Shown: positions 1-46,406 of the stretch, piece by piece
How the letters are laid out: every line of letters begins with the position of its first letter
Numbering within the stretch: the stretch's first letter is position 1
NCBI GenBank assembly: GCA_043753995.1
Contig: JAYUVP010000141.1
Span: forward strand, 1-46,406
DNA: 46,406 nt
Direction of reading: 5' to 3'
Source of the DNA: Fibrobacterota bacterium
Lineage (GTDB): Bacteria > Fibrobacterota > Fibrobacteria > UBA11236
Notes under the pieces: model-generated
What the model was told of the DNA's origin: nothing
Seen by the model: the letters and a program-made list of their open reading frames with translations, nothing else
Databases searched by the model: none
Made by a program: the position numbers and the translations under genes

Positions 1-1184
1 CCCGAACCTTCCCGCCCCAATACCGTGGCCAAATCGAAGCGAAATCCGTCGACATGACATTCTTCGACGAGATAGCGAAGGCTGTCCATGGCCAGCCTAT
101 TCACGACGGGACTACCGAAATCAAGAGTATTGCCGCAACCCGTAACATTCCGGTAACTCCGTTTTTCGTGCTTGTCCCCTTCCAATGCATAATAGGCGAC
201 ATTGTCTAGGCCGCGAAAACTCAGGGTTGGCCCAAATTCACTGCCTTCCGCCGTATGGTTGTAAACCACATCGAGAATGATTTCGATTCCGGCGCGATGC
301 AATTCGCGCACCAGGGTCTTGAACTCATTGAGCGGCGCCAGCGGATCGGTTGTGGTGGCATAGTCCAGTTCAAGGCAGAAGAAAGCCGCCGTATTATAGC
401 CCCAATAATTCACCAAGCCGCGCTGGGTGAGGTGATCTTCAGAATATTTGGCCTGCACTGGCAATAACTCGACGGCATTGATGCCCAAGGCAGTCAGATG
501 AGGAATTTTTTCGATGAAGCCCAAATAGGTCCCAGGCGTCCGAACATCGGAAGAGGCATGGGCCGTAAAACCTTTGACATGCGCCTCATAGAGGATCAAA
601 TCCTCTAAGCGATGGTCAGGCTTGCGGACGCCTTGCCAATCAAAATTTTGAGGTCCGACCACGACGCATTTAGGCAAAACTCGCGCATTGCTGCGACGGT
701 CCATCACCAGGTCACGGTCGACATGATCAGGATCATAGGCCAAATGCAAATGCTCAACTGTACTGAATTTCCCCACCAAGGCTTTGGCATAGGGGTCAAT
801 CAAGAACTTGTAGGGGTTATAGCGGTGACCATGGCGCGGGTCCCACGGACCATCGGCCAGAAACGCGTAAAATTGGCCAGCCTGCAATCCTTGCACATGC
901 CCATGCCAAATGTCATGGGTGCGTTCTGGCAGGGGCAAAAGGGCTATAGGCTCGCCATAGGGCTGATCAAAAAGGGCTACAAAAACCGCATGGGCATGCT
1001 TGGAATAAACCGCGAAGCTCACCCCCTCCCGGTCGACGGTGGCTCCCAGGGGATAAGCCTTGGCTGGCCGAATGGAAAAAAACCGGCCACCCAAGGACGT
1101 GACGGTGATTTCGCCTCGCCGGTTACGGCGATGCAGGGATGGTGAGCGGTGATGAGCGCCGCGCCCGTGGCCACGAACAGACAT
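1..1184 (-). CDS. glgX: Host glycogen debranching enzyme/isoamylase (GH13), 5' part; runs off the left edge. Start is ATG 1184 or TTG 1094
   Basis: Manual minus-strand translation gives 'AYPLGATVDREGVSFAVYS' near 1010-1065 and the GH13 catalytic motif 'HVDGFRFDLATVLGR' near 10-60 in the same frame. Absent from the ORF track because it is partial. Confidence 0.9.
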   Translation of the reverse strand, partial: MSVRGHGRGAHHRSPSLHRRNRRGEITVTSLGGRFFSIRPAKAYPLGATVDREGVSFAVYSKHAHAVFVALFDQPYGEPIALLPLPERTHDIWHGHVQGLQAGQFYAFLADGPWDPRHGHRYNPYKFLIDPYAKALVGKFSTVEHLHLAYDPDHVDRDLVMDRRSNARVLPKCVVVGPQNFDWQGVRKPDHRLEDLILYEAHVKGFTAHASSDVRTPGTYLGFIEKIPHLTALGINAVELLPVQAKYSEDHLTQRGLVNYWGYNTAAFFCLELDYATTTDPLAPLNEFKTLVRELHRAGIEIILDVVYNHTAEGSEFGPTLSFRGLDNVAYYALEGDKHEKRSYRNVTGCGNTLDFGSPVVNRLAMDSLRYLVEECHVDGFRFDLATVLGREGS

Positions 1185-1218
1185 GCTGGGGGACTCGTTG
1201 AGGCTCCAAGGCAAATTT

Positions 1219-1243
1219 CCCCGGAGGCGGAAGGATTTGAACC
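1219..1243. repeat. attL core CCCCGGAGGCGGAAGGATTTGAACC (displaced tRNA 3' fragment)
   Basis: Identical to 46382-46406. The reverse complement GGTTCAAATCCTTCCGCCTCCG is a T-loop plus 3' acceptor strand. Just beyond the core this copy cannot complete the T-stem. Confidence 0.92.
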
Positions 1244-1370
1244 CTTGGTCTCGCCTATTGGGCGCAACCTGGGCACGCCTCTGGGCGGCAAATATAGTCC
1301 AAAATCGCCAATCTCTGGCCGCCATAGTACCGAAGGTATAACCCAAATCGGACAGGTCGGACAATCTGGC

Positions 1371-1390
1371 CGGGACTCGCGCCGGGACTC
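1371..1390. promoter_or_regulatory. Putative integrase arm-type site pair CGGGACTCGCGCCGGGACTC (attL side)
   Basis: Exact 20-bp match to 46319-46338; made of two CGGGACTC units with a 12-bp period. Confidence 0.75.
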
Positions 1391-1573
1391 TGCCAAAAAA
1401 TCCCGACCGGTAAAAAAAGGGCTCAGGGATGTTTCGCGCTCCCTGACCGTCCATGGTGCAGCCCTTCACTTCGCCAAGGCTTGGGCTACGTGGCACAACA
1501 ATTCCGCCTTGGTGCTTGGGGTTGAGATGGTCGAGGGGACCACAGGCAAGCAAAGGCCTGTGCGGGTGGAGCT

Positions 1574-2380
1574 ATGATGCTCGCCGCCCCTACCCGCCCC
1601 CTTGTGCGCTGGCACGGCGCCAAGTGGCGACTAGCCCCGTGGATCATCGAACAATTCCCGGCCCACCGCGTTTACGTCGAGCCCTATGGCGGCGGCGCTT
1701 CGGTCCTACTGCGAAAGGATCGCTCCTACGCCGAGGTCTACAACGACTTGGATGAGGAGATCGTCAACCTCTTCCAGGTGGCGCGAGACCATGGTGATGA
1801 ATTGGCTCGTCGCCTCGAACTCACCCCGTTTTCTCGGGTCGAATTCAAGGCCTCTTACGGTGATTCAACCGATCGAATAGAGCGCGCCCGACACACCATC
1901 ATCAAGGCCTATCAAGGGTTTGGCTCGAATAGCATTCATAGACTGAGCGGGTTCAGAAACAATTGCACGCTCTCCGGGTCTACGCCGGCAGGTGATTGGG
2001 CGACATACCCGACCGCATTGCGAAAAATTATTACAAGGCTTCAAGGTGTTGTGATTGAGAGTCGATACGCGATCAACATTTTGGAAATGTTCGACTCCCC
2101 AGAAACCTTGTTCTATGTGGACCCGCCGTATTTACCCGAAACTCGCAATCCTGGCCACGACTACGCGCACGAATTGACGGGTGAGGATCACCGCACGTTA
2201 TTGCATGCTCTCAACGAATCGAATGGCATGGTTGTCCTATCCGGCTACCCGTCGCCGATTTATGACGATGCGCTCCAGGGTTGGCGACGGTTAGAAAAAA
2301 AGACCATGGCCGATGGTGCGCGGCCAAGGACCGAGGTGCTTTGGTGTTCGCCGAACATCAAAACAGGACGCCTACTATGA
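1574..2380 (+). CDS. DNA adenine methyltransferase (D12/Dam-like class)
   Basis: RWHGAK, YVEPYGGGASV (SAM binding), NDLD and FYVDPPY motifs. Confidence 0.93.
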   Translation: MMLAAPTRPLVRWHGAKWRLAPWIIEQFPAHRVYVEPYGGGASVLLRKDRSYAEVYNDLDEEIVNLFQVARDHGDELARRLELTPFSRVEFKASYGDSTDRIERARHTIIKAYQGFGSNSIHRLSGFRNNCTLSGSTPAGDWATYPTALRKIITRLQGVVIESRYAINILEMFDSPETLFYVDPPYLPETRNPGHDYAHELTGEDHRTLLHALNESNGMVVLSGYPSPIYDDALQGWRRLEKKTMADGARPRTEVLWCSPNIKTGRLL

Positions 2381-3234
2381 CCGCATCAAAAATCGAATGG
2401 ACTGATCGCGTTTGGAATCCGGTGACCGGCTGCACCAAGGTTTCTGCGGGCTGCAAGAACTGCTACGCCGAGCGGTTCGCCGGCAGGAATATGGGCCAGT
2501 GGAAGGACCGAGATTTTGGTGATGTTAGGACGCATGAGGAGCGACTAAACGCGCCGCTGCACTGGCAAAAACCGGCAAAAATATTCGTGAATTCGATGAG
2601 CGATTTGTTTCACAAAGACGTGCCGTTCGATTTTATCGATCGCGTTTTCTTAGTGATGGCGTCGACACTTCACCATACCTATCAGATTTTGACCAAGCGC
2701 CCAGATAGGATGCTTGAATATTTATCAACATCAAAGCACAGAACCAGGTCGCATGATTGGTCGCGGATAACCCCACTCCCAAATGTTCACCTTGGTATTT
2801 CCGTCGAGAATCAAAAGGCTGCGGATGAGCGCGTATCGCTTTTGCTGCGATGCCCTTCGGCGGTTCGGTTTCTGAGCTGCGAGCCTATGCTTGGTCCGGT
2901 TCAAGTATTCGATGAAATGACCGCTGAGCTTCTTTTCCATAGCGGCAATGATTACGAGCCTGGAGCTATCGACTGGATAATATGCGGCGGAGAAAGCGGC
3001 CCAGGTGCGCGACCTATGCACCCAGATTGGGCGAGGTCGTTGCGCGACCAATGCAAAGTCGCAGCCGTGCCGTTCCATTTTAAGCAATGGGGCGAGTGGA
3101 AACCAATCACACGAATAGACGGAATTCACGAATCACCATTCGGTGGACAAGTTTCGATTCGCGCAGGTAAAAAGAAATCAGGCCGCCTGCTTGATGGTGT
3201 CGAGCATAACGCTTTCCCGGTGGTGCGCCCATGA
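2377..3234 (+). CDS. DUF5131 / phage Gp37-Gp68 family radical-SAM-like protein
   Basis: IEWTDRVWNPVTGCTKVSAGCKNCYA (Cx6Cx2C), FVNSMSDLFH, GGESG and FKQWG motifs; ATGA overlap with the MTase. Confidence 0.92.
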   Translation: MTASKIEWTDRVWNPVTGCTKVSAGCKNCYAERFAGRNMGQWKDRDFGDVRTHEERLNAPLHWQKPAKIFVNSMSDLFHKDVPFDFIDRVFLVMASTLHHTYQILTKRPDRMLEYLSTSKHRTRSHDWSRITPLPNVHLGISVENQKAADERVSLLLRCPSAVRFLSCEPMLGPVQVFDEMTAELLFHSGNDYEPGAIDWIICGGESGPGARPMHPDWARSLRDQCKVAAVPFHFKQWGEWKPITRIDGIHESPFGGQVSIRAGKKKSGRLLDGVEHNAFPVVRP

Positions 3235-3608
3235 GAAACATGAGCTTCGCCCTCACCACCAAACAGCTCAAAGACGGAAGCAAAACCGTCACCCGTCGCC
3301 TTGGCTGGCAAAACCTCAAGTCTGGCGATCGGGTCATGGCTTGTGAAAAGTGTATGGGCCTTGGGCTAGGCGGCAAAATCGTCCACCTCGGTTGCATCAG
3401 CATCGTAAGCGTTCGCCGCGAACCGCTCAACGCGATAACTCAAGAGGACTGCGCGCGCGAAGGCTTCCCGAATTTCACACCAGATCAATTCGTGGCCATG
3501 TTCTGCGAGCACATGGGGTGCGATCCAGAAACCGAGGTAACTCGAATCGAATTTGAGAAAACCCAAGCCGCGGGCAAAGCGGCAAACCAACCCATGGAGA
3601 CAGCATGA
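3231..3608 (+). CDS. ASCH domain protein
   Basis: GSKTVTRR and 'ITQEDCAREGF...VTRIEF' are typical of ASCH domains; ATGA coupling. Confidence 0.85.
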   Translation: MRNMSFALTTKQLKDGSKTVTRRLGWQNLKSGDRVMACEKCMGLGLGGKIVHLGCISIVSVRREPLNAITQEDCAREGFPNFTPDQFVAMFCEHMGCDPETEVTRIEFEKTQAAGKAANQPMETA

Positions 3609-3952
3609 AAGCCCAGAAAATGGCCTGGTGGAAAACCGGCTACGGAAAGATGGATAGGCAGATGCAAGGCGACTTCGAACGTGCGCAGAAAATCGCGCAG
3701 GAGAGCGGAAAACCTTGCACCATCACATTGACCATCATCATCAACCCTCCTCGAACGAACGAGCCGGAGTATATGCCGGTGAAGTACAAGCGCAAGCTCA
3801 CCGAACCAGCCTACGCCTCGGCAGAGTGCGATCTCGTCTTGCGTGATGGCGTCGCGGTGTCGGATGCCGAGCAGCATCCCGACCAAGTCTTGCTGGATTT
3901 TGAAGAGAAAAACGAAATCACCCTGGCCCGCGCTAAGAAAGCCGCAGTCTAA
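3605..3952 (+). CDS. Hypothetical phage protein (YfdP-like partner)
   Basis: Coupled ORF; 'AQESGKPCTITLTIII.P' resembles the small proteins that precede DUF2303 genes. Confidence 0.55.
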   Translation: MKAQKMAWWKTGYGKMDRQMQGDFERAQKIAQESGKPCTITLTIIINPPRTNEPEYMPVKYKRKLTEPAYASAECDLVLRDGVAVSDAEQHPDQVLLDFEEKNEITLARAKKAAV

Positions 3953-4713
3953 TGAAAACCGAAAACCTCGTCATCAATGCTGATGGCAAAGAATTACTCC
4001 TCGGCGCCCACTTCCACACCCTGGAGGACATGACCCGTATCACCTTCGAGGCTCAAAACCTCATCGCCTTCGTGAGCTTTGTGAAGAAGCTGGAAGGCGA
4101 ATACCTGGTGATTTGTAAGCCTCAGCGGGTGGAGGCTTGGCCCAAGGAAATCAATCGTTATTCCCTGCCTTTGGCTACCTGCCAATTGCATGCGAGCGAA
4201 GCCCTTAGCCAACTATCCAAAATGGCGAACACCAAAAAGTCACTCGCCGACTTCGCCGAATTCATCGAGAGCTTCAAAGCCTTTTCGACCGAAGGTGCCC
4301 TGGAACTCCTCCCGAATCTGCGAAACTTCCGCATGAAAAAGGTCTTGTCCGTCAATGTCAGCGACGACCGCAAAGGGAATTTCGCCTATGCGGTTTCGCT
4401 CGAAAAGGGAGGGAATGATGATTTCACTCCTCCCGCGCTGCTGAAATTCAAGGTCCCTATTTTCAAATTCCACGCCGACACTTTCGAGCACGCTTTCGAG
4501 CTCTACTTCGATTCACGTCCCGAAGGTGAAACCGTGGCGATGAATTTCACTCTCAAGACCTTCACCTTCGATGAGGACTTGGAAGCGGCCAAAATCGAGG
4601 CAATCGATGCCGGACTTGAAGGCATCGAGAAAGACCAAATCCTTTGGGGTTCGCAAGCAGTCAAGGTGACCGACGATTCATGGAAGTACAAGAAGAATTC
4701 GGTAGAGAGCTAA
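3952..4713 (+). CDS. Hypothetical phage protein, possibly DUF2303/YfdQ-like
   Basis: TAATG coupling; size and the 'FAEFIE...FKVPIF' pattern. Confidence 0.5.
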   Translation: MKTENLVINADGKELLLGAHFHTLEDMTRITFEAQNLIAFVSFVKKLEGEYLVICKPQRVEAWPKEINRYSLPLATCQLHASEALSQLSKMANTKKSLADFAEFIESFKAFSTEGALELLPNLRNFRMKKVLSVNVSDDRKGNFAYAVSLEKGGNDDFTPPALLKFKVPIFKFHADTFEHAFELYFDSRPEGETVAMNFTLKTFTFDEDLEAAKIEAIDAGLEGIEKDQILWGSQAVKVTDDSWKYKKNSVES

Positions 4714-4728
4714 GCGCCAAGAATCCAT

Positions 4729-4831
4729 AAGGTCGCGACAGCATGAAAAAAGCACGTCCCGAGGCGCAAGCCTCCGAATCTGTCAACGATGCCTCCGGGT
4801 TGTGCCGCGGCATGGGTGTGGATGCGACCTT
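4729..4831 (+). ncRNA. Candidate multi-stem structured RNA in the leader of the replication gene
   Basis: AAGGTCGC/GCGACCTT closing stem; GACAG/CTGTC stem; GAGGC-GCAA-GCCTC GNRA hairpin; ATGCC/GGCAT stem. Confidence 0.4.
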
Positions 4832-4859
4832 TCCAAATTCAGTTAAGCAAGGAAAATAA

Positions 4860-5765
4860 GTGCCAAACCGCTATATCCGCGAAAGCATGATCGAATCGGA
4901 AACGATCAACTCGGTGAGCTTCCAGGCTGAGGTTACCTGGTTGCGCCTGCTTTTGACGGTGGATGATTGGGGACGATGCGAAGCAAGTATACCCCTTCTG
5001 CGACCAAAATTATTTCCGCTGCGTCTTGACCAGGTCCGAGAGGCCGATCTGCAACGATGGCTCGCCGAGTGCGAAAAGTCCGGGCTGATACGTTTCTACC
5101 AAATCCGAGGCAAGGCCCACGTTCAAATGATGAAATGGCGTAAGGGGCGAGCTTTGCAAAGCAAATATCCCGATCCACCACCCGAAATTCTCGCAGAATG
5201 TTATGCGGATGAAAACGGATGTTTACAGGCGCAAACATCGGAAAACATCAGTTTACAACCGAATACAAATGCACCCGATAACGATCACGATAACGATCAC
5301 GATAACGATCACGATGGCGATATTTCGGATTCTGGGCCAGGCTTGCGAGATCGATTCGATGAGGCGCGAAAGCTGTATCCCGGCACCAAAGGCGGATTAA
5401 CCGTCGAGTGGTCCAATTTCGAGAAAAAATACCGAAAGGCTTTGGCTGAAATCATTCCAAAACTTTCGCCAGCAATCCAAAACGAGATCAACCACAAGCG
5501 GGAGTTGGCCGCCAAAGGGCAGTTCGTGGCCGCCTGGGCGCATTTCCGGACCTGGGTCAACCAAAGACGCTGGGAGCAGGAATTAGGGGCTTCTGGGCCC
5601 ATAGGAGGCGGAAATGCAAAACCAAATAATCGCGCCGAATTGGAAGCCGACGCGGCAAGAATTCGGCAGCGTCACGCCAACCGAAGCGCTCCTGACGGAC
5701 CTGATCGATTCGATGTACTGGGCAGCGAAGCAGCCGGCACCCAAGGGCGATATGCTGGCGCTTGA
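4860..5765 (+). CDS. Phage replication initiator (lambda O-like architecture)
   Basis: N-terminal wHTH-like 'LLLTVDDWGR...LRPKLFP', a repetitive linker, and C-terminal 'FDEARKLYP...FRTWVNQRRWE'; AAGGA RBS with GTG start. Confidence 0.8.
   Translation: MPNRYIRESMIESETINSVSFQAEVTWLRLLLTVDDWGRCEASIPLLRPKLFPLRLDQVREADLQRWLAECEKSGLIRFYQIRGKAHVQMMKWRKGRALQSKYPDPPPEILAECYADENGCLQAQTSENISLQPNTNAPDNDHDNDHDNDHDGDISDSGPGLRDRFDEARKLYPGTKGGLTVEWSNFEKKYRKALAEIIPKLSPAIQNEINHKRELAAKGQFVAAWAHFRTWVNQRRWEQELGASGPIGGGNAKPNNRAELEADAARIRQRHANRSAPDGPDRFDVLGSEAAGTQGRYAGA
5276..5315 (+). repeat. 12-bp tandem repeat (CGATAACGATCA) x3.3 in the initiator linker
   Basis: Directly visible; encodes DNDH repeats. Confidence 0.9.
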
Positions 5766-6060
5766 CATCGACATGGCGGCCAGGTATTGGCGAGACATCC
5801 CGGCACATTCCCTGCGGGAGGCGGTGGAGGCTGCAATCGTAAGGGCTGCGCCTTGGGCTGCGACCATCCCCCAGGTGGCGCAACTATGGCAGGACCGCAA
5901 GGCCGTGCCGAAGATGTTGGATCATGCCGCCGTGGGAAACCGCGACCGGATTTCTCGTGACCGGCAACTGCCATCACCTGAGACGCGATTACCCACCGAG
6001 CAGGAGCGTGAGGCGAATGCAGCGATGTTCCAGCGTCTTGCAGAAGGACTGCGGAAATGA
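5614..6060 (+). CDS. Putative helicase loader/inhibitor (lambda P / G39P position)
   Basis: Overlaps the end of the initiator gene; helical 'WRDIP...EAVEAA...ATIPQV'. Confidence 0.5.
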   Translation: MQNQIIAPNWKPTRQEFGSVTPTEALLTDLIDSMYWAAKQPAPKGDMLALDIDMAARYWRDIPAHSLREAVEAAIVRAAPWAATIPQVAQLWQDRKAVPKMLDHAAVGNRDRISRDRQLPSPETRLPTEQEREANAAMFQRLAEGLRK

Positions 6061-6527
6061 AACCCTACACCAAGCTCGGAGACGAGGCCTTGAAATTCCC
6101 CCGCGTGGTGGGCAGGCGCCGCATGTCCTCGAAGCTTCGCAAGGCTGCGATTGTGGCAAGGGTCGCGCCGGAAGAGATGGATGGCCAGCCAGAGGAGCGT
6201 ATTCACGACCTGGTGGAAATCGAAATTGAGGCGACGGGCCTGCCCTACCTGTCCCTGCGGACTCGGTTTTACAACTGGCTCAAGAGGCATGCAGACCGCG
6301 GCGATCACATCGCCATGGAGATGCAAGGAGCCCTATCCGATTTACCCGATATCATGGTGTGGGATAAATCGAAGGATGGGCGCGGAACCGTGTGCTTGTG
6401 TTTGGAGCTAAAGCGCGACAAGGGGACGGCAAGCAAAGGGCAAAGGGCTTTTGCCGAAAAGGTCGGTGGGGAAATAACAAAAAGTTTTGCACAGGCCCAG
6501 GCGGCCGTAAGGAGGTTTACACAATGA
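6057..6527 (+). CDS. VRR-NUC-like PD-(D/E)xK nuclease
   Basis: LPDIMV...LELKRDKG.ASKGQ motif. Confidence 0.8.
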   Translation: MKPYTKLGDEALKFPRVVGRRRMSSKLRKAAIVARVAPEEMDGQPEERIHDLVEIEIEATGLPYLSLRTRFYNWLKRHADRGDHIAMEMQGALSDLPDIMVWDKSKDGRGTVCLCLELKRDKGTASKGQRAFAEKVGGEITKSFAQAQAAVRRFTQ

Positions 6528-7111
6528 TTTCCAAATTGGAAATACCCAGTGTCGAAGAGCAAAGGCGGATCAACGACGAAATCAACTCTCGCATCGCCGA
6601 GAAAAAGCCCAAGACCAAACAGGATTACGTCACGCCGATGAATTTGATCGCAGAAATCGAGCTGCGCTTCGGACTGCAATTCGTGCTCGACCTGGCCGGA
6701 ACCGAAGAAAACAAGCGATGCGAGCACGTCATCACTCCCGAAGACGACAGTCTACTGGTGTCCTGGGAGGATCGGATGAATGGGATCCTGCTGAACGATA
6801 TGGCTTGGCATGGGATGGCTGCTGGCATGCGTCCGGCCGCGTGGCTAAATCCGGAGTTCGGCCAAACCGCGAAATACATGCGCAAGGCTGCCGACCAGGG
6901 AATCATCATGGTCTCCCTCACTCTGGCCAGCATTGGATCGGCGTGGTATCAGAATTTTGTCAGGCCAAATGCCATGAGCCTCATCACCGACCGCATCACC
7001 TTCGACGGCGAAACTCAAGGCTTTAACCGCGACACCATGATCTCGCTCTGGGGTATGGGACTGACGGGGCTGGGTTGGTGGGATCGGCGCGTTCTTGGAG
7101 CGAAACCATGA
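6524..7111 (+). CDS. Phage N6-adenine methyltransferase-like protein (T1 Dam family) with variant NPEF motif
   Basis: 'YVTP', 'FVLDLA', 'DSL.VSW', 'AWLNPEF' and 'RITF'; GGAGG RBS and ATGA overlap. Confidence 0.75.
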   Translation: MISKLEIPSVEEQRRINDEINSRIAEKKPKTKQDYVTPMNLIAEIELRFGLQFVLDLAGTEENKRCEHVITPEDDSLLVSWEDRMNGILLNDMAWHGMAAGMRPAAWLNPEFGQTAKYMRKAADQGIIMVSLTLASIGSAWYQNFVRPNAMSLITDRITFDGETQGFNRDTMISLWGMGLTGLGWWDRRVLGAKP

Positions 7112-7326
7112 GTGCGACCCATGAAGTCCAGCTATTTGGTCCTAGTGGCGCGCGCTGGCACCCATGTTCACTAGCTGATGCTCCCGCGAACCATACCGGC
7201 GACGAGTCATCGATATACGTCAAACTCCTTGGTGGTGCCATTATCGGGCCATGCCGAGCGGATCGCGTCAGGGTGATGGGGCATGAAAAAACCAAGAGCG
7301 AGAATCAAGGAGACCTATTCGCATGA
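7108..7326 (+). CDS. Hypothetical protein
   Basis: ATGA-coupled at both ends; ends in QGDLFA. Confidence 0.6.
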   Translation: MSATHEVQLFGPSGARWHPCSLADAPANHTGDESSIYVKLLGGAIIGPCRADRVRVMGHEKTKSENQGDLFA

Positions 7327-7820
7327 GGTGCGGTAAAAAGCTTCACAAGCTTCCAGACGGCGAAAAGGTCTGTAAGGAGTGTCGGCGAGCCTATGACAAA
7401 AAGCGTGGACGCGAGAAATACTTGCGCCTGAAGGCCGACCCCGCGGCTTATGCCGCCTTTTGTGCCGCGGATTATGCGCACCGCATGGAGCGCCTAAAAG
7501 ATCCAGCGAAGCGGGAGATGAAAAACAGGACCGACGCAAGGTCACGCAAGAAGCGCATGCAGGAAATCCCCGAGGTCCGCGAGCGGAGGTATAACAATGT
7601 CCGCCAATATCGCGCGAGAAAATTGCAGGAGGATCCGGGATGGGCGAAGCGCGAAAGGGAGCGCTTTGACAGGCTTGATCTGATTGAGAAGGAGCAGCGC
7701 GAGGCTGAACACGCCCAAGCCATGGCAGCCGCCCCCCTCATCGCGGCCAGAGCCTTGAAGCTTGCGGAAACGCGGGCAAGCGAGGAGCGTATGGGAATCA
7801 TCAGGAGGAGTGCCGCTTGA
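7323..7820 (+). CDS. Hypothetical basic protein with an N-terminal Cys cluster
   Basis: CKECRR followed by charged helical repeats; coupled ORF. Confidence 0.65.
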   Translation: MRCGKKLHKLPDGEKVCKECRRAYDKKRGREKYLRLKADPAAYAAFCAADYAHRMERLKDPAKREMKNRTDARSRKKRMQEIPEVRERRYNNVRQYRARKLQEDPGWAKRERERFDRLDLIEKEQREAEHAQAMAAAPLIAARALKLAETRASEERMGIIRRSAA

Positions 7821-8080
7821 GCTGCAGGGATTGCGGCAGCGCATCCTGTCGACCGCGATGTTTTCGCCTATGCCCCATTTGCAAGGGTGATGGGTGCGGC
7901 GGGTGCGCCAAAAGTATTGTGCCTGGCGTCGTGGAATGTGGGGATGATTTCGAGCCAAGAATTGTGGTGTGTTCGCAATGGGGTGATCCTGAAATTGACG
8001 CACTGACTGCCGGAACGGAGCAAGGCCTATTTATAGCGATCGAAATGTCGCGAGACGCTTTAATTGAAATGGGAGAATGA
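7817..8080 (+). CDS. Small Cys-rich (Zn-binding) protein
   Basis: Several CxxC pairs; GGAGGAG RBS and TTG start overlapping the upstream stop. Confidence 0.55.
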   Translation: MSCRDCGSASCRPRCFRLCPICKGDGCGGCAKSIVPGVVECGDDFEPRIVVCSQWGDPEIDALTAGTEQGLFIAIEMSRDALIEMGE

Positions 8081-8081
8081 T

Positions 8082-8456
8082 ATGAAGTCAATATTTATAA
8101 AATCGTTGATAATTCTTTTCACGGCATCACTTTACGGGTGCATTACAGAAGCCGCCGATCGGCGAATAATCGACGAGACGATAAACCCCAAGGTCATGAC
8201 CTGGGACCACCCGGCAATCATTCGCTTTGGCGACACGGTAGCCGCCATAAATGGCCGGGCCTATGCCTACTATGCCAATGGGGTGGTGAGCTGGGGGCGC
8301 GTGACTGTGGTTGACTCGGCCGGGCTAGAAACGGATATCGGGTGCTATTGCTCGGAGCCTGGGGCGACAAAGCTTATCGCCTTTGTGGCCGAGTTCGAGG
8401 CGGTGCCTGGGGCGGTGGCAATTCGGTATCGCGGGGAGGTGGCAGAAGCGCCATGA
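8082..8456 (+). CDS. Putative lipoprotein
   Basis: MKSIFIKSLIILFTASLYG-C signal and lipobox; GGGAG RBS. Confidence 0.65.
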   Translation: MKSIFIKSLIILFTASLYGCITEAADRRIIDETINPKVMTWDHPAIIRFGDTVAAINGRAYAYYANGVVSWGRVTVVDSAGLETDIGCYCSEPGATKLIAFVAEFEAVPGAVAIRYRGEVAEAP

Positions 8457-8486
8457 CCGACACTCAGGAGATACCGTAACCCGCAT

Positions 8487-8548
8487 AATACTGCTTGCCT
8501 GCTCAGTATTGACATTGCCAGAAATATCACTACTGTATAACCCACAGT
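8487..8548 (+). promoter_or_regulatory. Sigma70-like promoter (TTGACA 8509, TACTGT 8531) flanked by two CTG...CAG palindromes
   Basis: AATACTG-N10-CAGTATT at 8487-8510 and ACTGT-N7-ACAGT at 8532-8548. Confidence 0.65.
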
Positions 8549-8792
8549 GACCAGCCTAACAGGTATCCAACTCAAAGTCTTAGAATTCCTAGTAGAATAC
8601 CAAGACCTCAATGGCTGCGGCCCAAGCCAAAGGACCATTGCGCAGCGATTCGAATGGGCTTCAAGTTATGCGCCCGTCTCCCACCTGGAGGCATTGGAAC
8701 GCAAGGGATATATCGCGAGGAAGCCGAGAATGCCGGGCCACATTCGGATTTTGAAGAGGCCGGAATCGGCGCAAGTGGCGGAGGCGGTTTAG
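8547..8792 (+). CDS. Stand-alone LexA-type DNA-binding (wHTH) protein
   Basis: 'LTGIQLKVLEFL...GCGPSQRTIA...HLEALERKGYI.R' matches the LexA N-terminal domain; no peptidase domain. Confidence 0.88.
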   Translation: MTSLTGIQLKVLEFLVEYQDLNGCGPSQRTIAQRFEWASSYAPVSHLEALERKGYIARKPRMPGHIRILKRPESAQVAEAV

Positions 8793-8795
8793 GCG

Positions 8796-9002
8796 ATGTG
8801 CGAGTATCGCGGCATGAAAATGGGCAGAGCCAAGTGGACACCTCCCAGAAAACCAGAGTGTTGCGACTGTCATCAAGCCTTGAGTCCAGAAAACAGCGCA
8901 AAGTGGACAAGCTTAAGATGCTTTTCTTGTTATCGCGTCTACGATAAAATACGACACGGTATGGGCTCGAAATCAAAGCAATTAGCCAAGTATGCCACGT
9001 AA
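8796..9002 (+). CDS. Small Zn-finger-like protein
   Basis: CCDC...CFSC; lies between the LexA-like gene and terS. Confidence 0.5.
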   Translation: MCEYRGMKMGRAKWTPPRKPECCDCHQALSPENSAKWTSLRCFSCYRVYDKIRHGMGSKSKQLAKYAT

Positions 9003-9420
9003 AGCCACGGGCCCCACCGGTAAAAAAATGGGGCGCCCCCCAAAGATTTTTAATTGGGTTCAAGTTGCCGAAATGTGCAGCCTGAACATGACGGTGCTAG
9101 AAATTTGTCGCGTCTTGTCTTGCGATGATATGACGCTTCGTGCCGCCTGTGAGCGAGAAAAAGGGATCACTTTATCGGCATTCTACAATCAGCACCGCGA
9201 AAAGGCGAAAATGTCTTTGCGCCGAATGCAGTGGAGAAACGCCAAAAAGGGCAGCGACAAAATGGCGATATGGCTCGGCATACAAGAACTTGGCCAACGC
9301 AACCGCACAGACATCACAAGCGGTGACGAGGCATTCCCGCAAGCCCAAGTTATCATGCCGGATAACGGTCGCGACCCCCAAGAAGCCCCCGAGCCAGGAC
9401 AATTCGGCGAGGGTTCTTGA
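8992..9420 (+). CDS. Terminase small subunit (putative)
   Basis: GRPPK, HTH, 'SLRRMQW...MAIWLG..ELGQ'; directly upstream of terL. Confidence 0.8.
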   Translation: MPRKATGPTGKKMGRPPKIFNWVQVAEMCSLNMTVLEICRVLSCDDMTLRAACEREKGITLSAFYNQHREKAKMSLRRMQWRNAKKGSDKMAIWLGIQELGQRNRTDITSGDEAFPQAQVIMPDNGRDPQEAPEPGQFGEGS

Positions 9421-10772
9421 TTGCGCAGCTTCCGCCTATCCAAGCCCATGCCGGGCCACAAAGCCAGTTCCTAGGCAGTCAAGCCGACATCGCCATTTAT
9501 GGTGGCGCAGCAGGAGGCGGCAAGTCGTGGGCGCTCCTGATGGAGCCGCTCAGACACATCCACAGGCCAGGATTCGGCGCTGTAGCTTTCCGTCGCACAA
9601 CACCACAGATTCGAAACGAGGGCGGCCTTTGGGATACGTCCATGCGAATGTATCCGCTTGTGGGAGGCTCGCCACGGGAACAAACTCTGACATGGAAATG
9701 GAAAAGCGGCGCCTCGCTCTCCATGTCCCACCTCCAATATGACAACACGGTGCTCGATTGGCAGGGGTCGCAAATCCCCCTGATTCTTTTCGATGAGCTC
9801 ACCCACTTCTCTGCCCGCCAATTCTGGTACATGCTCTCCCGTAACCGAAGCGATACGGCAGGGGTCAGGCCCTATGTCAGGGCGGGTACAAACCCAAGCA
9901 AAAAGTCTTTCGTCCGCCACCTGATTGATTGGTGGATCGGCGATGACGGATTTCCAATTTATTCGAGGTCTGGGAAAATCCGTTATTTCTTCCGCGACGA
10001 AGACAAGCTGATATGGGTTCACCCAAGCGCCCGCGACCGTTTTGGCAATGCCCCAAAATCCATCACCTTCGTTCCATCTCGCCTGAGCGACAATCCCACT
10101 CTTTGCAAGCGTGACCCAGGCTATGCGGCCAACTTGGCAGCCCAGGACCGCGCCGAGCGCATGCGTTTGCTTGAAGGCAACTGGGATGTTGACGACTCAG
10201 GAGGAATGTTCGACCCGGAATGGTTCATCATTGAGGCGCGCGTGCCGGCGCACATCGAGCTTCGAATCATTCGGTATTGGGATAGAGCAGCATCGGAGGT
10301 GAGTGCAAAAAATCCCGACCCAGATTGGACGGCTGGGGCTCTTGTCGGAATTGACCAATTCGGCGAGCTGTGGATACTCGACATGATCCACTTCCGAGGC
10401 GAACCACTGGAGAATGAGCGGCGCATTAAAAATGCCGCTGACAATGACGGTAGAGACCTTCCAATCCTAATCGAACAAGAGCCTGGAAGCGCGGGAAAGG
10501 ATGTTTTTTCGCATTACCAAACCCGGGTGTTAGCTGGGTACACCGTCCGCAATGACCGGCCCACCGGATCCAAAGTCGACCGGGCAAGACCATGGGCTGC
10601 GCTTGCCGAAAACCGCAAAGTTCACATTCTCGCCGGGAAATGGAATGCGCCTTTTCTGGCCGAGGCAAAAAACTTCCCAAATGGGAAAAAAGATCAAATC
10701 GACGCGGTATCTGGTGCATACGCTTGTCACTTTGAGCCCGTCGAGATTGGCGGCGTGAATATCCATTATTAG
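9417..10772 (+). CDS. terL: Terminase large subunit
   Basis: Walker A GGAAGGGKS, Walker B FDELTHF, nuclease WD...PDWT and DQIDA. Confidence 0.96.
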   Translation: MIAQLPPIQAHAGPQSQFLGSQADIAIYGGAAGGGKSWALLMEPLRHIHRPGFGAVAFRRTTPQIRNEGGLWDTSMRMYPLVGGSPREQTLTWKWKSGASLSMSHLQYDNTVLDWQGSQIPLILFDELTHFSARQFWYMLSRNRSDTAGVRPYVRAGTNPSKKSFVRHLIDWWIGDDGFPIYSRSGKIRYFFRDEDKLIWVHPSARDRFGNAPKSITFVPSRLSDNPTLCKRDPGYAANLAAQDRAERMRLLEGNWDVDDSGGMFDPEWFIIEARVPAHIELRIIRYWDRAASEVSAKNPDPDWTAGALVGIDQFGELWILDMIHFRGEPLENERRIKNAADNDGRDLPILIEQEPGSAGKDVFSHYQTRVLAGYTVRNDRPTGSKVDRARPWAALAENRKVHILAGKWNAPFLAEAKNFPNGKKDQIDAVSGAYACHFEPVEIGGVNIHY

Positions 10773-10780
10773 GGGACTGC

Positions 10781-12211
10781 ATGGCCGCACTGAGCGACGA
10801 TGTCAAATTGGCTGGTACCGCTATTGCAGGCGCAGCGCCACAAGTGGCCTACCATGGCCCAGACATTATTTCGATCAACCCTTATCAGTTTGTGCGTGAG
10901 GCCGACAATGGATCGGGTGGGTTCGCGAACAATGAGTATTTGATCCCGCACACGCGCGAAAGAATGTTGGCGGAGAGAAAGCAATATTCCTATTACCCTA
11001 ACTTTTTCAAGCGCATCATCAATGCGCTTGTCGATCCCGTTTATCGCGAAGAACCGAAGCGAAACGAAGCAACCGGAAACGAGCTTTTCGCGAAATTCAT
11101 GACCAACTGCAACCGGCGAGGCACGCCGTGGGCAAGGTGGATTCGCAGCGTGGCCCGCAAGGTGCGGCGCTATGGTGTCGGCTTCGTGGTCGTCGACAAT
11201 GACGCCAAACCGGCGCCGACGCTGGCTGAGGCCGTGGCGAAGGACCAGCGGCCATACGTGTATTTCGTGAGCCCAGAGCGCGTGGTCTCCTACCAGTACG
11301 ACAACATGGGCGCGTTGACCGAGCTTCGCTTCTATGAAGATCGCCGCGTGGGAGGGGAGAAAGAGAAATTCCAAAGGTCAATAACCGCCGCGGGTTGGTT
11401 TCTTTATAAAAAAGTGAAAGACGAGTGGGTGCAGGATTCTTCAGGCGCATACACCATTGGAGTTATCCCTGTTGTGCCTATTTATGACGATCTCCCCGAA
11501 GACGAAGAAGATCCAATATTATCACTTCCGCCTCTTTATCATATTGCCCGCCTGAATCATGCCATCATGAATATTTGCAGCGAAATGCGAGAGCAGGAAC
11601 GCGGGCAAATGTTCAGCCTGCTGAAGCTGCCTAAGCCGGCCGGTTCGGTAATCCCCAGCGCCCTCACGATCGGTATTGGTAACGCCATCACCTACGACCC
11701 AAAGGACGGCGGCGATCCGGGATTCATCGGTCCAGACCCGGCAATTCTTGAGGCGGTAATGAAGGATCGGGATTTCCTGATTCAGCAAATGTTCGAAATG
11801 GCCTCAGTCCTGGGGGTAAGTTCCAAGCAAAACAAAGACTCTAGCGGCTGGAAGGTCGAGGTTCAATTCCAAAGCTCGAACCAGAATTTGATCACTTTCA
11901 CTAGCGTGATGGAGTCCGCCGAAGTAAGCGTCGTAGACATCGTGGATTTATTCCTGCGGGCGAATCTCGAATTCACTGTGGAATACTCCGATAATTTTGG
12001 CCTCATCAACGACATGTCCGAGATTACGCAAATGCAGGAATCCTTGGCTGTTGCCGAGCTTCCAGCAAAAGTGAGGAAGGCTGTGGTCAAAGATTGGGTT
12101 GGCTCGCGGTTCCGTAGCCTGCCTCCGGACGAATTACAGGAATTGCTTGATGCTGTCGACCAGAACGCTATTGATGAGCAGCACACAGAAACTATTCCTG
12201 TAGCGGCGTAA
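10781..12211 (+). CDS. Portal protein
   Basis: 476 aa directly after terL; 'YYPNFFKRII' and 'IGVIPVV'. Confidence 0.85.
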   Translation: MAALSDDVKLAGTAIAGAAPQVAYHGPDIISINPYQFVREADNGSGGFANNEYLIPHTRERMLAERKQYSYYPNFFKRIINALVDPVYREEPKRNEATGNELFAKFMTNCNRRGTPWARWIRSVARKVRRYGVGFVVVDNDAKPAPTLAEAVAKDQRPYVYFVSPERVVSYQYDNMGALTELRFYEDRRVGGEKEKFQRSITAAGWFLYKKVKDEWVQDSSGAYTIGVIPVVPIYDDLPEDEEDPILSLPPLYHIARLNHAIMNICSEMREQERGQMFSLLKLPKPAGSVIPSALTIGIGNAITYDPKDGGDPGFIGPDPAILEAVMKDRDFLIQQMFEMASVLGVSSKQNKDSSGWKVEVQFQSSNQNLITFTSVMESAEVSVVDIVDLFLRANLEFTVEYSDNFGLINDMSEITQMQESLAVAELPAKVRKAVVKDWVGSRFRSLPPDELQELLDAVDQNAIDEQHTETIPVAA

Positions 12212-13920
12212 TGCCCAAGGCAAACCCGGTGGCGGCCCTGGTCCGGGCGTTCTCTCAGGCCTTCGGCACCATGGCCGAAAATGTCATAGCCTCGATTGAC
12301 CAGCAAATGAAGGCCGGAGCGACACCGCAAGACGCGGTCGCTTTTGCTTTCCAGGTCCATGACGTTCAGGGGACAATCAAAAAAGAAATCCTCGACGGCA
12401 TGGTGACCGCTGTCGCCATTGGCTATGGCATTGAACCGCGACTAATCGCTAATCCGATCGGCCTTCGAGCAACCTTTTTGAATTCCCATTGGCCAGGTGA
12501 TCTCCTGACTATGTCCCGTCGCATTGCGTCCAAGGAAATGCAGGCGGTGGCGTCTGATACCATTTCCGCCAATCTCTTGGCGTCGAGAGCCTTCAATCAC
12601 CGCGTAGCGACATGGCAGGAAATGGCCAACGACTTGTCCGGCCAAATGCCTGGTGGTCGGCAAACTATCCTCCCTGGCGAGCTATCGCAGGCCCAGGGCG
12701 ATGTGATTCGGCATGCCCGCCGAGTGATGGGTGGCGAGGGTAGCGCGGCTGTTTCCGACCTCAATCGAGCATTAACCACAGCAAGATCGCAGGCTGAAAG
12801 GCTTGGTCGCTCAGGGGCGCCAAATCAATCCCTGAAGGCCGCTTACTTCGATGTCGCCGACAAGGCCCAGGCCTTGACTGCGAAGGGTTTGGAGAGAGCC
12901 ATTAAAACCGCCGTCATCGAAAAGACCAGGTATAACGCCGAGCGAATCGCGCGCACGGAGATGGCCAGGGCCTACGGGACCGGTGTGCTCGCGAAGGCGG
13001 ATGAAGACGTTGACGTGATTGGTATCAAATCATCGCTGTCTTCTCGGCACCAGGAAACCGACATTTGCGACTTTCACGCGCACGCAAACCTATACGGCAT
13101 GGGTCCAGGAGTCTTCCCCAAGGGCAAGGCCCCGCCTTATCCATATCACCCACATTGTCTCTGCATCCTGTCCGAGGTTTACGAGGGCGAGGCCGAAGTC
13201 GCCGACTTCCAAAAAGACAAGGGCGCCAAGTTTCTCAAGGCGCTTCCGGCGACACAAAAGCGCCTTTTGCTCGGTGCCGAAGGGGCAAAGAAAATCGACG
13301 GCTGGGAAAAAAACCTGAAAGGGTGGCAAGGGCATGGAGCTCCGCGCGCCTATAAAATCAAGACCGCCGATTTAAAGCCGGCCGAAAAAGCATCAAACCA
13401 GGCGGAAAGGGTTCGTGAGATAGAGGCAAAAATCAGGCCTCAGCATTTCGAATCCCTTGCGATAATTTCGCCCACTGGGGAAATGTTGGCCTTCAAGGAT
13501 GGCACGCATAACAGCGTCGACGTTTCCGATATCAAGCACTTGATAAAAGGGAACGTCGTCACCCACAATCACCCTGCTGGCTGGAAGTCGCCAGAGAATT
13601 CGCCCATGCGTGGAGGTAATTCATTTTCCAATGCCGATATTCGCGTTGCCGTGGCGAACGGGGCCAAGGAAATACGCGCAGCCTCCCCTTTGTGGGATCA
13701 CATTTACAGACCGGCGCCAGGAGCCGCTACCGAAGGTCTTTTAGATGCTTACGGGCTGGCTGACACGGCAGTGAGGCGGGAAACGATGAGAAAAATACGG
13801 CTTGGAGAAATAGACACCGACACGGCAAGTGCATCCCATTGTCATTTGGTGATGGAGATTTTTACCAAGCAATTTGGCGGCCAGTATTTTAGACTTCCGG
13901 CAGGATCGGAGGTGCCGTGA
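12211..13920 (+). CDS. MuF/SPP1 gp7-like minor head protein with a C-terminal JAB/MPN-like extension
   Basis: AERIARTEMARAY, DICD and PYHPHCLC MuF motifs; C-terminal E...THNHP...SFSNAD. Confidence 0.88.
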   Translation: MPKANPVAALVRAFSQAFGTMAENVIASIDQQMKAGATPQDAVAFAFQVHDVQGTIKKEILDGMVTAVAIGYGIEPRLIANPIGLRATFLNSHWPGDLLTMSRRIASKEMQAVASDTISANLLASRAFNHRVATWQEMANDLSGQMPGGRQTILPGELSQAQGDVIRHARRVMGGEGSAAVSDLNRALTTARSQAERLGRSGAPNQSLKAAYFDVADKAQALTAKGLERAIKTAVIEKTRYNAERIARTEMARAYGTGVLAKADEDVDVIGIKSSLSSRHQETDICDFHAHANLYGMGPGVFPKGKAPPYPYHPHCLCILSEVYEGEAEVADFQKDKGAKFLKALPATQKRLLLGAEGAKKIDGWEKNLKGWQGHGAPRAYKIKTADLKPAEKASNQAERVREIEAKIRPQHFESLAIISPTGEMLAFKDGTHNSVDVSDIKHLIKGNVVTHNHPAGWKSPENSPMRGGNSFSNADIRVAVANGAKEIRAASPLWDHIYRPAPGAATEGLLDAYGLADTAVRRETMRKIRLGEIDTDTASASHCHLVMEIFTKQFGGQYFRLPAGSEVP

Positions 13921-14129
13921 AAATCGACGGTGACAGCGAAATTCCCGAGTATTCCCCGGTATGCGCATACTGTTCGCACTTGCGCAATGATGGCCTTGGG
14001 CGCAACTGTAAGGCCTTCTCGGGTGGCATCCCCATGCCTATTTGGATAGGCGAAAACAAACACACCCAGCCTTATTCAGGTGACGGTGGCGTGACGTTCT
14101 CGCCCGCCTCTCCTTCCCCAAACAAGTGA
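13917..14129 (+). CDS. Small Cys-rich protein, candidate immunity or partner of the MuF extension
   Basis: GTGA-coupled; CAYC...CKAFSGGIP...H...GDGG.F. Confidence 0.7.
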   Translation: MKIDGDSEIPEYSPVCAYCSHLRNDGLGRNCKAFSGGIPMPIWIGENKHTQPYSGDGGVTFSPASPSPNK

Positions 14130-14397
14130 CGAAATAGGGCCTCGAAAAGCCCATCCTTCACGCGCTGGTCAAATTCGTCGGGGCTCATGAGATAATTTGA
14201 AGGCTCGCCAAGAAAATTTTCGTCTTGGGCGTCACCCCCTACATCTTCCGCCATGACAGCAATTTATGTCGATGCCCGCCCTCTTTGGTGCTTGCCATCC
14301 AAATCAATTTGGGAAAATTTGGGAACATTGAAAGCCTAAGCGCCCAAATTCACGCGTAACCTTGACTCGACAACACGCGCAAAGTCAAGGAGGCTGC

Positions 14398-15129
14398 GTG
14401 CCTGTATTCGACGACGTAAAGAAGGCCCTGGCGGCCCTCGACAAAGGCTCCGAGCTTGTGTCGGTCCTGGAGACCAACATCACGGAGCTGGTGACGGCAG
14501 AGCAAAACAAAGGCAAGGAAGAGAAGGGTCAGGCGAATCGCGAAGCTGAAGGGCTACGCAAGCGCTTGAAACGGTTCGAAGAAACTTTCGGTCTTGACTC
14601 CAAGGCTGACGATTTCGATTCGAAGCTCACCGAAACTAAAGCCAAGCTCACCGCCCCGCCCGCTTCCGGTAAGGAATCCGATATCAAAACGCATCCTGAG
14701 TTTTTGGCCCTCAATGAAAAATTGACGGCCTTCGAAAAAAACCAGAAAGAGCGTGACGATCGCGAGAAGCTGAACCGTGAAAAGCTGGTGGAAAAAACTC
14801 GTCGAACTGCAGCGCTCGAAGGCTTGACCAAGCTCAAAGTGCATGAAAAAGCATTGACGGACGCCGTCGATCTAGTTTCCCGGAAAATCAAAGTCCGTGA
14901 CGATGATTCGGTTTTCGTGGAAGACGACAAGGGCAACCCCATGACCGTCGAGGCCTACGTGGCCGCGTACGTCAAGGACCGCCCGCACATCGTCGAAAAT
15001 AGCCAAGGCCCTGGCGGCGGTGGCGGTCCCGGAGGTGGAGAAGGGCGACCCAACGACAAGCCCGACAACATTGCGGAACGCACTAAGGCGCTCCGCGAAC
15101 GCCAGGCCCAATTCAGCCCGATTATTTAA
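14398..15129 (+). CDS. Capsid scaffolding protein
   Basis: Charged coiled coil with a Gly-rich tail, directly before the capsid gene; GGAGG RBS with GTG start. Confidence 0.85.
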   Translation: MPVFDDVKKALAALDKGSELVSVLETNITELVTAEQNKGKEEKGQANREAEGLRKRLKRFEETFGLDSKADDFDSKLTETKAKLTAPPASGKESDIKTHPEFLALNEKLTAFEKNQKERDDREKLNREKLVEKTRRTAALEGLTKLKVHEKALTDAVDLVSRKIKVRDDDSVFVEDDKGNPMTVEAYVAAYVKDRPHIVENSQGPGGGGGPGGGEGRPNDKPDNIAERTKALRERQAQFSPII

Positions 15130-15162
15130 TCGGTTTAGCCTGGCGAGCTTGAAGGGCTCGCT

Positions 15163-16293
15163 ATGTCAACTTTCATCACCCCCGCTCAACTCGCAGACGT
15201 CACCCTTGATGCTGCGATTCACTTGCAAGACAACCTCGTCGCCGGTAACCTTTGCCTGCGAAATGTCGAGCAGCAATTTGCCAGCCACATTGGCGACGAA
15301 GTGACCGTCAAGGTTCCGGCCGATCTCGGCACCGCCGACGAATTGGTGACCACGGCATCCAATACCGCCATCACGCAGACCAGCACCAAGATGAAGCTGG
15401 AGAAGCACTTCTACAAGAAGATTCCTTTGACCGCCAAGGAAAAATCCCTGCAGGTGGTGGACTTCGAAATGGAAGTTGTCTTGCCCGCCGTGCTCGCGGT
15501 GGCCACCTCGGTCGAGCGATACCTTTTGGAGCGCTGGACCGGCTTCTTCAATCGCACCTTGTCCGGCACTGCCGGCACCAGCCCTTCCACGGTCGCGCAC
15601 CTGCTCGCTGCTCGCAAAGCTCTGTTCGATGCTCGCGTTCCCATGGGTAACATGGTGGCGATTATCGATTCGACCGCCGAGCAAGCGCTCCTGCAGGTCG
15701 CCCAGTTCACCTCTGCGGACTATGGCGCTGATCGCCCGCTGGCTCTGCGCGAAGCGGCCCTCGGCAAAATGCACAAGACCGCATTCTTCGTCACGCAGGG
15801 AGCGCTCAGCACTTTCAATCGCGGCGATGTTGCCGGAACCGTCCTAGTCAACGGCGGAAGTCAAAGCGGCACGTCCTTGGTCATTGATGGCTTGACGGCC
15901 GCGACCGGCACCATTTATCGCGGCACTCGATTAACCATCAACGCCATTTCGAATTATACGGCAGTTGTCGCCGAGGATGCGACCATTGCTGGAAATGCCG
16001 CAACCCTCACCCTGGTCACGGCCCTGCCTTCATCCCCTGCGGACAATGCGGCCATCACATTCGGAACCGCCCCGACCAAGAACATCGTGTACAACCCCAT
16101 GGCCGCCCTGGGCGCCATCGTTGCCCCCGCCCCCTTCGCCACGGATTACTCCAAGGTGCAGAAGGTCGGAGGCTTGTCGATGCGTGTCTCCATCATCCCT
16201 GACGCATCCACCCTTGGCGATGCGCTGATCGTCGACACCTTCGCAGCTGCCGGCGTTCGCCACCCCAATCACGGCGCTGTCTGGCAAGGATAA
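15163..16293 (+). CDS. Major capsid protein, P22 coat-like (HK97 fold with insertion domain)
   Basis: 'IGDEVTVKVP', 'LREAALGK', beta-rich insertion and position. Confidence 0.9.
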   Translation: MSTFITPAQLADVTLDAAIHLQDNLVAGNLCLRNVEQQFASHIGDEVTVKVPADLGTADELVTTASNTAITQTSTKMKLEKHFYKKIPLTAKEKSLQVVDFEMEVVLPAVLAVATSVERYLLERWTGFFNRTLSGTAGTSPSTVAHLLAARKALFDARVPMGNMVAIIDSTAEQALLQVAQFTSADYGADRPLALREAALGKMHKTAFFVTQGALSTFNRGDVAGTVLVNGGSQSGTSLVIDGLTAATGTIYRGTRLTINAISNYTAVVAEDATIAGNAATLTLVTALPSSPADNAAITFGTAPTKNIVYNPMAALGAIVAPAPFATDYSKVQKVGGLSMRVSIIPDASTLGDALIVDTFAAAGVRHPNHGAVWQG

Positions 16294-16302
16294 TCCAAGC
16301 GT

Positions 16303-16342
16303 GAAGGGCGACGGCTATCAAGTCCGATCGCCCTTCCGTTTC
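16303..16342 (+). terminator. Hairpin after the capsid gene (weak terminator or stabiliser)
   Basis: GAAGGGCGA/TCGCCCTTC stem with a short U tract. Confidence 0.5.
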
Positions 16343-16367
16343 ATCATCAAATCACTAAGGAGGCTGT

Positions 16368-16667
16368 GTGGCAAAGATCAGAATTCAAAAAGGTGCCGTG
16401 GCCGAGCAGGTCACGGAAATCGACGAAACCGACTTGGCGGCTTGGGAAAAGCACGGCTGGAAGCGGATTGACATGGAGTTATTGGCCAAGCGATCGCCGT
16501 TCACCAAGGACCAACTCGATACCATCGAAATCGAGGAGAAGTGGGTCGAGGAGCGAGCCGAAAAGGACGCTTCCGCCGAGCCTCCCAAAACCGAAGGCGC
16601 TTTCGGGCCCAATTCCGAAGAGGCCCAGGGAAGCGGCACGGTTCCTCAAGGGCGACGCACGAAATAA
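16368..16667 (+). CDS. Hypothetical head-associated protein
   Basis: Strong TAAGGAGG RBS with GTG start; follows the capsid gene. Confidence 0.7.
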   Translation: MAKIRIQKGAVAEQVTEIDETDLAAWEKHGWKRIDMELLAKRSPFTKDQLDTIEIEEKWVEERAEKDASAEPPKTEGAFGPNSEEAQGSGTVPQGRRTK

Positions 16668-16670
16668 GCC

Positions 16671-17153
16671 ATGGACCTCTCAGTCAAAATAAACCGGGCT
16701 AATGCGCTCAAGGCTCTCCAGGCAATGCCCGAAGACCTTGGCCGCGCCATGCGCCTAGCCCTCAAGGCTGGCACCCGGGATATTCAGGTCGCAGCGCGGC
16801 AGGACCACAAGTTCGCGCCTCGCAGCGGCAACGCTGACCGCTCCATTTCCACGCAGGTAGACGGCCTTCGCGGGCGCGTATTCCTCGACACCGGCATCGC
16901 GCCTTACGCTCCTGGATTGCATGAGGGTACCGGATTGTACGGTCCTCGCGGGCAAGCAATTCGCGTCGAGCCGACGAGCAAAAAGGCTTTGCGATTCGTG
17001 AAGGGCGGCAAATTCATGTTTAGCCGCGGGCACATGATCAAAGGCATCAAGGGCGACCCGTTTTTATACCGCGCCGCCGAGCGTGAGCGCCCCAGCTTCG
17101 AAAAGCGAATCGATCGAAACATCGCCAAGGTCATCAAGGATCGGGGCCTCTGA
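16671..17153 (+). CDS. HK97 gp10-like neck/tail completion protein
   Basis: RSGNADRSI, APYA..LHEGTG, GIKGDPFL. Confidence 0.85.
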   Translation: MDLSVKINRANALKALQAMPEDLGRAMRLALKAGTRDIQVAARQDHKFAPRSGNADRSISTQVDGLRGRVFLDTGIAPYAPGLHEGTGLYGPRGQAIRVEPTSKKALRFVKGGKFMFSRGHMIKGIKGDPFLYRAAERERPSFEKRIDRNIAKVIKDRGL

Positions 17154-17545
17154 TGGCGGCTCACTTCATCACCTCGGTCGACATCACTGACGCCGCTCTT
17201 TTCCCATTGGTCACGCCGAATTATTTGACGAAGACCGATCAGGATTTGGCCTCGCTTGCTCGCATGCGCGGGGTAACCGAAGACGATATTGAGCGTGACC
17301 CGCTGGATCACTTGCTGCGGGAATTGGCTATCGCCTACTGCTGCAAGCGAATCTGCATCGACAAGATGGGCATCAACCCGCAAGCCTATGGCATGGGCGT
17401 CGAAGTCGATATCTATGCGTCTAAGCTCAAGCATTACAAAGCAGAAATTGATCGGCTGGAACCCATCATCACCGCCGAGGTTTTGACAGGTGTGGCCGAT
17501 TCCGCCGAAGAGTATTCATCCTCAGTCGAACTTTTCCGAGGGTAG
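17153..17545 (+). CDS. Putative head-tail adaptor
   Basis: Helical 130-aa protein; 'LRELAIAY'; ends in VELFRG; position. Confidence 0.65.
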   Translation: MAAHFITSVDITDAALFPLVTPNYLTKTDQDLASLARMRGVTEDDIERDPLDHLLRELAIAYCCKRICIDKMGINPQAYGMGVEVDIYASKLKHYKAEIDRLEPIITAEVLTGVADSAEEYSSSVELFRG

Positions 17546-17548
17546 CAC

Positions 17549-17935
17549 GTGATTTCTTATTGGCGCGAAAAGTTTTTGAAGGATTGGCCTAGCCGGGTAC
17601 TACTCACGGCGCTGACCGCTGCGATGATTTTCTTTTGGACCAATGGCGTAAAGGTGGTCAAAGCCGAAAGCGGCTCATTCGTCATTCAAGTTGTAAAGCC
17701 TTCGATTGATTCTCTGAAAAACCAAGTCGATACTCTCGGCGCACAAATGGAAGAACTCAAGGCGCAGCAAGACAAGACTGCGAATATTCAGCGCGAGTTT
17801 TTCGGCGCGATGATGGAGGTTTTTCCGGCCCTAAAAAAATCTGTGCAAGAGCGAGGAAAACAAAACAGCGATGTGATTTTGAAAAAAGCAGAGTCGGAAA
17901 GATTATTGGAAAAGCTTACAGAGGCCAACCCATGA
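17549..17935 (+). CDS. Single-TM plus coiled-coil protein (possible holin/spanin-type lysis protein)
   Basis: Hydrophobic VLLTALTAAMIFFW followed by heptad repeats. Confidence 0.55.
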   Translation: MISYWREKFLKDWPSRVLLTALTAAMIFFWTNGVKVVKAESGSFVIQVVKPSIDSLKNQVDTLGAQMEELKAQQDKTANIQREFFGAMMEVFPALKKSVQERGKQNSDVILKKAESERLLEKLTEANP

Positions 17936-18240
17936 GCCTCACCCTTTCGATACTCACGGGCGTCCTTATTTTCACAATCTGCATTGTGGTTTTCGCGGAA
18001 ATCGCAATGCGCCGAAACGGCAGCGGAATCGCGCAGGCAGTTTATGCCGCCTGCATGCCAAAGGTCAATATCCATTTCCAGGTAATCCGCGCAGACGGAA
18101 CGCGCGAAGAAATCAGGCAGGCGCGCACATCCAAAGCGACCTTTGCCGCCCGTGTGAAGCTATTGAAAATATCCGTCCTCATGCGCCTAAAAGTTTCGCT
18201 TGAGGACTTATCAAATTATCTCAGAAATCTTGGAGGCTAA
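17932..18240 (+). CDS. Hypothetical protein with an N-terminal TM segment
   Basis: ATGA-coupled; hydrophobic first 25 aa; VIRADGTREE motif. Confidence 0.6.
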   Translation: MSLTLSILTGVLIFTICIVVFAEIAMRRNGSGIAQAVYAACMPKVNIHFQVIRADGTREEIRQARTSKATFAARVKLLKISVLMRLKVSLEDLSNYLRNLGG

Positions 18241-18241
18241 A

Positions 18242-18430
18242 ATGCTTTTGACTTTCCCCCACTCCACGCACAAGTTGCCATCCACTATCGACGGCAAAAA
18301 GACCCTGGCGGTTAAGGACACCCCGAAGATTGCCGACGGCGCGAAGGAGCCGAGCTATCAGGTCGTGTTCGAAGACATGACTCACAAGGATGTCCCTCTC
18401 TCCCAATTCGAAAAAAAGGAAGGTGCATGA
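18242..18430 (+). CDS. Small hypothetical protein
   Basis: GGAGG RBS; coupled to the next ORF. Confidence 0.65.
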   Translation: MLLTFPHSTHKLPSTIDGKKTLAVKDTPKIADGAKEPSYQVVFEDMTHKDVPLSQFEKKEGA

Positions 18431-18969
18431 TGCGCTTTTACTCAGAACGTCGCGGCCTCATTGGCCTCATCATGACCATCATTGCCCTGGCTGCTTTTGC
18501 GGTTCAAGGTGCGCCTCAGCATGCATTCGCCACGGGCGGGCGCATGGTTGTGCAAAATCGTTCCAGCCTGCCGATGTGGAAGAATGTCATTCTCATGGCC
18601 GACGTGGTCACGAACCTTGGGCGAGAATGGATTGTCGACAACCTAGACGCCACGGTATCAACCACAGGAGATTACGTAGGATGGGGTACCGGCGCGGGTA
18701 CCGCTGCTGTTACTGACACTACGCTATTCACCGAGGACTCGGGCGGATCTCCTACTTATGCGCGCGTTTCGGCGACTCGCACAAATCCAACGGCCTACGT
18801 GCTCCGATGGGTCGCGACCATAACCAGCAACGGAACCAAGACGATCACGAACGGCGGAAATTTCACGGCATCAACTTCCGGTACCATGATTTGCAAAGGC
18901 GATCATACTGGCGTTGCTCTAAACCTGAACGATTCGATCCAGTATACGATCAGTTTGACTGTTAGCTGA
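18427..18969 (+). CDS. Virion structural protein (fibre/collar-like beta domain); alternative start at 18595
   Basis: VVTNLG...VGWGTGAGTAAVTDTTLFTE...DSIQYTI; Thr/Gly-rich. Confidence 0.7.
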   Translation: MMRFYSERRGLIGLIMTIIALAAFAVQGAPQHAFATGGRMVVQNRSSLPMWKNVILMADVVTNLGREWIVDNLDATVSTTGDYVGWGTGAGTAAVTDTTLFTEDSGGSPTYARVSATRTNPTAYVLRWVATITSNGTKTITNGGNFTASTSGTMICKGDHTGVALNLNDSIQYTISLTVS

Positions 18970-18986
18970 TATCTCGGGTTCTTCCC

Positions 18987-19502
18987 ATGGAGAAGGAAAT
19001 TCGATTCGCATCCATTCCGCGCTGTGGTTCCCGGAGCCTAAAGGCTTTGGGGCTTTTGGGAGAGTTGGATGGACGTTGCCATACTCAAATTACTGAGTAT
19101 CCCGATTGGGAATCGTTTCGCTGGATGCGTGTCGATAGGCCTGCGGAAGAGTGGTACGCCTCTTGGTGGGCCGCGTGCCGAGATATGAGAAGCCTGCTTG
19201 CGCACGAGTGGGGGTTTCGCTATGAGAGCATGGAAGTGGATTTGGCTTTGCTTGGCACCCCTGATAATCTTCCTGCCGAGGCTCCGCAACGGTGGGGATT
19301 GAATCAGTGGGTTCCGGCTGACTTGCGTACGCGGCTTCGCAATTACCTAGACCAAGGTAGGGATTTCAAGGATCTGTGCATCGACACGATCTGTGACGGT
19401 GTAGTATGCGATGTAATTCCGCTTGCGGGCTTGGAAGAATGGCTAATGATGCATGGGTTTACTCCCAGGCATGAGAATCAGAGGGAATATGCGCGCCTAT
19501 AA
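18987..19502 (+). CDS. Sulfotransferase-fold-like protein
   Basis: FASIPRCGSRSL (5'-PSB-loop-like), RPAEEWYASWW (3'-PB-like) and C-terminal HEN. Confidence 0.55.
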   Translation: MEKEIRFASIPRCGSRSLKALGLLGELDGRCHTQITEYPDWESFRWMRVDRPAEEWYASWWAACRDMRSLLAHEWGFRYESMEVDLALLGTPDNLPAEAPQRWGLNQWVPADLRTRLRNYLDQGRDFKDLCIDTICDGVVCDVIPLAGLEEWLMMHGFTPRHENQREYARL

Positions 19503-20421
19503 CATGGTCGAGGAGACCACTACCAGCATAGCAAGCAGTGGTGCCGGAGCCGTGACGCTCACGGCCATCACGGGATACCCTCGATTCTCAACCGCGTTCG
19601 GGACGCAGAATACCACTGTGCGCTACATGATCGAGGATACGGTCAACAATAAATGGGAGCACGGCATTGGGCACGTGTCGTCCAATGTTTTGACGCGCAC
19701 ACGCCCGCAGATTACGTGGGACGGCACGACGCTGCTTGACCAAGCGCCATCCGCCCTTACTTTCACCGGGGCTCCAACAAGTGGCAATATTCGGATTCGC
19801 ATGGCTCCATCCCCTGAGGCATTGGGTATCGCGATGCCAGGCCGGCAATCGGTGGCTGGAAGCGACCCGTGGCGCGACTACCCTATCAGTTGGCACATGG
19901 GTGGGCATTTTGGCAATGGTGGCACCTACACTATGGTCGCCGACCGTGAGTATTACATTCCCTATATACTGACGGTGGCCGGATCCCTAAGCGGAATTCA
20001 GATGGAGGTGAACGCGCAAATTGCATCCAGTAACGTCAAGTTGGCCTTATATTCTTGCGGGCATGATGGATTGCCTGCGGCGAAAATTGTGGACTTCAAT
20101 GTTGTTTCCAGCGCATCCACCGGCATAAAGACGGACACCTCCAGCGGAACATGGTCCCCAGCCGTAAAACCATGGGTACCGTGTGGTTGGTTTTACATCG
20201 GAATCATTCCGTCTCACGCGATTGGCATTCGATATCCGGGTGGAGGCAATGCCGCATACCAGGGGACCCCGTTAGGGCGGAATAATGGGTATGGATTCAC
20301 GTCCGGACTCTATGTAGCAGGCTCGTATGCTACAGGCCTTCCGGCCACACCGTCACTCGGATCATCCTCAACGATGAGCACAAACGAAGGCTTTTGGATA
20401 GGGTTAAGGTCGATTCCATGA
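19489..20421 (+). CDS. Virion fibre/appendage protein
   Basis: N-terminal 'VEETTTS...GAVTL...WEHGIG....LTRT' fibre-like domain; Gly/Ser/Thr-rich. Confidence 0.7.
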   Translation: MRAYNMVEETTTSIASSGAGAVTLTAITGYPRFSTAFGTQNTTVRYMIEDTVNNKWEHGIGHVSSNVLTRTRPQITWDGTTLLDQAPSALTFTGAPTSGNIRIRMAPSPEALGIAMPGRQSVAGSDPWRDYPISWHMGGHFGNGGTYTMVADREYYIPYILTVAGSLSGIQMEVNAQIASSNVKLALYSCGHDGLPAAKIVDFNVVSSASTGIKTDTSSGTWSPAVKPWVPCGWFYIGIIPSHAIGIRYPGGGNAAYQGTPLGRNNGYGFTSGLYVAGSYATGLPATPSLGSSSTMSTNEGFWIGLRSIP

Positions 20422-20912
20422 TCACCTATACAGAAAAAGGCATTGGATTGCACGAAGCCATTCGAGCCGCTGGGCACTGGCTCCGGCAAGAAAATCAGGT
20501 ATGGGTTAGCAGCAACGATACTGCGGTGCAGGCGATTATAGACGCATACGCTTTGGCCGATGCGACAAGCGTTATCGCGGACCAGATTGACAGCTACGCC
20601 AAGACTTTACGCGATCGTGCACTGAAGGGCATATCGCCGGGAGAGATGGGAACTTGGGCCACAAAATACCAGGAGGCAAGAGCCTTTCAGGCATCGGGAG
20701 CGGCAGCTGACGCTCCGTCTCTCAACCTTGAAGCTCAGCAGCGAGGAATATCTCTAGCAGGTCTATGCACGCGCGTGGTCAATAATTTTCAGGCCGTTGC
20801 ACAGCGTGAGGCGCGTATCAGTGGCATTGCAGGTAGGCATAAGGATGCGGTGAGGGCGTTGAGCGCTTTCCAAGCCATCGCGAGTTACGACTATTCTACG
20901 GGCTGGCCATGA
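20418..20912 (+). CDS. Fibre-associated/assembly protein
   Basis: 'EMGTWATKYQEARAF...P.L..EA..RGISL..L' as in tail-fibre partner proteins. Confidence 0.65.
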   Translation: MITYTEKGIGLHEAIRAAGHWLRQENQVWVSSNDTAVQAIIDAYALADATSVIADQIDSYAKTLRDRALKGISPGEMGTWATKYQEARAFQASGAAADAPSLNLEAQQRGISLAGLCTRVVNNFQAVAQREARISGIAGRHKDAVRALSAFQAIASYDYSTGWP

Positions 20913-22096
20913 GATATGGGTCGTGGCGATATGGTGCGTGGCCTAGGGCTGCGGCGGGTGGAGGCACCCAGTATAATCAGTCCATATCGCCTTCGGTTAC
21001 CGCCTCGGTCGCGCTCTCTAGAGTGCCATCCTGGCTTCGATCTATTGCCTCGACCGTAACATCATCGGCGGTTTCGGCGCCATTATCATCACGCGCCATG
21101 ACTATCGCGGCTTCAGCAATTGCTTCCGTTGTGCTCGGAATTGCGTCCGCCCGATTCATCGCTATTTCGTCTTCTGTTTCGATTGCATCTTCACTGGCAG
21201 TTCTTTTTGTCCGCCTTGCATCCATTGCCGGAGGTGTCTCCGTCTCCGTTGGAGTGTCTAGGGCTGTGGCCTACGTTCTAGCCATTGCCGCGGTCGCATC
21301 GGTCTCGGCAAGCGTCGCCTTGATGTCGTCACGGATTTTGGCCATAGCAACGAGCGTTACGTCGTCAGCTTCGGTTTCCATGCGCCGGGTTTACCTGCTT
21401 AGCATAGCAGCCTCATTGTCCGCGGCTGCGGCTGTGGTGGGCGCCCCGGTGGTTTTGCGTTATGCCTCCATTTCTGTGGCGGTATCGCTGGCTGCATCGT
21501 TTGTGATTCTGGTCACTCGATATCGGTCAATTTCTGCTGGCGTTTCCGCGACCGCCGTGGTTAGCCGATTGGTTACAGCCCTCCGAACTGTCGCCGCAAG
21601 CGTATCGACATCATCGACGGTTGCAAATGCCAGGGCCTACCTGCGATCGATTTCGGCTTCGGTGGCTTCGTCCGCCGTCATAGATCGCGCATCCGTGGTC
21701 CTTAGCTATATCTCGATTTCTGCGACGGCATCCACGTCCACGGTCATTTCTCTTCTAAGGTCCAGATACCTAACCATTGCCACCGGTGTTTCTGCATCCG
21801 CGACCTTTTCCAGATTGATGGCCCTATCCAGATCAATTTCTTCCAGCGTTGCGACATCGGCCGTGATTTCGCGTGGTATGACGCTATTTCGATCCGTGTC
21901 TGCCACGGTTTTTGCTTCCGTTGTGGTTGAGACGCGCCGAACCATATTGAGATCGATTGCCGCCAGCGTATCATTCCTAGCTAGCCTCATAAACGCATTT
22001 ATTCCAGGCGGCACGGCGGGCCCTACCACAGTCACCTTCGATGGTGGAGGGTGGGCACCTTATGAAATCACCCTGTCCAGTGAGGGGTTTTTATGA
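20909..22096 (+). CDS. Ser/Ala/Val-rich repetitive structural protein
   Basis: About 26-aa periodic 'R.I(A/S).SVS.S' repeats; coupled at both ends. Confidence 0.7.
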   Translation: MRYGSWRYGAWPRAAAGGGTQYNQSISPSVTASVALSRVPSWLRSIASTVTSSAVSAPLSSRAMTIAASAIASVVLGIASARFIAISSSVSIASSLAVLFVRLASIAGGVSVSVGVSRAVAYVLAIAAVASVSASVALMSSRILAIATSVTSSASVSMRRVYLLSIAASLSAAAAVVGAPVVLRYASISVAVSLAASFVILVTRYRSISAGVSATAVVSRLVTALRTVAASVSTSSTVANARAYLRSISASVASSAVIDRASVVLSYISISATASTSTVISLLRSRYLTIATGVSASATFSRLMALSRSISSSVATSAVISRGMTLFRSVSATVFASVVVETRRTILRSIAASVSFLASLINAFIPGGTAGPTTVTFDGGGWAPYEITLSSEGFL

Positions 22097-22383
22097 TAGT
22101 CGCCGTCGAAGGCACTGATGTGGTGGTTCGCGTCCAAACTCTTGATTCATCATTGAGCACTTATACCGATTTGTTGGTAAAGTGGATCGACCCAACCGGC
22201 GTGACAGGCGAAAGCGCTGCCACGGTTTTCAGCAACAGTTATTTGCAAATCACACTTCCGAATGCGGATGCAATAAGTGGCGATTGGTATTTCTTGGGTC
22301 AGGCTACGACGCCTCTCGGCGCGCGTCGTAAAACCTTTGGCCACAAGGTCACCTTTTTGCGAGAGGGTGAGGTTTGGCCATGA
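22093..22383 (+). CDS. Small beta-sandwich (BppU-N-like) structural protein
   Basis: 'DPTGVT...SGDWYF.GQ' pattern. Confidence 0.5.
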   Translation: MIVAVEGTDVVVRVQTLDSSLSTYTDLLVKWIDPTGVTGESAATVFSNSYLQITLPNADAISGDWYFLGQATTPLGARRKTFGHKVTFLREGEVWP

Positions 22384-22907
22384 GATGCATCTACGAGCAA
22401 ATCATTTCCAACCTCGAAACCCTGATTCCCGCGATTCGCGCGGGCGAAGGGGTTGACTCTGGCGTTACCTCGGACGGGTATAACTTCGATTGGCCTGCGG
22501 CCATCAATCTCCACGATCAAAACCTGATCAAGCGCGGACCTTTCGCCGACTTCTGGTTGCTCGGGGTAAATCCCGGCAATGCCGACGGCAACATGGGCGG
22601 CATGGATTGGTCCTTGGTTTCTATCCGCATCGAGCTTGGATACCGTTATGATGCGCCACCAAGCAACCCGATTCGCCAAGCCGAAATCGACGCGATGAAG
22701 TGCTATGACGATATCAAGCGTCTATTCGGGCAAAACACATCAGCGGCGGCGAATGGGAATGACGGCGCTTTCTCCATCTCGATTTATCAAGACGCTGTTT
22801 TCGAGTACGCATCGAATGATGCGCTCGCTCCAGCTCGTCTCCACACCTTTTGGCGATTCTCCTACTTGGCGGATCGCCGTCACCCAGACGTGAGGATTCA
22901 CTCATGA
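22380..22907 (+). CDS. Putative tail terminator
   Basis: 'IYEQIISNLETL...GYNFD' and position before the tail tube gene. Confidence 0.6.
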   Translation: MRCIYEQIISNLETLIPAIRAGEGVDSGVTSDGYNFDWPAAINLHDQNLIKRGPFADFWLLGVNPGNADGNMGGMDWSLVSIRIELGYRYDAPPSNPIRQAEIDAMKCYDDIKRLFGQNTSAAANGNDGAFSISIYQDAVFEYASNDALAPARLHTFWRFSYLADRRHPDVRIHS

Positions 22908-23104
22908 TTTACAAAGTCAAAATAGGCCTGACCTACGACCACAAAGGCGAAGTGTTGCGCGAGGGCGCGACCGTAGAAGTGGATGGGCCAGGCCTGACAC
23001 CTTATCAAATCGCTCGGCTTTGCTTGCCGAGCGATTACCAGAACTCGGAGATCGTCCCGACTCCGCAAGCTGCCGAAATCACCGAAGAAAACCAGGAGGC
23101 CTAA
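22904..23104 (+). CDS. Small hypothetical protein
   Basis: ATGA-coupled; carries the GGAGG RBS of the tail tube gene. Confidence 0.6.
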   Translation: MIYKVKIGLTYDHKGEVLREGATVEVDGPGLTPYQIARLCLPSDYQNSEIVPTPQAAEITEENQEA

Positions 23105-23105
23105 A

Positions 23106-24098
23106 ATGGCTTTTGAAGAATCACTTGCACTATTGGCCGTGGGCCTTGAGTCCGTTCCCGGCACTGCCGTGGCGACTACCGCCGTGGTCCGCCTCCGTAG
23201 CATTGAGGCTACCCCGTCTGTGGAAATGTCCGGCGACAAGATGGCAACCGGCGACTTTGGACAGTCGGAAAAATATTCCGGTGAGCGTTCCGTGGGCTTC
23301 AAAGGGTTCGGATATCTGAGCCTTCCCCCGGCAGTAGCCACCGCCCCGGATTGGTCCATCCTGGCCGTGGGTTCCGGGTTTATTCGCTCGACTCATGGCG
23401 CTACCGGTCAGAGCTGGGCGCAACGTGTTGCAGGAGCCAACACCTCACTGAGCCTGCGATACCTAGCCAAGGAGTCCGGCGCCGCTCCAACGCAAAGGGC
23501 GATCCTTGGTGCGGGTGCCATGAGCTCATGGAAACTTTCTGCAGGAAAGCGCGGCGAGCCGATCAAGTTCGATGTGGATTTCAAAGCGGCGTACACCAGC
23601 GAGGCCGACGTCGCCAATGGGAGCCTTGTTTCCCTGGGTGCTGTGCAAACTACGGTAGGCATGCAGCTCCTTGGTTGGCTGGCCACCCTGCACGGCGTGA
23701 CTTGCCGCATTGACAGTTTTGAAATTGAAGGTGGGCAGGAAATCGATATGGTGCCTGACCAGGGCAATACCAATACGGCAGGCATCGAGCGGTTCCGCGT
23801 AAAGACTGCGGTTCCCAAGGTGAAAATCTCAGTCGAGGTGCCAGCCGTGGCGACTCTCGATATTCGCTCGCGCTGGGTCAACGTGACCACGGGATCGTTT
23901 ATCATGAGCAATCAAGGCACGGGCGCGAGCCTGTTCCTGTTCCGCTTTCCCGTGGTTCAGATCGCCGACGTGAAATACAAATATGTGAATGGCGTTTTGT
24001 ACGCCGACTTGGAGTTGCATGTCCAGCGTAACGGTAGCGCCGACGCTACCATGAATGCCGAGGATATGTGGGAAATGCTTCACGGCTCCAAGACTTAA
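23106..24098 (+). CDS. Major tail tube protein
   Basis: 'AVGLESVPGT' N-terminus; 330 aa; precedes the chaperones and tape measure. Confidence 0.8.
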   Translation: MAFEESLALLAVGLESVPGTAVATTAVVRLRSIEATPSVEMSGDKMATGDFGQSEKYSGERSVGFKGFGYLSLPPAVATAPDWSILAVGSGFIRSTHGATGQSWAQRVAGANTSLSLRYLAKESGAAPTQRAILGAGAMSSWKLSAGKRGEPIKFDVDFKAAYTSEADVANGSLVSLGAVQTTVGMQLLGWLATLHGVTCRIDSFEIEGGQEIDMVPDQGNTNTAGIERFRVKTAVPKVKISVEVPAVATLDIRSRWVNVTTGSFIMSNQGTGASLFLFRFPVVQIADVKYKYVNGVLYADLELHVQRNGSADATMNAEDMWEMLHGSKT

Positions 24099-24190
24099 GC
24101 CGAGTTTTCCCAGGCCGGGTTTTGCCACCCTTTGCCCTCCTCCTTGGGTGGCCTGGGAACCTTTGAAAATCAAGGAGGGAAGGAGGAACT

Positions 24191-24817
24191 TTGGCAAAAG
24201 TAAAGCAGAAAATTAAACCGATTTGGGCGGCACCACCCGGCACGCAAGAGCGCAGGTTAACCCCTGAGTTACGCAATGCCGTCATGACCGGATGGATTCC
24301 GATCGACACGGATCCGCTAGATCGTTTCACCCCCGACTTTTTCAAATCGGACGATTATCCCATCAAGCCGGTTTTTGTGATACGAAAACCCACGCAAATG
24401 GACTTGATGCGATCCAAGCAGCCCGAGAGCGGGAAGCTTTTGGAGCAGGCCCGGAAAGATTTCTGGGAGCTGGAAGGGCTGGCGAAGCTCGAAGCGAAGG
24501 TGGCCGAGGAAAAGGTCAAGGCCTGGGAGACCACGCCGGAATACCAGCGCATGCTGGCCGCGGCCCTGGCTGACGCTATGGCTGCGAGCTGTCAAGGATT
24601 CCTTGTCGGCTGGGAGGATTGGTGCGATTCCCACGGAAATGCCATCCGGTTTGTCGCGGGGCGGGACGGTGGGCCATCGCCTGAATCCCTGCGCATCCTG
24701 GAGCGGGCTTGGTCGGTCATGCTGGCCATTCACTTGCGGTGCCAATCCCTGGCCCACCTTTCGGGGCTGGAGCTGGATTCTTTCGCCTCCTCGCCAACCT
24801 CCGGCATGGGCTCATAG
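24191..24817 (+). CDS. Tail assembly chaperone (G-like)
   Basis: Between the tube and tape measure genes; 'LVGWEDW.D..GN.I.F'; strong RBS with TTG start. Confidence 0.75.
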   Translation: MAKVKQKIKPIWAAPPGTQERRLTPELRNAVMTGWIPIDTDPLDRFTPDFFKSDDYPIKPVFVIRKPTQMDLMRSKQPESGKLLEQARKDFWELEGLAKLEAKVAEEKVKAWETTPEYQRMLAAALADAMAASCQGFLVGWEDWCDSHGNAIRFVAGRDGGPSPESLRILERAWSVMLAIHLRCQSLAHLSGLELDSFASSPTSGMGS

Positions 24818-25146
24818 CCTATGACGATCCCGCTTATGAGTCTTTTGGGGATTGCGCCTGGCGGGCGCAGGGGTTGGAAGCCGAACTCTTCGGCCCGCAA
24901 ACGGACACCTATCCAGACGGGCGAAAGGTCGCCTATTTCAATCACCCAAGGCTTTTTATCCAGCCGCACATTCCGGTATTCGTTGCGGAACTGGAGCATC
25001 GCCGACGTTACGGCCACATGCCCGTTTACACCGCCATCCCATGTCGATGGATACAGGCGGAACGAGAGTGGGACGGTGTGGTTAATGAGTGTATGCGCAC
25101 CCTCCAGGAGCGCGGGAAAGTAGCAGGCAATGGCACAGAAAGTTGA
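24709..25146 (+). CDS. Tail assembly chaperone T-like frame (probably reached by -1 frameshift)
   Basis: Overlaps the G-like ORF in the -1 frame and ends overlapping the tape measure start; no obvious RBS. Confidence 0.6.
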   Translation: MVGHAGHSLAVPIPGPPFGAGAGFFRLLANLRHGLIAYDDPAYESFGDCAWRAQGLEAELFGPQTDTYPDGRKVAYFNHPRLFIQPHIPVFVAELEHRRRYGHMPVYTAIPCRWIQAEREWDGVVNECMRTLQERGKVAGNGTES

Positions 25147-27469
25147 AGTCGAAGTAAACCTCATTGACAACCTCACCAAGAATATGGCTGGGGTTCAGAG
25201 GCAATTGGCTTCGCATTTTGCCGCCATGGAAAAAGCCGCTGAGAGTGCGGCGCAAAAAACATCCAAATCCATGGGCGACATGAAGGCGCCTATCACGGCA
25301 ATTCGGGGCGTGTTCTTGGGCATGACCGCCATCGTCGGCGGATCTCTGGTAAAGTCATTCATCGCAGCCGGAAGCGAGGCTGAGGATTTAACGGTGCAAT
25401 TCAAAGTCCTTCTCGGTTCAGTCGAAGAGGCGAAAAAGCGAATCAAGGAGTATTCGGACTTCGGCGCCAAAACTCCTTTTGAGCTTGGGGAGATTGCCCG
25501 CGCAGGCCGTATCCTGCAGGTCTTTGGCGGTGATGTTTTGGCCACCGGAAAGAACCTGCAAATGATCGGTGATATCGCCGCGGGCGTCGGCCAGCCGTTC
25601 CAGGATGTCGCGATGTGGACGGGGCGAATGTATGACGCCTTGCAGTCCGGTAGGCCTTGGGGCGAGGCTGGAGCCCGTTTACAAGAGATGGGCGCATTAT
25701 CCGGGCAAGCCCGGGCAGAGCTGGAGGCTATGCAGAAATCCGGCGCGAGTGGCGCGGAAATTTGGTCGACCTTTGGCAAGGAAATGGGCCGATTCAACGG
25801 GATGATGGATGATCTATCCAAAACCGTTACAGGCCAGATCTCCACATCCGTGGACCTTTTGAAAAGTGCGGCCCGTGACATACTGGCTAGTGGCGCTTGG
25901 GAAAGCTTGTCCAAGACCGTTGGCGAGTTCAACAAAACACTGCAAGGGCTTATCGACTCTGGGGCTTTGGTCAATTTCGGCGACAATCTCGGCACTATCG
26001 CCGTCATCGTGAGAGACATTGGCGTGATCTGGGCTGGCGCAAAAATCGTAGCCGGCTTCGAAGCCATGGGATCCGCGATGGCGGTCGCCACGGGAGGAGC
26101 CACGGGCCTCAAGGCCGCCCTTGGGCCCTTGGCGCTTGGCTTGGGAGCTCTGCAAATAGCTCTTGATGCTTTCCTTGCCGCCAAGGAAAAGGAATTAGAC
26201 AAGCGCGCAGACCCGAATAGGTGGCTCGGCGATCCCGATAAAATCAAACAGGTTATTGGCGCACTCAAAGAGTGGCAAGCCCAAACGGAAAAAGGCCAAG
26301 CCGTAGGATTCGAAGGTAAGGACGCGCGATTCAATGCGGCCAAGGTGAGCGTGGAGATCAACAAAATCACCGGCCTCACTGCCGAAATGCTCGACAAGCA
26401 ATGGTCTTTGGAGCAGTTGCACGCGGCACGAACCAATGCGCTTCGCCGCACCGGAATTCAAGGCCCAGCGACCGTTGACCTTGGTGGGCCGGATAAGGTG
26501 ACGGCGCCTGCGCTTGGGTTAAGCGAAAAGGATGTCAACAAAAATCGAGAATTCGTGACATCCATACTCGACTCCATGGAGGCGGGGCGCATGCGTTCGG
26601 TCGGAATCGTGGCTGCAGCGGATGCGGAAATCAAAAAGATCGAAGAACAGTCCCAAGAGGACAAAGAAAAGTCTGCCGCTGAGAAAATAAAGAGATCGAT
26701 CGAAAATCAGCAAATTGAATTACAGCTGGCTATGGGTGCTGCTTCCGGGAATCCAATTAAACAATTGGAAACCCAGCAAGAAGAAGAGCTTCGGATTTTC
26801 AAGGGCACAGCCTCGCAAAAGGAGCAATTAGAGGCCCAGCACGAAACGCGCATGCGGGCGCTCAAACTGCAAACCATGTCCCGAGGCGTGAGCGATATAG
26901 CAGCCAACCTTCAGACCGTGGCGCAGCAATACAAATCATTTGCAGGTGTGTATAAGGCCGTTGCGCACGGCAAAAACATGATCGACACCTACCAGAGTGC
27001 TACTGCATCCTATGCCAGCTTTGCAGGCCTTGGGCCTTGGGGTGTGGCTGCTGGTGTGGTTGCGGCGGCAGCGGCGGTAGCGGCTGGCCTTGCAAATGCA
27101 TCTCAAATCAACTCACAGAAATTCGAGGCGGGCGGCCCGGTCTTCGGCATGCGCCATTCCATGGGCGGCGTCCCGGCAGAGCTAGAGGGCGGGGAAAACA
27201 TTTGGTCCCGTCGCGATGTCCAAAACTTTGGGGGACAGGGCGGCGTCGAATCACTCAAGCGCGGCGGCGGGCGATCGGTGAGCGTTTCGCAATCGATAAA
27301 TCCTGTTTTCAGCGTGACCATCCAAGGCAATGCCAACCAGGAAACCGTCCGCCAACTTGAAGACCTTTCCAGGAGCCACACAGAGCGCGTAGCGACTGCC
27401 GTGGCCGAGGCCATCGACCAGCGAAACCCGGACATCATGCGAGCCTTCGCCAACGCCAAGGGCTTTTGA
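25130..27469 (+). CDS. Tail tape measure protein
   Basis: 'FKVLLGS...KTPFEL' TMP domain, Ala-rich helices, 'FEAGG...ELEGGE' C-terminus. Confidence 0.95.
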   Translation: MAQKVEVEVNLIDNLTKNMAGVQRQLASHFAAMEKAAESAAQKTSKSMGDMKAPITAIRGVFLGMTAIVGGSLVKSFIAAGSEAEDLTVQFKVLLGSVEEAKKRIKEYSDFGAKTPFELGEIARAGRILQVFGGDVLATGKNLQMIGDIAAGVGQPFQDVAMWTGRMYDALQSGRPWGEAGARLQEMGALSGQARAELEAMQKSGASGAEIWSTFGKEMGRFNGMMDDLSKTVTGQISTSVDLLKSAARDILASGAWESLSKTVGEFNKTLQGLIDSGALVNFGDNLGTIAVIVRDIGVIWAGAKIVAGFEAMGSAMAVATGGATGLKAALGPLALGLGALQIALDAFLAAKEKELDKRADPNRWLGDPDKIKQVIGALKEWQAQTEKGQAVGFEGKDARFNAAKVSVEINKITGLTAEMLDKQWSLEQLHAARTNALRRTGIQGPATVDLGGPDKVTAPALGLSEKDVNKNREFVTSILDSMEAGRMRSVGIVAAADAEIKKIEEQSQEDKEKSAAEKIKRSIENQQIELQLAMGAASGNPIKQLETQQEEELRIFKGTASQKEQLEAQHETRMRALKLQTMSRGVSDIAANLQTVAQQYKSFAGVYKAVAHGKNMIDTYQSATASYASFAGLGPWGVAAGVVAAAAAVAAGLANASQINSQKFEAGGPVFGMRHSMGGVPAELEGGENIWSRRDVQNFGGQGGVESLKRGGGRSVSVSQSINPVFSVTIQGNANQETVRQLEDLSRSHTERVATAVAEAIDQRNPDIMRAFANAKGF

Positions 27470-28224
27470 TGGCAACCATCGCGGGCTATTCCGTCCCCAT
27501 TGTCAACGACTCATGCAAATATGAGTGGGATCCCGCCCTGGATTGGTCGGAGCTTTCCGATCGGAACTGGAGGGCGAGAGACCGCGGCGCCGCCCAGGAT
27601 AAGCATTATGTGACCTTTTCGATCCGTGGCCGCGCAAGCCGCGTGCAAAACGTCCTATCCGCCCTGCAAGCTGCTCGCGGGTCGGTGGTAGTGATCAGCT
27701 ACGACGCGGGCGAATACCTGCCAGCGCCGGGCCTGGAGGCTTCAGCGGAGCACATCATCATTGACTACGCCAAGGAGGTTCGGCAAAACCTTGGGTATTA
27801 CACACTCGACAATATAAAAGTGATGCCGCGTTCGATTATTCAGCATGCTCCGGCCAATCTGAATTTGATGCGCCTAGCCCAAAATCAATACTCGGGGAAT
27901 ACCGATTGGAATATCACCAATGTCTTAACCATGGATGGCGGCGGAGTCCTGAGCAACGCCATTTACGAACATGCGGCGGACGGCGCAAACTTTCAGGGGA
28001 AATTTTGGAACCCTGATTCTGAATTCGATGAAATCCTTGATGCCATCCTCCAGGCACGCGGCGGCATCGTCGCATTCCCAACCATGCAGGGCGTGAGTAA
28101 TAATTGGGCTTGGGGGCTTCGCGTGAGCCAAGCGGCCGGCAACTGTCGCATCAAGAAGTTGAGCAATGTCAAGCGCGTCGATCTGGGATGGGCCTATGAT
28201 GTCGAGTTTGTGAGGGTGTTTTAA
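27469..28224 (+). CDS. Distal tail protein-like
   Basis: TGATG-coupled directly after the TMP; two beta-rich halves. Confidence 0.6.
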   Translation: MATIAGYSVPIVNDSCKYEWDPALDWSELSDRNWRARDRGAAQDKHYVTFSIRGRASRVQNVLSALQAARGSVVVISYDAGEYLPAPGLEASAEHIIIDYAKEVRQNLGYYTLDNIKVMPRSIIQHAPANLNLMRLAQNQYSGNTDWNITNVLTMDGGGVLSNAIYEHAADGANFQGKFWNPDSEFDEILDAILQARGGIVAFPTMQGVSNNWAWGLRVSQAAGNCRIKKLSNVKRVDLGWAYDVEFVRVF

Positions 28225-31200
28225 TGCGCATTGAATATGCCGTAATGATTTCCGACCCGCAAGGCAGCGCTATCAATTCCTCCACTTGGGGAATCTATAG
28301 CGGCGCCATGTGCTACGTCACAGGACGACCGGCATGGACCACCGCGACGCCACCCACTACTGGCCCACTGAATCCGAATAGCCTGATCAACCAACTCGAT
28401 TGGGCTCAGGGAATGTTCCTCATGGGGAAATTCACATTCCCAAGTTATTCAATTGACCTCGAAGAAATGGGCACATACGGCACGACAAGCGGGATGAAGG
28501 TTGACCTGCAAAACGTGACCGGTCTTTTCTTCGCGCTCCGGGATTTGGGATTCACTTTATACCGGTGCCGCGTGCAATTCTTTGTCGTCATCGAGGGTGT
28601 TTTTATTCAATGGTGGCAAGGTCTCGTCGGTGATGTGGCCTTCAACGGGTCAACCCTAAGCCTTGATTGCGTGGACTACTTCAAGGACATGCACGGTCAG
28701 GTTCCACCGGAAAAAGTGGACGCAACCGATTATCCCAGGGCTAAGGATTCAGTGATTGGCAAGGTTGTTCCCGCCTGTATCGGGTATGTTACCCATGCCC
28801 GCCTGTTGAATGTGGGCGGCAAGTCAACGCCGATGGATTGCATACAGATTTCAGGAATTAAGCACAAGACGTGCCCTTTGTTGGCATATACCGCTCCTGC
28901 ACTACCGCACACATCGACTCCAGTTTATACCCTGACCATATCAGTTCTCGATCTGGCTGTTGGCGTAAACGAGTGGGCCGGAAAATGGATCATTCCAATC
29001 AAGGGCGGGCCACGGGAACCGGTGAAAATCGTTAGCAATACCGCCACCACAGCATATCAGGTCACTTTAGTTGTGGACCGTTTTTGGACGTCCGGAGATG
29101 CTGGGGCGATTATTGTTCCCCAGGTTTACCACTCTTCAAATAGTTTTTTGGATGAGTGGTGGATGCAAATAATCGACGCATCATTCCCGAGGATTGTGTC
29201 TGACAAAGCGGTTTCGTCAATAGAATTAAATCCGGGAGGCGTGTCCCGCTATCTTGAGGCTTATGACAAAGATGCCGAATCATGGATAGATATTTCAGAC
29301 GCCACCCATAAGGTTAGCGAAACGAATATAGAGCAGGGGAACGGGAAACCGGGTTTTCTGATATTCTCAAAAGACCTTGAGGAAACGAAATCAAAAAATA
29401 AAACGATGAAGATGTTTAAGCCATCTTCGGCGATTCTTATCGGTTTTGAGTGGGCGCATAGTAATGATGTTTATGGCACCACCGCCGATGCCAATTACCT
29501 GACTATTTCGGGGAACACCGCAACAGGAGCGGTTCCGGCATTGTGCGACATGAACCGGGCGACGGAAATAACTTGGACCCTAACGCGAGGATCGTCACTC
29601 ACTGCTACTGCTTTTCCGATGAGAACAAAGGCGACTTTCGATTTGTTTTTCGATGCACAAATATTCAATTCTGGATATGATAGCCTTAGTGCGCAAATTC
29701 GCGCCAAGATATCATCTTCCGGGCCTTGGAAAAACCCTACAATTATCATTGCCATGGCCACTATTTACGGGATTGATATCCTTGGGAATAGGACCATGGA
29801 GGCGAATAAAATAAAGAAATCACTTTATAGCGTTGATACGCTTGGAGTCTTTTTTCAAGAATCTTTTGCGGCATCCCCAAGCCGAACAATAGACGGGATA
29901 CCTCTCCCCTATTTTGAGGATTATTCCGTCATTGGTGGCCAGGACGTAAAGAATCAAAACTCGATATTGCAATTTGATAGCCTATTGGGAGCGGCAAAAG
30001 ACTTCGCGTCTTTTAAAGGCGTCCGCATAGAGCTTGAATTCTGGATCGATCTGGACGCTGCGGCGTGGTCTCCTGGCGGGAATACCGCTATGCGGTTTGA
30101 TATTACCGACGTCGCCTTAAGCGGCAATGGGGAGGCGGATATAGCCCCCGAAGAGGCCGCCACCCGCGCGATCGGCCAAATGTATTCCGACGATTGGGAC
30201 GCCAGTCGAACCATTGGGGATCCTGTTACCAATATTGCCGACGTTCCCGCATATCTAATGCGGGAGTATGACGGGATGCCGTGGCTTGTCGATGCTGCAA
30301 GCGTGGACGCAGTCAAAGCCCTGCGTCCCGATTCTGTTTGGAGCGTTGGCCGCCAGCTATTCGACGCCTCGAAATCATCCGCCGAGCTTATTGAGTCGGC
30401 ATGCAAAGAGGGGTGGTTTGCCATCGCCCCTACATCGACTGGCCAGCGGCGGCAAATGGCATGGACTGAGGCCGCAACGAGCTTTGACTTTGACGCGACG
30501 AACATTGTGCCGGATTCGATAGGCACCGCCGTTGCGACGCCTTTGCGCAAGGTCTATACCGAATTCGATATCAATTACAACTTTGACCCAGGGCCAAACA
30601 AGCGGACGCGGAATATCACGATTCGCAGGACCGATGAAGCTTTCCCGGCTGAGACGACATTCGAAGGCAGTTACGCAACCGTTGCGCAAACTGCTTATTG
30701 GTACAGTCCGGACGGAGCATTCCCTACAATTAGGTTTCAATTCGCGACCGAACTGGTAAAGGTCGGCGATTACGTGAGCTTTGTGGGCACGGATCCAGGG
30801 AATGAGCTTGTTTTTGCTCCAAGGATCGTGCTTACGTCTCACTACTTCGAGGGGTATTGGTACTGCTCGGTTGATGGCGCAGGTGGCACAGTCCTTTCCG
30901 ATTATGCGATTTATACTCTAGGGACACTGTCTTTGCATGAAGCCCATTCCCCGGCCTGGAAGGATTTCGTTTCGGGCGTGTATTTGTATTCCGATGCTGC
31001 GGCCTTGCATAACTCGGTAGCCTATCCGCTGACGCGCACAAAGAACGTGCTCAAGCTCGATATGGATTGGGCTTTTGAGTGGTCGGACTGGGGCGGGTCA
31101 TCGGGGAATAATCTCCCGTTGCAATGGCTGGCAACTGGCGTCCCATGGCTGTCGAAACCGAAATATCGTATCCCGTTCAAAATTCCAATCAATTCCACTA

Positions 31201-31358
31201 CCCTCGCCCTCTACCCTGGCCAGTGCGTCACCTTTACGGATTCCGTGGCCACCAATGGCGACACGTTGACCGGATGGATTCAGCGGCTTAATCTGCGGCC
31301 AGGCGCCATCGGAAAAGACAATGTGATTGACGTCGAAATCATTTACGTACTGGACTGA
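28224..31358 (+). CDS. Tail tip/hub (central fibre) protein
   Basis: 1044 aa; 'IGKVVPACIG'; C-terminal 'LYPGQCVTF'; position. Confidence 0.75.
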   Translation: MRIEYAVMISDPQGSAINSSTWGIYSGAMCYVTGRPAWTTATPPTTGPLNPNSLINQLDWAQGMFLMGKFTFPSYSIDLEEMGTYGTTSGMKVDLQNVTGLFFALRDLGFTLYRCRVQFFVVIEGVFIQWWQGLVGDVAFNGSTLSLDCVDYFKDMHGQVPPEKVDATDYPRAKDSVIGKVVPACIGYVTHARLLNVGGKSTPMDCIQISGIKHKTCPLLAYTAPALPHTSTPVYTLTISVLDLAVGVNEWAGKWIIPIKGGPREPVKIVSNTATTAYQVTLVVDRFWTSGDAGAIIVPQVYHSSNSFLDEWWMQIIDASFPRIVSDKAVSSIELNPGGVSRYLEAYDKDAESWIDISDATHKVSETNIEQGNGKPGFLIFSKDLEETKSKNKTMKMFKPSSAILIGFEWAHSNDVYGTTADANYLTISGNTATGAVPALCDMNRATEITWTLTRGSSLTATAFPMRTKATFDLFFDAQIFNSGYDSLSAQIRAKISSSGPWKNPTIIIAMATIYGIDILGNRTMEANKIKKSLYSVDTLGVFFQESFAASPSRTIDGIPLPYFEDYSVIGGQDVKNQNSILQFDSLLGAAKDFASFKGVRIELEFWIDLDAAAWSPGGNTAMRFDITDVALSGNGEADIAPEEAATRAIGQMYSDDWDASRTIGDPVTNIADVPAYLMREYDGMPWLVDAASVDAVKALRPDSVWSVGRQLFDASKSSAELIESACKEGWFAIAPTSTGQRRQMAWTEAATSFDFDATNIVPDSIGTAVATPLRKVYTEFDINYNFDPGPNKRTRNITIRRTDEAFPAETTFEGSYATVAQTAYWYSPDGAFPTIRFQFATELVKVGDYVSFVGTDPGNELVFAPRIVLTSHYFEGYWYCSVDGAGGTVLSDYAIYTLGTLSLHEAHSPAWKDFVSGVYLYSDAAALHNSVAYPLTRTKNVLKLDMDWAFEWSDWGGSSGNNLPLQWLATGVPWLSKPKYRIPFKIPINSTTLALYPGQCVTFTDSVATNGDTLTGWIQRLNLRPGAIGKDNVIDVEIIYVLD

Positions 31359-31360
31359 TC

Positions 31361-34300
31361 ATGCCAAGCATCGCAGAAATTCAAGGCAAGCTCACGTCAC
31401 TAAAAAACCGGCGACGGTATTCTTCAGGGGCGGAGGAGTTAGGCGCAGCGGGTATTACAGGGGTTACCCCTACAGGCCTAAATGATGGTGACGGGGCCAG
31501 CATTCAAGCGATGCTGGAGGGTGTGTACAATCTCATTTCTCCCACCATTTCGCTAAACGCGATCATCAAGGCCCCGACCACATCGGCGACTAATGTGATT
31601 CAGCCGACCTTGGCGACGGTGATACCGTTGACCATTCGCGGGTTTGCCTCGCAGTCGGCGGAGCTTTTGCGCATCGAGGACTCGGCGAGCGCCTTGCGCC
31701 TGTCGGTTTCGGCTGCGGGCAATTTGTCCATAGCGGGAAACCTCTCGCTTACTGCCGTCACCTCTGGCGCTTGGAATGGCACGGTGATTGGTCCGACTTA
31801 CGGGGGCACTGGCCTTTCTGCCTACACCACCGGAGACTTGCCTTATGCGTCGACCACGAATACCCTGGCAAGGCTTGGGATAGGTTCGGCGGGGCAATTC
31901 CTGCGGGTGTCCTCGGGGCTGCCTGTTTGGTCCTCGCTGGCCTCGGGAGATGTGACCGGGGCTCTCGGCTTCACCCCGGTGAATCGCGCTGGCGACACCA
32001 TGACCGGCTTGCTCACGCTTTCGGCGGACCCGACAAGCGCCCTTCATGCGGCCACAAAGGCCTATGTCGATGCTTTGGTTGCGGGCGTCAATGTCAAGTC
32101 TCCAGTGGCATGCGCGACGACGGCAAATATCACCTTGAGTGGTGAGCAGACGATCGACGGCGTGGCCACATCAGCAAGTAGCGTGCTCGTCAAGGACCAA
32201 AGCACCGCATCGCAAAACGGCATTTACGTGTCGGCCTCCGGGTCTTGGACGCGCGCCACGGACATGGACGGAGGCAGCGAGGCCGTGGGGGCCTTGGTCT
32301 TCGTCTCGGGAGGCACGGCGAATGCTAATTCCCAGTGGGCAGTTTCGACACCTAGCCCGATTACCATTGGCACTACGGGCATCGCATGGACTCTCTATTA
32401 TTCGTCGGCGGCCTATATTGGCGGCGCCGGCCTCTCGCTCTCCGGACTCACCTTCAACGTGGGCACAGCCTCGGCTTCGCGCATCGTCGTCAACGCCAAT
32501 GACATCGACCTCGCCACAACAGCTATTACTCCGGGCACCTACCCCAAGGCCACCTATGATGCCTATGGGCGGGCAACGGCGGGCGCATCTCTCGTCGATG
32601 GGGACATCCCTTCGGCCCTGACCGGAAAAACTTACAACGCGCTCACTTTGACTTCGCAGGCGGTAGGATTCACAATCGCGGGCGGCACATCCTCGCGCAC
32701 CCTCACCGTGGGCGGCACCGCTTCGGTTTCCGGCACCAATACCGGCGACCAGACAATCACCATGACCGGCAACGTGACGGGCTCGGGCACGGGCAGCTTT
32801 GCCACGACCATCGCGGCGGGCGCCGTCACCCTGGCCATGCAGGCGAACATAGCGGCGAATAGCCTCATGGGAAATAACACGGGTAGCAGCGCCACCCCAT
32901 TGGCTTTGAGCGTGGCCCAAGTCAAAACCTTGTTGTCGATTTCCTCGGCGGACGTTTCCGGCCTGGCCGCTATTGCTTATTCAGGCAGCGCGTCGGACCT
33001 TTCGGCAGGCACCATTCCAGCCGCGCGCATGCCGGCTTTGACGGGTGATGTCACCAGCTCGGCGGGCACGGTGGCGACGACCATCGCAAACAATGTGGTG
33101 ACGCTGGCCAAGTTCCAGCAAATCGCCACAGCTTCGATTTTGGGGCGTAACACTGCGAGTACCGGTAACGTGGAGGTTTTGTCTGGGGCGACGGTTCGCG
33201 GTATCCTGGGGTTAGCTACTACCGATTCTCCGGCCTTCGCAAATATCACCCTTACCGATGCGGGCGGGCCAACCCTTGCCCTTAATTCGGTGGCGGTCTC
33301 GAATCGAGACATAGCATATCACACCAATGGCGTTTTGCGCTGGGCGATGGTTGTCGGAAGCACAGCGGAGAGCGGATCGAATGCTGGATCGAATTTTTCG
33401 ATCCGGGCCTATACGGACGCGGGCGCAACCATCGACGACCCGATTCAAATAGCGCGTGTCGCTGGCGGCGGAATCACAATCACCCGCCCCACCACATTTT
33501 CGGGAGCGATTTCTGCCAGCAACCTTTCGGGCACCAATACCGGTAACCAAACCATCACCTTGACGGGTGACGTAACAGGAAGCGGCACTGGGAGCTTTGC
33601 GGCCACGGTGAGCAACAACGCTATCACCTTGGCCAAAATGGCCACGATGGCTACGGCGTCTTTTCTAGGGAGGAATACAGCGGGTACGGGTAATGTCGAA
33701 GCTCTTTCGACTGCCACGGTAAAAACCCTCTTGAATCTCGTCGGCAATAATACTGGCGACCAGACTATTACCCTCACTGGGGACGTGACCGGTAGCGGCA
33801 CCGGATCATTTGCGGCAACTATTGCGAACAATTCTGTGACTCTGGCAAAGCTGGCCACGATGGCGACAGCCTCTTTCCATGGGCGCAATACTGCGGGCAC
33901 GGGGAATGTCGAGGTTTTGTCCGCGTCAACAGTCCGATCGATGTTATCAATTTCCAATGTTGAGAATACTGCGATCTCTACATGGTCTGGATCTTCGAAT
34001 ATTACGACGGTCGGTACACTTTCCGCCATGAGCACGTCCGGCAGGATCATAACCAGCTTCTCTTCGGGTGGCTCTGATGCCCTACAACTGACCTCTACCA
34101 GCGCCGGAACTGGAATGATTTTCGGCGGCGATACTCGCCAGTATCGAGCGGCGGCGGGTGTGTGGGGGACGGATGCGCAATTCTCTTTTCAAAGCTCGAG
34201 CTCAATCACCGGATCGAATGGCAATCGAGGTGCAGCCTTTTTTGGCGTCTATGGTGGACGTCAAATACAAATAGACAATGACGAAATCCAAGCAATGGAC

Positions 34301-35242
34301 GCGGCCTCCGTTTCAAAGTTATACCTCAACTATAATGGCGGATCGATCGTCGCCGGTGGTGGCGGTCAAAGCTGTTTGTTGGTCGGGCACGACGAATCTC
34401 CGATCGCCAATGCTTTAATCGATGTGCGAAAAGGCAACAATAATATTTATGCGGCGTTTGGCGGCACTGCCGCGTCCAATTCGGATCATCCCGGATATAT
34501 TTATATGTCATATACTTCGTGCATAAATTCAGGTTATTCAAGAAATTCAGTAGCGGAATTAAATTTTAATTATGTGGGTTACGCAAATAGTACTTCGCAG
34601 TTCCGTGACACTTTTTTCTATAATGGCAAACAACAGCAAATAGCAAAATTACAAGGGTCGGACAGGTCAGCTAATTTCTACGGCGATATCATTGGCGCCG
34701 GAATGTTATCGATTTCTGGTCTTACTAATTTCTACAATTCCGTTATTGTCAACGAGTCATCATCATCGTCTTATGGAATTTTAAAAGCTGGCTCCGATGC
34801 TTACCAGTCTTTTGAATCATCGTCAAATAGGCCTATAACGATTGCGCCAAATTCCGCTTATTGTGCGATGTTCCAAAACGCCCGACTTCACGTCGGCGCC
34901 ACCCAGACCCAGCCGACAAGCACCATCCAGAGCGGCGGATCCCTTGCTGGCCTTTACGGCGTTCGCACTTCCGGATCAACTATCGGCAATATCGTATTTA
35001 TTAACATCTCCGCATCCTCAACACAAACCCTCCCAGCCGCATCGTCATGCCCAGGCCGCGCCTATTTCTTCCTGCGCAATTATTCCGGCATCGGAACAGC
35101 CTACATCGATCGGGCTGGATCGGACACTATGGACATAAACGGCACAACCGGGATCACAAGCTATCCCATGACATCTCACGGTAAATTTGTCGTACTTGTC
35201 TCAAACGGAAGCGACACATGGGTCAGCTTCGCGCACAATTAA
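31361..35242 (+). CDS. Long tail fibre / receptor-binding protein
   Basis: YGGTG, 'GDTMTG', 'HAATKAYVD', 'ATTANITLSG.QTIDG', 'QNGIY', internal repeats and a 'TLPAA' C-terminal domain. Confidence 0.92.
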   Translation: MPSIAEIQGKLTSLKNRRRYSSGAEELGAAGITGVTPTGLNDGDGASIQAMLEGVYNLISPTISLNAIIKAPTTSATNVIQPTLATVIPLTIRGFASQSAELLRIEDSASALRLSVSAAGNLSIAGNLSLTAVTSGAWNGTVIGPTYGGTGLSAYTTGDLPYASTTNTLARLGIGSAGQFLRVSSGLPVWSSLASGDVTGALGFTPVNRAGDTMTGLLTLSADPTSALHAATKAYVDALVAGVNVKSPVACATTANITLSGEQTIDGVATSASSVLVKDQSTASQNGIYVSASGSWTRATDMDGGSEAVGALVFVSGGTANANSQWAVSTPSPITIGTTGIAWTLYYSSAAYIGGAGLSLSGLTFNVGTASASRIVVNANDIDLATTAITPGTYPKATYDAYGRATAGASLVDGDIPSALTGKTYNALTLTSQAVGFTIAGGTSSRTLTVGGTASVSGTNTGDQTITMTGNVTGSGTGSFATTIAAGAVTLAMQANIAANSLMGNNTGSSATPLALSVAQVKTLLSISSADVSGLAAIAYSGSASDLSAGTIPAARMPALTGDVTSSAGTVATTIANNVVTLAKFQQIATASILGRNTASTGNVEVLSGATVRGILGLATTDSPAFANITLTDAGGPTLALNSVAVSNRDIAYHTNGVLRWAMVVGSTAESGSNAGSNFSIRAYTDAGATIDDPIQIARVAGGGITITRPTTFSGAISASNLSGTNTGNQTITLTGDVTGSGTGSFAATVSNNAITLAKMATMATASFLGRNTAGTGNVEALSTATVKTLLNLVGNNTGDQTITLTGDVTGSGTGSFAATIANNSVTLAKLATMATASFHGRNTAGTGNVEVLSASTVRSMLSISNVENTAISTWSGSSNITTVGTLSAMSTSGRIITSFSSGGSDALQLTSTSAGTGMIFGGDTRQYRAAAGVWGTDAQFSFQSSSSITGSNGNRGAAFFGVYGGRQIQIDNDEIQAMDAASVSKLYLNYNGGSIVAGGGGQSCLLVGHDESPIANALIDVRKGNNNIYAAFGGTAASNSDHPGYIYMSYTSCINSGYSRNSVAELNFNYVGYANSTSQFRDTFFYNGKQQQIAKLQGSDRSANFYGDIIGAGMLSISGLTNFYNSVIVNESSSSSYGILKAGSDAYQSFESSSNRPITIAPNSAYCAMFQNARLHVGATQTQPTSTIQSGGSLAGLYGVRTSGSTIGNIVFINISASSTQTLPAASSCPGRAYFFLRNYSGIGTAYIDRAGSDTMDINGTTGITSYPMTSHGKFVVLVSNGSDTWVSFAHN
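32732..33960 (+). repeat. Internal repeats of about 70 aa in the tail fibre (NTGDQTITLTGDVTGSGTGSFA...LGRNTAGTGNVE.LS)
   Basis: Copies start near 32732, 33040 (partial), 33530 and 33743. Confidence 0.85.
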
Positions 35243-35466
35243 TCATTTTCTCGATCCTTATTTTGATCGGTTGTGATTCGAAAATGATCAATAATTCGGA
35301 ATCGCAAACCACACAAAAGGCCAGCGGAAAAAAAGAGCATGAGTGTATTATTAGTAAAAGAGGAGGGGCTTGCTGTCCAGACCCTTCCCCACCACGACCA
35401 CCCGGAAGCATCGGCGGAACCGGGCCGCGAAACAAGGAGGATACAGTATGCCAGATGTTACCCTGA
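35218..35466 (+). CDS. Small putative lipoprotein
   Basis: Hydrophobic stretch ending in LIG-C; Pro-rich C-terminus. Confidence 0.5.
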   Translation: MGQLRAQLIIFSILILIGCDSKMINNSESQTTQKASGKKEHECIISKRGGACCPDPSPPRPPGSIGGTGPRNKEDTVCQMLP

Positions 35467-35921
35467 GCCTAAAGGCTAAAGAGGCCGTCCAAATTTATCA
35501 GCGTGTCGCGAGCCTCAAGCATGGCGACAAGACTTTCAAAGCCCCGCGCCAAAAGTTCCTACGGGCAATTACCAATGCCTGGCCGGAAATTCAGAGCGAG
35601 GAGCCTTTGGGTGAGAAGGAGGGCAAGGCCCTGGATGTTGCGCCCGCCAGGGCTGTGATTTTCACGGGTGACCAGCAAAAAGCAGTCTCCGAGGGGTTGC
35701 TTTCCGTCATGTCCGACCCCGCGACCATGGACATCACCATCACCCAGATTTTCCGTGAGGCCAAATTGCTGCGTCTTGTGGGTAGGCTCGACAAGGCTTT
35801 CATGGCTGACTCTTGCGGGCCCATGGAGGAGGCTTTGGATGGGGAGGATGAGAGTGTCGACCTCGACGATGAATCGCCTCAACCGCTAGAACTCAAGGCT
35901 GAAGTGGAGGCTATGGCCTAG
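35448..35921 (+). CDS. Hypothetical protein
   Basis: AAGGAGG RBS; acidic C-terminus. Confidence 0.75.
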   Translation: MPDVTLSLKAKEAVQIYQRVASLKHGDKTFKAPRQKFLRAITNAWPEIQSEEPLGEKEGKALDVAPARAVIFTGDQQKAVSEGLLSVMSDPATMDITITQIFREAKLLRLVGRLDKAFMADSCGPMEEALDGEDESVDLDDESPQPLELKAEVEAMA

Positions 35922-35954
35922 GCGCATTACCTTTCTCCTCCCAGGAGAAACCTC

Positions 35955-36302
35955 ATGCGCACAATCCTTATTTCCATCCTTCTCGCCATCTCAATCCATG
36001 CCCAGGATCGCGGCCCAAGTCCGGCCGCATTACCAGAGCCAGAGGCGCCAGCCCTGGCACAGGACAGCACGACTCCTCCGCCAGCCTTTCGTGATTTATC
36101 GGCGAACAAAACCGCAATGGTCTTAGCTGCTTCGTCGAAGCGTGATAGCCTAGCCCTGGAAAGCGACCGCGAAACACGCAAGGCCATGCTTGCAGAGGCA
36201 AAATCAATGTCGGCATCGCTACGAACCATTGCCGGAGTTGCCGTTTTGTCGGCCATCATAAGCGTCTGCGGGGTGATAGCGATTTTCGCCGCTTCCCCAT
36301 AA
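35955..36302 (+). CDS. Exported/membrane protein (signal peptide plus C-terminal TM)
   Basis: AGGAG RBS; MRTILISILLAISIHA signal; hydrophobic C-terminus. Confidence 0.7.
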   Translation: MRTILISILLAISIHAQDRGPSPAALPEPEAPALAQDSTTPPPAFRDLSANKTAMVLAASSKRDSLALESDRETRKAMLAEAKSMSASLRTIAGVAVLSAIISVCGVIAIFAASP

Positions 36303-36365
36303 TTTCCAGATTTTCGGGGCTTTTGGTTTCTGGCCGGGTCCGGTGATTCCCGGTATGTTACCGGT

Positions 36366-36557
36366 GTGCCCCGCAAAATACCTGAGTTCGAGGCGAGCCG
36401 CGAAAGGTTCGACGCGGCCTTTTGTGCTGCCATCCTGGAGGCTGCCGAGGTACGGCGGGCTGGTGAGGATATGGCGGCTTGGTTTATTTCGAGGCCTGAG
36501 ACTGCGCGGGACGACAGCCCCGAGGCAGAGCAGATAGTGATTTGGGAGGCGGCCTAA
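36366..36557 (+). CDS. Small hypothetical protein
   Basis: Fills the gap and converges on the repressor gene; weak RBS. Confidence 0.4.
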   Translation: MPRKIPEFEASRERFDAAFCAAILEAAEVRRAGEDMAAWFISRPETARDDSPEAEQIVIWEAA

Positions 36558-37177
36558 GCCACCCCCTTCACAACCATTTCCAAAATCTCATTTGTCCGCC
36601 GCGTGACCAGCTCTTGCAGCGTGCCCGACAGCCCCGCCCGCTTCTCCAAAGTCACCATCTCGGCCGCCATCCTGCAGAGGGTCGCGAACCTATCCGCGGG
36701 CATGTGCAAGCCGCGCTGGGCCAGGGCCTCGCCGAGGATGCGGACTGAGGTCTCCACTGTGTCGGGGGCGATGCAAATGCCGGGGAGGGTGACTACGGGG
36801 GTGGGCTCTTCCACCAGGCCGAATCCCTCGGTGGGTGGATTGGGATCCCAGCCACCACCGGAGAGGGTCACGACGTGGCGTATGCCTGCTTTTTCTGTTG
36901 GGCCAGCCTTGATTGACTCGAGTTTTATTGGCTGACCTTGCACCCGCACCACTTCGAGTCGGATGCCAGGGTTGAGCATATCCCCGCGATCATCCTCATA
37001 CCAATCCATGCTCACACCCAAATCCTTCAGGGCTAGGCGGACCTTGTTTGGGGTTGGGCGAGTTCCTAGGTCGTAATAGGCATACACACGCTGATGCTGG
37101 CCTAGGGCCTCGCCCATTTCCGATTGAGTTAAGCCTAGGGCCTCCCTAAACTGGCGAATTTTGGTTAATCCAGGCAC
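36554..37177 (-). CDS. XRE-family HTH repressor (CI-like 1)
   Basis: IRQFREALGLTQSEMGEALG...G.RP...GVSMDW...G.GDML; divergent from the early genes. Confidence 0.88.
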   Translation of the reverse strand: MPGLTKIRQFREALGLTQSEMGEALGQHQRVYAYYDLGTRPTPNKVRLALKDLGVSMDWYEDDRGDMLNPGIRLEVVRVQGQPIKLESIKAGPTEKAGIRHVVTLSGGGWDPNPPTEGFGLVEEPTPVVTLPGICIAPDTVETSVRILGEALAQRGLHMPADRFATLCRMAAEMVTLEKRAGLSGTLQELVTRRTNEILEMVVKGVA

Positions 37178-37287
37178 AGAGTTAAAAAGATGTAAAATCT
37201 TTTTCTAGACCTAAAAAGGTCTTGCTGATTGAACTTCTTTGTTCTAATGTTATGAGCATGATTGAACATATCAAAGGCAATGTAGCC
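37178..37287. promoter_or_regulatory. Divergent promoter/operator region 1
   Basis: AT-rich; AAAAAGAT-N5-ATCTTTTT and AGACCT-N4-AGGTCT inverted repeats; TGATTGAAC direct repeat twice. Confidence 0.6.
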
Positions 37288-37494
37288 ATGAAGACGCAAG
37301 AACCCAAAACAGCAATGGTTGAAGTGCTGGACTCGGATCGTGGACGCATTCAGGCCCTCAAGTATCGCTTCGGCTTGCGAAGTGGCTTTGAGCTCGTGAA
37401 TCGCGCCCTAGACCTCCTTGAATCTCAAGGTGATTCCGCCAAATTACCGGAACCCACGTCCGCCGGTCAACCCTCTTCGATGGCTGTTGCCTAG
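37288..37494 (+). CDS. Small DNA-binding protein (RHH-like) in the Cro position
   Basis: Beta-alpha-alpha pattern with 'ELVNRALDLL'; divergent from the repressor. Confidence 0.6.
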   Translation: MKTQEPKTAMVEVLDSDRGRIQALKYRFGLRSGFELVNRALDLLESQGDSAKLPEPTSAGQPSSMAVA

Positions 37495-37514
37495 GAGTCT
37501 TTGATGTTTCACCG

Positions 37515-38336
37515 ATGACCACCCAAGCCGCTCAAGAAACCATGCCGACCGTGTTCGACTACCAGGGTAGCCCCGTGGCCTTCTCGCTCGATGCGGGCCA
37601 GGTGTGGGTCAATGCCACGCAGATGGCCAAGCCTTTCGACAAGAGGCCGAACGATTACATACGCCTCGATCGCACCAAGGAGCTAATCGAAGCGATTTCG
37701 CACGGTGCGGGAATTCCCGCAGCGGTCGAATTTCGCGAAAACAGCCACTTGGTGCGAGTCGTCAACGGAGACAACGGCGCCACCTGGCTCCACCGAGACC
37801 TAGCCCTCGACTTCGCCCGCTGGCTCTCCCCGGTCTTCGCCATTTGGTGCGACAAGAAGATCCAGGAGCTTTTGGAAACCGGGAAAACCCAATTACAAGA
37901 AATCCCGGTAGTTGCGCAATGGGTGGCCATGACAGCCGAAGATCAGGCTATCGCTTTTTTCACGGAGCGAAAACAAAAGCTGGCTCTTGAGGCGAAGCAG
38001 AGGGAGGACGCTCACAGGGTGGCCCTTGCCTTGCGCATCGAGTCGTCGCCATCGACTTGCAGCGTGGATGAGTGCGCCAAGGAAATCAAGGCCCAGGTAG
38101 TTGCTTTCCGCGAATGGGTCCAAGAGAAATACCTGTTTCGCCGCCACGGTGAATGGTGGGCCCGCGAAGAGTATGGGCCGAATGGCCAGGGGCTTTTCAG
38201 CATGCGAACGGGATCCTGGACTGCCAGGAACGGCAAAGAAATCATCTCCCATACAGTCAAGGTCACTGGAAAAGGTCGTCTGGCATTAGCCAAGGCCTGG
38301 TTGCGAGTCGGAGAGAATTTGGTGGCCATCCTATGA
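37515..38336 (+). CDS. KilA-N domain antirepressor with KilAC-like C-terminus
   Basis: VNATQMAKPF, TWLHRDLALDFARWLSP.FAIWCD, TVKVTGKG. Confidence 0.93.
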   Translation: MTTQAAQETMPTVFDYQGSPVAFSLDAGQVWVNATQMAKPFDKRPNDYIRLDRTKELIEAISHGAGIPAAVEFRENSHLVRVVNGDNGATWLHRDLALDFARWLSPVFAIWCDKKIQELLETGKTQLQEIPVVAQWVAMTAEDQAIAFFTERKQKLALEAKQREDAHRVALALRIESSPSTCSVDECAKEIKAQVVAFREWVQEKYLFRRHGEWWAREEYGPNGQGLFSMRTGSWTARNGKEIISHTVKVTGKGRLALAKAWLRVGENLVAIL

Positions 38337-38494
38337 AGCCCACCCCCTGCGCCTACTGGGACTACCGCACCCTCGCCGCCTGTGGTAACACATCCGTTAC
38401 CCGCATCGACGGCATACCCTATTGCGAAACCCACGCGAAACCGTTTTTTATACCGGCGAACTCTCGCCAGGTGAATTTGAGAGGCAAGGCATGA
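38333..38494 (+). CDS. Small Cys/His protein
   Basis: ATGA-coupled at both ends; C...CG...YCETH. Confidence 0.55.
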   Translation: MKPTPCAYWDYRTLAACGNTSVTRIDGIPYCETHAKPFFIPANSRQVNLRGKA

Positions 38495-38691
38495 TCAATC
38501 CGCACCTGTACACCTTGCCGCGCGCCGAAGCCGTGGCTGCTCACCTGGAATATGCCGTCAAGTGCCTGGAGCAAATCCAGGAGATGGATACCGGCGTGAC
38601 CTATGGCCATGTTATCGAGATTCTTCGGGAGTGCGCGGCGGAAGTGAAGAATTCCGAAACCGTTTTAAGAGGTGCCAAATGCTTTTCGTGA
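38491..38691 (+). CDS. Hypothetical protein
   Basis: GAGG RBS; coupled. Confidence 0.55.
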   Translation: MINPHLYTLPRAEAVAAHLEYAVKCLEQIQEMDTGVTYGHVIEILRECAAEVKNSETVLRGAKCFS

Positions 38692-38882
38692 TTTTCTGCA
38701 TCCTGTTTGCGTTTGCATGGATTGGCGCGCTTCTGCTCGCTATGGGCAAAGCCATCGAAGATGGGCCGGGCTCGGAATACGCATCCCATGACGGAGACTA
38801 TGTCGCGGAAGTCATGCGCAAGGCGCGCGAAGAGGGCGATTTAGATGCAATCGCAGCCTCACGGAAAAGTGAAAATGCTTGA
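38679..38882 (+). CDS. Small membrane protein
   Basis: GAGGT RBS; N-terminal TM segment. Confidence 0.6.
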   Translation: MLFVIFCILFAFAWIGALLLAMGKAIEDGPGSEYASHDGDYVAEVMRKAREEGDLDAIAASRKSENA

Positions 38883-38995
38883 CTCGAAAAGTGGAGCCGG
38901 AACGGCGAGTGTGTCGTCGAAAACCTTTCCCACGCCTGCCGACTTCCGGTATCGGGCGGGCCGAGTCATCAACTACAGTACCACAGGAGTTACGC

Positions 38996-39586
38996 ATGCA
39001 TAGGATCAAATTTTCAGAAACCGAGATAGTCGAGACCCCGGACTACCGAGAATATTTTTCGCGCCCGTGTGAATTAGGGACGGGCGTTGCGGAGGTGCTT
39101 GGCTTGCCATGGCGGGTCATTGTGGCCTATCGGTCCGGTGCCGTGGCGGAGGCTTGGGTGTCCGGTGCCGTGGCGCAGGCTCGGGCGTCCGGTGCCGTGG
39201 CGGAGGCTCGGGTGTCCGGTGCCGTGGCCATCCGCCCCGACGGCACTTGGGATGGCGATGTCGCGGATTCGATTCCTGCAGTTCCGCGCCTTTACTCGCA
39301 AATCCTGGAGGCGGTGGGCCGCGAGGGATGCTGGCTCGGCATGGGCCAATGGCACACCTGCGAGACGGATCACTGCATTGCGGGATGGACGACGCACTTG
39401 GCAGGCCCGCGCGGTCTGGAGATGGAGACGGCCTACGGTTCGACGGCGGCGGCGGCTATCCTCATCCACATGCGGTCATGCCCTGGTGTGCCCATTCCCG
39501 ACTATTACTGCGGGTACGAAAAGGGCATGGAGCAGTTGAGGGTGTTGGCTGCGGCGGCAGCGGTGGGTAGCGTCAATGCTACGTAG
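38996..39586 (+). CDS. Repeat-containing phage protein with a WHxCxxxHCxAGW C-terminal domain
   Basis: AGGAG RBS; SGAVAxAxx repeats; MGQWHTCETDHCIAGWTTHLAG. Confidence 0.7.
   Translation: MHRIKFSETEIVETPDYREYFSRPCELGTGVAEVLGLPWRVIVAYRSGAVAEAWVSGAVAQARASGAVAEARVSGAVAIRPDGTWDGDVADSIPAVPRLYSQILEAVGREGCWLGMGQWHTCETDHCIAGWTTHLAGPRGLEMETAYGSTAAAAILIHMRSCPGVPIPDYYCGYEKGMEQLRVLAAAAAVGSVNAT
39134..39228 (+). repeat. 27-bp in-frame tandem repeat x3.5
   Basis: TCCGGTGCCGTGGC at 39134, 39161, 39188 and 39215. Confidence 0.92.
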
Positions 39587-39908
39587 CGGACGGCGGGAAG
39601 CTCACGGTACCGCCCGCTTGTCGAATTCGGGTGATAGCGGATTCGAGGTCGGTGGATGGCGTGGCCGATTGAGGCGCGTCGCCATTAAAAATATGCGGCC
39701 AGTCCTGGCTAGGGCAAGTGCAAAGGATTTGCCTATAAGGGACGTTGTCTGTTTTTCGGTACCGACTCACATCCTGGTTGTGAATCCCCAGCTTATCCGC
39801 CATTTGCCGATCGCTTTTAAGGCCGTAAAGTGCCTTAATTCTGTCAAAAACAGCATTGGAAGAAATCTTTGCGTCTTCCTTAAAACTGCTTGCATTATGC
39901 AAGGACAT
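39579..39908 (-). CDS. Second repressor, phage CI HTH (186/P2-type N-terminal domain)
   Basis: VFDRIKALYGLKSDRQMADKLGI...VSRYRK...VPY...W.HIFNG. Confidence 0.85.
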   Translation of the reverse strand: MSLHNASSFKEDAKISSNAVFDRIKALYGLKSDRQMADKLGIHNQDVSRYRKTDNVPYRQILCTCPSQDWPHIFNGDAPQSATPSTDLESAITRIRQAGGTVSFPPSAT

Positions 39909-39928
39909 TCATTACCATTATGCAAGGA
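39889..39928. promoter_or_regulatory. Operator pair of divergent switch 2
   Basis: Perfect palindrome CTTGCAT-T-ATGCAAG at 39889-39903; CATTATGCAAGGA repeated at 39893 and 39916. Confidence 0.7.
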
Positions 39929-39936
39929 AAACGCCA

Positions 39937-40155
39937 ATGTCTGAATCGACCAACATCCGAATCGACGAAAACCGCCTCCCTCGCTATCGCAAGCTGAGGA
40001 AGTCGGCCAAAGGCGCGACGGTGGCGGGAATAAGGATTCGTCGTTTGACTCATGATTTGGTGTATGAAATCGGCCTTGAGGCAATTGCTGAGGCCATAAA
40101 AAACCCCGGTTCGGCGGCAACCGTTCCGGGGCTAAACGTCAACCACCCTCGCTAA
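39937..40155 (+). CDS. Small basic DNA-binding protein in the Cro position
   Basis: AAGGA RBS; divergent from repressor 2. Confidence 0.6.
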   Translation: MSESTNIRIDENRLPRYRKLRKSAKGATVAGIRIRRLTHDLVYEIGLEAIAEAIKNPGSAATVPGLNVNHPR

Positions 40156-40168
40156 AAGGAAGCATGAC

Positions 40169-40672
40169 ATGACCGAATATACCCCGCACTACGCCCCCGC
40201 GTCAAGCGGACCGGCAGTGCCCACAGCCCAAGAGGCCCCAAAATCGCCAGCTTCGGACATCAACGCGATGGCGATGGCTAATGAAATCATCGGCGATGCC
40301 GAAATCGAACACGATGGCCATACCGCCACCGAGGTTCGGATCACCATGGGCCTGGTCTATGGCCCGCTTCGCCGCGGCATGCCCGACCACTTGAGGGCCA
40401 TCGAGGCCACGGTGACTTTCGACGACGTCGGCTTCACCCCCGAAGAGCTGGGCACGAATTCCGCGCATCAATACCTCCCCGAAGGTGGTCGTGTCACCGG
40501 ATTCATGGTCATGTCCGGCATGACCCCGAGCTATCCGATCCCCGGAATGCTGAAGGACGCAGGCCTGTGCGAGGCCTTGGTTCTGGTCGCCGAAATGCGC
40601 ATCACGCAGCAGGACCCGCCCAGCGCCAGCGAATTGCGAGAGGCCGAGCGCCAGGATTGGGAGGGTGTCTAA
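40169..40672 (+). CDS. Hypothetical protein
   Basis: AAGGA RBS; in the operon. Confidence 0.65.
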   Translation: MTEYTPHYAPASSGPAVPTAQEAPKSPASDINAMAMANEIIGDAEIEHDGHTATEVRITMGLVYGPLRRGMPDHLRAIEATVTFDDVGFTPEELGTNSAHQYLPEGGRVTGFMVMSGMTPSYPIPGMLKDAGLCEALVLVAEMRITQQDPPSASELREAERQDWEGV

Positions 40673-40993
40673 ATGTTTCGCAACCCCACCCCAGCCGAAA
40701 AGGCGACCCAGGCGATGGCCAAAGCCGCCGAAGTTTCTGGCATCATCTTGGCCGGCGCAATCCAGGACGCGGCCGACCTGCGAGAGAAAATCACCCGGGC
40801 GGCGGACAAGGCCCGTGCCGTGCTGGCTTCCATGCCCCAGGACGTGGGCCTGAGCCCTACCGACGGGGATGCGCTTTTCTCAGCCCTCGAAGATCTGATC
40901 GGCGCGTGCTCGTCGGCAGTTTCTGGAAGCACCGAAGACGAGGGCGAGACTGTTCGCCTGTTGCAAAAAATGGCCCTAAAGGAAATCGCATGA
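40673..40993 (+). CDS. Hypothetical protein
   Basis: GGAGG RBS; abuts the upstream stop. Confidence 0.65.
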   Translation: MFRNPTPAEKATQAMAKAAEVSGIILAGAIQDAADLREKITRAADKARAVLASMPQDVGLSPTDGDALFSALEDLIGACSSAVSGSTEDEGETVRLLQKMALKEIA

Positions 40994-41187
40994 AGCGCAT
41001 GACCCCAGTGGCCCGCCTAACGCTCATGGCGGCCCAGTATTACGAGCGAGAGGAAATGTACCGCGCGATGGCCCAGCATGGGCGGGCCGATGACATGGCG
41101 ACTGCCAGGGCGGTCCTGGTGGGGCGGATTATCGACGCGGCCGAGTTTGTGCCGCTGCATTTGGTGAATCGAAAGGCTGGTGTGTGA
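40990..41187 (+). CDS. Hypothetical protein
   Basis: ATGA/GTGA-coupled; 3' part of track ORF 40567. Confidence 0.6.
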   Translation: MKRMTPVARLTLMAAQYYEREEMYRAMAQHGRADDMATARAVLVGRIIDAAEFVPLHLVNRKAGV

Positions 41188-42092
41188 TGAATATGGAAGT
41201 GACAAAGCCCGCCAATGCGGTTGCACTAATTTCTTTCAACGACATGCAAAGCATGGCGAAGGTGATTGTTAATAGCCGACTTTTCGGCATGCAGAACATC
41301 GACCAAGCGCTTGGGCTCATGCTCATCGCTCAAGCCCATGGCCGTCACCCGGCGCTCATCGCCGAGGAGTACGACATCATTCAGGGTCGCCCAGCCTTGA
41401 AATCACATTCGATGCTATCTCGCTTTCAGAACGCGGGCGGAAGGATCGAATGGATCGAGCGCACCGATACCGCGTGCGAGGCGGTCTTTTTCCACGACCA
41501 GAGTGGCACGCTAAAAGTCCGATGGACTTTTGAACAGGCACAAAAAGCAAACCTCACCGGAAAGGACAATTGGAAGAGACATCCTCGACAAATGCTTTCC
41601 GCGCGCGTTATTTCCGAGGGTGTCAAAGCCTGCTATCCGGCCTGCATCGGTTCGGCTTACACTCCAGAAGAAGTAATGGATTTTGACAATGTGCGGGAAG
41701 AAAAGCCAGAAATCACTGCGGCGACGGTCGTCGAAAGTACCCCCACAACCCAAGCGACCGAAGACCTCCAGCCCATGCCGCCCACGGTGGACATCCGCGC
41801 TTACCTAGGCGAGCATGCGGGATTAGTCGAAAGGTTTTTGCGTGTGAAGGGTGTCATTACTGACGGGAAAAACCTTTACAACCTTGGTGTCAAGGCCATG
41901 GCCAAGCTCTACCACGGATCGGAGGGCTACATCGCACAGGCCAAGGAGTGGGAAAAGAGTCTCACGAATATCACGCATGCGCCTACCCCTACCCCTGCTC
42001 CCGAGCCAAAGGAAGAGGCCGAGTCGGTCGCCCCAGAACTGAAACCCGAATTCGCGCCGGCAGAAGCCGTCGCCCAAGAGACCATAGCATGA
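41184..42092 (+). CDS. RecT/Bet-like single-strand annealing protein
   Basis: 'IIQGRPAL' and 'KDNWKRHPRQMLSARVISEG...YP...YTPEE'. Confidence 0.82.
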   Translation: MMNMEVTKPANAVALISFNDMQSMAKVIVNSRLFGMQNIDQALGLMLIAQAHGRHPALIAEEYDIIQGRPALKSHSMLSRFQNAGGRIEWIERTDTACEAVFFHDQSGTLKVRWTFEQAQKANLTGKDNWKRHPRQMLSARVISEGVKACYPACIGSAYTPEEVMDFDNVREEKPEITAATVVESTPTTQATEDLQPMPPTVDIRAYLGEHAGLVERFLRVKGVITDGKNLYNLGVKAMAKLYHGSEGYIAQAKEWEKSLTNITHAPTPTPAPEPKEEAESVAPELKPEFAPAEAVAQETIA

Positions 42093-42808
42093 GCACCACC
42101 AAACACCTGACGCTCTACGACCTCACCGAGGAGATGGATCTCGCCCTAGCCGAAATGGAGGCATGGGCGGCCGAGCATGAGGGAGACGTCTCCGATTTCC
42201 CGATGAATGATGTGACGGCCCAAGTCCGGCTTGCCCGCGATAAAAAAATCATCGCAGTAGCCCTTTGGGTGAAGGCTTTGGAAGCCGAGGGCGATGCCAT
42301 CGAGGCCGAGGAAAAGAAGCTCGCCAAGCGCAAAAAGTCCACTTATGCGCGCGCCGAAAGATTGCGCACCTACCTGGAAAACAATATGAGCCCAGCGGAG
42401 AAAATCAAGGATCCGCGCGTCGAAGTGTTTTTCAAAAAAAATCCACCATCCGTGAAACCTCTCATCAAGGTCGAGGAGATGCCCGGCGAATACCTCACCC
42501 GGCCCAAGCCGGAAATTAGCCTGTCGAAGCTCGAGGAAGACATGGTGGAAATCATGGAGCCGGTTTTCGACGAGCTTGGGGAACCGGTCTTTGAAACTGT
42601 TCCGATTGAAGAGCAAGACGGGCCAGCCGCTAACAATCGAAAACAAAAATTGCAGGCAGTAAAGATGGTGATTGCAGAAATCGCCGAGCCTGTCTTTGGT
42701 GAGGATGGCCAGCCCAAGACCGACCCGGAAACCGGCGAAGCGATCGTTAATCACGTCACGAAACCCATAGCCCGCCTGGTTCAGGTAATCAAGCTAAGCA
42801 TCAAGTAG
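42089..42808 (+). CDS. Siphovirus Gp157-like protein with C-terminal extension
   Basis: TLYDLT, 'KALEAEGDAIEAEEKKLAKRKK...ERLRTYL', KKNPPSV. Confidence 0.85.
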   Translation: MSTTKHLTLYDLTEEMDLALAEMEAWAAEHEGDVSDFPMNDVTAQVRLARDKKIIAVALWVKALEAEGDAIEAEEKKLAKRKKSTYARAERLRTYLENNMSPAEKIKDPRVEVFFKKNPPSVKPLIKVEEMPGEYLTRPKPEISLSKLEEDMVEIMEPVFDELGEPVFETVPIEEQDGPAANNRKQKLQAVKMVIAEIAEPVFGEDGQPKTDPETGEAIVNHVTKPIARLVQVIKLSIK

Positions 42809-42818
42809 GCGGCGCACT

Positions 42819-44170
42819 ATGACAACGGAAACCCAGGTGATGGAAGTCACAACGCAAAACATTCTCGATCCCAAATCAGCCTTGGGTCGCATGCTCGAAA
42901 AATTGGGCCGCATTGATTACAAGGTCAAACCGGAACACGTCGCCGACTTGAAGACGCGCGCCGAATCCGTTATCCAATCTGGAAAAACGGATAAGGACGC
43001 CTCCAAGCTGGCAAACACCATTCGGCTTGAGGCGCGGCGGCATCGGCTGGACGTTCAGAAGGATTTCAAGCTCGCCAAAGAAACGGTGAAGGAAATCGTA
43101 CAGGAGATTTCAGCAAAAACCAATGAGCGGGGCGAAAGGCTGATTGCGGATCTGGATGACATCGAGACGCCATTGCAGGCCATTGAGGACACCTTCGAGG
43201 CCAACAAAAAAGCCGAGGCGGAAAAGGCCGAAGCTGAGCGCCAAAAGAAGATCCGCGACCGCTTCGATGCTCTAGGAAAGGTCAACGCGAAGTTTGACTA
43301 TGTGGCTATCCAGATCATGAGCGACGAGTCCTACGGCGAGCTTTTGGCCAAAGCCGCGGCGGAATTCGAAAAGGTTGAGGCGGACAGGTTAGAGCGCCAG
43401 CAGGCCGAGCAGCAGGCGGAACGAGCGCGACAAGCGAAGGCGACTATTGGCCGTAGCCGTGCGAGTGAATTGGCGCAACTCGGAGACATCGTAGCTCCTG
43501 AGGTAGCGGCGGAATGGGATGAGTCGGTTTACTCGCTTCGACACGACGATGCCTCAGGCGAGAGGAGACGGCCAAGGAAACGCGAGATCGCGAAGCCAGG
43601 CTCAAGGACCGAGCCAAGCAGCTCACGCCCTATTGCATGCGCCCCGACCTTGATTTCCTGGCGACGTGCAGCGAGGATGAATTCGCCGCAACCCTGGAAA
43701 GCGCAAAAGCCGACTTCGAAGCGGATCGGATTCGCAAAGAACAGGAAGACCGGGAGGCTTTGGCCCGCCGAGACATGGCCAAGATTCGAAGCAATCGCCT
43801 TGCCCCAGTGGGCGGAGGGTTCAGCCTGGATACACTCGGTAGCATGAGTGAAGAGGAGTTCGATTCCATCTTCGAGGCCAAGACATCCAAGCACAACAAG
43901 GCGATAGCGGACAAGGCACAGGCCGACGCTGACGCCGTAGCCAAAGCGGAAACCGAGCGCCTTGCCGCCGAGAAAAAGCGGCAAGAGGAAATTGACCTTG
44001 CGCGGCCTGACGTCGAAAAGCTGGCCAACTACCTCGACTCGATCAGGCATGTGCCAAACATCATTTTGCAGTCGGAAGAGGCCATGGAGGTGTTCTCCGA
44101 TTTCGAAACGAAACTCTTCGACTTGATCTCTGAAACAAAAACCAAAGCCGCGAACTTAATCGCGAAATAA
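42819..44170 (+). pseudogene. Coiled-coil repeat protein interrupted by a 1-nt frameshift near 43552
   Basis: Protein-like composition switches from ORF 42819 to the frame of ORF 43637 at GATGCCTCAGG. Confidence 0.75.
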
Positions 44171-44179
44171 GGAACGATC

Positions 44180-44785
44180 ATGAAAGTGCTGGTATTCGAT
44201 CTCGAAGTCCGCGAACAGCCCGACATTGTCGGCTGGAAAAACTACGCCGCCCAAGGCATTTCATTCGGCTGTGCCTACCTCTATGGCTGCGAAGAATTCC
44301 GGTTGTACGGTGAGGAAAATATCACGAAGCTGATGGAAGACATGGAGGCCGCGGATCTCATTGTGGGCTTCAATATTCTCGATTTCGACATGCCCTTGCT
44401 GCGTGCCACCATTGAGCGCGTGACCGGGCATGGCGTCGACCATGAGAAATGGATGGGCCTACTCGCCAAGTGCTACGACATCCTGGCCGACATACGGGAT
44501 GCCCTGGGCACCAAGTTCGCCAAGGGCTGGAAGCTCGACCAGGTCGCGCAATCGAACCTTCAATTCACGAAAAACGGTGACGGAGCCTTGGCGCCTCAAC
44601 TCTGGAAGGATGGAAAGTTTGCCGAGCTTGCCACCTACGTGATTCAAGATGTGAAGGTGGAGAAGGCAATGTGGGAGCATGTGCTGACCTATGGCGAGGT
44701 GAAAAACAAATTCACTTTGCCAAGCCCGTTGAAGCTCAAGCAGATCGAGGCCGTGAAGGGTCGTTATTTGGTGGAGCAAGCCTAA
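44180..44785 (+). CDS. RNase H-like / DEDD 3'-5' exonuclease
   Basis: VFDLE, IVGFNILDFD, KLDQVA, Y.IQDV. Confidence 0.88.
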   Translation: MKVLVFDLEVREQPDIVGWKNYAAQGISFGCAYLYGCEEFRLYGEENITKLMEDMEAADLIVGFNILDFDMPLLRATIERVTGHGVDHEKWMGLLAKCYDILADIRDALGTKFAKGWKLDQVAQSNLQFTKNGDGALAPQLWKDGKFAELATYVIQDVKVEKAMWEHVLTYGEVKNKFTLPSPLKLKQIEAVKGRYLVEQA

Positions 44786-44792
44786 GATCACC

Positions 44793-44990
44793 ATGGCCAA
44801 CACCCGCGCAGCCTATTACACCCCTCACGACATCGCCGAGCGCATGGTGATTTCCGAGCGCACCGTCATCCGCATGTGTGAGGCGGGTGAAATGCCGGGA
44901 GCCATCAAGGTGCGCGGTCAATGGCGCATTTCGCGGTCTATCTTCGACGCGGCCGAGGGAAGAGCTTTGACCAATGGGGTGCTTGCATGA
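44793..44990 (+). CDS. xis: Excisionase (HTH_17/MerR-like)
   Basis: YYTPHDIAE...SERTV.RMC..GEMPGAIKV.GQWRI; coupled to int. Confidence 0.8.
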   Translation: MANTRAAYYTPHDIAERMVISERTVIRMCEAGEMPGAIKVRGQWRISRSIFDAAEGRALTNGVLA

Positions 44991-46135
44991 GCCCATACGA
45001 TAGAGCCCTCAAGCGCTTGCAGGCGGTGGAGCGGGATTTGACCGCGGGAAAAATCACGGCCGAGCAGGCCGAGGCGAAGCGCGCCGCTATCCGGAGCGCC
45101 GATCCGGCCTTTGTGGCCCGCTGGGAATTGGCGGATGGCACCGAAGCCACGGCGACCTTTCGCACGATGCGCGAGGCCGAGAAGCACGAAGCGAAGATGC
45201 GGGACAAGGTGGAGCGCGGAGAGTCCGCCGACCCAAAGCCGCTTCGCGCAAGCATTGTCGAGATCATGCAATACCATTTCGACAAGCGGTGTGGCAAAGG
45301 TGCGGGAGTTCGGAGCGCGCGAGCTCACGTCAACCATTGCCGGGAGATAATGGGCGAAGGCGTGACCTTTGAGCGGCTAAATAAATCACCGCTGAAAATT
45401 CTGGAGCCGTATTTCGATAAACTTCCCGAGGCGAAGCCGAAATCATTTGCCAGTGAGGCCAACATTTGGAATCACTATGTGCAAATGAAAGCCGCGATGG
45501 CCTTTTGGATAAAAATGCACAGGCTGGTTATCGCAAACCCATTGCAAGTCATGGAAATCGAGAAGCCGGATAATCGGCGAACGCAGGCCCCAACCAGCGA
45601 GCAGTTTTCGCGCTTGCTCGATGTTTCGACGCGGAATCAGTTTCCGTCGTGGCTCCCTAGCCTATTGATTTGCGGGTGGGAGGTAGCGCCGCGTATCTCC
45701 GAGATACTTTCCTGGCGCTGGGAGAACTTCCACGAAGCGGAAGGCCTCGACCTGCCTTGGGTGAAATCCTTCCTGGCCAAAAAGGGAAAGCCGGTATGGA
45801 GAGAGCTTCCCATTACCCATTCGGCCGCACAGGCTTTACGCGACATGCCCGCCCAGCAAAAAGAGCGCGGGGTGATTTTCCCATTGCAGGTAACCGCCAC
45901 TCTTCGATGGGTTCGCCAGGCCTTCGATTTGGCAGGCATGCAGGATTTCCGGTTTCACGATTTTCGCCGAAGCTGGAAGCGCCGATATTTGCACATCGGG
46001 TCCAAGCTTACCGCCGAGCTGACAGGCCATACCGAGGAGATGGATGATCGCTATACCGTCCTGGGGCGTCGGGAAATGCAGGAGGTTTACCGGGTGGGCA
46101 AAAGTGGCGAAAATCTTTCCTCAAAAACCGCTTGA
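44987..46135 (+). CDS. int: Tyrosine integrase
   Basis: R(ISEI), K, H-D-F-R, (LTG)H and (R)Y catalytic residues; next to attR. Confidence 0.93.
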   Translation: MSPYDRALKRLQAVERDLTAGKITAEQAEAKRAAIRSADPAFVARWELADGTEATATFRTMREAEKHEAKMRDKVERGESADPKPLRASIVEIMQYHFDKRCGKGAGVRSARAHVNHCREIMGEGVTFERLNKSPLKILEPYFDKLPEAKPKSFASEANIWNHYVQMKAAMAFWIKMHRLVIANPLQVMEIEKPDNRRTQAPTSEQFSRLLDVSTRNQFPSWLPSLLICGWEVAPRISEILSWRWENFHEAEGLDLPWVKSFLAKKGKPVWRELPITHSAAQALRDMPAQQKERGVIFPLQVTATLRWVRQAFDLAGMQDFRFHDFRRSWKRRYLHIGSKLTAELTGHTEEMDDRYTVLGRREMQEVYRVGKSGENLSSKTA

Positions 46136-46160
46136 CGATAAGCATTTAATTCCTTACTGT
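46132..46160 (+). promoter_or_regulatory. Sigma70-like promoter TTGACG-N17-TACTGT pointing toward attR
   Basis: Near-consensus hexamers with 17-bp spacing; AGGA RBS and RHH gene follow. Confidence 0.65.
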
Positions 46161-46177
46161 TCAGACAGGAAAAAGTG

Positions 46178-46363
46178 ATGGCAGGCAGAAAAAAATCTGA
46201 CGTACCGACCAAGGTCAAGGTGAACTACACCATTGATCCGGCACTCTTGGCTGAAATCGACAAGAGAACCAGTAATCGGTCTGGGTTTCTGAACACTGCT
46301 GGGTGGGAAAAAGTGAAGCGGGACTCGCGCCGGGACTCGAAGTCCGCGAAAGGTGAAAAATGA
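46178..46363 (+). CDS. Ribbon-helix-helix (CopG-like) protein
   Basis: KVKVNYTIDPALLAEID...NRSGFLN.A. Confidence 0.8.
   Translation: MAGRKKSDVPTKVKVNYTIDPALLAEIDKRTSNRSGFLNTAGWEKVKRDSRRDSKSAKGEK
46319..46338. promoter_or_regulatory. Putative integrase arm-type site pair (attR side)
   Basis: Exact 20-bp match to 1371-1390, 43 bp from the core. Confidence 0.75.
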
Positions 46364-46381
46364 CTAAAAACGCTACTTATA

Positions 46382-46406
46382 CCCCGGAGGCGGAAGGATT
46401 TGAACC
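46382..46406. repeat. attR core
   Basis: Identical 25-mer to 1219-1243, about 250 bp downstream of the integrase. The shared core could extend past the window edge. Confidence 0.92.
46385..46406 (-). tRNA. 3' end of a host tRNA, probably tRNA-Ser (partial; the rest is outside the window; CCA not encoded)
   Basis: GG-TTCAAAT-CCTTC T-arm, CGCCTCC acceptor strand and G discriminator. The anticodon is not visible, so the identity is inferred. Confidence 0.65.

Follow-up and report, generated by a model that had tools for sequence, protein, structure and literature searches.

Replication genes of a Fibrobacteria prophage are probably connected to a candidate promoter only after excision of the prophage as a circle

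A 45-kb prophage was delimited in the contig JAYUVP010000141.1 of an uncultured Fibrobacteria bacterium (46,406 nt; the whole contig was analysed and is hereafter called the window). The replication genes of this phage are probably connected to a candidate promoter only after the prophage is excised as a circle, because integration occurs within a small gene that would link them to this promoter and a regulator gene. The evidence tips somewhat in favour of the circular form carrying a promoter-like site, an RHH-like gene, a linker open reading frame (ORFx) and an operon running from a DNA methyltransferase (MTase) gene to the replication genes as one co-directional, coupled transcription unit, which is cut by integration. 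Judged from the arrangement of genes and sites, excision-gated replication is structurally well supported and functionally unproven.

The prophage is bounded by two exact copies of the 25-nt att core CCCCGGAGGCGGAAGGATTTGAACC, attL at positions 1219–1243 and attR at 46382–46406, the latter being the end of the contig. The core is the reverse complement of the T-arm and acceptor 3′ end of a tRNA, and the attR copy coincides with the minus-strand 3′ end of tRNA-Ser(CGA). In relatives from the same family, the tRNA-Ser(CGA) genes end in the core sequence with one base different. The attL flank is occupied by a minus-strand host gene (3–1184) with CBM48 and alpha-amylase catalytic domains (Pfam CBM_48, 1.5e-14; Alpha-amylase, 1e-15), whose ATG lies 34 nt away from the core, and positions 39–1248 are spanned by one Logan contig with 0 mismatches. 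This host gene may depend on the minus-strand box in attL (see below), but in two relatives, tRNA-Ser(CGA) is divergent from, and not in tandem with, a gene 53% identical to this amylase-family gene. Sequence comparison indicates candidate arm-type repeats on both sides of the host-shared core: CGGGACTC is present in the window four times, all of them flanking the core, with two direct copies of 12-nt period in the 3′ end of the RHH-like gene (P arm, 46319–46338, plus strand) and two beyond attL (P′ arm, 1371–1390, plus strand). Analogous repeats occur in two other phages, L016 and G045, described below. Alignment with the tRNA genes of three relatives additionally revealed a decayed copy of tRNA-Ser(CGA) at 1219–1284 on the minus strand, antisense to ORFx, with about 26 nt missing (the anticodon arm); no tRNA was called here by ARAGORN or by Rfam, even at an E-value of 5. 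The phage genome is nearly one-stranded, and the attP region has approximately 60% G+C. A cI-like HTH_3 gene is located on the minus strand at 36554–37177, 9 kb away from ORFx, and an anti-repressor homologue was found downstream of the adjacent cro-like gene.

The preliminary description of this DNA placed xis, int and an RHH gene on the plus strand, ending at attR, and this was confirmed, the last ORF stopping 18 nt before the core. The excisionase-like HTH_17 gene (xis, 44793–44990; Pfam HTH_17, 5.3e-9, and PHROG excisionase families) has a stop codon overlapping the start of the tyrosine integrase gene (int, 44987–46135; PHROG_1 integrase, 1.5e-24). The match of the integrase with Pfam PF00589 (E 1e-5, 25.8 bits) was under the cut-off of 27.1 bits; the catalytic residues R236, H324, R327 and Y356, in the lambda-type arrangement R..H-x-x-R..Y, are invariant across six homologues. 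The third gene (46178–46363), the first of the unit crossing attP, encodes a 61-aa protein that is RHH-like by proxy. No Pfam family was matched by the protein itself even at an E-value of 10; its positional homologue in L016 (37% identity, E 6e-9) matches CcdA (1.1e-7, 32.5 bits, above the cut-off of 22.4), and a profile of the two sequences matches the Rv0298 antitoxin (0.0023). The AlphaFold2 model of the protein as a monomer from a two-row alignment, uninformative on the fold, was a single long helix (mean pLDDT 64.8).

On the other side of the att site, the first recognisable gene encodes a D12-class N6-adenine DNA methyltransferase (1574–2380; Pfam, 8.9e-19; PHROG_56, 1.2e-62). It is followed on the same strand by genes for DUF5131 and ASCH-like proteins and two more genes (2377–4713), and by the gene of a replication initiation protein (4860–5765) with matches to six PHROG families, five annotated as replication initiation protein (best 8.2e-12) and one as primosomal protein. 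The tight coupling of this chain from the MTase to the replication initiator, as earlier proposed, was borne out by ATGA overlaps at 2377, 3231 and 3605; between 1574 and 4713, each gene shares 4 nt or 1 nt with the next.

Joining the two ends into attP opens a frame of 126 codons, ORFx, that runs through the core and the arm sites. Its proximal part (46360–46406) comprises 15 codons up to and into the core, and its ATG overlaps the stop codon of the RHH-like gene (ATGA, 46360–46363); its distal part (1218–1577) passes through the core and the P′ arm, and its stop codon overlaps the ATG of the MTase gene (ATGA, 1574–1577). This geometry and these overlaps are read directly from the DNA. Thus, the structural core of the idea of an excision switch was upheld: in the attP form, translational coupling extends from the RHH-like gene over the linker ORF into the MTase-to-replication operon, making them a single chain, and the evidence for the proposed layout is stronger than the features on which it was originally based. 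Only 286 of 14,186 off-frame windows of 126 codons (2.0%) were free of stop codons, and the G+C content of ORFx by codon position (0.62/0.53/0.61) was close to that of the phage genes (0.57/0.47/0.62). Each strand has an open frame across attP, in L016 as well as in the window phage, so the stop-free run may partly reflect base composition. Homology searches with ORFx revealed neither homologues nor a recognisable domain, and the frame in its prophage form (1149–1577) gave no Pfam match. The linker ORFs of the two phages share no similarity, which, together with the lack of homologues of ORFx, fits a linker that is kept open and not a conserved protein.

DNA of the attP junction was observed directly. 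A 424-nt contig from another study contains the P-arm repeat, the core and positions 1244–1292 joined together. In the source sample itself, a 7213-nt contig of the phage right end (depth 11.5) ends in the core together with 5 nt belonging to the left end of the phage; the depth of the host-flank contig was 6.7 versus 11.5 for this right-end contig.

The same design recurs in one clear relative, the 43-kb contig L016, whose integrase is 38% identical and whose sequence itself has the attP form. Here, int, two small ORFs (one of them Lar-like), the RHH gene, an ATGA overlap, a linker ORF of 78 codons, a further ATGA overlap and the next gene follow one another contiguously. The linker ORF traverses the arm repeats CGGGACAT, located on both sides and analogous to CGGGACTC, and a tRNA-like core; stop-free off-frame windows of 78 codons made up 1362 of 17,526 (7.8%). 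Only about 13 nt separate the last arm repeat from the start of the first gene beyond attP, and therefore there is no space for a promoter; this gene could instead start at a TTG at 7978, upstream of the ATGA-coupled ATG at 8068. The order RHH, attP, replication initiator and Dam is common to both phages, and their initiators are 41% identical.

The design was found in these two genomes only. Integrase relatives were present in 3 of 32 genomes of the family, one of them weak (28%), and in 8 of 296 genomes of the phylum at an E-value of 1e-20, the six distant ones adjoining tRNA-Met and having no RHH gene; a protein search gave five integrase relatives apart from the window's own. The only fully delimited prophage among the distant relatives, G045 (56-nt att repeat), lacks a linker ORF, and its attL is followed by stop codons and a weak hairpin; no upstream att repeat was found for another one, G046. 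The RHH profile matched 4 of the 296 phylum genomes, two of which gave weak hits in unrelated-looking contexts without a tRNA. Scans of the viral_contigs collection with the integrase, as a single protein and as an alignment, and a first integrase scan of genome_contigs revealed no close relatives, and the alignment of the replication protein found nothing in viral_contigs. A metagenome scan detected one 1880-nt fragment with the integrase N-terminus alone. Among 50,697 phage records, the only matches were one integrase with 24.7% identity and three replication proteins with 24–33% identity.

As for the promoter, the preliminary description named a near-consensus site directed across attR. This plus-strand site, in the gap between int and the RHH gene, is exactly as described, with TTGACG at 46132–46137 (overlapping the int stop codon), a 17-nt spacer and TACTGT at 46155–46160, but the term near-consensus is not justified: only 5 of 6 and 3 of 6 positions (8 of 12) agree with the E. 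coli consensus, and the promoter scanner did not call the site. Sites equalling or surpassing it numbered 48 in the window versus 38 ± 6 in Markov simulations, which is close to chance. The −10 box of the host is TAnnTTTG, present in 14 of 48 regions upstream of tRNA genes versus an expectation of 0.006 per 60 nt, and the 46132 site agrees with it at four of the six specified positions. The −10 hexamer of the site lies partly within an imperfect inverted repeat at 46153–46170, TTACTGT-N4-ACAGGAA. The motif TTGNNN-N16-18-TANNNT, defined post hoc from the sites already seen, has 17 plus-strand matches in the prophage, three of which fall in the 3.65% that is non-coding. These are the PR-like TTGCTG-N17-TAATGT between the cI-like and cro-like genes (37222–37250), the site between int and the RHH gene, and TTGACA-N16-TACTGT (8509–8536) at the end of the attP-crossing unit, in the gap before a gene at 8547–8792 that encodes a LexA DNA-binding domain only.

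The region 1244–1573 had been described as having no convincing promoter. This held for the TTGNNN-N16-18-TANNNT motif and the TAnnTTTG box, neither of which occurs there on the plus strand (no plus-strand TAnnTTTG box was found before 11992). It did not hold entirely, as the scanner flags TGGGCA-N17-TATAGT at 1270–1298 on the plus strand (9 of 12 positions), a site that mirrors a host-type box on the minus strand. The latter, TATATTTG (1289–1296), is located between the core and the P′ arm, points at the core and is the sole TAnnTTTG match within the non-coding gaps of the window. As a perfect host-type box opposite the unit inside attP, it would drive convergent transcription, which could interfere with the unit. 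A sigma-54 type motif at 1268–1288, searched for by eye, was rejected.

No plus-strand intrinsic terminator was predicted across attP. In scans covering intrinsic terminators only, positions 1–6000 contained no plus-strand terminator-like site, all six predicted sites being on the minus strand; a minus-strand terminator-like hairpin followed by T7 lies at 1412–1463 (−14.8 kcal/mol). Within 41000–46406, the sole plus-strand site lies inside recT; a relaxed scan of the joined region gave one candidate, of −5.2 kcal/mol, within int; and positions 6900–8500 of L016 contained no plus-strand site. Rho-dependent termination, roadblocks formed by Int/Xis complexes, and promoters of an unrecognised type within 1244–4860 may still count against the excision-gated unit.

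From these data, we infer three things: the promoter-like sites act as promoters, transcripts run across attP, and the distal operon stays silent in the integrated phage. Integration into tRNA-Ser(CGA) would sever the unit inside ORFx. In the lysogen, the candidate promoter, the RHH-like gene and codons 1–15 of ORFx would remain at attR, facing outward and antisense to the tRNA, and the rest of ORFx, the MTase gene, the replication initiator and the later genes would be left at attL without a recognisable promoter. Upon induction, Xis and Int would come from the early operon on the cro side (starting at 37.2 kb), and excision would restore attP; both the RHH promoter and early read-through would thereby be relinked with the replication module. 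In its strongest form, the proposal is of a temperate phage in which the wiring alone lets excision license replication and integration shut it off; we consider this possible, though the odds are somewhat against it. The promoter and the first gene of the replication operon would then sit across attP from the rest, and the translated linker ORF holding the core would have the sole job of carrying ribosomes and RNA polymerase over the recombination site. The order of excision followed by replication would be enforced, making repressor control of the replication genes unnecessary, and the opposite strand of attP would bear a promoter-carrying decayed copy of the target tRNA gene.

Several other explanations of the layout were considered. 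The 46132 site may serve the RHH-like gene alone, with transcription of the replication genes coming essentially through int from the early promoter on the cro side. In that case, the att split is real but the promoter of the preliminary description is not the gate, and the RHH-like protein would be a regulator or immunity-type function expressed in the lysogen, like Mnt in P22. The RHH-like gene of the prophage does keep its own promoter-like site and ribosome-binding site, the inverted repeat over the −10 hexamer resembles an operator, an anti-repressor homologue is encoded downstream of cro, and L016 has two extra small genes between int and RHH. However, translational coupling ties the RHH-like gene to the linker ORF and, through it, to the operon on the other side of attP, so in the circle the gene does not stand alone as a cassette; this explanation is rather unlikely. 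Slightly less probable still is a promoter of the MTase-to-replication operon itself, located within 1244–4860 and of a type that the scans do not recognise, which might depend on an alternative sigma factor or on an activator of the phage; attP would then simply lie upstream, and excision would not be required. Fibrobacteria phages may follow other promoter rules, consensus scans yield chance-level counts across the window, the plus-strand site at 1270–1298 was flagged, and upstream of the replication gene there are a 29-nt gap and possibly an ORF of 38 codons. On the other hand, the genes of the 1574–4713 chain overlap at all junctions, the close spacing of arm repeat and gene in L016 leaves no room for a promoter, and, if transcription started downstream, there would be no purpose in the linker being ATGA-coupled to its two neighbours, as it is in both phages.

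It is also conceivable, albeit improbable, that the layout is a neutral by-product of the position of attP in a genome with almost all genes on one strand, the open frame being an effect of composition; Xis and Int are made early anyway, and the split would not set the order of events. The G+C content of the region, the open antisense frame, the integrase relatives in six other genomes that adjoin tRNA-Met without RHH, and the lack of a linker ORF in G045 agree with such an origin. Against it, two phages sharing only 31–41% protein identity both have exact ATGA overlaps at either end of the frame, for which a rough product of chances estimated from the measured rates is below 1e-5, and the linker frame matches the genes in codon-position G+C.

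The excision-gated unit has counterparts among mobile elements. In the conjugative transposon Tn916, as Celli and Trieu-Cuot are said to have reported in 1998, circularisation is needed for the expression of transfer functions, and transcripts cross the joined ends. In both cases, excision fuses an outward-reading unit to co-directional distal genes that are, or here would be, expressed only from the circle; as in Tn916 and elements of the Pcirc type (below), the co-directional genes inside the other end have no recognisable promoter of their own, and no intrinsic terminator was predicted between the ends. However, Tn916 is a conjugative transposon and its switch governs conjugation genes, whereas the present element is a tailed temperate phage, the genes are those of replication, the switch is read from the sequence alone, and the translated linker ORF over the att site is a feature of this phage. 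In phage lambda, integration parts int from an RNA-processing site on the same transcript, sib, that lies beyond attP and lowers int expression, and the replication genes O and P are located within the prophage downstream of PR and are able to act in situ. Thus, the state of the att site alters gene expression in lambda, as it would in the present phage.

In ICEclc (Pcirc) and ICEKp1 (3′-end promoter), according to the parts of the sources used here (PMC5812530, PMC13023037), a promoter faces outward when the element is integrated and is fused across the att junction after excision, similar to the candidate promoter described here, which excision would join to the genes beyond att. The switch of these ICEs, as presented there, activates the integrase and favours re-integration, whereas in this phage int lies upstream of the junction, with the MTase gene, the replication initiator and further genes beyond it. 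In mycobacteriophage BPs, attP is within the repressor gene and integration removes a degradation tag (PMC4557955, in part). The core likewise lies inside a coding frame in the joined form of the window phage and in L016, so that the integrated or excised state would be read out by gene structure; unlike in that account of BPs, the split gene was not found to be a repressor gene, ORFx having no recognisable domain or homologues, and the proposed effect is on downstream transcription and translational coupling. For helper-embedded PICI satellites, the section consulted (PMC10111431) describes how integration breaks a co-oriented phage unit and excision restores it, setting its timing; there, a satellite interrupts a late helper gene, whereas this phage, on integrating into the host, interrupts its own operon by its own attP. 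Word searches of open-access full texts found ICE, satellite and mycobacteriophage cases and none with a replication operon split by attP. Joined-end switching is therefore known from Tn916 and ICEs, and its use for a phage replication operon appears new.

The order of events, excision first or replication in situ first, decides whether prophages drive lateral transduction, and this order has lately been revised even for P22, according to part of a recent article (PMC8575938). If the proposed reading is true, a replication operon cut from its promoter by integration would represent a hard-wired excise-first design and a phage counterpart of the circularisation-dependent switches of Tn916 and ICEs, and a translated linker ORF over attP would provide a simple signature for metagenome searches. 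The layout described here is also one of the earliest accounts of regulatory anatomy in a Fibrobacteria phage.

The window is a complete contig of a 5.2 Mb genome in 356 contigs, and a 25-nt sequence at 1219–1243 and again at 46382–46406, the final bases of the contig, has only these two exact copies in that genome. The prophage between the two cores measures 45 kb. Read on the minus strand, the core is the T arm and acceptor 3′ end of a tRNA, and tRNA-Ser(CGA) genes whose 3′ end differs from it by one or two bases were identified in seven genomes of the family. No complete tRNA was found in the window, and Ser-CGA is absent from the assembly, where Ser-GGA (two copies), Ser-GCT and Ser-TGA were found; this is expected if the tRNA-Ser(CGA) gene lies just past the contig end. 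A host minus-strand gene to the left of 1219 was assigned to CBM48/alpha-amylase by domain match. Two copies of CGGGACTC, 12 nt apart, flank the core on each side (46319–46338 and 1371–1390). These are its only four exact occurrences in the window, and they look like arm-type integrase sites. A distantly related prophage in a tRNA-Met gene (L029–L031; G045:C50, 111545–154310; 56-nt att repeat) carries ATGACCAAA twice on each side of its core; paired direct arm repeats on both core sides seem typical of this integrase group.

The gene map agrees with the preliminary description, in which xis, int and a ribbon-helix-helix (RHH) gene run into attR and a methyltransferase-to-replication operon starts from attL, all on the plus strand. 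A cI-like HTH_3 gene (36554–37177, minus strand) faces a cro-like ORF, followed on the plus strand by anti-repressor homologue, RecT-like, Gam-like and exonuclease genes and then by xis (HTH_17), int and the RHH-like gene, a 61-aa ORF that ends 18 nt short of attR. An apparent 225-nt gap in this early operon is occupied by a 72-codon ORF (39938–40156, plus strand), within which lies a minus-strand terminator-like hairpin with a T6 run (40107–40123). Just inside attL, plus-strand genes for a D12 methyltransferase (1574), DUF5131, an ASCH-like protein and two unknown proteins are followed by the replication initiator gene (4860–5765; five PHROG replication-initiator families, best 8.2e-12), Dam methylase and other genes up to 8456. 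The tight coupling ascribed to this operon was also found, every junction in 1574–4713 being an overlap of 4 nt (ATGA) or 1 nt. Past a 90-nt gap after 8456 lie a gene for a LexA DNA-binding domain only, the large terminase gene and structural genes.

When the two prophage ends were fused in silico at the core to give the attP form, a stop-free plus-strand frame of 126 codons appeared, opening with an ATG at 46360 and closed by a stop codon at 1575–1577. This linker ORF spans the core and P′ arm repeats and is joined to each neighbour by an ATGA overlap, of its ATG with the RHH stop codon and of its stop codon with the methyltransferase ATG, so that in the circle the RHH gene, the linker and the methyltransferase-to-replication chain would form one translationally coupled string. 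Integration cuts the frame 22 nt past its start codon. Among off-frame 126-codon windows of the prophage, 2.0% are stop-free, and the G+C content of the linker by codon position (0.62/0.53/0.61) has the same pattern as that of phage genes (0.57/0.47/0.62). No homologues of the linker ORF were found.

Relatives of the integrase are rare: the protein search gave five beyond the window's own, and genome scans found a relative in 3 of 32 genomes of the family and in 8 of 296 genomes of the phylum. None was found in viral contigs, and the best match in phage records was only 24.7% identical. The sole clear relative (38% identity) is encoded by a 43,081-nt contig of a genome of the same family (locus L016), where the region is contiguous and in attP form. 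The order there is int, a gap, two small ORFs (one Lar-like), RHH, a tRNA-like core, three CGGGACAT-type repeats, a winged-helix gene, a replication initiator (41% identity over 104 residues) and Dam. Its RHH protein is 37% identical to that of the window (E 6e-9; Pfam CcdA, 1.1e-7), and two CGGGACAT repeats lie in the 3′ end of the RHH gene. The gap after int contains a TATAAT hexamer (7169–7174) that was not flagged by the promoter scanner. A linker of 78 codons again runs across the core and arm repeats, with ATGA overlaps with the RHH stop codon (7835–7838) and with an ATG of the next gene (8068–8071); 7.8% of off-frame 78-codon windows are stop-free. The two linkers show no visible similarity; conservation between the two phages concerns the coupled open frame rather than a protein sequence. 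By a rough hand estimate, two phages would both have an open frame, in the right frame and with both 4-nt overlaps, with a chance probability of <1e-5. Elsewhere, the L016 phage contig (G032 = G008) has a terminase gene near one end and a cI-like gene at 33.6 kb, and it lacks both a tRNA and a terminal overlap. The design is common to these two genomes only, a point against excision gating: six more distant integrase relatives adjoin tRNA-Met without RHH, and the delimited prophage among them (G045) has neither an RHH gene nor a linker ORF, its attL being followed by stop codons and a weak hairpin.

DNA evidence for the circle was obtained from contigs assembled from three DNA runs. Two Logan contigs of the source sample, one of the host flank (39–1248, depth 6.7) and one of the phage right end (7213 nt, depth 11.5), share a terminal 30-mer that consists of the core plus 5 nt from the left end of the phage. 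Both this and the break of the window precisely where the core ends (46406) are expected from an assembly graph holding attL and attP junctions. The phage contig is about 1.7 times as deep as the host flank, contig depth being indicative only, and the source sample is suggested to be a mix of integrated and excised phage. In a run of another study, a 424-nt contig links the P-arm repeat, the core and 1244–1292 with 7 of 74 letters different; it is an attP junction of a variant phage.

The promoter-like site placed after int, TTGACG (46132–46137)-N17-TACTGT (46155–46160), is present; its −35 hexamer shares bases with the stop codon of int, and its −10 hexamer ends 18 nt upstream of the RHH ATG. 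The term near-consensus does not suit it, as it matches in 5/6 and 3/6 positions and is unflagged by the promoter scanner. Sites of at least this quality number 48 on both strands versus 38 ± 6 in Markov simulations, and scanner counts equal shuffle counts throughout the window. In the host genome, the 60 nt upstream of tRNA genes carry a −10 box that is not TATAAT: TAnnTTTG, which we take to be the Bacteroidetes-type −10 box, occurs in 14 of 48 such regions versus 0.006 expected per region, mostly with TTGnnn 16–18 nt upstream. Scans of E. coli type are therefore misleading in this genome. By the host's rules the 46132 site is weak, which counts against excision-gated expression. The minimal pattern TTGNNN-N16-18-TANNNT, a motif noticed before the test, matches the plus strand of the prophage 17 times, with three matches in the non-coding 3.65% versus ~0.6 expected there. 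These three immediately precede gene starts: 37222 between cI and cro, 46132 between int and RHH, and 8509 in the gap upstream of 8547. This placement is suggestive only, and the 46132 site is probably a real promoter. At 8509–8549, TTGACA-N16-TACTGT, whose −10 hexamer overlaps the inverted repeat CTGT-N7-ACAG, lies immediately upstream of the 81-aa gene that codes for just the LexA DNA-binding domain; together they may form an autoregulated late or middle switch.

The gap 1244–1573 had been described as lacking a convincing promoter. This held for the plus strand as regards TTG-N-TA...T sites and host-type boxes, the patterns scanned being of E. coli type and the host box, from which these phages' own types may differ. 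It did not hold for the scanner, whose sole match there (TGGGCA-N17-TATAGT, 1270–1298, plus strand) mirrors a perfect host-type box on the minus strand, TATATTTG (1296 to 1289). This box lies inside attP, and its orientation against the proposed path counts against excision gating, as does the presence of an open frame on each strand across attP, in the window phage and in L016. In the lysogen the box points towards the host amylase-family gene, whose ATG is 34 nt past the core and whose expression the box might sustain; in the circle it points antisense towards RHH and int. On the minus strand, 1296 to 1219 can be aligned with tRNA-Ser(CGA) genes of the relatives over the promoter box, 5′ acceptor strand, D-arm start, variable arm and T arm, and lacks about 26 nt that correspond to the anticodon arm; ARAGORN and Rfam call no tRNA there. 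According to this alignment, the phage attP is a decayed, promoter-bearing copy of the target gene. In two relatives (L036 in G001, L038 in G010), tRNA-Ser(CGA) adjoins a 53%-identical CBM48/amylase gene divergently, whereas the tRNA 3′ end of the window has the same direction as the amylase-family gene and lies 34 nt upstream of it; a paralogue or a rearrangement are candidate causes.

Terminator predictions concern intrinsic sites, Rho-dependent termination being beyond prediction. No plus-strand site was found in 1–6000, all six sites there being on the minus strand, and the sole plus-strand site in 41000–46406 is within recT. A relaxed hairpin-plus-T scan of the joined attP region gave a single candidate (−5.2 kcal/mol), within int. 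In L016 (6900–8500), the scanner found no plus-strand site, and the relaxed scan found one weak candidate at 7966 (T4, −9.5 kcal/mol). A translated linker over 380 nt of recombination site would be expected if Rho-dependent termination must be avoided. On the minus strand, a hairpin with T7 (about 1412–1463, −14.8 kcal/mol) lies between the P′ arm and the methyltransferase gene, upstream of the TATATTTG box, and no minus-strand gene occurs upstream of it for tens of kilobases. In L016, the next gene could instead start at an upstream TTG, which also counts against the reading.

Weighing these points against the observed geometry, coupling, conservation and junction DNA, we regard excision-gated replication as a whole as somewhat better than an even proposition. 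In the lysogen, the distal operon (the rest of the linker, methyltransferase, replication initiator and genes to 8456) would be preceded by host DNA, namely the antisense of the amylase-family gene, which has no recognisable plus-strand promoter, and we infer that it is silent. The candidate promoter, RHH and 15 linker codons would face outward, antisense to tRNA-Ser. On repressor loss, the cro-side operon would supply Xis and Int; excision would rebuild attP and rejoin the replication module to the RHH promoter and early read-through, provided that this promoter is active and transcription crosses attP. Conversely, integration after infection would shut the replication operon off.

The classical phage example of att-dependent expression is lambda sib. 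Circularisation-dependent expression across joined ends is established for Tn916 (work cited in PMC5812530) and, by the same principle, for Pcirc of ICEclc (PMC5812530) and for ICEKp1 (PMC13023037). Mycobacteriophage BPs (PMC4557955) has attP within a gene, but its split gene is the repressor, unlike that of the window. Open-access full-text word searches found no phage in which attP parts the replication genes from the promoter of their operon. The principle is thus known from Tn916 and ICEs, and its use on a phage replication operon appears to be new. An excision-gated design would touch on the question of excise-first versus replicate-first, as posed in PMC8575938.
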